Position numbers and translations under genes: made by a program | In this document: positions 1 through 64,000 of the stretch, one piece after another | How positions within the stretch are numbered: the first letter of the stretch is position 1 | Layout of the letters: every line of letters begins with the position of its first letter | Notes under the pieces: model-generated | The model's input: the letters and a program-made list of their open reading frames with translations, nothing else | What the model was told of the DNA's origin: nothing | Databases searched by the model: none | Origin: Lepidodermella squamata | Taxonomy: Eukaryota; Animalia; Gastrotricha | Length of the DNA: 64,000 nt | Reading direction: 5' to 3' | NCBI GenBank assembly: GCA_047495785.1 | Contig: JBLDXI010000032.1 | Coordinates: 4,154,001-4,218,000 of the forward strand

Positions 1-444
1 GACGGTGCAAGGCCGACGCCCGTCGCTGCCCCGCCGCCTGTCAAGAACGTATGGCTAGAGCTTCAGCAAGTGAAGACGAACAAGCTGGCATCAGCTGCCA
101 GCACGCAAGCTCCCTCAGGACAGGAGTCTCTGGTTCAGATTGATGACGCTAAAATCGAACAGATCACCAACGCAGTGCTAAAGAAGTTGAAAACTCAGGT
201 TGACTCCGTGATCGCCGAAGTGCTTACCAGGCAGGCTCAGCGTATTGAAGCGCTAGAAACCAAAATGACGGAACTCATAGCTCTGCTTAAGGGCAACAAA
301 TCATTTGTCCATGTGAGCATCAACGACGGCGACCTAGTCACCGAAACGGCCCGGGACGTCCCCATGCAGCATGCCAAGGACGACTCCAAGAGCAGCTCGA
401 AGCCAAACGCCAAAGGTAGATCGTCAAATTTAAACAATGTTTAG
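1..444 (+). CDS. LINE ORF1, C-terminal part (coiled-coil-like)
   Basis: Frame 1 is open from base 1 to TAG 442-444; heptad-like stretch AQRIEALETKMTELIALL; overlaps the ORF2 ATG. Confidence 0.7.
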   Translation, partial: DGARPTPVAAPPPVKNVWLELQQVKTNKLASAASTQAPSGQESLVQIDDAKIEQITNAVLKKLKTQVDSVIAEVLTRQAQRIEALETKMTELIALLKGNKSFVHVSINDGDLVTETARDVPMQHAKDDSKSSSKPNAKGRSSNLNNV

Positions 445-3346
445 GATAGGACAGTGGAACAAAGGCCACGGTTCCAAAATCATAGATAGACTAGTTGAAC
501 TATTATTTCTTATCCAATCGCTCTTTCTAGACATTGTCCTAATCAATGAAACGTGGCTCTCATCTAATGATAATTTCGAAATCCCAGGCTTTGTCATTTT
601 TCGTGTAGATAGGGAACAAAAAGCTGGCAACAACGTAGCCTACGGGGGAGTGGCGATTGCGGTCAAAAACTCGATCAGGGTAAGTGAGTTCTATTCACAC
701 AATACCACACATAGCGAATGGCTCGCTCTCAAACTGGTAAACAAACACGGGAAAACGCTAACGGTTGCAACGGGGTATAGCTCCCCCGGCTATCCACTTG
801 ACGTTTCGTTTCTTTCCTTAGCACTAGGTGGCGTAGTCGACTCCGACGAGCCATGCGTGCTAGCTGGCGACCTCAACTGTTGGCACCCACGGCTTTCCAG
901 GCCGGACGATTCGATCAATGCCTCGGGGGCGGTCATGGTCGACTGGCTGGACCGCGAGGGTCACACTCTTATTAGCTCCGGCCAGCCGACGCATTTCTCA
1001 CCTCAGGGACGAGGTCGGCAGTTGGACATTTGGCTCGCCAATCAGGCAGCCTTGTCGATGTTGACCCAACCGCCCATGGTGGCGGACAAGTTTGGTAGCG
1101 ACCACTGTGCGACAGTGTTGAATGTCGATTTCAGCACCACCTCGGAGCCCCCTCGGCCAAACGGTAATGAACCGAGATTGAATTTCTATAAAGCCAATTG
1201 GAAAAAATTCTCCGAAAAATTAAAAGTTTTATTATCAATTCTCGCTCTTCCTTTAAAGCCCATGCCCGGCGATCCGGTAAGTAAGATAGATTTATACCTA
1301 AACGCGATAATTGAAGCCATCAGCATGGCGGCCAAAGAAACGATACCAACTTGCACGGAAAAATCTCTACCTACTTGGCGCTTAACGCCAGAAATAGCTA
1401 CCAAGCTGGAACAGCGTAATAAAATGCAAAGGCTATATGATCGCACTCGCGACCCACAAGTCAAGACCGAATGCAATAGGTTAAACAAACAGATTAAACA
1501 CTTAATTATAGCTCAAAAAATCAAGCAATGTGAACTCTTCCTCATAAGACTGGTAAAACTTTTTGAGGAAAATAAGCCCAGACCAGCGTGGCAAGCTGTG
1601 AACTCCAAACTCTCATCGCGGCGTCGCCATCGCAAGATCGCTGTGCTGAGAAACGCTCTAGGACTAAATGTCATCGACGACGGCGAAAAGTGCGAGTTAC
1701 TTGCCGAAACTTTCTCCGAAGTTCTGAAAGGCCCACCAGCTACGTCGACCAAGCCAGAAGATGTCAAATTCTGGAATGAAACAGATGCTGCAATGGCCAG
1801 TGATGAAACGATGAAACCTTTTCCGACAGTGCCCCGAAATCAGTCTATAAAAGTCCCAAAATGGGCGGTAAAGCAAATGCTCAGGCAGCTGAAATGGAAG
1901 GCCCCTGGTCATGACAATGTCTCAAATATCTTGCTCAAGAAAGGCGGCTCAGCTCTGGTAGGCCATCTAAGGTATCTCTACAAAGTGAGTTTGAACTCCG
2001 GGTATGTACCCCGTGCTTGGAAAATCGCGATTATAGTGCCCATACTCAAAGAGGGGAAGGATTCACGTTTGCCAGACTCTTACCGACCGGTGTCCCTTCT
2101 GCCATCACTCGGCAAAGGGCTCGAAGTAATCGTAGCGAAATTTCTCTATCGTTTTCTCGAAATAAACAAATTGCTTCCATCCCACCAGTATGGTTTCAGG
2201 TCTCTTAGGTCAACCATCGACCCTGTGTTCCGGTTCATCAGCGACATCGGTCTAGCCATATCAAAACGACAAAAGCTGGTCGCTATTCTCTTGGATTTCA
2301 AGGCTGCATTTGATGTTATATGGCATAACGGCTTGCGGCTAAAACTAAAACAATCAGGTTTGCCGATTCCATTGGTAAGATGGATTTCGGACTTCTTAAG
2401 AGAACGCTCGTTTCAAGTAAGGGTTGGCAGCAGTCTAAGTGCAAGCAGAGATATTTTTTGCGGCGTACCGCAGGGGTCGCCTTTATCACCTCTACTTTTT
2501 ATCTTTTATGCCATGGACATTCAGCCAAAAGGTTCCTCGCCGCAAGACGCCACCAGATCTGTCGCAAAAGGCACATTTGCTGACGACTCCCTAATCTGGA
2601 CCTTCGGCTACTCGATTGCAGCCAGCGTCGCGAGGCTAAGAAAGCGCCTACGCTCAATCGAAGTGTGGTGCAACAAATGGCGGCTTCGCTTAAGCCCGGG
2701 GAAGTGTGAAGTGATCGTCTTCGGTAGATATGGCAACTCGCCTCCTGAAGTACGCTTTGAGCTATATGGCCAGCCCCTGCCTCAGGTCAACCGCGCACGC
2801 TACCTCGGGATTTACCTCACACCCCAGCTAAGTTGGAATTACCATCTTGAAATAATTGCCTCAAAACTGAAGCCTCGCCTTGGCGCCCTCTACGCCTTGG
2901 CCAAGCGGCATGTTTTGCCTAAAAACCTTTGTGTGCTCTTTTATAAAACAGTCCTGGAGTCCTTGGTTGCCTATGGAGCCCCTGCCCTTCGTTGCCTTGC
3001 GCCCTCCTCGGTTGGAAAACTGTTGGAAATCCAAGCCCACTGCCTTCGAGCCTTGTTTGATCTGCCCTTCGAAACGGAAGTAATAGACGTCATCGCTTAC
3101 GCCGGAGTCGACTCCATTGAGGATGTCTTCCTTGGTGCCTTCAAACGCTATGGCGAACGCTGCTTAGCAGCAGGTCTAGATACGGCGGACTACATCAACT
3201 ACGTCTGCGGTATCCGCCCAACGTCAGAAGACGCTCGCAAAGTACTTGCCGATAAGTGCCCAGCTTGGCATTTACGTGAAGTTTCAAAACCTAGCCAGCT
3301 GAGCCTCTCACACGACCCACGGGACTGGCTACAAGTCGTTTTATAA
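437..3346 (+). CDS. LINE ORF2: AP-like endonuclease + reverse transcriptase, 969 aa, uninterrupted
   Basis: APE motifs QWN, INETWL, GGVAIAV, GDLN, SDH. RT motifs YRPVSLL, QYGFR, DFKAAFD, GVPQGSPLSP, FADD, RYLG. Confidence 0.95.
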   Translation: MFRIGQWNKGHGSKIIDRLVELLFLIQSLFLDIVLINETWLSSNDNFEIPGFVIFRVDREQKAGNNVAYGGVAIAVKNSIRVSEFYSHNTTHSEWLALKLVNKHGKTLTVATGYSSPGYPLDVSFLSLALGGVVDSDEPCVLAGDLNCWHPRLSRPDDSINASGAVMVDWLDREGHTLISSGQPTHFSPQGRGRQLDIWLANQAALSMLTQPPMVADKFGSDHCATVLNVDFSTTSEPPRPNGNEPRLNFYKANWKKFSEKLKVLLSILALPLKPMPGDPVSKIDLYLNAIIEAISMAAKETIPTCTEKSLPTWRLTPEIATKLEQRNKMQRLYDRTRDPQVKTECNRLNKQIKHLIIAQKIKQCELFLIRLVKLFEENKPRPAWQAVNSKLSSRRRHRKIAVLRNALGLNVIDDGEKCELLAETFSEVLKGPPATSTKPEDVKFWNETDAAMASDETMKPFPTVPRNQSIKVPKWAVKQMLRQLKWKAPGHDNVSNILLKKGGSALVGHLRYLYKVSLNSGYVPRAWKIAIIVPILKEGKDSRLPDSYRPVSLLPSLGKGLEVIVAKFLYRFLEINKLLPSHQYGFRSLRSTIDPVFRFISDIGLAISKRQKLVAILLDFKAAFDVIWHNGLRLKLKQSGLPIPLVRWISDFLRERSFQVRVGSSLSASRDIFCGVPQGSPLSPLLFIFYAMDIQPKGSSPQDATRSVAKGTFADDSLIWTFGYSIAASVARLRKRLRSIEVWCNKWRLRLSPGKCEVIVFGRYGNSPPEVRFELYGQPLPQVNRARYLGIYLTPQLSWNYHLEIIASKLKPRLGALYALAKRHVLPKNLCVLFYKTVLESLVAYGAPALRCLAPSSVGKLLEIQAHCLRALFDLPFETEVIDVIAYAGVDSIEDVFLGAFKRYGERCLAAGLDTADYINYVCGIRPTSEDARKVLADKCPAWHLREVSKPSQLSLSHDPRDWLQVVL

Positions 3347-3960
3347 CCAGCACTCTTTTTAGAGAAACGGCATATTATCTTTTCTACCGTTCATTTTATA
3401 TCGCCTTTTTACATTGTTGATTGCATCATAAATTTCTAAGTCTATGAGGCTATGTAATCGCGCCGAGAGCGCCGTAACAGGCGGTGGTAGTAAAATAAAA
3501 TCAGAAATATGCCAAACTTTGAAAATACTTCAGAATAGCGAAAATTCTCAAATACTAAATGGTATCCCAGTCTCAGGCAGCCATGTCTATAGGCAACAGG
3601 CGACATGCTTTGGCTGAAGCTTCTCAGAAGTAAATTACCCTTATCCAAACCATTCCGCTATTTATTTATATGTTAGACCGGTTTTGCCGAAATCGAACAT
3701 TTCTGGCTGGCGCTATCTTAGTGTCCGATTGACACAATTTTCACTTTGTTCTAAAGACAGCTCTAAATCGATGTTTATGTAAAGAAAAATGGACACAGGT
3801 GTGTTTACATTTCGCCTGAAGATACATACACTTTAATGTGTCCAGCGGGTCCGCATAGCGACTCTAACAAAATCTGAGACCTTAAATATTCGAGCTCATT
3901 GTTTTTGAGGCGTGTTGTACCTATTTCGCGTCTAATTTCAAGATTCTTCGAGATTTAATC

Positions 3961-4925
3961 ATGAAAGTCGGTGATATTTTCGCATCTAACGACGATTTGA
4001 GAGCCGCTGTAGATAGCTATCGCCAGAATACTAAACAGCCGCTCATAGCAGTAAAAAATGGCCCATCAGCGTTTCACTTTAAATGCTGCCATGGAGTGAA
4101 GCGATTGCCACCAAAAACAAGGCTTAAACAGGCCGAGAAAATCGCTTATCAAAACGTCTTGGCCGAACTGACCGGATGCGAAGCTGTTATCGAAGCTCGT
4201 TCCTTCAACACAGCCGGCCCAGGAAATCCACACGGCTCTTTTGCTATTCGAATCGAGGTGCTCATCGATTCACACAATCACAGCATCGGATCTTCTGAGT
4301 TCAAACGCTACAATTTGGCGCATCTCGAAGAGCAATGGCTAGCAGATGAAATGGACGCTGAGGAGCGAGCGATGATCAGAAAATCGCTCGATCCGAAGAA
4401 TCTGCCCGTACCAATCAAATTTCTTGTTTATAGACATCCAGTTTTTGGAACTGACTTCGAAGCAGCTAGGTTGTGCTTGAAAGAGTAATTTTCCATCCAT
4501 TTTTGATATATTGGGTTCGTAATCCTGTATCTATTTTTAGACTAGCGATGAAAATGTTTCATCATTCCATTTTGCGTATGGAGGCTGCTCACCTGGAACT
4601 GTTACCGAAAAACAAAGGAGTGCGTCATTTCCCGATCGCGAATCGTTGCGCGGCAGAGAAGCCGGTCGATTACGCAACGACGCCGACTTCGTGTTCCTGT
4701 GCGTTTTTCACCAAGTCTGACCATGTCCCATGCTGTCATATTTTGTTCATGCGAAACAAGCGCGGCATGCACTTGTACGAGCGATGCTTGTTCAGCGAGC
4801 GTTTCCTCTCCACCTTCTGCTTCGACGCGGAAGAACAGGCTACTCGTATCTACAAAGAAGCCGAAAATCCGGCGAAACGACAGCGTAAAGCAGCTGTGGA
4901 TAATGGGAAAGAGAACGAGGCTTGA
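3961..4925 (+). CDS. MULE-derived ZSWIM3-like protein (FAR1/WRKY-like N-terminal domain + SWIM zinc finger); exons 3961-4484, 4541-4925
   Basis: A 56-bp GT-AG intron (4485-4540) joins the two ORFs in frame. N-terminal C..G...GCEA...HNH pattern; SWIM motif CSC-x9-CCH. Confidence 0.7.
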
Positions 4926-5173
4926 ACAGTCTTTTGTTAGCCACTTTTCACTTTTTTCATGATTTTCTAAGATACATCTCTGTGCTACATCTACGAAGTC
5001 TTCCGCTTATTCGAAGTTAAAGTCTTGAATAGCGGCAAAGTAATAGTGATGGTTCATAATGAGAAAGTGAGCGCGAATCATTGCGCAATCAATTCACAAC
5101 CGATCCAATGCACGCGCATATTACCTGTCCTCTTATTATGAACATCGTTAGTTGCGAATATTCTAATAAATAA

Positions 5174-6309
5174 ATGGAGACTACCGTCGTTTTGAATCGG
5201 CTTATTTTTTATTCATCTCATCCTGACAAGCAGTTTTCAAGCCGATTATTTGCAATATTAACCTGCTTTTGCTGGCAAATCTTGCTTTTTGGGGCTTTTG
5301 GAGTTTGGGCTTACATTTCGGCCGCTTATTCGCCGATGCTAAACTGGAAAATGACGGGCCCGCATTTCAACGTATTCGCTCAAATTAAACACGACGTAGA
5401 CTGGATTCGTCAAAGTGATCTCGCCATTAATTCTCACCTTCTTAATTTTGTGAGGTAATAAATGTTGTCAAAAAATATCATTTCTACTATTTGACGTTAT
5501 TTAGATTTCGAAGCTCACCGCCGCGCTGCGCTAATGTAACATCCCGGCGAGTGGCCATCAACTACGCCGGGGCTGGTTGTTGCCGTTGGGCTCAACAACT
5601 CAACTGCGCTGAGGCCGTGAAGATGGGCGGTTTTGATGCTTGCCTCGCGTTTAACGATGCTCACCTCGACGAGACATTCAAGCGGAGAAATGGAAAAATT
5701 CTGAGCGTTCGACAAGGCGCTGGTCTATGGTTGTGGAAACCGTACATAATTTTCAAAACCCTTCTCGCTCTTGACGAAGGCGATTACTTGTTCTACAGCG
5801 ACTCGGGGAGTGCGATTGTTTCGAACTTTGATTTATCGCACATTTGCCTACAGGCTGAGATGAAGCAAGATGTCGTTGTTTTCACGATGAATCATAACGA
5901 AAGCCGATGGACGCGGCGCGAGGTTTTCGTTACGCTTGATTGCATGTCGGAATCATGCCGATTTTCACGGCAACGGATGGCCGGATTTGTACTTCTCCGC
6001 CGGTCTGAAGCATCTCTGCGCTTCGTCGCCGAGTGGCTGACCTACGCTCAGGACTGGCGTTTAATCTCGGATTCGCCGATACAAGGCCGCAGTCAGCTGG
6101 CACGACTCGCCGCACCTTTACCAGCTATTCACGAGCTGAATCGGCATGATCAAAGCGTTGTGAGTGTTCTGAGCAAAAAATGGAACATCACAGCGTGGCC
6201 GGATCCAACTCAGTACCATGAGGGCAGTGATTTATTAGAAATTGAGCCTTTTAAAAGCAGACTGACAAGAAAATCTCACTATATTTATCTCACACGCTTT
6301 AAAGGCTGA
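5174..6309 (+). CDS. Putative type II membrane GT-A-fold glycosyltransferase-like protein; exons 5174-5454, 5505-6309
   Basis: 50-bp in-frame intron 5455-5504; N-terminal hydrophobic anchor; motifs GLWLWKPYII, LFYSDSG, FVAEWL, NRHDQS; AATAAA after the stop. Confidence 0.7.
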
Positions 6310-6758
6310 TTTTCTCAATAAAAGTGGGATTGTCGTGTTCTATTTTTTCAGCCTTAATAGCCTAGGTTAAATCCCTAAATCCTGTTCTAGAAACCCGTTT
6401 CGCCTGGTTTGATTGGACGAAGTCGGACGATTTGATTTTTTGATCTTCTCGCATTAATTGGGTGGCAACGTGCGATGTCTGATGCGCGATGACATGTGAC
6501 TGCGAAAACAACAGACTTCATTTCCCAGGGATGCTAGCCTTTATAATTTAAGTTCGCGGATAACGGCGAAGTTGTTTTGACGCCGCGCTAATTACTTCAG
6601 CGCTGTAGAGCTGCCACCTGCGCGATAGGTAAAATGAGAACCCTTATTCCGAAACTAATTAACCGCCTGGCAGCCCATTCATAGTTTGCTAATCCCCTAT
6701 CGTCGGTTTTATCTGAGTTTTCAAATTTTATCCGCATCACTGCTAAAAACGAAGCGCC

Positions 6759-7306
6759 ATGATTTTCAGCATAATAATATCGCTTTCTATGCTTCTGGCT
6801 GGATCCAGATGCCAACGTGAACAGCCTACTCGTCGTTTATTGAATAGACAAGTCAGCAGTACGCCGCCTTTGAACGTTGATTCCGTTCGTTACCGCTCCT
6901 TTTCGCCAAGCTGGGCTTACATACCGCCGCTAAACGAGCCCCAAAACCCATGCAACGAGACTATAAACACTACGAAAGCTCCTAACAAGGCGAAACCAAG
7001 CAAAGTTCCTCCAGCTACTACAACTCCGGCTCCGCCACCAGGCTCCAAGATCTCCAAATCATGTGCAGATTGGATTAAAGACAACGTCACTGAAATGAAA
7101 AGTCTGTCCAGTTTGGCAACAGGTTTGTTATTTTTTCATGATTCACGCAACGGATTAATGATGATCTTTTTTCCACATCAGATTTGGTTTACGGAAAATC
7201 AAGGAAAATGCGTCTCGAGTTTACAAAATTTTGCGTTGTACCTCGGCAGCGGCAATTGCAGATGAAGCTGAAAAAGCCTCGAAAAACCAACAATTGGCCG
7301 CATTGA
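6759..7306 (+). CDS. Small secreted protein, unknown family (paralog A); exons 6759-7122, 7182-7306
   Basis: Signal peptide, Pro/Thr-rich linker, phase-1 59-bp intron. Spliced product aligns with paralog B. AATAAA at about 7314. Confidence 0.7.
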
Positions 7307-8546
7307 TCTCATGAATAAAAAGTTGTATTCAACTGACGGGCGAATGAATAATTGATATGAAGTGACCAACCCATCCCCGCTCTCCGATGAGTCGGCGGAA
7401 ATACACACTCATGCTATAACCCCGTGTTGAAACTTGGGTATTTTTCTAGGATATGAAATGGTTGTTATTTGTTTTCGCCAGAAATTTCCGCATGAAATAA
7501 TATATAGAAGCGCGTTGCGCGATTCAGGTTACCAGGAAACGCGGTGTATGAATCACGCCTGACGTCTATTTCATGCTGAATCATTGGCGAGCGCCTTGGA
7601 GAAGGCTGCATATATAAATCAGCCGCTGGCGATTTTTTTGACCCTTAATGAAATAATATTTTAATATTCGGTCCCTCTTTATCGTCCCGATTCTTCTGGA
7701 TACTGCGCTATCTATCGCGAATCGCGGGGGATGCGCGTCACCTACTTGCCTTTCTTGTCGTTGCTTATAAAATTTTGGCAAACAATGCATGTTTAGTTTC
7801 TGCAAATATTTTATCCTAAGGAATGCGCGCGATTTAAAAATGATAGCAATTAGACATGCAGTTGACATTCTTTCTGACGCAAAGCCAAATAAAAGCGCCT
7901 GTATACTTATAAATGAGTGTGGTTTTCTTTTCATCAAATGCGATTTCAAATCGATATGAAAACACACACCGATTAGGCATCTAATACCCGTCGATTGCAA
8001 AGCGGGAGAAGCCGCGCGGATTTCACCCGCACTTTTTTGTTTTAAAACAACGCGGGCTTCTTTTTTACGCCTGGGTGGATAAGGCCATCAGATTTATTCA
8101 TTTAGGCACCTTTTATTTCATTCAGTTCGTTAGATCAAAGTCCAAATTTAGACTCGCCGACGTTTATTGCGAAAAATATTTTTGTGCGACGCGAAATATG
8201 CCTGGATTTCCGGTCGGGTAAAGTTTGCCTTTTTCTATCATGTTTGCATTCATACCACGCTTACGCCTATATGAGATTATCAAGTTCAGTGCAAAAAAGC
8301 AGGGGGCATCTCGTGGGTATCGAAAAATTAATGAGATACATGATCGAGCAACATGTAGGATGTTTTCTATTATACCTATTTATCGGCTAAATAATTAATC
8401 ACCTCGCGTCGCAAAAATCAACATCAAAGTAGGCGCCATAAAATCTATAAATAATTTCCGATATAAATATGCGTCAACATCCGCTGGTCATTGCATTATT
8501 GTCACAATTTGACCTTCAATTTATAGAGGCAATTTTTATTAATAAT

Positions 8547-9069
8547 ATGGTCAACTTCAACGCGATTATTGTGATAGCAGCTGCGATGTTCCAGTTCATT
8601 GAAGCGTCGCCTCTTACAGCTTTGTCTGACGATGCTGATCCGAGATTTGTCACATTCAGCAGCCGACGTTTAGCGGCTAAGCAGCACAAGGGCGCAAAAC
8701 GCCAACGAGCGACTACGACACCAGTTCCAGTTATTATTCCGAACCCAGCTAATATGACTAAAATGACCTGTGAGCAATGGATTAATGCTAAACGGCTGCA
8801 AATGAAAATATCGGTTCAAGCCCTAGCTAAGAGTAAGCTTTTCATTTTCATTAAAGCTGACGATCGTTACAATATATTTCTGTTATACAGTAATCGTAAA
8901 CGGACCTTCTCGAAAGCTGGGCATGGAATTTTACGTGTTCTGCGTCAATCGCGAGGCGCTGATTAACTTGACGTCACAAGCGATGCGTGTCGGTGGCAAA
9001 AGCAGCACGAGAAATCCGATGCAATATTTCGGCGGCGTCAATGCTAACAAGCAAAAGTCGCAAAGATAA
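8547..9069 (+). CDS. Small secreted protein, unknown family (paralog B); exons 8547-8832, 8891-9069
   Basis: Signal peptide MVNFNAIIVIAAAMFQFIEA; phase-1 58-bp intron at the same position as in paralog A. Confidence 0.7.
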
Positions 9070-9285
9070 TATAGACAAAAGTCTTGCATTTAATGTCGTC
9101 CTGCGAAAATCATCGTCGTGCCATCTTTTTCATAAGTTCGCTATAATACTTGTGACTCCTTCTTCAGTATTTTTTTAACGGCAAGTAATGCAAAAAAATT
9201 CAAATGATAAGTAAAAGCGAAAAATTGAAAAATTCCACCTTAACCGTTCAGCATTAATCAAAAAAATGTGTCAGCTGAGTTAAAC

Positions 9286-11385
9286 ATGAAAAAACTCGGT
9301 AGTCGAAGCCTAACATCAGCAGGCCAGGGGTCTTCGCTGAGCCGTCCGCCATCGAGAAGTTGCGGCAAATTTTCGAATAACTTCACTGCTAACCAAAGCG
9401 GTAACAATAGCATAGCAGATGGCCTCTCTCCGCCAGCCGTTGTTGTTCTACAAGACCTGCGTGAGCTCGGGGCGTTTGCCGACTGCATTATCACTACGCC
9501 TGTGGACGGGCAGCAATTCATGACCCATCGAGCTATTCTCATCGCTGCTAGCCCTTTTTTCAAGGCCATGCCCTCTGACGACGATTCAACTAGAATAGGC
9601 GTCCGGACGCGATCGATGGCGGCGAAGTCAATCATCGCCCGTATTAGCATCGATAAAATGCCTGGATCGGTGTTAAAACCCATCCTTGACTACATCTACG
9701 GCGCCTCAAAGTCAAATTTCGCCAACATTGACGTCAAAATTATGTGCCAAATTTTAGACTGGAACGATAAGCTTCAAATGCCCCGGTTTACTGACTTCAT
9801 TTGCAAGACTTTGAGGAGTAAAGTCGACCCATTCAATTGCATAGAAATTTACTTAGCGGTGAAGCGAAATGTTGGAACCGAGACAGATTTTTTTAAGAAG
9901 CTCCACTGGTTCATTTTGAGGTCATTCTCACGCGTAGGCGGTCTCAACGTTCTAACAGAGGATGAGTTGATTGCTTTTATCAACGATGATTGGCTCAGCG
10001 TGCCAGCGGAATCGCTAGTCGCTGATGTCATTAAAAACTGGCTCAAAGCCAATCCTAAAGAGCGCACTGAACTCTGGAAATGTCTGAGATATGGCCTAAT
10101 ACCTGAAAAGACTTTCACCGACATTTCAGGAATTCCTAAGGTGACCTTTATTATATCCATCTGTCATATTATCATCATCGCCGTTTTCGATTCTGTAGGA
10201 AATAATTAGCGCATATCAAAGTTTGATTGAGAAGCTAATTGTTGTGGTTGACAAGCGAATTCTAAGAAGCGAGACGATACCCGCTAACGATATAGTCATC
10301 CGCCCCCGTTGCCCTTCATCTTTCCTTTTTGTTTTTGGCGGCTGGACAAGTGGATCTTGCTCTAGCTCGATCGAAGTCTACGACAATTGCCTCGATAAGT
10401 GGCGATGTCTAAGTATAACAATCGATAAGGGACCCAGGGCTTATCATCGTACATTAGTCATCAACGGTCTTGTTTATCTATTGGGTGGGTATGATGGATC
10501 GGAACATCAGTCATCCTGCCTTACCTTCGATCCATGCACGGGTCAATGGCGCGAAATCGCACCGATGAACAGCAGGTAATTGACCTACATAAAAATGAGG
10601 AAATTCATAATTTTATTGTTCAAAGGCGCTGCTATTTGAGCTCATGCATCGTTGATTCGAGGATTTATGCCTTTGGTGGGTGCGATAAAACCAATCGCCT
10701 GACAACGGCTGAGGTCTACGACCCTGTTTCAAATCAATGGACCATGCTACCTCATATGTCAACCCGACGAAGTGACGCAGGTTGTGCAGTTGTAAAACAG
10801 CTCAACGGCTCGCCAGCTGTCGTAGTATGTGGCGGTTTCGACGGCGAAACCTGCCTCAGCTCAGTCGAAATGGTGGCGATTCCGGATAAATCTCGGCGGG
10901 GTGTAAATGCCGCTAATCACGCTTGGAGTTCGCTTCCAGCCATGTCAAGTCCTCGTTCAGGCGTGTCTGTGGTTGAGTTGGATGGTTACGTCTACGCATT
11001 GGGTGGCTACGATGGCGAGACCCGTCTCGCCACGGTCGAACGACTTAGCCTAGCATCCGGCAGATGGCAACATGTAGCGCCGATGTTGATGTCACGGTCA
11101 AATTTCACGGCTTGCGCCATGGATGGCAAGATCTATGTGTTGGGCGGGTACCACGATGGCGCCACTATTCCAGATTGCGAGTTTTACGACCCGAAAAGCG
11201 ACACTTGGCACAGCATTGCGTCGATGAATGCCGACCGATCGGCGTTGAGTAGCGCTGTGATTTTCGACCCCGATTCTACGCAGCTGTGCCATGCTGGACC
11301 GGGAAATTTCACAACTTATACAACCCCTCGAGATCGACTGATTTTCAAACTTGTTGGCCGTTTCGAAGAGAACCGACGTGAATAA
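9286..11385 (+). CDS. BTB-BACK-Kelch protein, KLHL10-like; introns 10141-10198 and 10576-10625
   Basis: BTB motif HRAILIAASPFF, BACK-like region, six Kelch repeats (GG..., YDP...W, PRAYH). Both introns restore frame. Confidence 0.9.
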
Positions 11386-11581
11386 AGAAAATTAGGAAAT
11401 TGCACTAGTCTTTTTTGTTTTTTTTTCTTCCAGAAAAATCGCGTGGATCATGTTGTGTTTTACAATTTTCATTCAGAGCTAATCATGTTGAATAATATCG
11501 TGAGCCGGTAAATCGATGTCAACTTGTTTTCTAATTTTTTTAATTCACGGAACTCGTTAGTTTTAATCGGTAAATTTTACA

Positions 11582-13012
11582 ATGCACAGAGGGCCAAAGA
11601 GAAAGGTGGTATACATCCTATCTCTGTTGTTGGTGGCCTACCTATGTGTATGGCACCTCGGCGGCAACTTTATTCAATCCCACGAATCTTCAATGCAATC
11701 TCGGTCTGATGCAGCGGGGAAGTCGGCGATGTCGTTCCGCCAATGCCGCCAGCTGGCATATGAACGAATCAATGCTGCAAGGCCTTACCTTGAGCGGCCT
11801 CTTAAACCGTGGCCTAATAGCGCCCATTTGGTGAAAAGCAATAATTCTGACGAAATTATCGCTCATATCGACGTGAGCTCGCTGCGTTATGTCGGCGGTG
11901 AAGAGTGCGAAATGCAAGGCATGCGCTGGCGGGACTACAAGCTTTGGACACAGAAGACAGATTGGTTCGTTCAATATGCGAAACAGCCACCTGTTCACTG
12001 CATCGTGGTTCGTCGAGGCGGCAAGGCAGATATAAATGGAATCAACTTCTTGTTGCAATGTCCATTGAACAGCGCAACAACGCCGCTCGAAATGGGCTTG
12101 CAGTTGACAGTGTTTTCGGCCCGAAATGAAGTACGATTTACAGAACTCCTGGCGTGTCAATTGCAACTGCCTAAACCGTATTATCGCTTGGTCGCAACAA
12201 CTCTAGTCGCGGATGACCACCTAAACCGAATCCCCGAGTGGATCGAATACCACCTGTTGGTGGGCTTTGAATTTTTTGTGATATATGTCAATGAAAACTC
12301 GACAGCTCGTTACGAAAAATTGCTCGACGTTTACATCAATCAGCTGAAAGTCGTTGAAATCTCAGTTTTCTACAACGATTACATTACGAAACTGAACAGC
12401 AATGTCATGTCGCAGATTCCAAGTGAGCAGGATTGTGTTCACCAGTTGAAGGGCCGCGCGAAATGGCTGGCTGTTTTCGACGTCGATGAATTCATCCAAT
12501 TTTACCCGGAGACAAATTCGGCAAAGGCGCCAACTGTACTCGACTATTTGGAATCGGTTATTCGGAAAAATTCGACCATCACCAGTGTGAGATTTAAAAA
12601 TTGGTTTTTCGGGTATGGCCCTGGTATAATTTCACCTGGCGTTCAAGCCGATGGGGTGCTTGGTGGTAAGGATGTTGTTTCAGCGATCAATGATGTCACG
12701 TGGCGAGAGCCCAACAAAACGCCGGATCCGCCGCATTATCGGCGCAAATCGATTTCTCTCGTCGACAGCATTGACTATTACCTCATTCACGACGTAGGAA
12801 CCGGCTACGGCGGGGCCACTTGGGCGGATGGCGACCGAGATGCTAGGCTTGTTCACTATCGAGTGCCTTACAACAACCCGATAACGGCAGACATTTTCAT
12901 AAACGGTACCGCTGTACGTGACACTAGTATGGCCGAAAGGTACGGCTCGTTGATGACTGAAAACCTCAAAGCGCGAGGATTTGTGGTTCGAAAAAGCAAA
13001 TACGCCGACTGA
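11582..13012 (+). CDS. Glycosyltransferase family 92 (DUF23)-like, subtype A, intronless
   Basis: N-terminal TM; EWIEYH..VGF, QIPSEQDC, DVDEF (DxD), late HY. Confidence 0.85.
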   Translation: MHRGPKRKVVYILSLLLVAYLCVWHLGGNFIQSHESSMQSRSDAAGKSAMSFRQCRQLAYERINAARPYLERPLKPWPNSAHLVKSNNSDEIIAHIDVSSLRYVGGEECEMQGMRWRDYKLWTQKTDWFVQYAKQPPVHCIVVRRGGKADINGINFLLQCPLNSATTPLEMGLQLTVFSARNEVRFTELLACQLQLPKPYYRLVATTLVADDHLNRIPEWIEYHLLVGFEFFVIYVNENSTARYEKLLDVYINQLKVVEISVFYNDYITKLNSNVMSQIPSEQDCVHQLKGRAKWLAVFDVDEFIQFYPETNSAKAPTVLDYLESVIRKNSTITSVRFKNWFFGYGPGIISPGVQADGVLGGKDVVSAINDVTWREPNKTPDPPHYRRKSISLVDSIDYYLIHDVGTGYGGATWADGDRDARLVHYRVPYNNPITADIFINGTAVRDTSMAERYGSLMTENLKARGFVVRKSKYAD

Positions 13013-13294
13013 GTCCGAACGCTATTTTCGATTATTAGGCTATTTTGATTTGTTCGGTAGACTTTTGATCTGTCATTGGAAAGTTTTTGGTATTGTGTTT
13101 ATTGAGCCTTTGGCCTGCGAAATAAATTGTCGGCCTTTTTCGATGTTTTTGTTTTCAACTTTTTTACTCTAATTTTGATCGCGTGGCCACCTTATTCCAG
13201 TCGCGCACGCGATTTGTTATCTGTTTTTTATAGATGTGAATTTATCCTGGCAGGAATTACTGTCAGTTTTTTAGAATAATCTAATACGACTACG

Positions 13295-14731
13295 ATGCTA
13301 CGATTGAGAGCGCTGTTCTGGGACCGAGTTCTGTTAGCCATCATCATAGTGACATCTCTAATTTTATTTCTATACGAGCCTTCTGGTAATTTCAGCCGAG
13401 AAAAGTCGCTTAGTTTCACGCAATGTCGAGAAAGATTCAATCGAATAGTCAATCATCGGAAATTTTACGCCGTTTTACCCGAAATTCCATGGCCGGGTAG
13501 CATTTTCATCAGCAGCGAGGAGTTGAAAAATGGCACGTCACAGCCAGTCATTTACGTCGTACTGATTACGCTGTCATGCGAGTTCGAAACCAGAGAAGTT
13601 GGCTACGTGACAGGTATGCGTGACGAAATTTTCAATAAATGGTTCAAAAATGGAGGCTGGTCCATATCTCGGCTGAACCAGACCACCAGTTGCCAAGTCG
13701 TGACTAACAAAGACGGCGACACCGACTGGGTCAAAATGGCCGTTGTTCTGAAATGCCCGACCAACTACGATTTTATAGGATCTCAGTCGCCTGAGAATGG
13801 TCTTGAATTCTCGTTGTCAAATGGTAATAGGCGGGAGTTCAACGCGATAGCGACCCAACTGCCGTCTTGCAATGTCGCTTTCCCGAGGACAAAACATCGA
13901 CTAGTGATGACAACGTTAGTCGCAGATGAGCAAATGGACCGGCTGCCTGAGTGGATCGAATATCATTACATGATCGGCTTTGAATTTTTCGTCATCTACA
14001 TCAACCAGAATTCTTCGCTTCGATATGAAAAAATGCTCGACGTCTACATCAATCAAATGAAAATTGTCGAGCTATCAATTTATTACACGGATGCTGTTGT
14101 CGACCGGCCGGGTCGTGTGCCGAAAATTGCGGCTGAATTGGACACCCTGTGGCAGCTGAAAGGCCGGGCTGATTGGATGGCTTCGTTGGATGTCGATGAA
14201 TTCATACAATTTTACCCGAAAACGAATTCAGAGCATGCAGCAAACTTACCAGATTTCCTGGATTCCGTTTTCAGGCGGAAACAAAGGACAGGTGGGATTG
14301 TCTTTCCGAACTGGTTTTTTGGCTACGAGCCAAAACGGGCGCGACAACGCTATTACCCGCAGAAAGCTGATGACAAGATGATTTTCTCGCGAATCAACGA
14401 GATGACCTGGAGATCGACGAATAAATCAGAAGACCCGCCTTACTTCCATCGAAAATCAATCGCGCGTGTCGATAATGCGCTGTACTTTGCCGTTCACCGC
14501 GTGACGACAGGTGGCTTGGAGTATTGGGTTGATGCTGACCGGGACGCGCGGCTTGTTCACTACCGAACGCCCTACGACCAGTACTACGACCAAGTTGGCT
14601 GGGAATTCGATAAAGGCGTCGCGCCACGGGACTTTTCAATGAAAGACTCTTACGGTGAAATAATAAAAAATCGGCTGTTATCACGAGGTTTCGTCATTAA
14701 TGAGACGAAATATTTCGAAAATAATCTTTGA
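13295..14731 (+). CDS. GT92-like glycosyltransferase, subtype B, intronless
   Basis: N-terminal TM; EWIEYH, KIAAELDT, DVDEF. Confidence 0.85.
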   Translation: MLRLRALFWDRVLLAIIIVTSLILFLYEPSGNFSREKSLSFTQCRERFNRIVNHRKFYAVLPEIPWPGSIFISSEELKNGTSQPVIYVVLITLSCEFETREVGYVTGMRDEIFNKWFKNGGWSISRLNQTTSCQVVTNKDGDTDWVKMAVVLKCPTNYDFIGSQSPENGLEFSLSNGNRREFNAIATQLPSCNVAFPRTKHRLVMTTLVADEQMDRLPEWIEYHYMIGFEFFVIYINQNSSLRYEKMLDVYINQMKIVELSIYYTDAVVDRPGRVPKIAAELDTLWQLKGRADWMASLDVDEFIQFYPKTNSEHAANLPDFLDSVFRRKQRTGGIVFPNWFFGYEPKRARQRYYPQKADDKMIFSRINEMTWRSTNKSEDPPYFHRKSIARVDNALYFAVHRVTTGGLEYWVDADRDARLVHYRTPYDQYYDQVGWEFDKGVAPRDFSMKDSYGEIIKNRLLSRGFVINETKYFENNL

Positions 14732-14915
14732 AATTTCTAATAAAATAAGATAATTTAAGAGCGCAAGGTTATTATGTTTTGCCATTTTTGTAGTTTTTTC
14801 GAATGAATCTATAAATATCCTCCATTCATCAAATTTCGATCGATTGATCGCGTGCCGGCAAATTTCAACGTGAAGCAGATCCAGCAAATTTGATTTTTTT
14901 GTAGTCCATCAAAAA

Positions 14916-16376
14916 ATGGAAGATTCTGTTGATACGGTGAAAACCAACTCGACGATAAGCCCTTGCAAATGGTTTCTATCCAGTTTGATCGCCACTGTTC
15001 TAATTTTTCAAATCACTACCGTCTACTTTGACAGCAGGCTGCTCACTCATTATGGATTCTATGATGCCGAAAAAACGGAGAAGGCGCCCGAAAAAATGAC
15101 CTTCAGGTCATGTCGCCAGCTTTACTACGAAAGACTCTCCGAGTTGAAGCCTTACCAAACTGAGAAACCTTACCCTGCGAGTATTTTCCTCAAGCAAAAG
15201 AGGTCGGGTAAAACAGCCGCCTATATTGTCCTTTCGACATTGGCTTTCCGAGACAAAGGTCCGAGGCACAAGGCGACGGCTTATTTCCTGAAATTGTACC
15301 TGTCCTGGGTTGTTGACGTGGAGTGGCGAGTCATTTTGGACAACAACATCACTGCAACGTGTCAACTTGTTCGAAGAGATGGCGTTGCGGACAAGCGTCA
15401 CGTTGTTGCTGTTCTCGAATGCCCATTTAAAGAAATTAATCTGATCAACGGACTCGATGTGACGATTTCGGGTAGAAATCGGAAAAATTCAACAATTTTA
15501 GCTGAATATCAGAATTTGCCAGCGTGCCAGATTGAGTTCGAAAAACCGTTTTACCGACTTGTTGCAACAACCCTAGTGGCCGAAAATCACATCGACCGAA
15601 TTCCCGAATGGATCGAGTACCATCAACTCATCGGGTTCGAATTTTTTGTTCTCTACATCAATCAGAATTCCACTGAGCGTTTCGAAAAACTGCTCGACGT
15701 CTACATAAACGAGCTGAAAATTCTTGAAATCTCGATTTATTACAACGATTATGTCACTCCTACAAATCGGAATTCAGTCTCCCAAGTTCCCAGTGAGCAG
15801 GACTGTTTGTACCAGCTGAAAGGTCGGGCTAAATGGCTGGCGGTCATTGACGTGGACGAATTCGTTCAATTTTACCCTGGCAACAATTCAGAAAATGCGA
15901 CGACTTTGATCGATTTTCTCGACTCGATTCATCGCAGAAATCCCGGCCTGGGCGGGGTAAGTCTCAACAACTGGTTTTTCGGTTACGCACCTGGTGTGGA
16001 CCCACCCCAATTGCCGCGAGGTGCAGCGGATAACCGGACGGTGATTTCAAGAATTAACGGAATGACTTATCGTACGAAGAATCACACTCAAGACCCGCCC
16101 GAACTTCGGCGCAAAACGATAGTGCTTGTCGACAATGTGGCGTATTTTTCGATTCACCGCATAATTAACGGTGGTGAATCACGTTGGGTCAATGCTCTAA
16201 CTGATGGGAGGCTTGTTCACTACAGGGAGCCGTACGCTGTTGCTGGAGAATTTACAGATGGAACAGCGCCTGTAGATAAGTCTATGGCCTCAAAATACGG
16301 CAACATTGTTGTTAACAAATTGAAATCTCGAGGTTATATCGTGACCGAATCTTTGAAACCAAGAACAACACTTTAA
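14916..16376 (+). CDS. GT92-like glycosyltransferase, subtype A, intronless
   Basis: N-terminal TM; EWIEYH, QVPSEQDC, DVDEF. Confidence 0.85.
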   Translation: MEDSVDTVKTNSTISPCKWFLSSLIATVLIFQITTVYFDSRLLTHYGFYDAEKTEKAPEKMTFRSCRQLYYERLSELKPYQTEKPYPASIFLKQKRSGKTAAYIVLSTLAFRDKGPRHKATAYFLKLYLSWVVDVEWRVILDNNITATCQLVRRDGVADKRHVVAVLECPFKEINLINGLDVTISGRNRKNSTILAEYQNLPACQIEFEKPFYRLVATTLVAENHIDRIPEWIEYHQLIGFEFFVLYINQNSTERFEKLLDVYINELKILEISIYYNDYVTPTNRNSVSQVPSEQDCLYQLKGRAKWLAVIDVDEFVQFYPGNNSENATTLIDFLDSIHRRNPGLGGVSLNNWFFGYAPGVDPPQLPRGAADNRTVISRINGMTYRTKNHTQDPPELRRKTIVLVDNVAYFSIHRIINGGESRWVNALTDGRLVHYREPYAVAGEFTDGTAPVDKSMASKYGNIVVNKLKSRGYIVTESLKPRTTL

Positions 16377-16528
16377 AAGGTCAAGATTCTAATATTTATT
16401 TCCAACTTTTAGGGCTGATTTCACAAATTATTGATTGACGGTGCCTAGCGAAAGTCAGCGATTTTGGTCTGTTTATTTATAATTGTTTATTCGGCTGACT
16501 TTAAGCTGATTTAAATTAGATTATCAGC

Positions 16529-17977
16529 ATGTATTATCGCCGATTTCCGCGATTCATTTTTTTCCCCGTTGTCCTCATCCTCTGTACAACGCTTCTTTAT
16601 TACAACGACCAAGGCCCGAATTTGTTTATCGACTGGCAAAGCCAAGAAGGCATGCTAATGAACTACACACAGTGTCGCGCCACTTTCAACGGCATAGTCA
16701 ATGAACGAAGGTTTTACGCTGTTATACCGGAAATTCCTTGGCCCGGTAACATTTTCGTTCGCATTACCAAATCCAAGAATGGTACGCTTCAACCGACCGT
16801 ATTCGTTGTTTTCATCACCATGTCGTTGGAGCTGGAAAAACGAAAAATCGGTCTGGCAGTTGGAATGAAATGGCAAATATTTGATAAATGGTTTCGCGAC
16901 GGCCAGTGGTCCATTTCCAGGTCGAATTTCACCGCGACCTGTCAAGCTGTGTTGGTGAATGGTACAACTGACATATTCAGGCAGGGCGCTGTCATTTCGT
17001 GCCCTGCATCTTTCGATCTGGTCGGCCCTGACCCAGATAAAAATGGCCTCGAGTTTACGTTGAAGAACGGCAATAGAGCCGAGTTCAATTCTTTAGCCCA
17101 CCAGCTTCCTTCTTGTAATTTGCCATTTCAAAGGCCAAGATATAGACTGGCGCTAACGACGTTAGTCGCAGATGAACAAATGGACCGGCTGCCCGAGTGG
17201 ATCGAATACCATCACATGGTCGGTTTCGAATATTTCGTTATCAACGTCAACCATAAATCGACTGTACGATATGAAAGAATGCTTGATGTCTACATAAATC
17301 AGTTGAAAATTGTCCAACTAGCGAATCATTATTCGGACGTGGTCGTCGACCGTCCAGGTCGCATATCGAAAATTGCCGCGGAATTGGACACATTGTGGCA
17401 GTTGAAAGGCCGAGCTGATTGGATGGCCTCGTTGGACGTCGATGAATTCATTCAGTTTTACCCGAGAACAAATTCTGAAAAAGCGGAGACATTGGTCGAC
17501 TTTCTGGACTCTATTCTAAAGAAATTTCCAACAACAGGTGGCGTTGAAATTCTAAACTATTTCTTCGGCTACGGACAACATCGGGCGCGGAGACGGTACT
17601 ACCCGGAGAAGGAAGACGATAAAGTTATTTTCTCGCGAATCAACGAAATGACTTGGCGCGCTGTGAACAAGTCAGTCGACCCGCCTAATTTGCACAGGAA
17701 AACTGTCGCTCGAGTTGACACCGCGTTGTATTTTGCGACTCATCGCGTCACGCTTGGCGGCACTGAGTACGTGGCTGATGCTGAGCGCGACGTTCGGCTG
17801 GCTCATTTTCGAACACCTTACGACTCGTACTACAAAGAGGTCGGCTGGCAGTTCGACAAAGGCGTCGCTGTTCGCGATTACAGTATGAAGAACACGTTTG
17901 GAGAAATAATCAAAAGCCGGCTGATTTCGCGCGGCTTTGTCATAAATGAAACTAAATATTTCGAGCCGGATTTGTGA
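16529..17977 (+). CDS. GT92-like glycosyltransferase, subtype B, intronless
   Basis: N-terminal TM; EWIEYH, KIAAELDT, DVDEF; close paralog of 13295-14731. Confidence 0.85.
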   Translation: MYYRRFPRFIFFPVVLILCTTLLYYNDQGPNLFIDWQSQEGMLMNYTQCRATFNGIVNERRFYAVIPEIPWPGNIFVRITKSKNGTLQPTVFVVFITMSLELEKRKIGLAVGMKWQIFDKWFRDGQWSISRSNFTATCQAVLVNGTTDIFRQGAVISCPASFDLVGPDPDKNGLEFTLKNGNRAEFNSLAHQLPSCNLPFQRPRYRLALTTLVADEQMDRLPEWIEYHHMVGFEYFVINVNHKSTVRYERMLDVYINQLKIVQLANHYSDVVVDRPGRISKIAAELDTLWQLKGRADWMASLDVDEFIQFYPRTNSEKAETLVDFLDSILKKFPTTGGVEILNYFFGYGQHRARRRYYPEKEDDKVIFSRINEMTWRAVNKSVDPPNLHRKTVARVDTALYFATHRVTLGGTEYVADAERDVRLAHFRTPYDSYYKEVGWQFDKGVAVRDYSMKNTFGEIIKSRLISRGFVINETKYFEPDL

Positions 17978-18424
17978 GGCTTCCAATAATTGAATGAGAA
18001 TTGCTGCTAAATTAGTTATTGGTAAATTATGAATAAAAACCACCAACGATGAAAAACATGCGGGTTTTATAAAGCCTTAATTTTATTGAATTTAACATCT
18101 TCCGCTATGGAGAAAGTAGCTAGTTTGGCCTAGTCGATCCTCGTCCCTTGTCACGCCGAACATCGTCTTATAAATCGGGTAATGAACCAATGACTGCGAG
18201 AATTCGTCACCCTTACACTCAACGCCACCAATTGTGAACATTTTTCATTTTGATTAGCCAGGTACTTGTGAATGGCGAACTGTTGAATAGCCTAGCAAGC
18301 ATGTCCACAAGCATATCCAACATTGGATCCTATTACTGAATGAATAGACGTAAATTGTGAGCACGTGCCCCGATGAAAATAGTGATCAACAAATCTTCGT
18401 GCCGCCGTCAATTATAATTTTGAA

Positions 18425-19891
18425 ATGAAAGATTTGCACGATTTGCAAGATAACAAAATTAAGGATCGCTCGCCGCCTGCGGCTTGGAAATGTCTCATAG
18501 GTGGCGTTATAGCAATTCTTATAATACTCGAATGCCTCCAACTTCGTTTGAACAATTCTATTCCTTATTACCACCCTGCCGGAATATCTAATGCTAACCA
18601 GAGCTTGTCATTTCGAAGCTGTCGAATGTTGTACTACCAAAAAATTACCGAGCAGCATCATTATTTGACTCGGCCAGAAACGCCCTTGCCAAGCAGTATT
18701 TTTACGAGGAAAATCAATTCGTCCCATACTTCAGCTTTCATCGTTTTATCTACCTTGATTTTCTATGATGTCGGGCCGAGTCGTGGCGTAAAAGCCATGT
18801 TCAAGTCCATCTACCCTACTTGGTTGTCCGAAAAATCTTGGTCAATCGGAGACGATTCAAATTTTACCAGGAGCTGTAAACTTATTACACGGAATGGAGT
18901 TGCGGATAGGCTGCAATTTGTCGCTGTTCTCGAATGCAATCTTGGCGAATACGACCCTAAAAATGGGCAATTAATGACAATCAGAGCCCTCGATCCTAGG
19001 AAGAAAAGTCTGGTTTTCAACGCACCGGATCTACCAGCTTGCCAGCTAGAAATTCCCAAACCTTATTACCGACTAGCAGCAACTACTATGGTGGCGGAAG
19101 ATCACATCGACCGAATTCCGGAGTGGATCGAGTATCATCATTTAATCGGCTTCGAATTTTTCGTAATTTACGTCAATCACAACTCGACGAGCCGCTTCGA
19201 AAAAATGCTTGATGTCTACATTAAGCAGTTGAAAATTGTCGAGATTTCGATTTACTACAACGACTACGTCACATCGATAAATCGAAATTACCTTTCACAG
19301 CTTCCTAGTATTCAGGATTGTTTGTACCAGTTGAAAGGCCGGGCCAAGTGGTTGGCTGTTTTTGACGTGGACGAATTCATTCAATTTTACCCGGAAACGA
19401 ATTCAGAGAAAGCAGCGAGTCTTGTTGAATACCTGGACTCGCTTCACCGAAAATCGCCAAAATTAGGCGGGGTTCAATTTTCGAACTGGTACTTCGGCTT
19501 TGGACCAGGCGCTATTCCGTCTCGATTCGAACCTAATCGAACTGATGATCGGTTGATTTTACCCCGAATAAATTCAATGACATATCGAAGAAAAAAGCAG
19601 ACTCGTGATCCGCCGAACGTGAGGCGGAAAACGATATCACTCATCGACAACGTTGCCTATTTAGCTGTGCATATAATAATGAATGGAGGCAAGCCGCACT
19701 GGGCTTCGTCGGCTAGCGATGGCAGGCTTATTCATTATCGGACACCTTACACTGGCAGTGGCCAGGAATTCATCGATGGCAAAGCGCCACGTGACTTATC
19801 GATGGCTGAAAAATACGGCAAAATAATTGAAAATAATCTTCTCTCACGTGGATTTATCATTGTAAACCAAACTCTCCATTTACAGAAATAA
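18425..19891 (+). CDS. GT92-like glycosyltransferase, subtype A, intronless
   Basis: N-terminal TM; EWIEYH, QLPSIQDC, DVDEF. Confidence 0.85.
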   Translation: MKDLHDLQDNKIKDRSPPAAWKCLIGGVIAILIILECLQLRLNNSIPYYHPAGISNANQSLSFRSCRMLYYQKITEQHHYLTRPETPLPSSIFTRKINSSHTSAFIVLSTLIFYDVGPSRGVKAMFKSIYPTWLSEKSWSIGDDSNFTRSCKLITRNGVADRLQFVAVLECNLGEYDPKNGQLMTIRALDPRKKSLVFNAPDLPACQLEIPKPYYRLAATTMVAEDHIDRIPEWIEYHHLIGFEFFVIYVNHNSTSRFEKMLDVYIKQLKIVEISIYYNDYVTSINRNYLSQLPSIQDCLYQLKGRAKWLAVFDVDEFIQFYPETNSEKAASLVEYLDSLHRKSPKLGGVQFSNWYFGFGPGAIPSRFEPNRTDDRLILPRINSMTYRRKKQTRDPPNVRRKTISLIDNVAYLAVHIIMNGGKPHWASSASDGRLIHYRTPYTGSGQEFIDGKAPRDLSMAEKYGKIIENNLLSRGFIIVNQTLHLQK

Positions 19892-19992
19892 AACAAATTT
19901 ATCTCTTTCTTGTGTTCTCTGATAAAGCTTTGCAGCTGATAACAACGGCAAAACACAGTATAGGATCCTAGATTCAGACATCCTTGCAGAAA

Positions 19993-20799
19993 ATGACTGA
20001 ATTTCAGGTTAGAATTGACCATCCGAAGGGTAGATTCATTATTAAGGATTTATCGCCTGATTTCAGCGTTAAGCAACTTGTTGATCACTTTGAAAAGCAA
20101 ACTCTGATCAAGTTCTTCCCTTGCCACCACTCATGGAACCTTTTGCGAAGTGGAATAATCTTGGCCTCGTCACTCGGACAAGGTTTCAATACCAAATTGG
20201 ACCACCTTAATCTACAGGATGAAGAATGGCTCTCAGTTAGTCAGATGAGACAAACTGGCAGAATTTCGGCAGAAATCGCCGATAGCAAAGTCATTTTCCA
20301 TGTCGATGAGGGTCATGACGTTGCCGTCTCGACTTTTCATGTTTCTTGCCAATCATCGGAGACATTATTACAAGGTCAACATTATGTAGGCTTGCTTTTA
20401 TTGGAGTATGACGGGCGAAATGATTGGAATTTAGCTGGTGTGCATTGCCGATCAGGCTACATCTACATCAAAGATCGGGAATCAGTTGAAATTTTCAGAA
20501 CAAAAGCGGCGAATGACCTCCATTCAAAGGCGTATTTCTCGCTAATTGGCCGCGAATTGAATGAAAAAACTGTAGCCCTAAAATTTTCGATCAACGACTC
20601 GGCGTTTCAGCTGGAAGGTCTGCTGAATGGGGACAATCTTCACGGCCAAGTCGCAAGTGTCTGCATCCTGAAAGCGGTGATTCAATGGCTCGAAACGAAA
20701 GGAACCAGCCGAACATGGCATCTTGAAGACAACTTTGCTGGAAAATGCCTTGATTGCGAGTTGGAAAATCTATCGTCTAAACTAAAGGATTTGGTTTAA
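19993..20799 (+). CDS. Uncharacterised soluble protein (paralog of 39452-40270)
   Basis: First ATG at 19993. Shares FHVSCQS and YVGLxLLxYDGRxDWNLAGVHCRSGYIYxKxRES with its paralog. Confidence 0.8.
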   Translation: MTEFQVRIDHPKGRFIIKDLSPDFSVKQLVDHFEKQTLIKFFPCHHSWNLLRSGIILASSLGQGFNTKLDHLNLQDEEWLSVSQMRQTGRISAEIADSKVIFHVDEGHDVAVSTFHVSCQSSETLLQGQHYVGLLLLEYDGRNDWNLAGVHCRSGYIYIKDRESVEIFRTKAANDLHSKAYFSLIGRELNEKTVALKFSINDSAFQLEGLLNGDNLHGQVASVCILKAVIQWLETKGTSRTWHLEDNFAGKCLDCELENLSSKLKDLV

Positions 20800-20893
20800 A
20801 TATAATATGAATTATTCCCATTTTATTCCTCGTTAACATCATGCAAAAAGTGAATTTTATAGGCAGACTTGAAAATAAATAAAGACCCAATTC

Positions 20894-21568
20894 TCATCTC
20901 GGTGGCTTAGAAATGGGTGTTGAATCGTTCGAAGAATGAAGTTTCACAAGTTTAGACTCGTAATTATCTCTCGCACCCTGAACCAGATCGATGAAGAGTG
21001 GTATCAAAAATGCGAAAACGATCAAAAAAATGATGCATATGCCGATTTGTATGAACTGCGAAGGCGTGCAACATGCCAGGTGACCGCGGGCGAGTGTTGT
21101 ATAGTACTGGTTATTCATAACCATTTGACTGAGCCTCGCGCCCAGCGGAGCGTGACCCTGCGAGTAGCTGCGACTCTGCGGCCGTCGATTTGAGGTCGGC
21201 CGACCTGGCACTGCCACCATCGGGATGCTAATAGCTGCTGAGTTCATATTCGCACCTTGTACCATGGGAATTGCGTACAGTAGCAGAGCCGCATCTACGT
21301 TGCGATCAATCGTTGATTCGCTTTTTCGTTTATGGCCTCTCGACTTTTTGCCATGATGCTTTTCCCTGTGCTTCGGCTTGAGCTTCGCCTTGTCGATAGG
21401 CGGCGCCTCGTCGTTTGCCTTCGATAGGCCCTGCTCGCTCGATGGTTCTTCGACGGTCAGCGCTATCACTGCCTGATCTTCGATATCAGCATATAGATTC
21501 CCAACTCTTTTGGAGTAATTGTTGCCTTGCAAGTTGTCATTCTGCTCCGGGTAGGAATGTTTAGGCAT
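20894..21568 (-). CDS. Disordered protein with C-terminal TM anchor (array member 1)
   Basis: 224 aa intronless ORF; TM FIQIGICIIFLIVFAFLIPLFI. Confidence 0.75.
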   Translation of the reverse strand: MPKHSYPEQNDNLQGNNYSKRVGNLYADIEDQAVIALTVEEPSSEQGLSKANDEAPPIDKAKLKPKHREKHHGKKSRGHKRKSESTIDRNVDAALLLYAIPMVQGANMNSAAISIPMVAVPGRPTSNRRPQSRSYSQGHAPLGARLSQMVMNNQYYTTLARGHLACCTPSQFIQIGICIIFLIVFAFLIPLFIDLVQGARDNYESKLVKLHSSNDSTPISKPPR

Positions 21569-21920
21569 ATAAAGGTTATAAAGCTACGTGTATCAGTCAA
21601 TATATAGGTAATGCTTTTGATAGTGAGTGCTAGCTGAACCTCGAATTCTTGCGACGTAGAAGACCTGTCGTGCGGATGATTAATGACAAATCTGCACTAA
21701 TCAATATTGATCTGTGAGTTGCCCCGGATAACCTCGAATCGCGCGAATAAAAGACTTAAACATTTCAGTAATTTTAACGGACAGGAAGCAGCTTTTTATG
21801 AGCGATAATTAGTGTACAACATGAAATTTGTTTTGACCAGAAAATTACGACTGGAAATGCGTTTTTTTATTATTAAATTTGGAGCATTTTTTGGCTTTTC
21901 ATCTTCTGATATAAAATGAT

Positions 21921-22646
21921 TTAGTTTATGATAACGCCATTAATGTCGTGGATAGTCTTGACGTTGCTTCCAAACAAGGCGTAGAATTGAACAATAATAA
22001 GGATAGCAGGTATTGAGACGCAGGCAAGCAGGATGGCGAGGACGTAGCCGATAAATCGAAGCCGTGATCGCATCGGAGCGTCGCCGAGAGAAAACGAGCT
22101 GCCTCTTCTGCACGCGAAATAACCCTTTGATCGCTGCTCGCCAAGCTCACTCCGACTCCGAGCTGAGCACATCGCGCAGATAAACGAACGATTCGCTGGG
22201 ACATTTTGATTGAAATCGCCTTTAATTGCTGGTTGCTTTGTTGGCTTCTCGACTACCTGCTGTGATACTAAGGATGAATTCTCAGTCATCACAGATTTAC
22301 AGGAGGTTTTAAAATTGAACAGGTCATCGCGAGTTTTTTGCCGCTGGCTAGTAATATCAGGGCTGATGCTGCCGTAGTAGGCTTTGTTGTCGAATCCGCC
22401 GCCGACGCCTACGAACTTCGCGAGTGGGACAGCTTTTCGGGTGGATAATGGCGTGATGACGGTTGTGAACGAGCTGACATCAGTGGACATGCCCAGATCT
22501 TCATCGCTGGGCAGAATATCGGAGAATTCCGCGTCGACCATGTCCAAATCAAGAGATGAACCGAACGCGCAGGCAGCAGCAGCAGTGCGACGGCTCATCA
22601 ATGCATCGGCGCAATTACGCGAATTATTTGAAGCGGAAAACAGCAT
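21921..22646 (-). CDS. Disordered protein with C-terminal TM anchor (member 2)
   Basis: 241 aa; TM FIGYVLAILLACVSIPAILIIV. Confidence 0.75.
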   Translation of the reverse strand: MLFSASNNSRNCADALMSRRTAAAACAFGSSLDLDMVDAEFSDILPSDEDLGMSTDVSSFTTVITPLSTRKAVPLAKFVGVGGGFDNKAYYGSISPDITSQRQKTRDDLFNFKTSCKSVMTENSSLVSQQVVEKPTKQPAIKGDFNQNVPANRSFICAMCSARSRSELGEQRSKGYFACRRGSSFSLGDAPMRSRLRFIGYVLAILLACVSIPAILIIVQFYALFGSNVKTIHDINGVIIN

Positions 22647-23463
22647 GTCTGCATAGTGCGGCGAATAATCCTACATTTTTATTATTCGTAAAAAAATACG
22701 ATGACCATCATACGCAAATAAAAATTGAGTTGGATTGAAGTCCATGAGTGGGACTTATATATGTATAGAGTAAAGAAGAATAAAGAGCATTCGATAGTAT
22801 ATTCCACCTTAAATTATATTACCATAAAGCATAAAAAGCACTCGCACTTGAGATCTAGTTTTAGATATACTTAGATAGATTGGGCTATTATTCTGAAACG
22901 CGACATCAGCTTGAGCAGTAAAAAGGGCGTCCTTTATCCTATTGCAGTTGAACAGTTTCAATAATAGGAAGCATATTACTCAGAGAGCGCTGTTGTCGTC
23001 TAACTTTTGTTTTCCTATTCGACGAAAATTAATTTTTGTGCTGAAAACACCGGCGCTATTTACGGCGTATTGATCATTTTTGTTTTTATCGAAACTCTCA
23101 CCTTGATGGCGCTTCCTCAATGGCGCTTTGTTGTTTTTCGCTCCCTTTGGCAGCAATTTAAAGTCGCGCATTAACGCGCCAATAATTCATAGCGTCACCT
23201 GTTTGACTTATCGATAGGTCAACAAAACAGAGGTTTCACTCCTATATACAGTTTAGCCTTCCTAAATTTCCGTCAAATGTGACAGACTGAGATACTTATG
23301 GGTGAATTTTAGGTAAAAAGAAAAAGAACCAATCGACTGATTCGCGTTTTTATTTAATACGAAAGATTCATGTTTACGCCGCCTTAATTGGTTTAAAAAT
23401 CGTGTACATTTGATTGTTGATATCGATTTTTATCAATTTTCTATTTTCCAATTTAAACTCTCT

Positions 23464-23922
23464 TCAATGAACTAAAATCAAAATGACAATAAGAAAAAGA
23501 AGAGTAGCAAGCAAAACTCTTAGCGAGTAACGGATGAAAGCTCCTAATTCTAGGACGTCGTCATCGATGTTTAGTTGTTGTTGTTTTTTACTCGCGGCCT
23601 TCTCCATCGCCGACAGCGGAACAATCACGGCGCAGCTAATTTCCTCCTTAAGGTAGTTCGGAAGCGTCACAAACGTGTCCACCTTTTTATCACTAGGCGA
23701 AGGCGTCTCGCTTTCTTTGCTTGGCATCGATGAGATTTCCTCGCACTCGATCACAGGAGACAGAATGTCGACCTGATTAGTTCGGCCTGTTTTGACCAAA
23801 AGCGACGCAGGTCTCTGAACTGCGCTGATTGGTTCGACGAACAGGCCAGGGTCGTCTTCTAGACTCGACACAGGCGCGATCTTTCCATTCGTTTTGAACG
23901 GTATTTTCGAGTAAAATCGCAT
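23464..23922 (-). CDS. Tail-anchored protein (member 3)
   Basis: ATG at 23922 (alternative 23982); TM VLLATLLFLIVILILV at the extreme C-terminus; similar to member 4. Confidence 0.75.
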   Translation of the reverse strand: MRFYSKIPFKTNGKIAPVSSLEDDPGLFVEPISAVQRPASLLVKTGRTNQVDILSPVIECEEISSMPSKESETPSPSDKKVDTFVTLPNYLKEEISCAVIVPLSAMEKAASKKQQQLNIDDDVLELGAFIRYSLRVLLATLLFLIVILILVH

Positions 23923-24429
23923 TATCGACTTATTTGATAAAATATTCTGAAAAATGGCCCATTCTGATCTTGAGATATGCATAAATAACATTCGCAAAAA
24001 CTTGTAATGACTATAGTGTAATAAAACAGCGATTTGGGAGCTTATAACGAGAGCGCGTGAAGGAAATTAAATACCGATCAAATTTGAATGCCAAAAAATC
24101 AGGAAACAATTTGTCGGGGAATCCCCTCTGAAAGCTTGAATAAAGAAGAACAAGAAATTAACTGCGGCAAAATAACAAATATTGACCCAAATTCACAGCT
24201 TCATAAGACAGCGAACTGCGAGAATGCGGTCGTTCCGCCTCATCTTTCCGCTCTATCGCGGCCTTATAAAAGACATGAAATTAGGAGTTAAAGTGATGAT
24301 GCCATACACCCATCAGGTGTCATTATCTATAAGATCCCACTATTTTCCGAATTAGAAGAATCGAGAAATTCAGTTTAATGTTTTATTTAAACCTCAAATT
24401 ATAAAAAATAGGGGACAAAACTGTCAAAT

Positions 24430-24948
24430 TCAGTTCCATTTAAAGAAAGTCTCTAGCAAAGATAGCCGCTTTTCGTCCGCATCCTTGAAAGTGATGATGA
24501 AAATCGGCGCAATGAGTAGAACGAGGGTGACGAGGAGAACACACAGCGCAAAGCGAACACACGGCCCAAGGTCAAGTATGCCGTCATCCTCATCAGCAAT
24601 AGGTTCGCGGCTGAAAATTCTCATGACCCGCATAGAAATTCGCCGGCTGATGTTCGATGTTGAATTGACACTGTTGCGCTGACTAAGGGCGGTTTTGGCA
24701 CCACCAGCTGATGATGTAGCATCGGCCATGTTGATTGATATCGACGGTTCAGCTTCGCTACATTCGATCAACGGCGACATAATGGCGACATCAACGTCTT
24801 GAACTCGAACCATAAGTGTAGCAGGTCTTTTCGAGCTATTATCATCGGGAAATGGCGGGACGTAGTAATTCAACTCGGCTCGATTGATGGAAGAGACCGA
24901 GTTCGAAGATAAGGCGGTCTTGCCTTTCTCTGTGCGATTTGACTTCAT
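24430..24948 (-). CDS. Tail-anchored protein (member 4)
   Basis: 172 aa; TM CVRFALCVLLVTLVLLIAPIFII. Confidence 0.8.
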   Translation of the reverse strand: MKSNRTEKGKTALSSNSVSSINRAELNYYVPPFPDDNSSKRPATLMVRVQDVDVAIMSPLIECSEAEPSISINMADATSSAGGAKTALSQRNSVNSTSNISRRISMRVMRIFSREPIADEDDGILDLGPCVRFALCVLLVTLVLLIAPIFIITFKDADEKRLSLLETFFKWN

Positions 24949-25903
24949 TTTCGATAAGTATTCTAAAAAATCGAAACGGAAAAGGAATGAATTTATATGA
25001 TTTCTTAGAAAATGGGCAGCCCGACTAATATCCTGTCCACTTGAGTCCTGTTTCAGGTATCGCCCTAAAAGACATTCAACTATCTTAGTATACTATATAG
25101 AAGTGTTCAATGATAGCGGTAAAATGGGCAAGAATCCTCTCAAAACAAAGGCATGTCCTAAAAATAGTTGAACAAACTAAACTTGCACGCTTATTTCTTC
25201 GAACTCGCCGGATTTTTATTAGCGACGATTATCCGGAAGGATTTAATCAAGGCTGCACTCTGCAAATAATACCTACTTGACGAGTCGGCCCACATTAAAT
25301 AGTAGAAAATCCGTGTTAGCAAAGATAATAGACAGATAATAGATGTTTTAAATTCAGCCTGAAATAGATTGGGTCAGACGCTAGCAATTTAAATCGCTGA
25401 AATGTTTTGAAATTCATGGTTGATCGATTTCATAAAATTGCTTATTACAAATTTTGCCACTTAATTTCTCTCTAGACTGATTTCTCGATAGGTTTCCCGC
25501 CAAAATGCCGACGCTCTGAATCCTAGATTCTAAATGAGCCACCAGATTTATTGCGATGGATTAATTAACGACATCTCGCTATATTGAGGATTGCCAGGTT
25601 TTACTTAAATTGATACCCAAGTTTCGATTCATGAGCTGATAAATAAAGGGATTAGAACTTCGAAATTATAGTCTCCGGTCATATACTTTAGCACTGATAA
25701 TTAAAAGAACCCACTCAAGTTCACGTCCTTGATTACAGCTATATTAAAACTTTACAACGAAGTCCTCTTATTAAATGAAAGTGACATGGATCCACATCGG
25801 AACCTGGTTTTTCGATCGAAAACGTTACTGATATTCGAGAAGACTAAAAATCGGAGAAACCTCAAAAAATCATCGATGTTTTATTAAAATTCAAATCACA
25901 TAA

Positions 25904-26509
25904 TCACAGACTTCCATTCAAGATGCTGAACGAATCAACGAACGATAGTGCTATTGGCACTGATAAAACCAGAAAAATTACGAGAAAAATCAGCACCATT
26001 ATCCGGGTATAAATTGTCATGGCTGACTTTTTCGCTGGCTTCGCAGCTTTTGACGATAGCTCGTACATGCCCTCTACTGTTACGACAGTCGACTTGTTGT
26101 TGCTTGGGACAGCCAGCGGTAAAGAGCCGGACCGCAGGGACGATGCACTGCCCAATTGCTTGCTGCTGCCGAATAAGGCGTGGACTGACGCTTTGTCATC
26201 TTTGATGAACGAATCTCGATGCTTCTCGTTGATTATGAAACCGCCATCGAAAACCTCTCGGTCCGATTCAGCCTCGTCGATGTCGCCAAGGTCGATCTCA
26301 ACAATGCGCTCGCCGCGGTCTACGCTAGGCATACTGACAGCCGACAACTTACGGGTAGCTTTTCCGTCAATCTCCGTGACAATTATGATCGGCCGAATGA
26401 AGTTAACTGGTGATTCAAGCATTGAACTTGCTGTCGGCGACGAGTTGAACTCATCTTCGTCCACCTTAACCGCTTCAAGGGCAAGATATTGCGGTGGCTT
26501 AGTTGTCAT
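25904..26509 (-). CDS. Tail-anchored protein (member 5)
   Basis: ATG at 26509; TM IMVLIFLVIFLVLSVPIALSFV; PPQY and PIIIVT motifs. Confidence 0.8.
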   Translation of the reverse strand: MTTKPPQYLALEAVKVDEDEFNSSPTASSMLESPVNFIRPIIIVTEIDGKATRKLSAVSMPSVDRGERIVEIDLGDIDEAESDREVFDGGFIINEKHRDSFIKDDKASVHALFGSSKQLGSASSLRSGSLPLAVPSNNKSTVVTVEGMYELSSKAAKPAKKSAMTIYTRIMVLIFLVIFLVLSVPIALSFVDSFSILNGSL

Positions 26510-27099
26510 TTTTAGCAAGTAAATTCTAGCAGGAAAAACGAATTATATGTTAGACAATTCAAAGTTTTGAGTGACTAGTTCACGACAATCTTCTGTTTTC
26601 ACATCGGATCAGAGACACAGAAGTCTTCGTGTGATAGCGTAGGTCAACTCCCGTGACGCAGGATTCACCTCTTGAGCTTTCGTGGTTTGATTTTTATTTA
26701 ATCGTGGTTTCATCAAATCAAAGGAAAATAAAGAATTAATTTTAAAAAAAACTGAAAACTGCCGAAGAATTAGAAGTGTTTGTAGAAAAAATTCAATTTT
26801 AGCGCCGGGTCTTACATGAATATTTCCAAGTTTCATCTCACTATATCGCCAGGTTGTGTCCCCGACATTTACAGCTAAAAAATGAAAAGAGCCTTATCTC
26901 TGCTCTAATCATTTCGCCCAGAATAATCGAACATCTGTAAATCTCATTATTTTAGCATTGACCTCCTTATCAGCGACGTAATAATTAGCCCTTGTGGTGA
27001 AGGAATCGAACAAATTCATGTACCTAAACACGCACTTCAATATTTATTCGAGCGCAAAAATGTTATAAAATTGCGAATGATTTGCGATAAAAATAACAA

Positions 27100-27558
27100 T
27101 CAGTTCAATGTCGTAGAGCTGTTTGTTCGTAGAACCGGTGATACCGTGGGTTCTGATGATGTCAGCAATTCGCTGTTTGCACTGTGATGTTTGTAAACTG
27201 TCCATGCGGTCGGAACGACTAGCATGAAAATGAAGACAACGGCAAGGAAAAGACAGAAGAAATTCTCGCAGCAAGAAAGCATCTTCGATTTCGGCCGTGA
27301 CGCGATGACTGTTAGCGACTTCCTCCGGGGCGATAAATTGCCTTTCTTACCGAAAATATACGAGTCATTCGATGACTTGCGTGACCCACATTCCAAGTCA
27401 CCGATCGCTGGAATATAACCAGCATTGCAGAATTCGTTGTAGTTGACGACGTAGCCACAGTTATTAGACAGGTAAAAGTAGCATTCAGAATCTGAACAGC
27501 GTCGATCGTTCAGATAGGGTTCTTCGAGGGTATACAATATAACGCTCTTGGCCACCAT
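27100..27558 (-). CDS. Protein with C-terminal TM anchor (member 6)
   Basis: ATG at 27558; TM FFCLFLAVVFIFMLVVPTAW. Confidence 0.7.
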   Translation of the reverse strand: MVAKSVILYTLEEPYLNDRRCSDSECYFYLSNNCGYVVNYNEFCNAGYIPAIGDLECGSRKSSNDSYIFGKKGNLSPRRKSLTVIASRPKSKMLSCCENFFCLFLAVVFIFMLVVPTAWTVYKHHSANSELLTSSEPTVSPVLRTNSSTTLN

Positions 27559-27949
27559 TTTGTTACCGACCGGAAACAATGATGAAAATTATATGTGATT
27601 TCGAACCATTTTCAGCAATAACATAAACACGTCTCGGCTTCATAAAAACTGTAAAGCCCCTGTTTTCTTGAAAAAACAAAAGCACTTATTTTTTTTTGTT
27701 TCAAAATTTGAAACTTGAATAATAAGGTACGACAGGATTAGCAAGGTGTTTTTTCATGTATCGATCGATTCCAATGAGCCTTGAGACAAAAAGAAGAAAA
27801 AAGTAATGGCAATTGTTAATTTTCTTGGAAATTAAATCCGCTATTCCGAGAATCCGCAAAAATCGATCGAGCCCAAAGTTTACATTATGAATAACAAAAT
27901 AATATAATTTCCCATTTTATTTCATCCTGATAGCGCAGGTGCAAAACAG

Positions 27950-28249
27950 CTAATAGATGCTCACTATTCGAAGTCGGACTAGTACCAGAGTGGTTGCGAT
28001 GGCAATCATCGCCAGAACAAATAGAGCGCAGACTACACAGCCTGTCAGCGTGAAACGATTCGATAATCTCTTTTCCGCCCTATTGTCTAATGTGTCGTGG
28101 GCCAGCAGCTTGGTTGCCTCGTCGGTGTAAACCAGCGGTATCAAGAGGCAGACGGAGGAAGAAGGACTCGTTAGAGAAGTTTCCTGCATGATTTCCGTCA
28201 AAGTCAAACGGATATTTGATGGGCTAGTCGTTTTCTCGGCCGATCCCAT
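27950..28249 (-). CDS. Tail-anchored protein (member 7)
   Basis: 99 aa; TM CVVCALFVLAMIAIATTLVLV. Confidence 0.65.
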   Translation of the reverse strand: MGSAEKTTSPSNIRLTLTEIMQETSLTSPSSSVCLLIPLVYTDEATKLLAHDTLDNRAEKRLSNRFTLTGCVVCALFVLAMIAIATTLVLVRLRIVSIY

Positions 28250-28731
28250 ATCGCAGGTTTTTACAGGTAATAAAATATTGGCAGGTTAAATGCTTTGATT
28301 TTAAATTACTCTGCTAATGATCAAAACATCGGCCTTCATAATATAGCCCGATACCTCTGCAATATATTATTTGCAAATGAATGGCTTTACGGCTTTACGT
28401 GGGTATTTACTGTTTGTGAACAGCTTCTGCTGACGCCGCTTTATCTTGCAAAACAGCTGAAATTGTTTTTATGCTCGAATTTCGTGTCGATTATCTTACA
28501 GATTTCTATTTAATTATTGTTTCATCCGAGTCGCGTGACAAATGAAAGCCGTCATGGTAAAAAAAACACATCGGCAAAAGGTGTGGGTAATATGCCCATT
28601 AGAGACATTCGCAAAAAAATTATTTATTGCCGTAAATGAACACGAAGCCATAATACTACGCAGGCAAAATTCATAAATTGGGACATTATTGCGCCTTTTT
28701 ACACTGCTGATGCAACATCCTAGACCGCATT

Positions 28732-29067
28732 CTATATGCGTTCATGATAAAAGATGAGGACGGCTAGCAAAGTAACGAGAAGTAGGATGCCTATAATTAC
28801 GAAAGTAGCTAACAACATGAATAAGAGCAGCTTCGCCGGTGTCGATTCGCTGCATCTCTTCAAAATTTCGGACTTGTTGTTCAATGCATAGCTCAGCTCG
28901 GCAGCTGTTGGAACATCGACAACGCCGGCTTCTTCATCGTCGCTCGGTGAGTCCGTCGTAAATACGGCGGTGTGGTAGCCTTCGAGCTTGAAAGTGACAC
29001 TCTTACAGCTTGATGATGTTGGCGAAAGTTTCAACAGGCCGCCTTCGATTTCCGTCGGCGATATCAT
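28732..29067 (-). CDS. Tail-anchored protein (member 8)
   Basis: 111 aa; long TM LLLFMLLATFVIIGILLLVTLLAVLIFY; GLLK and KSVTF motifs. Confidence 0.7.
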   Translation of the reverse strand: MISPTEIEGGLLKLSPTSSSCKSVTFKLEGYHTAVFTTDSPSDDEEAGVVDVPTAAELSYALNNKSEILKRCSESTPAKLLLFMLLATFVIIGILLLVTLLAVLIFYHERI

Positions 29068-29285
29068 ATTGCTAAAAACGCAAATTCAAGTGGAAAAAAT
29101 GAGTTATTGAAGTGGTTTTTTTCATGGCTAAAACCTTTGAATCCTTATTCAGATGTACGTTTACGGGGGTTTCATCGCCAATAACGAATTTTCTCTAGCT
29201 GACCAGAGGATGACGCAGATTCTGTCAAAATCTTCTTTTATTCTGGACAAAACGTAGTATATATCAGTTTCATCCACGCCAAATG

Positions 29286-29837
29286 CTAATAGGGCTTCTT
29301 TTCATAAGCAATTTGAATGATTGTCAAAAGCAGCGGGATCAGCAGGATGAGGAACATGACGAAAAAAATGCAAAAGATGAACCTGATGTAGTAAGTTGAG
29401 TTTTTCCACAGTGTCGATATGTTTTGCTGCTCGTCGGGTGGCTCGTCGAACTCGGCGAAATGATAGTGATTGCGGTTAGCACCCGACACCCGGTAGTAGC
29501 GTGGCTTCGAAACTGCCCGTTGGCCATTGCTGGCTAGGCTTGTCTTGTAATACGTTGTCGATTTTCGCCGCTCCTCCGTTACAACCACGATAGAATGTTT
29601 CGGCGGAATATCCTCGATAGAAATGATCTCATTGCTGCTGGTATTTGACTCATTCGCTGACGTAGTGGACGCTTTGACAGCAGCGCCATAAGACTGAGGT
29701 TTGTCGCCTATTTTCAGACCATCCTCGCTATCGAGAAGCGCATCGTTAGATGTGCAGTCCTGATTCTCGACCACACCAGTTCTATCAAAAACCGCCGTCT
29801 CATTGCCTTCAAAGCAATGCTTAGCCCAACTGGTCAT
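29286..29837 (-). CDS. Tail-anchored protein (member 9)
   Basis: ATG at 29837; TM FIFCIFFVMFLILLIPLLLTII. Confidence 0.8.
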   Translation of the reverse strand: MTSWAKHCFEGNETAVFDRTGVVENQDCTSNDALLDSEDGLKIGDKPQSYGAAVKASTTSANESNTSSNEIISIEDIPPKHSIVVVTEERRKSTTYYKTSLASNGQRAVSKPRYYRVSGANRNHYHFAEFDEPPDEQQNISTLWKNSTYYIRFIFCIFFVMFLILLIPLLLTIIQIAYEKKPY

Positions 29838-30585
29838 CACTTGTGCCAATAACAGTGTCTAAAACAAAATTTCCAATTCGAGCGAGTTTGCAGATTTCCC
29901 TACTTCCTATAATTTTTCACGAGGACACACATGACACATGTAAGTAAAGACAATTATTAAGGCTGCGGCTCCAATCAATAAACCGCGAAAGAATGGTTGG
30001 GGAAAATGATAGCAGAAAGAAAAAATCTTGAGAATGGCATGGGGCTTGACAACAATTAAGTTCAAACCAAGTTGAAAAGCTCCTCGAGAACTCATCGAAT
30101 GTTGGTTCAACAGCTGTGCTAAGCTATCGGAAAAAAGAATTTGACGCAATAACCTTGCATACCTTATGAGCGCGAATAAAATATCAAATTGCTGATAGAG
30201 TACGCATTTTTCCGGCGTTCCATACAATTTAAAGTCAGGTTCGAACAACCAGGTGACTCGGAAGCGCCTGTTCTCAGCCAAAGGTGCGCTTTCAGCTTTT
30301 CAGACGCGCGGTGTCGGCTTTGAAACGTCTATCAGGAAAGAATACACTCCCCCGGCGAAGTTGGGAATAGCGTCAAATTTACATTCACTTATCTTCTTAG
30401 TGCTTGTCTATTTCATTATTTTTCGAATAATCGATCAAATTTTCATCCGTCTAATTCCCAGGCCAAGTTGCCACAAGTCATAAAAGGATTAATTATAATC
30501 AGCGAAATTCAGAACATGACCGCCGACCTGATTATTCATCATCATCCTCATTTATTTTATTTCGAACAATCATTTAACGAGTTCA

Positions 30586-30999
30586 TCAATTAGACAACTT
30601 TGCCGCTTGCTGTTGGCGATGGTAAATTGATAAGAACAGTAGTAGAAGAATTACAAGTAGCATGATCATTAAGGTTCCGAGGGCGAATTTGACCCAAGTT
30701 TTCATTGAATCTGGAGCCTTGATCTGGTTGCCTAGCAGCGGCGCCTCGGAGCCAACCGGGGTCTGCCTCACCGGCTTACCAGCGGCTTCGACCTCTTGTT
30801 GTCTGAGAAACTCCTGGTAGTCGTTTTTGCCCGGCGAAAGCACTTCGACGGCTATCAACTCGCCAGGGTGAGACATCGACTCCTTGAGGGCAGCCTTTTT
30901 AGTGCCATTGTTTTTCGCAATCTCCTGGCCAACTGGCGAAAGCTCGAGCCGACCTGGTTTCGGCGGCTTCTGTTGCAAAGGCTGCATTTCACGGCTCAT
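30586..30999 (-). CDS. Tail-anchored protein (member 10)
   Basis: 137 aa; TM FALGTLMIMLLVILLLLFLSIY. Confidence 0.8.
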   Translation of the reverse strand: MSREMQPLQQKPPKPGRLELSPVGQEIAKNNGTKKAALKESMSHPGELIAVEVLSPGKNDYQEFLRQQEVEAAGKPVRQTPVGSEAPLLGNQIKAPDSMKTWVKFALGTLMIMLLVILLLLFLSIYHRQQQAAKLSN

Positions 31000-32106
31000 C
31001 GGCAGGTTAGAGAGTAATCAAAAGTAAATTCATCGACAAGAAAAAGTACTTTTGGGAAAAATTGTCTGTAACCTTTTTTCTATGTGTGCTCAGCGTAACT
31101 AAATGGATCGATATATTAAAGCGCAGCCGTCAAGTTAATTAGATTTTCTGCGTAAAATTTCCAGGTAATCGAATGCGATCAGACGATTTCTTAGTGGCTA
31201 CACGTGTATGCTGTAATTTGCCGCTGACACATTTCAGCTATTTGGCTCGCTGATCAAGCAAAAATATAGAACAGCATCAATAAATCAATAAAATCAAATT
31301 AAAACTGATTTGCATTGTTATTCATCACAAGTGCGCAAAATTATGATTTGGATAACACCCGGACAACCGACGTCATCCTGATGATTGAAATCGACAGCTG
31401 TATCTCTGACGACAACCGACATATAGGAGATACAAAAAAGTGAATCAACCTGCAGTTGAATATAGATCAAATATACTTGGCAACGAGGGATTGCGACTTA
31501 TATCTCATAATAATTTTTCTCCAGTATCTCGTTAAAATCCTACATTACTCTTTACATATTTCCAGTCAGCTTTGCCGGCATAAGCTGGCTTTGACTGAAA
31601 CATGATCCGTCATGATGGAAACAAAATTTAAATCTCGTTATAATCGAAGATGGAAATTGTATAATTTTGCTGTTAATCTATGCCTTTTTCCATATTAGCG
31701 CTAAATTCGGACAAAAGTTCTCCTCACCTTTCAATCCGATGTGAACTTGACTTAAGAAACGGCTTCAGATATTCCAAATTTCAGCGGATGTTATAAGAAT
31801 TAAGGAAAAAGAAAGGAATTCGCACGAAAAACGAAGCCTGATGATTGTTTGTAAAATTGAAAATTATGTAATAAAAAATCCGCAAAATGTCTCGCCAATC
31901 ACATGTTTGACCCGAAAAACAGATTTCTCAATTTCTGCTGAAAGAATTTGAGTGGCTTCTGTGGTTTTTCATGCCACCCCGTCAGCAAATCTAATTTTCC
32001 CTCTTACAAGATGACGATTCGTTCTCAGGTTAATTTATTTTGATTTTATCAGTGTGAACTGTGAACAAACATGAAAAATTCCTTGAAAGCAATAGGTTCC
32101 CGAGCT

Positions 32107-32802
32107 TCAAATTAATCGGCCCGATCGAGCTACAGCAATAGCGATCGGGAATAGAAATATCGCCAGTGTGATAACTAGGACACAAAGACTGAATTTAACG
32201 CAAGACGAAATGGGCAACGTTTGACCAGCATTTATCACCCCTCCTCGGCCGTCCTCGAGCAGATTGACCCGTAGTAGAGCGGCCGTTGATGAAGCTGGGG
32301 ATAAACACATTTTATCACTGCTCATCGGCGAATATACGCTGTTTTGCTGGCTGATTGGCATCATCACACCGTAGCTAGCAGTAGTCTGATAATAAGCGTT
32401 ACTCGGGGTGAATGATAGCAGCTGTTGTTGATAGTTATTATTTTCAGCCATCGGCTTCGCTGGTGGTTGCTGAGCTTCGTAAGCTGGCGGCGATCCAGGC
32501 GTGGTTGGCTGATTTTCGTCTACATTGAACGTAACGCCCCTCGTCGAGCCAGTCGACGCGACGTCAGCCTTGTCCAGATTTTCGGAACTGCCTCGCGGTT
32601 GCTTCAAAATGCCGCTGCCATTCGGAGACAACGCGCCACCGCCGACCGCCACCGATTTCGTCTTGCATAGCTTCGCCTTCTCGTTGCTCGCATCGTTCGG
32701 GTCAAGGCAAGTCGCGGTTGATGATAACTGCCGTTGAACAGCCCTTCTCGCTGGTTTTTTAGTGCTCCAAGGCGAAACTTTCAACACAAGTAACGACGCC
32801 AT
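32107..32802 (-). CDS. Tail-anchored protein (member 11)
   Basis: 231 aa; TM CVKFSLCVLVITLAIFLFPIAIAV; GILK, RGVTF and PPAY motifs. Confidence 0.8.
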   Translation of the reverse strand: MASLLVLKVSPWSTKKPARRAVQRQLSSTATCLDPNDASNEKAKLCKTKSVAVGGGALSPNGSGILKQPRGSSENLDKADVASTGSTRGVTFNVDENQPTTPGSPPAYEAQQPPAKPMAENNNYQQQLLSFTPSNAYYQTTASYGVMMPISQQNSVYSPMSSDKMCLSPASSTAALLRVNLLEDGRGGVINAGQTLPISSCVKFSLCVLVITLAIFLFPIAIAVARSGRLI

Positions 32803-33375
32803 TTAAAAAATGCAAGTGGTTATTCCGAAGGAAGTCCTTGCTCCTACTCGAATCGAAAAAAGACGAATATATAGCTGTGCTGCTGTAATCTCGTAATGGA
32901 ATTTCGTGATAGTGTCAAAATATCAAAATGAATGGGATAGAGCGCGGCGCGCGACGAGGATAATTTATAGCAGCGGAATTCGACGCTCTCGCGTAGTGAT
33001 TAAGTGACGAGGTCCGCTTAATCCGCCCTCGGTCGCTGTCAGGTGAAACGCACCCACTGACATGAACGAATTCGACTCCTGAAGTGTAACTAATTGCTAT
33101 TAAATATCTCAAAATAATGCAATCAGGCTTAATGGAATTAAAAATACCCATACCACCTGATGGCATAAATTACGTCATGAACCGCGCTGTCCCAAATGAA
33201 ACTTAAATTCATCTTTGAAGGTGCTTTAAAGATTACTTAGAACTATACAGCGATTGAAGATCAAAGCTAAAAGAGCAAACATGACATATAGGTAGGTATT
33301 TAAAAACGCGCTTTATTGCCAAAGCAGATGAAACTAGAAAAAACGACAAGGAACAAAAGTAGGACTGTCTGGGAT

Positions 33376-36354
33376 TTATTTAGATAAAGATGGATGATTA
33401 ATCACTAAGCTCATCCAGTCAAGGAAGCTGTAGACACTTGTGTACACGCCAGGTTTCCCGGGTGATCCGCAGCCGACCCCGAAAGATACGACGCCGTGAA
33501 CCTGCCACCTGCCATCGATCAAGCAAACCAAGGGGCCGCCAGAGTCACCTAGGCAGCTGTCTTTGCCTCCTTCAGGGGTTCTACGTAAATTTTAATGAAC
33601 ACAGTTCACCACAGGGTTGAATGGCTTACCCGCCAGCACAAAGCATTGAGTTTTCGACTAAAACTCCATGAACGCCCAACTTCCTTCTGCATTCTTCGAG
33701 ACTTTCGACTATGGGCATTTCGACTTGCTTCAAAACGTTCTCGTTGCCTTGAAAATTGAATCAGAAGAAATTAAACATATTTTTGAAGCAGACGCATCTA
33801 CCTGTTCCCTTAGTATCACCCCAACCAACGGCGTAACATAAATCGCTTGCTCGAGCTGGTCGACTAGGCAGACAAGCCGGATAGCCCAGTTCAGAGAACC
33901 TCAGCTATATGAAAAAAATCGGTAAAAATGGGAAACCAGCGATTTAATCACGTACCGGTTCACTGAGTTGAATTAACGCGATGTCGAAAGCTTTCTCGAC
34001 CTTGCCGCCGACGTATTTCTTGTGTCGCATGATTCGCCTGATCCTCGGCCGAATCAGCGGCTGGCCATTCCACGCTAATTCGCTGTTTTTCGCGTGGCGT
34101 CCGACTACAGCCTGCCAGCGGCGAGCGTTGTTGAACAGGTGCTGGTACCTTTCATTGCGAAAACAGTGCGCCGCAGTCAACAGCCACCCTAAAATAAAAA
34201 AATAAAAACATGCCGCGTTATAGCATTGAGACGAACTATCGCTGATGATCGTGGCACCGCAGATGGGACTTCCTGAGAAGAAGAGGCCAACAGCCCAAGG
34301 CCAACTGCCAGGGATAGCCGCAGTGCCGCCGACTATTTTGTCTTCTAAATCGCGGTAGACAAAACGCGAATACGCTGGTCGATTTCCTAGAGCCGGCGCG
34401 AAACCACATTGCTGCTGATTCGAGTTAATCGTAAACAATTTCCACTTGTGTTCATTCAACATTCTCGAGTTGACGGTTGTTTGACCAGAAGATACTTTCG
34501 AACCGCTCTCCATTTTCACGAGATAAGCCATTTCAAAGCCGTGGCCTTTCGCAGAGTCCGAATTCGACCGAAATATGACGGTAACTGGCCCTTGGGTTCG
34601 GATACTCGGCGGGTCGTCTAGCGATGGGCGTCTTGAATTGCAAAATTTCTCCTTCACCCGTTTGCCTTTCAGATTGACTCCGCTTATTTCAACGTAATCA
34701 CCCTGCGAACAGTCTGCTCTAGCTGCCACTTCGAAGTACAGGAAGCGAAATTCGAGTCTCCAATAGTGACCGGGTTTCAAGAACCCAGCTGGTTCCAGCG
34801 ACCATATACATGTTGTCGATGCTGGGTAGAGGCCTTTGCCGTAGCCGGGTGATCGGATGGTACCTCGCTTATTTTCTGTCAATTTCATACCATCCTTCGA
34901 ACAGCTTGAACTGCGAAAACTCTGGACATTTTCCGAAGAGCTAACAGCAGCCCAATGTAGTTTGAAACCAGCAAAATCGTCGCCGAACTTCGGCATTTTA
35001 GAAGTGAGAAATACTGCAGTCATTGCATTAGCTCGGATAAGAAGATCAGACGGCTTAGCACTCCCGCAAAGTTTGCCAAGCAGAACTTCATGGCCGTCGC
35101 GGTACAGGGATAAAGTCAAGCTATCAACACTGCATGCTCCGTGTTCTTGGAAGAAACTGTTTGGAGACAGTGAAGCCTTGCCACTATCGATACTGAAAAT
35201 TCTTTCGAATTTCAGCCTAATGAACTAGAAATCGAGCAAATTTTATTTTTGAATCGTTATTTTTCAAGCTTACATGTTGTGGGGAGGTATTTATGTGCCA
35301 AACACAGCGATGATCGGCAGGATAGGCATTCGGGTAGTTGAAACTTTGAAAGGTTCCGCTTAGACCAGTCTGATAGCGAGGCGATCCGCAGCCAGAAGGT
35401 TCGGCGTAGCGATTACCCTTATAATCATCATTTCCCTCATCATCTAAGCCATCTGTGTTCGGCTCTGCAACTTCAGACGACGGGACATCAGACGTAATAT
35501 TGAGGTTATCATCGTAAACGTCTTTACAATCCATTTCATCGAATGAATCATCGCAATGAGCCACCCCGTCGCAACTGAAAAAGCAACCCTCAGGAAACAT
35601 TATACAAATTAATTAAAAATTACATCCTATCCCACTTCAGGCAGACGTGTCTTTCGTTGTACACACATGAGAAGTGTTCTGATGGGCAATAAGTACGATC
35701 TGTCGGCATTGAATCGCTGAATTCTTCAAAAGCCAAAGGTGCACTCTGTTCCTGAATCCGGAATTCCCCATCATTTTTGAACAGCTTTCCTGTGTTGAAT
35801 CGCACCATGAAGGCAGTGCTCGCTATTTCGCTAAACGTGCGGTTATTCAGGGTGAGCCGGATCACAACCGATTGCTGGGGTGGAGCGGCGATGGACGGCA
35901 CCCAGCAGCAGCCGCAATGTTCGGAACGTTCGACCTCTGCATCGCCATCGATGTAGAAAATGCGCACGCAGCCATCGTCCGAACAAGATGACGAATTCGC
36001 GTTAGGAACATTGAATCGCTCGAAGTCAAGATACAGCGATAACTGCTGGTTTAACGGCACGGCTTCACTGCTGTTCGGGAAAATCAGCCGCCATTCGCAT
36101 TCGATGCTCTGCGTTGCGTTAACTGGCGTTGTTTTCAGGCTATCGACAATCCGGTGCTGGTAACGGTGGCTTTTGAATTGCAAAATGCCATTTGATTGGT
36201 TGTTAAGGTTAATTTCCGACGACCCAGAGTAGCAATCCGGGCATAGCTTTTGTCGAGATAAAAAATCGGTGCAGTAGCTTTCAAAACAGCTATCAGCAGC
36301 CACGCAAAGTAAGCCTAACAAAAGCAGTTTAAAAATCTCTATGGACGTGGCCAT
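33376..36354 (-). CDS. Secreted multidomain trypsin-like serine protease (signal-CUB-LDLa-CUB-CUB-S1A), multi-exon
   Basis: K|IVGG activation site, LTAAHC, DIAL. Last exon (33376-33580), absent from the ORF track, reads [11 protein letters not shown]...GVVSFGVGC...PGVYT. LDLa motif [13 protein letters not shown]; CUB motifs [13 protein letters not shown]. Confidence 0.92.
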
Positions 36355-36873
36355 AAATTTGAAAAATTTGCCGAATATTTGTTTTAAATGCGGAAGGTAA
36401 CTCTACAGTCGCCAGGTGTTGGTCTTAAAGATGAAACATCAATATTGTTACGATGTCGCCAATATCAATAACCGAGCTTTGTCAACAGCTGTTTGTATTT
36501 GGACTCGCTCTATCTTGCTCCAGATAGGGAAATATAGGGAAGAGTGACATTTAAAAACTGACGCAAATTTCAGCAATTTTTTTATTAATTCTCATTTTTA
36601 TTCAGGAATATCCCTCCGAGAAAATCAAAAACATTGCTTAACAATAGTTTAGTTTTGTAGTCAAGTTCGGAAGTTACACGCTCGTAAACAATGTCGGTGT
36701 TTTTCATCTACCTCTAGTAATAGCGTAGAGAAAAGCACTGTTATAATTGATGCACTGAGTTTGCGAGACGTTAAGCAAACAATTAACGCAAAAATTCAAA
36801 AATGAAAATACACTCGTTTGAGATGCCGCTATACAATAAACGCAGGTAGTGCTGCCATACCCAAAGTTTAGCT

Positions 36874-39232
36874 ATGATGAGGGAATGGTTGTTAAATTTT
36901 CCTATTAAAGCATCAGTTCTCGTAGTCATCTATCTTCTTGTCGATGGTATTTCTGGACAATCTCAAAGGGTGACTACAACTGCATCGCCAGCGAAAAATG
37001 CGACTACAACCCGGCCTTTACGAATCGAGTACTATAGGAATGACCCAGAAAATTACTTGTGGCCCCTGCGCCGAGCTATTCCTTTCCGAATTAGCAGTTC
37101 AATATCTTCACGTAACCAAGTGCCAATAATAAGAAATTGTTTGATGACAATTCAAGCGGCAACGTGTCTGCGGTTCTCAGAGTGGAACAATCAGACGATG
37201 AATGAAACGACAACGGCTCACATTCATTTCATCACAGTGAAAGCTGATTTTTGCGACACTTCTCAGATTGGCTACCGGAAAAATGAACGAACCATCATTC
37301 GGTTGGGTCCGAACTGTTTCAACAGCTCAATCATCTACAAGCTGATTTTCCACGCTCTTGGCATGTTCAACGAGCATGTAAGTAAATGCTATTATCACTA
37401 TAAATTCGGCTGAGCTTAGCTCTGATCTAATGTTAAATGGGCGTTTCCTTATCATTAATTCACCCAACCAGAGTGCTCGAGTGGTTTAAGAGGTCAGACT
37501 TAAGATCTGATGGGAGTAATCCCGCGTGGGTTCGAACCCCACCTCTGGTAGAATATTTTTCGCACCAAATTCTAATATTTTTTCGTATTATTTTCTATGG
37601 CAGCAAAGGGGTGATCGAGATCAGTACATTTATGTCAACTACGAAAATATAATGCCGCGGTGTCGTCGCCCTGGCTTTGACATAATTCCGATGGACGAGC
37701 GCGTGTTGAATACGCGATATGACCTCAATTCGATCCTACACTGGGACAGTCGGTCTTGCGCTCGCTGGCCGAATGTCACGACAATGGAGGTGCTGAAACA
37801 ACCACACCGAGGTCTCGGCGGATCGACAGCTCCAACAGCCACCGACTACCAGAAGCTGACCAACGTCTACTGCAATGGATCGAGGCCGTTGGCGTGGCTC
37901 GTCGACCGCGACAACGCCGAACCGGTCGGAGTCCGTAGCTATGTTGCCGGCCATTTCACTATCAACTTGTGGCCGGACGGGGTGATACCCTACGTGATTG
38001 ACGAATCTTTCCTCAAATGGCAACAGAAGCGGTTAGAAAGCGCTATCAACTACATCAGCAACAAAACTTGCATCGAATTTAAAGCGGTAGTGGTGAAAAA
38101 TTCATTTTTTTGTTGATATTTTAAATTGTCCGTAAACTAGGTCACTTTTAAAGAAATCGACAGCGGCAAAGTGCCTGACTACGTCGAGTTCACGTACAAC
38201 CCTGATACGGATAACGACGGGTATAAAACCGACATTTACGGGTTCATTCCACGTATCGAACGGCGTCTTGTCGAATTTGGCGATGATACATTTGGCGAAG
38301 AAGGATCTTCGAAACTCATCTACTGGGCTTTGATGGCAATTGTTGGCATATTGCCAGAACACCGGCGACCTGACCGTGATGATTACATCACGATTAATTG
38401 GGACAACGTTGCCGATGGCGCTGAGTGGGCGTTCAAAGTGCTGGACAGGCCGTTTGATCGCCGAGTTTTGTGGACACCTTACGATATTAGGTCAATCATG
38501 CACCCGGCTGCCAATGCGTTTTCATCGAATTCGCGAAGTCTCGATACGATAGCAGCGAAAAAGCGCGGGTTACAAGATGAAGTCGGAAGTGCTGACTGGC
38601 CGACTCGTTGGGATCTGACGAAAATCGATAATCTATACTGTTACGGCGGCACTCTTTCGTCATCTCGGCCTGATTCGGCTACAACCACCCCTGTTTCGGA
38701 TGAAGGCGACGACTTTTACGATGAGTACGACTACGAAGATGACAACAAGCCAAGTAACTCGACTTCAACAGCGACTAGCATTGCGACGAGGGTCCCTATT
38801 AGGACAACAACTAAGGCTACCACTAAGACAGCTGATTACGAGGAGAACGAGAACGATGGCCCTACTACCAGAACTACTAGAGCGCCGTCCACTACTAGAA
38901 CTGCTCCAGCGCCGTCTACTACGGTAGCGCTCGTCCGATCTCAAAGCCTTCCGATCCCAAAGTTGAATTTCACATTCCCACCCGGATTCGATTTAGGATC
39001 TCTGACGAAATCTGATTCGACTACAACTGTCACGGTTGCCAAGAGAATGGACCCTATTGATGACGACGATGACGATGACGATGACGATGACGCCGATGCG
39101 CGGAAGAAGAAGCGAAAACGGCGGAATGATAAAGCCTCGAAGGCGAGGAGCGGTGTCGAGCAACTGTGCCAGCATTTTACTTTCATTCACGTCTGTTTCT
39201 CATCGCTCAGTCTCATCCAGTTGATCTACTGA
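36874..39232 (+). CDS. Double astacin-domain protein, both domains lacking the zinc motif; Thr-rich stalk and hydrophobic C-terminus; exons 36874-37377, 37604-38086, 38141-39232
   Basis: Signal peptide; LWP...IPF, TCLRF, EHQRGDRD, YDLNSILHW. Second domain LWPDGVIPY, EHRRPDRD, YDIRSIMHP. Confidence 0.85.
37467..37550 (+). tRNA. tRNA-Leu(TAA): tRNA-Leu (anticodon TAA)
   Basis: Acceptor stem ACCAGAG/CTCTGGT plus discriminator A; D stem CTC/GAG; anticodon arm TCAGA-CTTAAGA-TCTGA; long variable arm GGGA/TCCC; T arm GTGGG-TTCGAAC-CCCAC. Confidence 0.96.
37556..37560 (+). terminator. Pol III oligo-T terminator of tRNA-Leu
   Basis: T5 run 5 nt after the discriminator base. Confidence 0.7.
39059..39097 (+). 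repeat. (GAY)n coding repeat, poly-Asp
   Basis: gatgacgacgatgacgatgacgatgacgatgac encodes D11. Confidence 0.85.
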
Positions 39233-39451
39233 ATAAAATATGTTGTTCTTGCGTTTGAAATCGCGTGCTTAATTTCTGGGCTCACAAATTTTTATCGCAA
39301 TTTGAAAACAAAGCATTTAATTTCAATGCCCCGCCATTTTTATTCACAACTTCAACGGCTATTCGCCAACAAACAATTGTCTCTGGACTTTGTTGCTTGC
39401 ACTGAAAGCGAGAAGCCGCCTAGTGAAATAGCTGCTGATAAAGGAAATAAC

Positions 39452-40270
39452 ATGCATGACTTGGAGATCGGCATCGACCATCCGGCCGGAAAATTTATCA
39501 TTCGCGGCCTAACTTTGGGAGATCGAATTGATCGAATATTCGAAGAATTCAACCGACAAACACTTTTGCCAATGTTTCCCTGTGGCCATTCATGGCAAGT
39601 TATGGTTAATATTGACGACAAGCCGATGGATATATCGCGATTTGCCGATAAGCAGCTGATAAACATCAATTTGCTACCTGATCTTAATCATCAAATTTGG
39701 TTGAAAGTTGCGAAAAATGACAGCGACCTGAACAACTCGGATATCAACGACAAATGTGCCATTTTCCAGCCAGGCAACATTCGGGTGGCCAGTTTCCACG
39801 TTTCTTGCCAGTCTGATCTATTGGAACGGGGCAAAAACTACGTCGGCTTAATGCTGCTCCAATATGACGGCAGGTCGGACTGGAATTTGGCTGGGGTTCA
39901 CTGTAGGTCGGGTTACATTTACGTCAAAGAACGAGAGTCGCTTGTGATTTTTCGGACCAAGGATGAAAGTTTGGGCTCAAAGGCTTTCTTCTCGCTATTC
40001 GGTCGCGAACTTGACGATAAAACAGTCGGATGTGCCTTTTTGATTGAAAATGGCACAATCACCATCAATCAATTGCAGCCAATCGAATCGAAAGATGGTT
40101 ATAAAGCTGGAAATGTCGAGAAAATTAGCGTGTTACAAACAATCTTGAATTGGCTCAAGACTGGAATTTCAACCTGGCAATGCGAATCGAGCAATGAGAT
40201 GAAATATGGCTGCAAGGACTGCACAATCGAAAAACTGTCTAAAGAACTTGCTACGATTCTTCAAAATTGA
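39452..40270 (+). CDS. Uncharacterised soluble protein (paralog of 19993-20799)
   Basis: ATG at 39452 aligns with the paralog start (IDHPxGxFII); near-identical core block. Confidence 0.8.
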   Translation: MHDLEIGIDHPAGKFIIRGLTLGDRIDRIFEEFNRQTLLPMFPCGHSWQVMVNIDDKPMDISRFADKQLININLLPDLNHQIWLKVAKNDSDLNNSDINDKCAIFQPGNIRVASFHVSCQSDLLERGKNYVGLMLLQYDGRSDWNLAGVHCRSGYIYVKERESLVIFRTKDESLGSKAFFSLFGRELDDKTVGCAFLIENGTITINQLQPIESKDGYKAGNVEKISVLQTILNWLKTGISTWQCESSNEMKYGCKDCTIEKLSKELATILQN

Positions 40271-41248
40271 TCGCCGTAAAATAAATTGCCGTTTCTCTAT
40301 TACATTTTATTCAGCGAAACAGCCCGATTGAAAAGCAATAAGAACGCACTGAGGAGTCTATCACAGCCGATAAAATAATATTATAACTACCGTGGCTACC
40401 TGCTCGTTGTTTTATCACGCCTTGAAACCTGAGTAAATAAATAGTATTTGCCAAGCGAAAAAAAACCGAAAGTGCTGCTTGTATTGCGCTGCGCATCCAG
40501 AAACGAGCGGCAAAAAAACTGTTGCACCTGCTGCGGTCATTATGGTAATCATTACCTCAAAGATGCTTGACTTGTATTATTTGTAGCTTCCTTATACCAT
40601 AATTCATTATAGATGTACAAGAAAATTGACTGGGCTAAAAAGTTTATAATAGCAATTTTTTCAGTAAAATTGAATCATTCCCACAAAAAACGTAGTAGTT
40701 CTTTGTTCTATTGCCTTGGTGCGAAGGGCCATCTGCCTTAAATATTTGGCAGCATGGTGGTCAGCGCACTGGTCGATTGCAAATATTGCGCATTTGCATA
40801 CATTTTTTTGCCCCGGAAATACAGCCTAGTTAGGTGTGGGCCGCATAATGAAATAACAACCCCCTCAGTATAATTCATTTTCATTAACGAGAGCAATCGA
40901 TTTTTCGTCCATAACTTATTATTTTTTGCCTCGAAATCGGTTTGTATCAAACTATGAGCAGTCTGCCATCGGCATCACTTCGGCATAGAAATGCTTGCGA
41001 AAACTTTATTTGAAGCTGAGCACTGAGTGTTCCCATTCGAGATGTTATCTCTTATTCTTGCTGAAGCTCGGAATACAGCGTGACAAGCGAGTTAATTTGT
41101 GATATTTATGCTCATTAGATAACCGTGTTAATTCACGCCCATCGCTGATAAAAATGCGTGTTGTAACTTACGATTACTCCCACTCACCAACAGCAATTGA
41201 GTTCCTGCTTCGTCGAGCCTCAAAAACTAGCGATTCGTCACTATTGCA

Positions 41249-43162
41249 ATGCTGTTAAGGCTGCTAGTTTTAGTCACCTTACTACATGTGGTGTTTTCCG
41301 CGAACCGGAGCACTTTTCTGTGGCCAGACGGCGTAGTTCCTTACTCATTCACGTCCGGATTTAACGAAGACGACGGCCAGTTGGTTATTGAATGCCTACT
41401 GGAAATCGAAGCCGAGACATGTTTGAAATTTCGGCAACGCGAGTACGAACAGGCCTACGTCGAGTTTGTCGCGACTGACACGAATATTTGCCGGACGGAA
41501 GTAGTCGGCCACCCGTTATCAGGCCGCAATCGAATTATGCTCGGCCCGGGTTGTTTTACAAAACGCGCCTTATTCCACGAAATTCTACATTCCCTCGGTT
41601 TACACCATGAACACCAGCGCCCGGATCGGGACAAGTACGTGATAATCAACTACGAAAACATCGCGGATGAGCATCGGAAGGATTTCGCTATTGCAGAGGG
41701 TGTCGATTCGCGGATTATTGCTCGAACACCCTACGACTTCGGATCAATCATGCACTACGACTCGCATACATTCGCCAAAAAGGCAGGGCTGGTTACTATC
41801 GAGGCTCGTGATAAATCTCAAACACGAAGGCTGGGCAAGGCTGAATCACCGTCTAATGGTGACTATCGAAAATTGAGCCTTATGTACAGCTGCGGCTCAG
41901 GTGCGAAGGTTCAGCTGAGTGATAGCGTGACGTTCGAGACGTTCCAGGCCGGTTCCAACTTGGTTCCACTGTGGCCAAATGGCGTGGTGCCATATATTTT
42001 CGCAACTAACGTGACTTTGAAGCAACGCAAGGCAATTCGAACAGCTATAGAAAATATCGACGCTCAAACTTGTCTGAAATTCGAAGAGCTCGAGGGAGTC
42101 GACGATGAAGTGCCCAGCGTGCTTGAATTCATTTTGATCGACAGCAATTCAAGGCAGCGATCAGGTGTAGATTCAAGTGGGGCAGTTTACGGCCGGAAAG
42201 TTTTCAGAGTTAAGGCGGATAGCTATACTAACGAGCGGCTGATCAATTTTTGGCTGTTAGCTGCTGTTGGCCTTGTACCCGAAGTTCGGCGACCTGATCG
42301 GGATCAGTACGTCAAAATTAATTGGGACAATGTCGATCAAAGCAACTGGTCTCTGCTTGGGAAATACGACAAGCTAGAGGTAATTTCAGTTTTCTGAACA
42401 TTTTCATTTCAAATTCAATGATTTTTTCAGAGACTACTGGCTGTTAGTTACGATATTGAGTCAGTGATGCATTACCGCAGCGATGCCTTTGCAAAAAGTG
42501 GCGACCTATTAACGATTACAGCGCTTAATAAATCCATAAATCCAAGCTTTGTCGGTCGATCATCCCGTCCCACCAAGCTTGATTTCGCGAAAGTTAATGC
42601 AATTTACGGTAATTGCCAGAAAACACGACTGGTTGAAGGAGAAAAAAACACTGAAGATAAACTGGAGATTGAAGAGGAAGATGTCTCATCCTTTATCCTA
42701 CCGGCGACTGGCGAGGGTGATTCTAAAGCCGGCGGCAACGACGATGAGGAACAAAAGCCGAGTGGCGCAACCTTGGAACTTGTCATCTTTCTCAGCGTTT
42801 TAGCCGCCTTAATCGTTTTCATGGTTGCGTTGATTGCGGTTATCCGAATTCGGCGGCGTCGTGCTGCTAACACCGGCAGCCGGCGGAATAGTCGAACGGA
42901 TGGGTCGACATCGGAGCGGCGGACGGTTCGTACCGGGCTAGCTTTACGACGCGGTGATCACGACGATTTCGCTGAGGGGTTAGATGACGACGACGAGACC
43001 GGCGACGAGTCGAGCTCTATGGCGGCGACGATGCGCGTCGGGCAACAGCAACAACGGCCGCGCCACTCGAATGTGCAGTACCGCCCGGTGGCGCAGCAGG
43101 AAGACGGCGACTATCGTCATCATGGCAACGAGCGCGTGATCGATGACGATCAGGAGGCGTGA
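41249..43162 (+). CDS. Type I membrane double-astacin metalloprotease (domain 1 intact, domain 2 degenerate); intron 42380-42430
   Basis: HEILHSLGLHHEHQRPDRD and SIMHY in domain 1; FWLLAAVGLVPEVRRPDRD in domain 2; TM LVIFLSVLAALIVFMVALIAVI followed by RIRRRR. Confidence 0.9.
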
Positions 43163-43541
43163 TTCCGCAGCCAGGGTTTATGACCTGAAAGCCACTGAAA
43201 CATAGACAAAATGAAAAAGCAATAAAATTTGATTATTTTTTCCACGCTCTTTATCACTATTTTGAGATTTCTGACATGTATCACTATGGGCCAAAAACGT
43301 CCTCGGTATATTTCATTTTGTCATTTCAAGTGTTTACGAAGCGAATTAGTAATCGCGTCAATGCTCAGGTGAGATGATTTTGCCCAAAATCAGCCAACAT
43401 TTCGTCCAACGCCGCTGTGATCCAAAATTAAAAAATGACTTGCTGGCACCCACGAACGAGGGCAGCCCCGTACAATTGTTAATGTGAATCATGTGCCGCT
43501 TCACGTTCTAATAAGCACCGTTTTAGTATAAAAGCGCGCAA

Positions 43542-46500
43542 ATGGTGCTGCCAAGTTCCTCAAAACTGCCATTTTATTCGCGCGTAATACTAATCGTTTT
43601 TATGCTGATCGTGATGAATGATAGCGTAATTCTTCGATCAATGGTAAGTAATTACTCATGGTAGATTGTAATATTATTTCGAATTTTAATAGGCAATCGG
43701 CTGCGATGCCGTTCACAGCCTGAATAAGACATTGCAATGCTCGTTTGTCCAGGTTTTTCTTCATTTTTCGTGTTGATTCGTCTTGGATTGATACATGTCT
43801 ATCGATAGAAATCAGCCGCGTGCAAGTCTGGAGGCGGCTATATCGACTACACAAGCTTCATTTATTGCCAATTTAACGAAAATATTTATTACCGAGTAGC
43901 TGGCTTCTTAATTTTGGTAGGCTAATCTACGGTTCATAAATCAGAATTAATTCGAAAATTTCAGACTATCTGGTTACTCTACCTTTTATTATCTATCAGC
44001 ATAGCCTCAAGCAAATTGTAAGAATCATCCCTTTCAAGAACCATTTCAAAGAATCTGTTGTAGTTTCGCTCCGAACCTACCCGTCATTGCCGAAGCTCTT
44101 CACATGAGTGAAAATGTCGCTGTTCGTTCTAATTGCGCGTGCTTTTATTTTTTATTACAAATTCCCGTTTTTTTCAGGGTGAAACATTGTGCGCAATGGG
44201 TAATGGCGCGCCTGATTTATTTACCTCTCTGGCCGCTGCCTTGAACATGGAAAATGATGGCGACGCTGGTTTCGTTTACGGTGAACTGCTTGGCTCGGGT
44301 CTCTTCGTTACCACTGTTATCGTTGGAGTAGTTATCGCTATTAAGCCTTTTAAAAGCATGGAGCGCGCCTTACTCCGCGACATGATTTTTTACATCGGAG
44401 GCATTTATTGCGGTAAGGAACTTAAAAATTCGATAGCTTCAAACAGCAAAATGATTCTTTCAGCATTTTTCACGTTATGGGACGGCGTTATCCATCTAAC
44501 CGAGTCAATAAGTGAGATCGTAAATTTTGCAATAATTATTATTAAAAAATTTAAATTCCAGTGTTCCTCGTGATTTATGCCATTTATATCGTAACCGTAC
44601 TTACTGCCGGCTGTGTCAACCCAAAATTTGACGATTTTATCGCAAGAACCTCCAGGAAATGGATGAGAAACGTTGCGGCGAGTGAAATCACGGCGGAAAA
44701 TCGTCTAAACGAGCCACCACATGCCAATGCCTCAACTGTCAGCTCTTCAAGGCCTACAACCAGTTAGAATTATACTATGGTTAATTTGAGCCGCATTTTG
44801 TTTTGAACAGGTACAGATGTTGAGAATGGCCTCGAGACGAATCCACCTATGGCAACAGATGAGCGGGCTGCCATGAAGCGCTCTGGAACCCTTGATCTAC
44901 CGGAAAGCAATCCGCGAACCCTGAATAATAATTCCTTCGATAGTGACGTCATCGCTGAAGTGAGGAAGGAACAAACTGGACCCGTTGAGGCCATCACAAG
45001 TCCTAAGCCAAAATCTGTGGGTTCACCTAGTATGACCTTCGTTTTGCAAAATGCTGCTCTGGCTAGTGACCTGAATGGCACAGGAACTCCGGAAATATCC
45101 GTAACCCGTAGTTCGAAAACGCTCCTCACAGATCACAGCCGTAAAAAGCGAGCACAGCTGCAAAATACCAAAAAGGCACAGTCAATGAAAATCATATCGG
45201 CTCCGAAAGATAAAAACCTTGATCCGGAACTGGGCAGAAAATTGTCCCGGCAGCTATCTCTGATCAAACCAAGCATGAAGCTAACCGAGTCCTCAACTAG
45301 CAACAAAAAACTGGCCGCTAAACTGCCTGATATTCCGTTGCATTTGGTTCCTCATGCCGTTCGAATGATGGTACGAAGTGCGTCGAACAAGGAGAAATCG
45401 ACGGCGAAAGCTGCTGCGGACGAGTTGGAGCAGCAAAATCGGCGCAACAGCACGCCATCGAACCGATCTCCCAACATACGGTTGGCGCAATCGTCCATGA
45501 ACGGCGTGATACCGATGTTTGCTTTAACTCGTCAGCTGTCACAGGCGATAAATCTCGGCAGAATTGAGCCGATCACCGAAGCAGCAATTGCACGTGTTGA
45601 AGAACGGCGCGATGAAAGCCCGGGTGGAAATGCTGAGGAGAACAGTCCATCGCAAATATCCAGTCCGAATGTCGAGGACAAGCCGATGATCAAATGGATC
45701 TACGAAGGTTTGATCCCGGTGAATGTCAGCAAACTTTGCAACCAGCCTTGGTACCGAAGCATAATCCCGGTCCTTCGCGTAAGAATTGAAATTCTTAAAT
45801 TGCAGAAGCATATAAAGTTATTCAGCTACCTTCGGTGTTCTTCATGCTGTTAACTATTCCTGTGGTGAACGAAGATAAGCCGAATCGAAACTGGAACAAA
45901 CCGGTTCGGGTGATTAACTGCTTTCTTGGACCCATTTTCTTCTCGCTCACGCTGTTCGGACAAGACGCATTTGTCGGCAAAATACCGGCTTCGGTTTTAG
46001 CTGGAGCTATAGGACTGTTAGTAGCGATCGCCGTCGCTAGTAGTTCGCAGAATACGAAGCAGCCACTTTATCATGTCGTAAGCGTTATAACTGCCCATCC
46101 CTAGAAAATTGCTAACGGTTTTGCTCAGGCTTTCGCATTTTTAGGCTTCACAATGACGGTAAATTGGATCTATGTCATCGCCAACGAAATCATCAACGTT
46201 TTGGCGTGCTTTGGACTAGTCCTAGGCATCAGCAAGAGTTTCCTTGGCTTATCAGTCTTAGCTTGGGGTAACTCTTTGGGGGACCTCATCAATGACGCTT
46301 GGCTGTCTCGAAATGGATACTCGCGCATAGCCATCTCTGCTTGTTACGGTGGAATGCTTTTCAGTAGGCTGAAACCTTGATTACTTACATCGACATTTTA
46401 TTTCTTTGTTCTTATAGACCTATTGATAGGACTGGGAGTGCCCCTTACCATCGCCGCTGTTAGGCAAAATGGTTCAGTTCATGTAAGATTTTCCTTAATT

Positions 46501-46748
46501 GCTACTTTTGCTACTTTTGGGGATGAATACAGATAGAACGTTCGCCAACTCTTTCTTTGCTGCTTGTTTTCCTGGGCATCAACATCGTTGTCTCGTTCAT
46601 CGTGATTCCACTCGTCCAGAACTTTTACCCTCGCCGGCCGTTCAGCGCATTTCTATTTAGCCTCTACGCTTGTTTCCTTATATTGGCGATCCTGACTGAG
46701 ACCGGGTTGATTCTGCCGAACATTTTCCCCTTTTCCATGGTATTATGA
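43542..46748 (+). CDS. Cation/Ca2+ exchanger, CCX/NCLX (SLC8B1-like), many small exons; start codon uncertain
   Basis: Alpha-1 repeat SENVA|GETLCAMGNGAPD, alpha-2 repeat GLSVLAWGNSLGD, AISACYGG; upstream exon GGYIDY...IYC. Confidence 0.88.
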
Positions 46749-47049
46749 TATAAGATTTATGTAAAAATTATTTTATTACAATTAAAATCGAATAACGTAT
46801 ATTATTTACAAATTTTTTGAATGAGTATTCAAAACGGTGCTCCTCATGTATAGTTTCGAGTATTTAAAGCCAGCGTTTAAGTACCTTATTTCAGCTGTCA
46901 AATAAAATGATAGAAATATTACGCAGTTTCTGCTGAGGTTTAATCATGTGAAAATATTCAAAAAATATCGTGTAGCGCAGTATAGTGTGATTAAAACCGA
47001 TCAATTTCAGCAGTGATGAGTCATCCGATTTGCTGCGATTGTATGCCCT

Positions 47050-49249
47050 CTATTGACTCGGCTGGCTCGCGTACAACTTATCAATCTGCGGTTTGAAATG
47101 AGCTCGCAATTGCGGCCGGCGATTTTTCATCGAAGGCGTTAACAAGTCATTAGCCACTGAAAACATTTCAGAGTGCAGGTAGATGGCCTTTACCTGCTCG
47201 AGTTGGTTGAGGCCTTTCGCCTTGCCGAGTGCGACGATCGAAGTCAAAACGTGTTCGTTGAAGTCTTTGTTGTTACAAAGAGCCGGCAATTCAGCATCAG
47301 AGCCGCTGATGCCTTTTGTTTTAGCCCACTGGGCGGCTTCAACAGGGTCAGGGACGATGATTGCGACTGTGAACCACTGCAGGCCGTTGCCATCGACGAA
47401 AACTTGAGCGACAAGCGGGCACTGCGAGTAGATTGCCTCGATTTTTTCCGGGGCGATGTATTCACCCTGAGCCAGCTTAAAAATATGCTTCTTCCTATCG
47501 ATGATTCGCATGACACCGGTTTGCGGGTTGAAGTCGCCGATGTCACCGGTGTGCAGCCAGCCGTCCGCATCCAGGGCTTCAGCAGTTTTATCCGCCTGTT
47601 TGTAGTAGCCTTTCATGACATTCGGGCCCTTGACGCAGACTTCACCCTTGCCGTCACGTGACGAATAGCCAAGTTCTTGCACGTCGACCAGCTTTACCAT
47701 ATTGCAAGAAACAGGGTGGCCAACATTACCGCCCTCGGGGCTGTAGGAAGCTGTGACCAGGGCACAAGCTTCTGTTTGACCATAAGCTTCGATTAGCTAA
47801 TATAAAAATTATTTATTTAATTAATGATTAATTTTAGGGAATTTTACCGTTGCGCCCATGATAACGCGCCAGAATTCGAGAACTTCCGGTGCAACTGGCG
47901 CTGATGCTGTGAGCATGAACTCAACGCGGCCGCCGAGCTTGTTCTGCAGTTTGCCGAACACAAGATAATCCCAGATTGAGTACCGCGTGCAAATATTGCG
48001 ATTAACCAGCAGGTCTTTTTTCCAGCTGTAGGCGTAGTGGAAGAGCCGTGCGGCAACGCCGCCCTTCCGCTCGACTTCGGCGAGCACCTTTGTGTAGAAC
48101 TTGTTCATTAGCCGCGGAACAAGTGGCATCCAGGTCGGTTTCAAAATTTCGGCATCATCCAACAGCTTCGCGATATTACCGGCAAAGAATCCGCAAGATC
48201 CGCCCACATAAAGCACGGTTAGCTGAATAATGCAAAAATTAAAGAAAAATCCAATAATTAATTTCTTCGTACCATGACGAGTTGACCATAGCTATGAGCT
48301 AGGGGTAGATAATGGAGGCATAGGATTGTAGGCGTGTAAATAGCAACTGTCCCATCAGGCCGGCGATACATGTCCATGACGCCGCCGATATTAGCCGTGA
48401 AATTGCCGTGGGTCAGCATGACGCCCTTAGGCCGGCCCGTCGTGCCACTCGTGTACTGGATCATGTACAAATCGTCGGGTTTAGGCGACCGGACTTCGAC
48501 GGGTTTCGCCTTTTCAGGCAGCGTGCAGAACTCTTCGAGTGTGACAATTGTCACGCCCTTGTTCTTACCAGGCGTCATTTTAACATCAGCACCTGGGTCG
48601 TTGAATACTACAACGTGCTTCAAAGTCGCCGGTAGACCCGCGTCGACTTGGTGGAAAATGCGTTGAGCAGCTGCGTACGTGTCGCAGAATATCGCCTTCA
48701 TTTCGACTTCGTTAATTATGTCCGCACAAGCATGAGCGCCAAGGGTGTCGTATAACGGGACAAGAATGAAAGAAGCTGAGGCCGTGGCGAAAGCTGTGAT
48801 GCACCATTCAGGGCAGTTGGCCGAGTAAATTCCGACAGCATCTTGCGGCTTGAGATTCGCCTTAATTGCCAACGCTTGAGCAAGCCGGGTCGCTTTTTCT
48901 CTCACCTCCTCAAAAGTGAAAAACTCGTATCGGTTGTCAACACGTTTGCCGATGCACTGGTCATTTTCTAAGAACATTTAATAAAATAAATTTACAGAAA
49001 TTTTTTGACAACTCACTTGAAACCGAATGGCCATTCATGAAAATGTTAAATACATTTGTTGATTTCGGGTCCGGTTTATCAACCAGGGCCGGGTTTTTCG
49101 GTGTTCCCTTGCCTTTAATCGCAGTTGAGCACCTGGCTCCACCCTATCAATCACGAGTTGAATTAAAAAATCAATGGAAAAATGATCGATTTACTCACCT
49201 CAATCGAGTAAGACCCGAAAACCTTGGAAATTAGTTCAAAATCGCCCAT
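47050..49249 (-). CDS. ACSL: Long-chain fatty acyl-CoA synthetase (ACSL family), copy 1, multi-exon
   Basis: YTSGTTGRPKG, YLPLAH, EAYGQTE, DGWLHTGDIG, DRKKHIFKLAQGEYIAPEKIE. Confidence 0.92.
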
Positions 49250-50095
49250 GACTGGATTTTAATGATGACAAGGCTTTTTACTAGAATGAGCGTCGTAATT
49301 GCGCTTTGAATGTTTCAAAAATGAGCGAGTCGCCTACGCACGAGCGCGAAAAAATATTTTTTTTTATTCCTACAAGTACATGCATGAAGCTATTTCATTG
49401 TTTAGCCGCGTGAAACAATACAGCAAATATTCGTTGTTTAAGGCCATTCATAAAACAATTGAGAAAAACTACACCGGAGGCTGTGAGCCTGCGCCGTTGT
49501 CATGTGAGAATGGGTAAGGAATCTGTTGTTTTTGTTAAGGCGGCTATATGTCGGGTACTTGGCATCACCCTGATATGTCATTTGTCAAGGGTCACCGCAC
49601 TGCCGTTATGGTTTGTTTCATGAATGGAGACTGTGAGCAATGTTGTAAAGCCGCGCTTGTGTTAAAGGGCACCCGCGCTTACAGCCGGATTGACAATGAG
49701 CTGCTACTTATTACTCTACCTACCTGCGATTACGGGCATTAACGATGCGCATATGTGTTTGCTGCTGCTGCTGTTGGCGTAGTAGTCGTCGGCAGTAGTA
49801 GTCTATCATCAGTGATGCATTTTATACTGCGGCAAAATGAGCATGGGCCCATCATCGCATATATGCGGCGGCGCCGACTTTGCTTGTCATCTTGTTCCTA
49901 TATATGTAGTAATAATAACATTGATGCGAGAGAGCCGGACATGAAAATAGCAGTGTTTTTTATTGATTAATCGTTATTTTTCTCCATACGAAAATCAATC
50001 AGTGCACTTTTCACGCAGAGATGCAGCAGAAAGAAAATTTTGAAAAGTGCCTCTAAAATTCAAAATTATACTACTATTTTATCGATCTATTTATT

Positions 50096-52286
50096 CTACT
50101 CGTTCCCAGAAGTCGGTTGTAGTAAAGGGCCAGCTTCGTACATAGCCTCAATTTGATCGTGAAAAAACTTCCGCAACTCAACGCGTTTGTTCTTGAGCGT
50201 CGGTGTCAGCAGTCCGTTGTCGGGGCTGAACGCGTCGAGGGTCACGTGAATTGACTTGACTTGTTCCAGCGAGTTAAGCTTGTTTGCCTTGCCGAATTCG
50301 AGCATGCTAGTCAGTAAATGTTTGGCGAAGTCTTTATTGCTAGCCAGAGACTTCTGATCCACGCCATTTTTCGACGCCCATTCTGCAGCAGCCGTCGGCT
50401 CGGGTACAACAACAGCCACCGTGTAGGACTATAAACATTTCTAGAATTAATTAATAAAAAAATTGAAGTAAATTACCTGAAGGCTATTTCCATCGACAAA
50501 GACTTGAGCTAATAACGGACACATGGCGTAGACGCTCTCGATTTTTTCCGGCGCGATGTATTCACCCTGGGCCAGCTTGAAAATGTGCTTTTTACGGTCG
50601 ATCAGTTTGAGCGCACCGTTTTGCAAGAACTGCCCGATGTCGCCCGTGTGAAGCCAGCCATCTGCATCCAACGCCTCGGCTGTTTTATCATCGGCTTTGT
50701 AATAGCCTCTCATCACGTTCGGACCTTTGACGCACACCTCGCCTTTCCCGTCTCTCACGAAATAACCGCACTCTGGAACATCGGCTAGTTTCACCAGGTT
50801 GCAGGGTGAAGGGTGCCCCACATTGCCGCCAACTGCATCGAAAGCGACTGTAGCAGCCGCCGTACACTCGGTCTGTCCATATCCCTCCAATATCTAAATA
50901 CATAATTTTGGTAAAATTCTGGAAATATTAGCCCATAAAGTCATTTTTTACCGCTGCTCCGAAGCAAACTCGCCAAAATTCCAAGACCTCAGGCGCAACA
51001 GGAGCCGAGCCTACAGACATCAGCCATACCCGGCCTCCAATCAAATTTTGCAGCCGTTTAAACGCCAATCTGTCCCATATGGAGTTCCGGGTGACGACTC
51101 CTTTTTTCAACAGCGCAAGTTTTCGCCGGTAGCAGAACCAGAAAATTGTTGATTTCGCCTTAGACTCGGCTATTGTCGATGTAACTTTTGAGTAGAGGCG
51201 ATTCATGAGACGAGGCACAAGAGGCATGTAAGTCGGCTTCAGAGCAGCCGCATCTTCAACCAACTTCAGAATGTTGCCGCTGTTAAAACCTATCGAAGCG
51301 CCTAAGAAGAAAAATATTTTTTTTAATTAACTAGGCAGAAAAATTAAATTATATTACCATGGTATAGGAACCAAACGATGATTAGCTGAGCGTAGGCATG
51401 GGCCAGTGGCAGGTAGAGTAGGCATACATCGCTTTTGCTGAATTTGAGCTCGCTGCTAACGTCGCCGCGGAACATGACATCAAATGACGCGTAATTGGCA
51501 ACGATCGCCCGATGAGTGTGCATGACACCTTTAGGGTGGCCAGTTGTACCGCTTGTATACATGATCATAACTGAAAGTACAGGTTAATCATTCTAGGGAT
51601 TCGTTTATAGCGCTTAGCTTACAGAGGTCCTCAGCTTTTGGCGGATCGAAAATTTCCGAATCGAGTGATTGAACGTCCGATTGTGTGAAATCCTTGAGTG
51701 TAACAAGCTCGATATTGGCTAATTTCGCAGCTGCGATTGTATCTTCTGGCAATTTTTCTTGAAATGTAATGATTTTTTTGAGCGAAGGCGTCGATTTAGC
51801 TTCTGCCAAAACGCGGGTAATCGCTTGAACAGAATCGATGAATACTATGCACATTTCAACTTGGTTGATGATGTAGGTCCTAGCCTCAGCTCCAAGGGTG
51901 TCATAAAGCGGAACGACGACGAGAGACCGCGAGAAACTGGCGAGGGCTGTTACAATCCAGTTAGGGCAATTCGACGAGTAAATTCCGACAAATTGCTGTT
52001 TGGCGAGATTCGTCTTTTTCGCAAGTGCATGGGAGAGCTTCCGAACCTCGTTGAAGACTTCGTTGTAAGTCCACCATGCGTACCCTTCGCCACTTCGCCA
52101 ACCGAGGCACTGTTCGTGGCGCGAGACAGCGAGGCCGTGGTTGAATGACTCCCACGCAGTGTTGATACCACCAGAGGTGACCGGATGCGTTATTAACTCG
52201 CCGCTGCGCCCGCAAAACGTACTACAACGCACGCCGGGCTCGATTTCGAATGACGCAAATTTGTCATAAAGCAACTCTTTTGGCAT
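50096..52286 (-). CDS. ACSL: Long-chain fatty acyl-CoA synthetase (ACSL family), copy 2, multi-exon
   Basis: YTSGTTGHPKG, YLPLAH, EGYGQTE, DGWLHTGDIG, LLTPTLK. Confidence 0.92.
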
Positions 52287-53301
52287 TTTAAAAACTCTAC
52301 AATTAATGAAATTAATTCTATTAAAAATAAAAGCCCCCCGAGTGGCCAGAATGACGAGACATGGGAATTGGTTACAGTTTTTTTTTAATTAATTTTGTTA
52401 ATATGTTAATTAATTCGCTTGAGAGAATCAATAAATGTGTTGAGAGAAGGCGCACAATGGGTGTAATAATTTGTTCTTGAGAAGGCTTTTGAGACGATAA
52501 GTAATGTTGCGGAACGGATGAGGCTACTTCCGAGAAGGCCATCTTACCAAATGATTATGAGCTTGAGCGGCGGAATGTGTCTCACGGCGTTCACAACGAA
52601 GGATATCAGCCGAGGCAAAGGCATTCATGCCATGCCGAAACAAGTGAATGGGCGAAATTTATCGTATATGTAGGCGTTTCCTCGCGTGAAAGAGGCGTTA
52701 TTAATGACCGGGCAGTGTTCTCAATAGCCAGGCAAACGATACAGAGGCCATCGTGAATGACCGCTTGCGACGCGCTGAGAAAAGAAAGCGACAACGCGAC
52801 CGTAAATATTCCACAACGTCGCAGCGCGTGTATATAAACCCGCCTATACTATTGTATGTGCGATATACAGGGTGAGTGGCATACCTTTGGCATAGTAACA
52901 AGACGCAGTCGCTCAAAGCTGCGCGTGTCTTTTACAGTTGTAGGGCTAGTATTACGCCTTTTCGACCGACGTGTTTTCTGCCTATATTCCACCTGAGAAC
53001 AAGTAAACAAATGCGGGTACTGAAGGTTTTTTCACGATCTCTGTGTATTCCACGCTTAATAAATTTTTTGCCCACTTCCTCCATATCCTTTAATTTTGAG
53101 GAGGCTGACTGTGAGTAACAAATGGACAATCGACAATTTTGCGTGGGCTCTATGTTTATTATCATACGTGGGTTTCGTGTTGCGTTGGCTTAAAATTTTC
53201 TGTCGCAGTACTTTGATGTTTAAATTTCTTGGGGTTGAACAAAAATAATCTAATTATCCATAATCATAAGTTTTAGTCATGGTTTTCCTGATTGAGTAGG
53301 C

Positions 53302-56300
53302 TCATCCTAGACGCCACAGCTGCCAGCGCAGCCATTGAAGGCCAATGCAGCTGTTCCAATCTGGGACGCACATGTAATCTCTCGCCCCACCAGCCAGTGT
53401 ATAGTTGACTCGGTACGGCGCCGTCATTGTACCGGCGTTGCACGATCCAAACCACCACCCGCCATGTGCTAATCTCGGCACGCAATTCGTGGGCGATGTT
53501 CGGTCAAAGTCGAAACTGCTGAATTGTCTACCGTTCATATTCAGCGTGAAGTTATAAGCCGCCGCCGCCGACGACATGGTGATCTTGTAGTTATCAGAAT
53601 TTCCTAATATTTGCATAGGCGGGTTGATTGAAAGTGACTCGATTTTGCCCAGAGCGGGACCATTGAGAGAAACACCGCCAGAAAATGTGAACCCATATTT
53701 GAACTGAGTCGTTAGTTGGCTCACAGCCTCAAGACCTGTGGTAAACACTTAATATTTAAAAAATAAACAGTTTAGTGGCAAAATTACCCATCCAGTAATC
53801 GCGGTTGCTTGCCCCGAAAAAGTATCTGTACTCGTTCAAAGTGCGAGCGTGGAACCGAACAGCCCCATTATATCGTTGCGCAATTACTATAGAGGCCTGG
53901 TTCAACTGCGGGTACATTTCGCACCAAACTTGAACGGCCGGGGAGGCTAGCGTCGGACGGATTAGGTAAACACCGCTCGAACGATAGCCCATGCTGTAGA
54001 CGGCAGTGCAATCGATCGGCATCAAGCAGCCGCGGCCTGGTTCGGCGCATTTGCACGGGTAGGTGGTGGCTAAACCAACCCGGGTGCAGGTATCCGTGAC
54101 CGTGCAATTCGGCGAATCGTGCATGCAAAGGCTTGATCTCCTCTGTAGGAACAAACAAATCTCTTTTCAACCTAATGCACTAATGCAATAAAATTTGTTA
54201 CAGTTCTCTCCTCCTGAAAGGTTGACAGCACACTGACGTAGGTACTACTAGCAGAGTCGGCGGCCGAGTAAGGATCCAAGTTGATTGTAGCGTCGTTGAG
54301 AACGCAAGTCGAGTTAGACTGGAAATAATTTACCGACAAGCACCCGGGTAAATCCATACAGGCGCTGATGCAATAGCTGATCGATGCAACACTTCGAACA
54401 TTGATACTGTGCTGTAGAAGTGCTCGGCCGGGTAGTCGGTTGAGCGGGAAAACACCTCGTTGCGGTCCATTTTGAGCGTCACCGGGACATGGACCTTCCG
54501 TGATTACTAAATCATCAAAAGCAATGTCGCCAACTCTAGATTGACCGCGCATGGCTTGGATTTTGATCTGGAGTTAATTAGCAGTCAGAAAATTAGTCAT
54601 TTCAAATAGCGACAAACCTGGAAGTCAGAGCCTGAAGTAACACTCGAGCGATACCGCTGCCACTCGCCGCCAGTCGACCCGGCTCGGAACCTAGCCAGCA
54701 ATTGGCTATCCCGGAAAATGTCAATTCGGCCAAGTAAATTGCCCTGCATATTATAGACCATGCTAAAACAATGAGTTCCAGCCGGAATTGTAGGAGAAAG
54801 CAAGGCAGCTGTATCTCCCGCCATTGTTGATGAAGCTGGTAGGTAAATGTAATAGCCACCGGCATATGCCCCAGTTGCGTCACCCTCTGGGCCGCTGAGA
54901 GGGTTACCATTAGTGATACCATTATTAATTACAAAGTCGACTGTATCAGTCCAGTCCTGATACCAACTGCAGAGATCTCCGCGATCGAAGCCGCAAGAAA
55001 ACGACCGCTCAGAACGACACGGACCTCGAAGCAGTACTACGTCATCAATTGCGATGTCACTGCGATCACCCGGGCCTCGAACAGCTTCGAAGGTCAGCGT
55101 TTGCGGGTAGTCGAGATCAACCGGCACCGAAGCACGGATCCACTGGTTGCCCCAATTACCAGATCGCTGCCACAAGGTGCGTTCGGAATATGCCGAAAAG
55201 TTGCCGTTTTTCGTGTTGTAGACATTGCTTTGTGGGACGTAGAAAACACGAAGCGAGCCTTGGTCTTGACCGAACATATGGTAGTAAAACGTTAAACAAA
55301 AACGTCCCGCCGATAAAGGGGGCAGATGGACCCGAGATTTCGCGCCCGGTCGCAAACCAGTTGCTTCGACATAAAGGTAATGGCCATCTATGATTCAAGT
55401 TTTGCAGCAATTTCCGTATGAAAAGCTAAATAATTTATACCGCCAGTTGTTTGATCTGCAGCTGGGCCAGTATTTTCATTACCAGCCGGGGTTTCGCCTC
55501 GATATCTCACCCAATCACCATCATCTGTGTCGTTTTGCTGCCAACCGCAGTCTTGAAGATACGCAGAATTTTCGAAGCTACAATCAAACCACTCTGAAAG
55601 GGATAAAGAGATGAAGACATCGGATTTGTATCGAATAAGATCACCTTGACAGGATAGCGAGCCATTTCGAAGATAAATTTCATCCAGTTGAATCGAGCCA
55701 TACTTCTGAAAGTGCGTTACATTGTCGATCAATCCTGACGATCCTTCAAACACGAGCTAAAAATCCGCGGTAAATTAAATAAAAATGACTCAAATATGGA
55801 TAAGCATACATTGGTGTAGTTGTACTCGTTGAGCAGAATACGGTGCTGTCGCCATGCTGGGTATTGCCGGCCTTGAACTGCGAACAAATAGCGGCCTCTG
55901 TCGTCGCGAAGACGCAACTCGCCAACATCGTAACCGTTCATGTAGTAGCTGAAGATGAAGCACCTGAGGCCGCGAGGTATCGGCGTCCCGGAGAAACTCG
56001 ATTTCGCTGTTAGTGATTGCGAAGATGTCTGAAGGTCCAAAGTCACGTAATTTGAATCTGCCAAATCCGAGTCATATTTATGTAAAAAATTGCCAACAAC
56101 AAATTACCTCCCGAAAAGTCGTTCTGAGGGCCGGTTAATTGCGAACCAGCCGCGGTGTAATTCAAGCCACAACTCCATGACGCGGCATCATCATCTCGGT
56201 TCATATTGCGCCATGCCGAGTAGCGAATGTAGTCGGGACCGCTATTCAGTGAGCAGAACATCGCATTGAAATCGACCAGTGAATCGCCCGGATACCACCA

Positions 56301-59300
56301 ATCAGGCGAAGGGCGGCTTGATAAGAGATAATTGTAGTTGAGCCCATCATTTAGCAACAGCTGCGAGAATATAGTGTTACACGGCCCATCGAGCAGCTCG
56401 ATGTCGTCGAAGGCAATATTACCGTACTGAGTGCAAGAGTAGAAGACGCGGATCATGATCGAATAGTCACGTATAGCGCGAAATTCGAACTGCGCCGTGA
56501 CCCACATCGATTCTGTCGTGCTGGACATGGACAACTTAGTACCAAAATAGTTAGTGTTAGCCGGTCTGAGCAGCCAGTGCATAACTTCAAACGCGACGTT
56601 CATATCTTGACTGTAGCGAAAGCGTAGGCATTGGGCTCTTGATGATGCCTTCATCAGCGGCGAGTACCAATCGGAATTAGTACTCGAGCTTGTACATCCT
56701 GTTACAGCCCCGTCCGAGTTGATTGCATAGTATCCACGGTTGTCTAAAACATTACTGTAATATAGCCCTTAAAGAACTGCGAGACTCACTTCCTAGATTG
56801 AAGTCGAACTCAGGACCTTGACCGCCGTCTTCAACTCCGTAATTGAACGGTAAGCTAAGGCCGGCTGAAACGTCCATATCAGCGGAAATGGCGCCATTCT
56901 GCGTTTCTGTGAAGTCACCGATGACGTTTCGCCAGCCACACGCGTGTTTGTTATCAAAGGAGCAATTGAAGCCGAGGTGTTGGGCCTCAAGTTTGTAGAC
57001 CTCGCATAGGAAACCGAGCGCGAGCCCACTCGTTGAGCCTACCAAGCCGCTGCTGTTAAGGGCCATAACGTTACCGCTGCCCGGCTGATTCGCTGCCCAT
57101 GGCGTATACGACAACGGATAACCTTCGGCATTGATCCACGAGCTGCTCGGCTTAGTCGCGCCCAGCTGTATCGTCGAGCCACCAATGAGGCTCTGCAGGT
57201 AGGCCAGCTCGGCCGCGTCTTCAGGCACGGCGACGCGGGCGTAGAGCCGCGATCGGCAATGCGATCGAGCGTCGATTTCATTAACACCCGTGTATTCGAT
57301 AAACGACATGTAGCACTTGCGCCCGAAGTCTAGCCAGCCACGCGGGCAGGCGACCGGCGACGCACAGCGGCCCTCAGTGATGCGAATATCGTCTATGGCG
57401 ATATCCGAGAACTTATTGGTGCCTGTCGTGCCCTCGATAGCAATCTGATCAGGTGCGCTCAGGAAGAAGGGCGTAGCGAAGAATGCCCATGCTTTTCCGC
57501 GATAAACGCCGCTGCCCGATGCCGCTCGGCTCATCAACTGCTGGTTCGCGTTTAGCACATAGATTCGCAACAGCCCAGAATTTGTATTCGACATGTGGGA
57601 CCAGAACTCGAAACACCGCCAGCCCTGCGGAATCACCGGTGAGATGAGGCGTGCTACCGCGCTACCCCAACCTATCGCATTTCCGTTCAGCAGCGCGTAT
57701 CGATCGAGAGCATCGAGGCGCTCAACACTTTTGCCGAAGCGAGGTCCGGTTGAAAGGCCGCCCGAGCCAGTCGGGGTGGTGTCGTGACGCAACTCCCAAT
57801 CGCCGTCATCAGACACATCCTGGTACCAGCCGCAAAATCCGGTCTCGAAGTTGCAGTTAGTCTCGAGATATCGCCGGGTTGAGTCTCGCATTCGATCGTC
57901 TAAGATGTAAGAATCGCACATAGCCTTGACGCGGCCGACTGAATCAGCCGAAAGTGCTACGCCGTAAATGACTAAGCAGGACACATTAGCGACAAGGCGA
58001 CTTCCATTCGATACTCTGGCGCCGATGTTAAGGCCAAATGTTGAGTTCGCGTTTGGATTGGCAGTTCGCGAGTCTATCCGGGCGCCGTCTTTGTACATTG
58101 TCAGCGTCATTGCATCAGCGTTAAACGCGGCACAAATGAAGTGCCAACCAGCTGCATCCCACGCGTTGGCTACAGTTGCTTTGACGCCGTTGTTGTCGTC
58201 GAAGATAATCGACCTGCCTTGAAGCCACAGCGAAATGCCAACGGCGTTGCCAGCGCTCATAACGTACTCGAAAATCGGCCCGTTCACGTCTGATCTGAAG
58301 GATTGGACGTAGGCGCAGATGGTGAATGAGCGGGTGGCGAGGTTTAGCGAATCGTACGGTAAGTTTATGTACCCATTCGCATCCAGGCCGAGACGGTACG
58401 CTGAATTAGGTGTGCGGAACGGGCCCTCGGTTGGCGTGACTGAAGCTGATTTCGCTATTCCGTGGTCTTCGTTTCCACTAATGTCGAGTAGGCCAGTCAA
58501 AGGCGTCATTGGCCAGAACCCTAGCAGTTCAACGTGCCACGGCGGCGAGTCCATATCCGCCATACATGCAGCTCTTACCTGTTGGGGAAAATCAGGGTTA
58601 ATTATACCTCGTTAATTATGAGCCTCACCTTAAGAATTTGTTGTCTCGTCAAAGCTGAATTGTAGATTGAAAGGCATGCCATCTGGCCAATAAAGGGGCC
58701 GATGTCTGTCGGAACAATGCTTTTACCCATCAAGAAACCGGCCTGTGACGTGGCCGCGGAGAGACTGACCGTGTTTGTAATGTTTACAAGAGCTTCCCCG
58801 TCAACTAAAAGACTCGCCCCATTAGTGCGGGCATTGAAACGAAGGGATAAAAATTTCCAGGTCGAGAATCCGACGCTCTTATTGTTCATCGATGGCCCCC
58901 AATAAACATCCAAGTTGCCATCTAAATCGCTTCCGGATGGCCACAGCGAAAATGAAATGCCACGTCCATTGCCCGTGTCGATAAAGTCAAGCATGCTCTG
59001 CGTATTTGCTGATACCGATTTGACGAACAAGTTGATGGTATACGACTTCAACAAGGTCATCGAGTATGGGAAAGTGACGTAGCTAGTGGCAGTGCCGCTG
59101 AAATTCAGCGCGCGATTCGAAACACCGCTCGGCCCTACGTCCAACGTAATGTTAGTTTGCGACTGCGCCAGCCCGTGATACCCATTTCCGCTCGTGTCCC
59201 TGACAAGGCCACCAGTCAGTGAATTCAGCGGCCACCAGCCGACCAGTGATGAACCGCGCACAAATTCGTATTGCTGGTACAGCTGAAAAATCGTGAAGTT

Positions 59301-61835
59301 TATTCAGGATCGATTTATCTCAAGTAACACAAACCTTCGAACATACAGCTCGTGTTTGAGCGATATCCGCTGCGGATAGTGAAATGTTGTACATGGACAG
59401 GCATGAGAAAGCTCCAGTTTGCAGTCGTGTATCAGTGGGTCTGCGGCCGATTGCGAAGCCGGTAGAGGCCTGAGGTGCTGCCGATGAGCCGTTAGCTGAA
59501 GCTACCATGCTAGTGTCAACATACAAGGCATTGATAGCCGAAGCTAGGTTTATCGTTGCTGACAAATATTGCCAGCGCCTGAAAGTCAAGACAGGAGACG
59601 AAATCGGAGACGACATGCCTTGCGCTGGATTGAGGTAAAGCAGATTTGTGGACGGATTGTTAGCCCACGTGTGGAGAGCGTAACTACTCGAGACATTGTA
59701 AAACTCGACAAGGGGCGCTACTTTATTTGTTTGTGTCCAAATCGAGAATGAGAAGCTCGTAGTGATAAGCGTCGCATTTTGGCAAATTGGCCCGGTCATT
59801 TCGAGGAAGGAGTTGCTGAAGTATAGCGCCGAGGCAGCGTGTCCCGTGGGACCAGTTGTAGTTGTTATATCGCTTGAGAAGTTTGCGGCATTGCAAGTCT
59901 TGATGATATCTCTACCGCGATGGGCTGCAGTCAATGGCCAGAAGCCCATAAGCGACTCGGGCTTGTACAAGCTATAGCGCTCTATAAGAATAAAAACAAT
60001 CGAGCTTCTACCTTGGGAAATAAAAATTGTTTGTACCTTTGGGTATCACCCGCCATAAGATGTTGTATCCATTTGATGCACCAGCCGAATCAGTCACGAA
60101 AACAACTTTTACATCGGTGCCGTAGATTCGAAAAGTGCCTGGGTTGGTTGTGAAGGCCTGATAGAGCGTCCAAGAAAATGGCGTGTCGATATCGCCGACG
60201 TAGAAGTTTAAAAAGTCGTTGTTGCGTAACCGAAATACTTGAGTTACGAATTCGATGGACTCGTAAGCCTGGTCGATATCGATCTGAACCTCACAAACCG
60301 TATTAACAGGGTACGGCAGCGGGAAGTAAGGCGACTTGAGAATCCCAGATTTCGTTGTGTTCGGGAAAATGTAGGGTTGTGGCGAAAGTTCACAGCCGAA
60401 TACTGTAGATATATTCAAAACTCACAACTACCGTCATTTGGGGCGAGTTGGGCAGTGAACAAAAATTACCCCCTGATTTTATTGGATATTTACACGTTTC
60501 CAAGGGTCCTGATTCCGAAAATTCATGTATCTCAATTCGCCCCAGGTATGGGGCAAATTGGGCAGGTGTTTTGGGGCGAATTGGGCAACTTAATCTTTAT
60601 AAATGGATATTGAACAACAGTAATTTGAGATTGTTGAGTGGTCGAGTGGTTATAATGCGCCGCATGTCTGTGGAGGGTGATGGTTCGACTCCCGGATGCA
60701 ACATTTTTATTTGCTTTTTTTTTACTTTATTTTTGATTAATTGATTAATTATTTATTAATAAAATGTTCAAATAATTTTTTTTATATTCCTGGCCCTTCT
60801 CCTGACTGTCCCATGTGGTCGGAGGACGTTTAGAAGGTTCTCATAATTAAATAGACTAATTAAACCAAAAGACCAATTCGCCCCCATGTATGATTTTTCC
60901 ATGGGGCAATTTGGGCGCAATTACCTGGCCATACCTGGGCATCGCCTCGGGTCGCGGTTTTTTTCCATGTCATCACCAAAGGAAATGGTCGAAGGAAAAA
61001 ATGTCATCTGAACTCAAAACCTTTCCATTGGTTACAGATAATTCCATTCAAATGGGTCGTTTTTATCCGCCTAAACTTACCTGTAAAAAGTGTCTTGCCG
61101 TGCCTCATTTTGGGACATAACTAGCTGAAAATTTTTACAGATGTAGGGGGTCTGTTGAAGATTATCTGCCCAAATTTTTTAAGAGATCTGACTTACAGTC
61201 TCTGAGCTATTAAAAGTAATGTGATGACATCAATTTTCGGCCAAATCGCCCCAAGTGCCCATTTCACCCCAAACGACGGTACTATAAACTTGGGTATACA
61301 CAAGACCTACCATATTTCTGGTATGTGTAAGCAATTTTCCATTTGCGAGGCATCGACACCGGATTGAAATTAGCATTAACAGCCGAATCCGAGTACCATT
61401 GCAGGAGGACTTCACCAGGCGTGCGGAAGTTGTTCAGAACATCTGGCGATGTGCCTGCGTATAGGTTAGCCTCCCATATTAGGCTCGATCCTTGCATGAC
61501 TTGAACGTTAAGGCGATCGAGGCTCGACCCATCCAGCAGCCATTCAACAACTCGAAAAGCGACGTATTCGTAACTGTTCACTGTCAGGCGGATTTTGCAG
61601 CCAGTTCTGTCATTTCCGTAATAGTTTGACGTGTAGTTGTCGCTGTGAATATAACCCCATAGGTCTGTCTTCACCGTTCGAGCTATTTCAGCTGGAAATC
61701 CGGCGCAAGCATACACGAGCTGTTGTGCGTCGGTTACATGAGCCAAAAAGCCTGAAAAATACAGCGATTTTATTAAAAAATTATCTTCGCATGATTCATA
61801 CCAATCAGTAACAGGTACAGCATTCGGTCCTTCAT
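53302..61835 (-). CDS. Giant secreted mosaic protein: signal-2xCUB-3xLamG/ConA-like-MAM-C-type lectin-4xMAM-PAN/apple-Cys-rich-fibrinogen-related domain
   Basis: Exon 1 (61835-61802) spliced to 61751 gives signal peptide MKDRMLYLLLIGFLAHVTDA. MAM motifs CxFExxxCGW and DIAIDD; CTL motif CPRGW...CY; PAN motif CISAC...CLSVNY; FReD motifs DC...SGVYLI...VWCEM, YWMGLE, GGWWF. Confidence 0.85.
60431..61279. mobile_element. Non-autonomous TIR DNA transposon (MITE-like, TA target site, Tc1/mariner-pogo type), intronic
   Basis: Left end CCGTCATTTGGGGCGAGTTGGGCA versus reverse complement of the right end CCGTCGTTTGGGGTGAAATGGGCA; TA at 60429-30 and 61280-81. Removing the element and one TA leaves a 57-bp intron. 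Confidence 0.9.
60632..60703 (+). pseudogene. Degenerate tRNA-like / Pol III promoter cassette inside the transposon
   Basis: A box TGGTCGAGTGG, B box GGTTCGACTCC, terminal TGTTG/CAACA pairing and following T runs; anticodon and T stems are defective. Confidence 0.65.
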
Positions 61836-62325
61836 AAATCCAAAGGTAAGATTTATTTTTTTATTTCTGAGAGTGCATAAGATTTCCCGTAAAAAAACCC
61901 GGTCTAAACAGCTCGCGGTTGTTCGCAGCTTGTTGATAAATGATTAATTAGTGCCAAGATTTCTCACCTCGCTCTCTTGTTTATGATCTGTGCGCGTGAA
62001 AAAAACGATGTCGTTACCAGGCAATAGAATCTGGGCGATATTATCTGCTATCAATCGCAATGCCTTGAAAGTGGAACTGAAACCCTTGGGACGGAAATTA
62101 CCAATATTCGACATCTGTAAATCTTCGCATTCATCTTATACTTTCCGATAACGTAGTTTTAAACTTGATTTATTTCTGAGTCAGGGTATTTGACTAGTTC
62201 AATAGACGGATGCCTTTAAAATCGGAGTTATATATTACAATTCGTCGAAAAAAGTAAACAATTCATGGGTATAATCAAAACGTTCAATATAGTTAGACTG
62301 AGAAAATGATTATGCTTGTCATCTT

Positions 62326-64000
62326 TTATCCCAAGCGTATAACTTGCAGGCGCGTCCACTGCAATCCAACTCCCGAGCCCCAATCAGCTACATACATGCC
62401 ATCCTTCGACGTAGTCAAGCTGGTCTCCCCGACACGGTACGGCGCCGTCATCAGTCCCTGGTGACAAGTAGCGTCAGACGAAAACCACCAACCAGCCGAG
62501 CCGCTCTTCGATGGGCACTGGTTCGCGCCAGTTTGATCGGCGTCAATCGTGCTGAATGCCTTATTGTTCATGTTCGTCGTGAAGGTTGACGCAGTAGTCG
62601 TGAAATTTATCTTGTAGTTCTCAGTGCTGCCCCAGATTTGGAATGACGGACTAATCGAACTGGACTCTATCTTCGTGAAGGACGTAGTCGGGGCACTGCC
62701 GCCAAGGAATGTGTACATATACTTGAACTGGGTGGTCAGCCTGTTCATTGCCTCAAGACCTGGTACCAAAACTTAATTTTAGGAAAGTTTAGGGGTTAAA
62801 TGACCAAATTACCCATCCAGTAGTCGCGGTTACTTGCTCCGAAGAAGTTCTTGTACTCATTGAGAGTTCGGCTATGGAATCGGACAAGACCATTCGAGCG
62901 TTGTGCAAGGACTGTGGCGGCAGTTTTGATTTGCGGGTACATTTCACACCAGACCTGAACTGCCGGGGCGCTCATCGCCGGGCGAATCAGGTAGACGCCA
63001 CTCGAACTGTAGCCCATTTTGTAGATCTCGTTGCAATCGATGGGCATCCAACAGCCACGGCCTGGCTCGGCGCATTTGCACGGGTAGATAGTCGCCGAAC
63101 CCGTGCGAGTGCACGTATCCGTGACCGTGCAGTTCGGTGAATCATGCATGCAAATGCTCGACCTCCGCTGTTGGGTGGAGAATTAAAATAAAAATCGATA
63201 GTCCGACAATCTCAAAAGCCTACCATATCCTCCTCTTGGAATGAAGACAGGACGCTGACGTAGGTCCAGTCGGTCGAGCTAACCGAGGCGTCGTTGTAAG
63301 GGTCCATGTTCATGGTGGCGTCGTTCAACGTGCAAGACGAGTTGCTCACTCTGTAGTTGACCGACATGCAGCCGGGTGTGTCCTTGCAGACGCTGATGCA
63401 ATGGCTGAGGGATGGCAGGGTGATCGGCTTCGCAGTCATGTTGTGCTGCATCAAAGCATGGCCTGGCCAACGAGTTAACGGGTAGATGTTGCGCTGTGGC
63501 ATGCCAAGCGTATCCCCCGGGCATGCGCCCTCAGTTATAGTCAGATCGTCGAAGGCAATATCGCCGTACGACGACTGACCTCTCGTAGCTTGAATTCTCA
63601 TCTAAACCGAAATTTAATTATCACACAAATTACCAAGGAAAATTATAACGAACTTGGAAATCAGAAACCGAGGCAACAGTGATTTCGAAGCGTTGCCAAT
63701 CGCTGCCGGTTGATCCCCCCTTGAACTTGATCAGCCGCTTGTCGTCCTTGAAAACCTCGATTTGTCCGAGCATCTTGCCCTGCATGTTGTAGACCATGCG
63801 GAAGCAGTGAGTACCAGCCGGGATGAGCGGCGAGATCAACGCAGCCCGGTCACCGGCCACGGTCGACATTGCTGGCAGGTAGATGTAGTAGCCACCAGCA
63901 TATGCTCCATTCGAGTCACCCTCTGGACCACTTAGTGGGTTGCCTGTTGTGATTCCTTGGTTGATTACGAAATCAGCTGATTCGGTCCAGTCCTGATACC
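62326..64000 (-). CDS. 3' part (MAM-PAN-Cys-rich-fibrinogen) of a tandem paralog of the mosaic gene; 5' part lies beyond the window
   Basis: Exon-for-exon similarity to 53302-54970 (MHDSPNCTVTDTCTR, FFGASNRDYWMG, MTAPYRV, GLQW). Confidence 0.9.

Follow-up and report, generated by a model that had tools for sequence, protein, structure and literature searches.

A cluster of sixteen intron-free genes for putative tail-anchored membrane proteins in the gastrotrich Lepidodermella squamata

Results

Extent of the array

Do eleven small ORFs that follow one another on the minus strand of a Lepidodermella squamata contig belong to a single gene family, and what kind of protein would such a family encode? 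The analysed stretch (the window, 64,000 nucleotides of contig JBLDXI010000032.1) had been described in a first-pass annotation as carrying an array of 11 intronless genes for disordered, C-terminally membrane-anchored proteins. All eleven minus-strand ORFs were confirmed, each of 99–241 aa, at the following coordinates (helix formulae refer to the rule given in the section on the helix; poly(A) positions are counted past the stop; X1 is a probable RNA run, its RNA nature having been guessed):

m1, 20894..21568, minus strand: 224 aa; helix at about 172–193, tail of about 31 aa; Q-x15-P in register, Asp in the outer part of the helix, LACC beside it; poly(A) signal at 67 nt.
m2, 21921..22646, minus strand: 241 aa; strict R-x15-P-x6-Q helix; RRGS 19 residues ahead of it; poly(A) signal at +50.
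m3, 23464..23991, minus strand: 175 aa counted from the first ATG (an alternative ATG at 23922 gives a start resembling that of u1 and u2); helix in register without Pro, tail of one residue; covered by X1 contigs.
m4, 24430..24948, minus strand: 172 aa; strict R-x15-P-x6-K helix; PCVRF and RRIS motifs; covered by X1 contigs.
m5, 25904..26509, minus strand: 201 aa counted from the first ATG; strict R-x15-P-x6-D helix; covered by X1 contigs.
m6, 27100..27558, minus strand: 152 aa; P-x6-K kept, inner half of the helix one residue longer, LSCC present; Cys-rich N-terminus with a predicted small beta module; X1 contigs span 27021–27565.
m7, 27950..28249, minus strand: 99 aa; family layout without the R-x15-P signature, doubtful member; X1 contig cover at 28001–28200.
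m8, 28732..29067, minus strand: 111 aa; layout of the family but a longer hydrophobic run; signature absent, membership doubtful; KSVTF motif; thin X1 cover at 28801–29200.
m9, 29286..29837, minus strand: 183 aa counted from the first ATG; strict R-x15-P-x6-Q helix; IVVVTEE and RRKS motifs; poly(A) signal at +44.
m10, 30586..30999, minus strand: 137 aa; K-x22-H helix in register without Pro; poly(A) signal at +25.
m11, 32107..32802, minus strand: 231 aa; strict K-x15-P-x6-R helix; SCVKF, PPAY and RGVTF motifs; poly(A) signal at +68.

The set of eleven is real but incomplete, as the putative family extends outside the window and comprises 16 genes in about 50 kb. Five further members (u1–u5) lie on the plus strand, opposite to m1–m11, 3–17 kb upstream of the window, so that the members are grouped together as two same-strand runs, and all 16 ORFs are intact. 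In a survey of ATG-started ORFs of at least 70 aa over 144 kb (60 kb upstream, the window and 20 kb downstream), a polar N-terminus with a single C-terminal helix was found in 14 of 218 ORFs, namely the 11 members and three just upstream, and in none of those in the remaining ~95 kb. The other two upstream members were added by profile search of the genome, a check suggested in the first-pass annotation, which detected no members outside this one locus.

Transcription and selection

The short, unstranded contigs of X1 were compared with six of the 16 genes. They occupied 16 of 19 ORF bins versus 1 of 11 intergenic bins (Fisher P = 9e-5), with 99.6% of the X1 depth within ORF bins; according to this probable RNA run, the six tested genes are transcribed. 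No splice-type joints were seen over these six genes in the X1 contigs, which are too thin to fix 5' ends, and several ATGs have possible splice acceptors 2–46 nt upstream. On the coding strand, a poly(A) signal was present at most 106 nt past the stop in every one of the 16 genes, versus 12% of random windows.

Differences between the two haplotypes, taken from a listed subset and for m3–m5 only, amounted to 15 synonymous versus 7 non-synonymous changes (pN/pS ~0.14, binomial P = 1e-5), showing purifying selection on these three genes. Read on the minus strand, m5 presented 10 synonymous and 3 non-synonymous changes; m3 presented four of each, in addition to two 1-base indels at 23731 and 23736 that jointly restore the frame. 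The only long antisense ORF (26019–26522, over m5) is interrupted by a stop in the other haplotype. The array ORFs are thus separate intron-free genes, as had been proposed, and, according to the X1, poly(A) and haplotype data, neither exons of one spliced gene nor antisense shadows.

Layout and geometry of the C-terminal helix

The hydropathy profiles agree in all 11 window members with the earlier description of one C-terminal helix, a short tail and no signal peptide. Each of m1–m11 has exactly one strong C-terminal hydrophobic segment (Kyte-Doolittle 19-residue mean 2.76–3.25), and over all 16 members a single 19-residue window reaches 2.29–3.25. In the rest of the proteins the maximum is 1.19, with neither a second helix nor signal-peptide hydrophobicity upstream of the anchor, and the tail after the helix measures 1–34 residues in 16/16.

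The motifs listed in the first-pass annotation were all recovered: FIRY, CVRF, YIRF, WVKF, CVKF and RLRF ahead of the helix; a late helix Pro in seven of the eleven (m1, m2, m4, m5, m6, m9, m11); LACC, LSCC and GCVVC adjoining helices; and NDS, NGS and NSS in three tails. The use of these tail sequons as an argument for a luminal C-terminus did not hold, as they occur in 3 of 16 tails only and the N-terminal parts show no enrichment of N-x-S/T (26 vs 20 in shuffles, P = 0.08).

All members can be aligned in one helix register. The rule [R/K/Q]-x15-Pro-x6-polar, which places Arg, Lys or Gln at the inner edge and a polar residue immediately after the core, is strict in 10 of the 16; m1, m3 and m10 are in register as well, m6 is shifted by a single position, and the rule does not describe m7 or m8. 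In these 13 helices of the same register the core is 22 residues long (12 members) or 21 (m3), and Pro occupies the identical core position, 16, in 11 of them. Cys makes up 6.6% of the residues beside the helix versus 1.2% elsewhere, clustered on its N-terminal side, at the inner edge. Contrary to the first-pass annotation, the helix signature is absent from m7 and m8, which have the layout only. The idea of a family conserved in architecture rather than sequence captured the layout, but the alignments show that the sequence geometry of the helix is also conserved, and they reveal two clear sequence subfamilies.

Kinship within the array and N-terminal parts

Significant pairwise similarity was confined to these subfamilies, m3/m4/m11/u1/u2 (m3-m4, E 3e-10; m4-m11, E 6e-7; also m4-u2 and u1-u2) and u3/u4/u5 (E down to 2e-12). 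When one subfamily was compared with the other by hhalign, the same register was obtained without significance (E 0.012, probability 3.6%), homology between them resting on the helix alone. The other eight members, m1, m2 and m5–m10, are linked to the rest only through layout or helix register, and m7 and m8, for which layout is the sole link, are doubtful family members.

No alignment of the N-terminal parts spans all members, much as had been noted by eye, and an unbiased search revealed no significant motif common to all of them. Ser and Thr account for 10–28% of their residues. Contrary to the first description, they are not uniformly disordered or of low complexity: a charge-hydropathy plot classed only 5/16 as disordered. 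AlphaFold2 gave no secondary structure for residues 1–128 of m4 (pLDDT below ~52), followed by a helix at 129–171, whereas in single-sequence mode it predicted strands at residues 16–55 of m6 (pLDDT ~70–76), which may form a small, possibly folded beta module. Two short motifs were overrepresented, R-[RK]-x-[ST], corresponding to basophilic-kinase sites (11 observed vs 2.1 in shuffles), and a hydrophobic strand with acidic residues after it (6/16 members vs 0.8), both tested after the motifs were seen and with residue shuffles as the reference, in which natural local clustering is lost.

Search for relatives

The first-pass annotation recognised no described family, and our searches agree: no relatives were detected in Pfam, PDB, word searches, a 1.84-billion-protein profile search or metagenome scans, in databases that hold no close relative of this animal. 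This sparse coverage is illustrated by a neighbouring astacin, whose database matches do not exceed 39% identity, and because of it the label "lineage-specific" cannot be judged. Tail-anchored families in Pfam or PDB showed no sequence relation to the array proteins. In the language-model Atlas, clusters with SLC3A2_N and CLLAC were nearest to m6 (0.88 and 0.82) and an SLC3A2_N cluster came eighth for m4 (0.80), all below the 0.9 that would make them more than a lead; neither domain (PF16028, PF15675) was found in any of the 16 proteins by hmmscan at E up to 1, and the ranking probably reflects the layout of a polar stretch plus one helix.

Discussion

In our judgement the locus probably, though by no means certainly, holds one tandemly duplicated family of 16 genes for tail-anchored membrane proteins, 11 in the window and five upstream on the other strand. 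Tail-anchored proteins carry a single helix near the C-terminus that emerges only after termination, with a tail of roughly 40 residues at most. The 16 proteins have one such helix and a tail within this limit, in accordance with the layout first described, and no signal-peptide-like core follows their N-termini, X1 being too thin to exclude upstream coding exons. Sec61-beta, cytochrome b5, SNAREs, BNIP3/NIX and yeast Frt1/Frt2 are alike in the single helix within ~35 residues of the C-terminus, in the absent signal peptide and in the cytosolic N-terminal part that the array proteins would share. Unlike them, the array has no SNARE, BH, heme-binding or other cytosolic domain, and it consists of sixteen paralogues at one locus sharing an R-x15-P-x6-polar helix. 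If this reading is right, the sequences would represent an undescribed family inside a well-known class.

Since the helix would leave the ribosome only after termination, insertion is expected to be post-translational, probably through GET3/TRC40, as suggested by the position and hydrophobicity of the helix and by a GET3/ArsA-type ATPase gene encoded in this genome (E 1e-101). The hydrophobicity of the Sec61-beta helix, 2.05, has been proposed as the dividing line for TRC40 dependence (PMC6633398), and all the array helices (2.29–3.25) lie above it. The long N-terminal part would then face the cytosol, to which the enriched kinase-type sites and the Cys on the N-terminal side of the helix point indirectly. 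The conserved kinked helix with its small residues would be the working core, setting targeting and probably packing against itself or a membrane partner common to the family, and the juxtamembrane Cys may be palmitoylated. Short motifs, for which the kinase-type sites and the strand with acidic residues are candidates, would lie in the cytosolic part, mostly unstructured and quick to diverge, and would give each paralogue different cytosolic proteins to recruit or to be controlled by.

An unlikely alternative is a mixed cluster, in which two or three small genuine families (m3/m4/m11/u1/u2, u3/u4/u5 and perhaps m1/m2/m9) have as neighbours unrelated genes for small membrane proteins (m7, m8, maybe m6 and m10), all looking alike because any single-pass C-terminal anchor does. 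It would explain why pairwise similarity stays inside two subfamilies, the low hhalign probability between them, the missing signature in m7 and m8, the one-residue shift in m6 and the lack of a motif common to the N-terminal parts. Against it stand 13 helices in one register, 11 of them with Pro at the same position, the near-constant core length (22 residues in 12, 21 in m3), the absence of the layout from other ORFs in the surrounding 95 kb and the gathering of all members in two same-strand runs; duplication in tandem, with rapid divergence afterwards, is a simpler explanation.

Nor do we favour, as very unlikely, type I mucin-like surface glycoproteins with a missed upstream signal-peptide exon, the Ser/Thr-rich part outside and the tail inside. 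The Ser+Thr content, the 26 sequons, the possible acceptors ahead of several ATGs and the thin X1 contigs at the 5' ends would suit such proteins, but the sequons are not enriched over shuffles, kinase sites are enriched, Cys clusters N-terminal of the helix, a basic residue marks that same edge, and X1 shows no splice joints; moreover, an ATG opens each ORF just behind its acceptor, as would be expected of an acceptor used in trans-splicing or lying in the 5' UTR rather than of one in coding sequence. It is scarcely credible that the ORFs are non-functional, whether as degenerating copies, as ORFs newly arisen de novo or as shadows of opposite-strand transcripts. In spite of the short proteins of simple composition, the lack of relatives in the databases searched and the unstranded X1, this explanation is largely refuted for m3–m5 by the pN/pS of 0.14 in the minus-strand frames, the segregating antisense stop and the frame-restoring indels of m3, and it further conflicts with coding-strand poly(A) signals after 16/16 stops, 16 intact ORFs and one Pro position kept amid diverged surroundings.

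If the single-family, tail-anchored reading is true, selection would keep the geometry of a membrane helix constant (basic residue at the inner edge, core of 22 residues, Pro at core position 16) while the remainder of the protein diverges past recognition. Such families are test cases for roles of transmembrane helices beyond anchoring and for the diversification of unstructured cytosolic regions after duplication. The locus also provides an annotated, partly validated gene family for Gastrotricha, a phylum with almost no molecular biology; its importance is limited because tandem families without known relatives are frequent in animals with sparse sampling and no specific process is indicated.

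Several known systems resemble the array in part. SNARE proteins have a heptad-repeat helical motif just ahead of the anchor; the array proteins gave no Pfam SNARE/syntaxin match, and the m4 model has no helix before residue 129. In KASH-domain proteins a conserved luminal peptide of ~30 residues, with PPPX at its end, comes after the anchor; the array tails, variable in length, have no common motif, and only the end of m1, KPPR, is loosely similar. The regulins (phospholamban, sarcolipin, DWORF, sarcolamban) are tail-anchored peptides under ~60 aa whose helix binds the SERCA pump. Phospholamban carries an R-R-x-S kinase site near the membrane on the cytosolic side and DWORF a helix-kinking Pro, both with likenesses in the array, where the C-terminal helix is likewise proposed as the conserved working part; the array proteins, of 99–241 aa, have no sequence similarity to regulins and no Pfam match at E up to 1. 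As a long shot, the kinked helix, with small residues on one face, could be a membrane-embedded ligand of one shared pump, channel or insertase, the 16 paralogues being gastrotrich-specific regulin-like modulators whose variable cytosolic parts, bearing R-R-x-S sites close to the membrane, would bring that machine under different kinase or partner control from cell to cell; a partner pump is, by this analogy, pure conjecture.

The vertebrate lymphocyte adaptors LAT, PAG, NTAL and LIME are single-pass proteins with palmitoylated juxtamembrane Cys and a long unstructured cytosolic part with short phospho-motifs. Their order is a short outer N-terminus, the helix, a juxtamembrane CxxC and a long C-terminal cytosolic tail with Tyr motifs. 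The word adaptor in the first-pass annotation is a guess. The array proteins, in which the long part precedes the helix and which show no homology to these adaptors, are likewise single-pass with juxtamembrane Cys and would likewise have a long, mostly unstructured cytosolic part with short motifs, though the motifs of the lymphocyte adaptors are Tyr-based.

The locus and its members

An array of 11 minus-strand ORFs with a C-terminal membrane helix had been described in the first-pass annotation; all 11 were present (m1 to m11; 99–241 aa, window 20894-32802, − strand), and the array could be extended by five more members upstream. Each m1–m11 protein showed one very hydrophobic window of 19 residues (Kyte-Doolittle mean 2.76–3.25), located 1–34 residues from the stop, the remainder of the protein reaching at most 1.19. 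The short motifs previously listed were all found. The survey of ORFs was carried out on a joined region of 144 kb (the window with 60 kb of upstream and 20 kb of downstream sequence), where a polar N-terminus followed by a single C-terminal helix was detected in only 14 of the 218 ORFs of ≥70 aa beginning with ATG. These corresponded to m1–m11 plus three + strand ORFs upstream of the window, and two additional upstream members were identified with a profile built on the helix region (alignment A3). The five upstream genes, with coordinates in the stretches L012 and L016, are the following:

L012:3286-3747, + strand, u1, upstream of the window
L016:532-870, + strand, u2, upstream of the window
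L016:3713-4216, + strand, u4, upstream of the window
L016:4822-5214, + strand, u3, upstream of the window
L016:6390-6848, + strand, u5, upstream of the window

Together, u1–u5 occupy positions 4137286-4150848 of the contig (C32), on the + strand and thus opposite to m1–m11, and the 16 genes extend over C32:4137286-4186802 as two runs facing each other, with a LINE-type element, a Kelch gene and five GT92 glycosyltransferase genes between them. In the same coordinates, the window is C32:4154001-4218000. When the whole assembly (121 Mb, 151 contigs) was searched with profiles from the family alignments A1, A3 (the helix region) and A4, the 16 members were found at this single locus and no others were detected, the best match outside it having an E value of 0.7. 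In addition, tblastn of all members against the 144 kb revealed no decayed extra copies. A 124-aa ORF between m9 and m10 (29907-30281, − strand) has a hydrophobic C-terminal stretch, but its N-terminus is non-polar and it did not match the family profiles, so it was not counted. A candidate promoter motif common to the upstream 220 nt of the 16 genes was rejected (z about 2, scattered positions).

The five GT92 genes are intron-free ORFs of ~480 aa arranged in tandem (window 11582-19891, + strand) between both runs of the family, and the PF01697 domain (glycosyltransferase family 92) was present in the three ORFs scanned. A LINE-type retrotransposon, apparently complete, is represented by an intact ORF of 969 aa (437-3346, + strand) that codes for endonuclease and reverse-transcriptase domains.

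Helix register and probable unity of the family

Significant BLAST matches grouped m3, m4, m11, u1 and u2 (E from 3e-10 to about 2e-5) and, separately, u3, u4 and u5 (E down to 2e-12), and no significant pairwise match was found for the remaining eight members. When aligned, the C-terminal regions of these eight fell into a common register, in which a basic residue or Gln is followed by 15 residues, a Pro, 6 residues and a polar or charged residue. Ten members (u1–u5, m2, m4, m5, m9, and m11) showed the strict register. The m1 helix also follows it, its outer stretch containing one Asp, and those of m10 and m3 follow it without the Pro, the former with a 22-residue core and the latter with 21 residues before the protein ends. 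The m6 helix keeps P-x6-K with an inner side one residue longer, and the helices of m7 and m8 fall outside the register, their membership being doubtful. Two patterns of recurring small residues were noted by eye in the core, one in u3–u5 and m2 (positions 3, 7, and 11) and one in the m4 group (positions 2, 4, and 9), both resembling the kind of face used in helix packing.

That the cluster could be a mixture of unrelated small genes was considered, and the comparison of the two subfamilies by hhalign returned the same register with a non-significant match (E 0.012, probability 3.6%). However, the Pro occupies one position of the 22-residue core in eleven paralogues whose other regions cannot be aligned, which we take as evidence for common descent with selection acting on the helix. 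A less likely alternative is that the proteins are type I glycoproteins in which a signal-peptide exon had been missed. The hydropathy check found no signal-peptide-like core at the N-terminus of m1–m11, and N-x-S/T sequons were not enriched over residue shuffles in the family.

Evidence for separate and functional genes

Evidence bearing on a third alternative, non-functional ORFs, comes from two public sequencing runs that contain the stretch, both compared over 23201-29200 (m3–m8). Run X1, from 2015 and unstranded, was taken as RNA by guess; according to PMC11660948, only one adult transcriptome of L. squamata exists, and X1 is probably that one. Its contigs covered 16 of 19 ORF bins versus 1 of 11 intergenic bins (Fisher P = 9e-5), and the ORF bins held 99.6% of its depth. 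This confinement to the ORFs is an RNA-like pattern, unlike that of low-coverage DNA, with the intergenic bins acting as a silent control. The second run, X2, is evidently a DNA run on the sequenced animal and shows two haplotypes. Among the haplotype differences listed inside m3, m4, and m5, 15 of 22 were synonymous (expected share 0.235, P = 1e-5, pN/pS 0.14), and one of them introduces a stop in a 167-aa antisense ORF over m5, yet it is silent on the minus strand. In m3, two 1-base indels located five bases apart restore the frame. For m3–m5, these data largely exclude both non-functional ORFs and the possibility, raised in the first-pass annotation, that the ORFs are antisense shadows. A 1-base indel at 26517, immediately upstream of the ATG at 26509, favours this ATG as the start of m5. 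The RNA evidence thus covers 6 of the 16 genes and that of selection 3 of them.

The same annotation had contemplated that the ORFs might be exons of one spliced gene. No splice-type joints linking ORFs were found in the X1 contigs over m3–m8, and an AATAAA or ATTAAA signal lies 6–106 nt past the stop in 16/16 genes, compared with 12% of random windows of the same size, which marks the genes as separate units. The sole joints in X1 were strand-switching ones, about 85–135 nt apart, on all of its contigs over the ORFs (window 23442-29073). They are probably fold-back or amplification artefacts of an amplified cDNA library, and could mislead splice or antisense analyses of that run.

The two X2 haplotypes over 23201-29200 have depths of roughly 47 and 69 and diverge strongly in the stretches separating the genes (24039-24123, for instance, has 10 changes and 2 indels); therefore, the sequenced animal, or animal pool, is highly heterozygous here. 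In addition, pyrimidine-rich stretches ending in AG were found 2–46 nt before the ATGs of m2, m4, m5, m8, m9, u3, u4, and u5, being possible candidates for spliced-leader acceptors. The nematode SL1 leader was not found in the genome, and the animal is therefore not an SL1-using nematode.

The N-terminal parts

No motif was significant against shuffles when the N-terminal parts of 14 members were searched without bias (OOPS EM, widths 6, 8, and 10), the top one, x-Y-Y-x-x-P-like, being equalled or exceeded in 5 of 100. Some short elements are retained within subfamilies: u1, u2, m4, and perhaps also m3 share L-[FY]-Y-K-V-P near the N-terminus, and u3 and u4 share a hydrophobic run with D-H after it. 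Two enrichments over residue shuffles, tested after the motifs had been seen and thus to be read as leads, were those of R-[RK]-x-[ST] (11 occurrences versus 2.1) and of a V/I/L-rich strand followed by two acidic residues (6/16 members versus 0.8). RVxF and LIR (2/16 each) were not enriched over the shuffles, and a strict PxIxIT was seen, by eye, in m5 alone; no specific docking motif is claimed. Over the 18 residues flanking the helix on its inner side, the cysteine content is 6.6%, compared with 1.2% elsewhere.

The N-terminal parts had been described as disordered. In agreement, residues 1–128 of m4 were predicted by AlphaFold2 (five-sequence alignment) to lack secondary structure (pLDDT 36–52), with a single helix at 129–171. 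However, the charge-hydropathy plot classed only 5/16 members as disordered, and the Cys-rich residues 16–55 of m6 (27100-27558, − strand), the sole member with a predicted fold, would form a beta module of three to four strands (AlphaFold2, single-sequence, pLDDT about 70–76), for which no PDB fold match was found. The claim was therefore overstated, and a fair description from these predictions would be that the N-terminal parts are mostly, and not uniformly, unstructured.

Proposed mode of action

By definition, the helix of a tail-anchored protein cannot exit the ribosome before termination, and these proteins are inserted post-translationally with a cytosolic N-terminus. A helix located 1–34 residues from the stop would exit only after termination, which points to tail-anchored proteins. 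A core of 22 residues is longer than usual for helices resident in the ER, and suits post-ER membranes. Helix hydrophobicity ranges from 2.29 to 3.25 across the family, versus 2.05 for Sec61-beta, the value proposed as the dividing line for TRC40 dependence (quoted in PMC6633398). A gene for a GET3-type ATPase is encoded in the genome.

A cytosolic N-terminus would agree with the enriched kinase sites, the cysteines and the basic residue on the N-terminal side of the helix. Given these features and the tail anchor, the conserved helix may be read as the functional core, serving for targeting and lateral packing, its edge possibly palmitoylated, and the variable cytosolic part would carry short motifs for regulation or recruitment. 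The interest of the family lies chiefly in this fixed helix geometry as opposed to a free-running cytosolic part. The earlier interpretation was largely right, although overstated with respect to disorder, lineage specificity and function.

Relatives in databases

In line with the first-pass annotation, no described family was matched. Pfam gave nothing above noise for the 16 proteins, and the leads from the language-model Atlas, SLC3A2_N (PF16028) and CLLAC (PF15675), were not confirmed by hmmscan. No match was found by PDB sequence search or by exact look-ups of the window proteins, which excluded the records of this genome, and no relatives by word searches with m4 and with the u3–u5 profile, by two metagenome scans or, at E ≤0.001, by an exhaustive profile search with the family alignment A2 against 1.84 billion representative proteins. 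On the present reading, the genes form a new family within the already known class of tail-anchored proteins. The lack of relatives is weak evidence, because the databases gave no match above 39% identity even for a conserved enzyme, the neighbouring astacin. An astacin-domain ORF (38171-39232) is contained in a run of closely packed + strand ORFs (37526-40270), and a tRNA-Leu(UAA) gene (37467-37550, + strand) is located between this run and an ORF ending at 37413.
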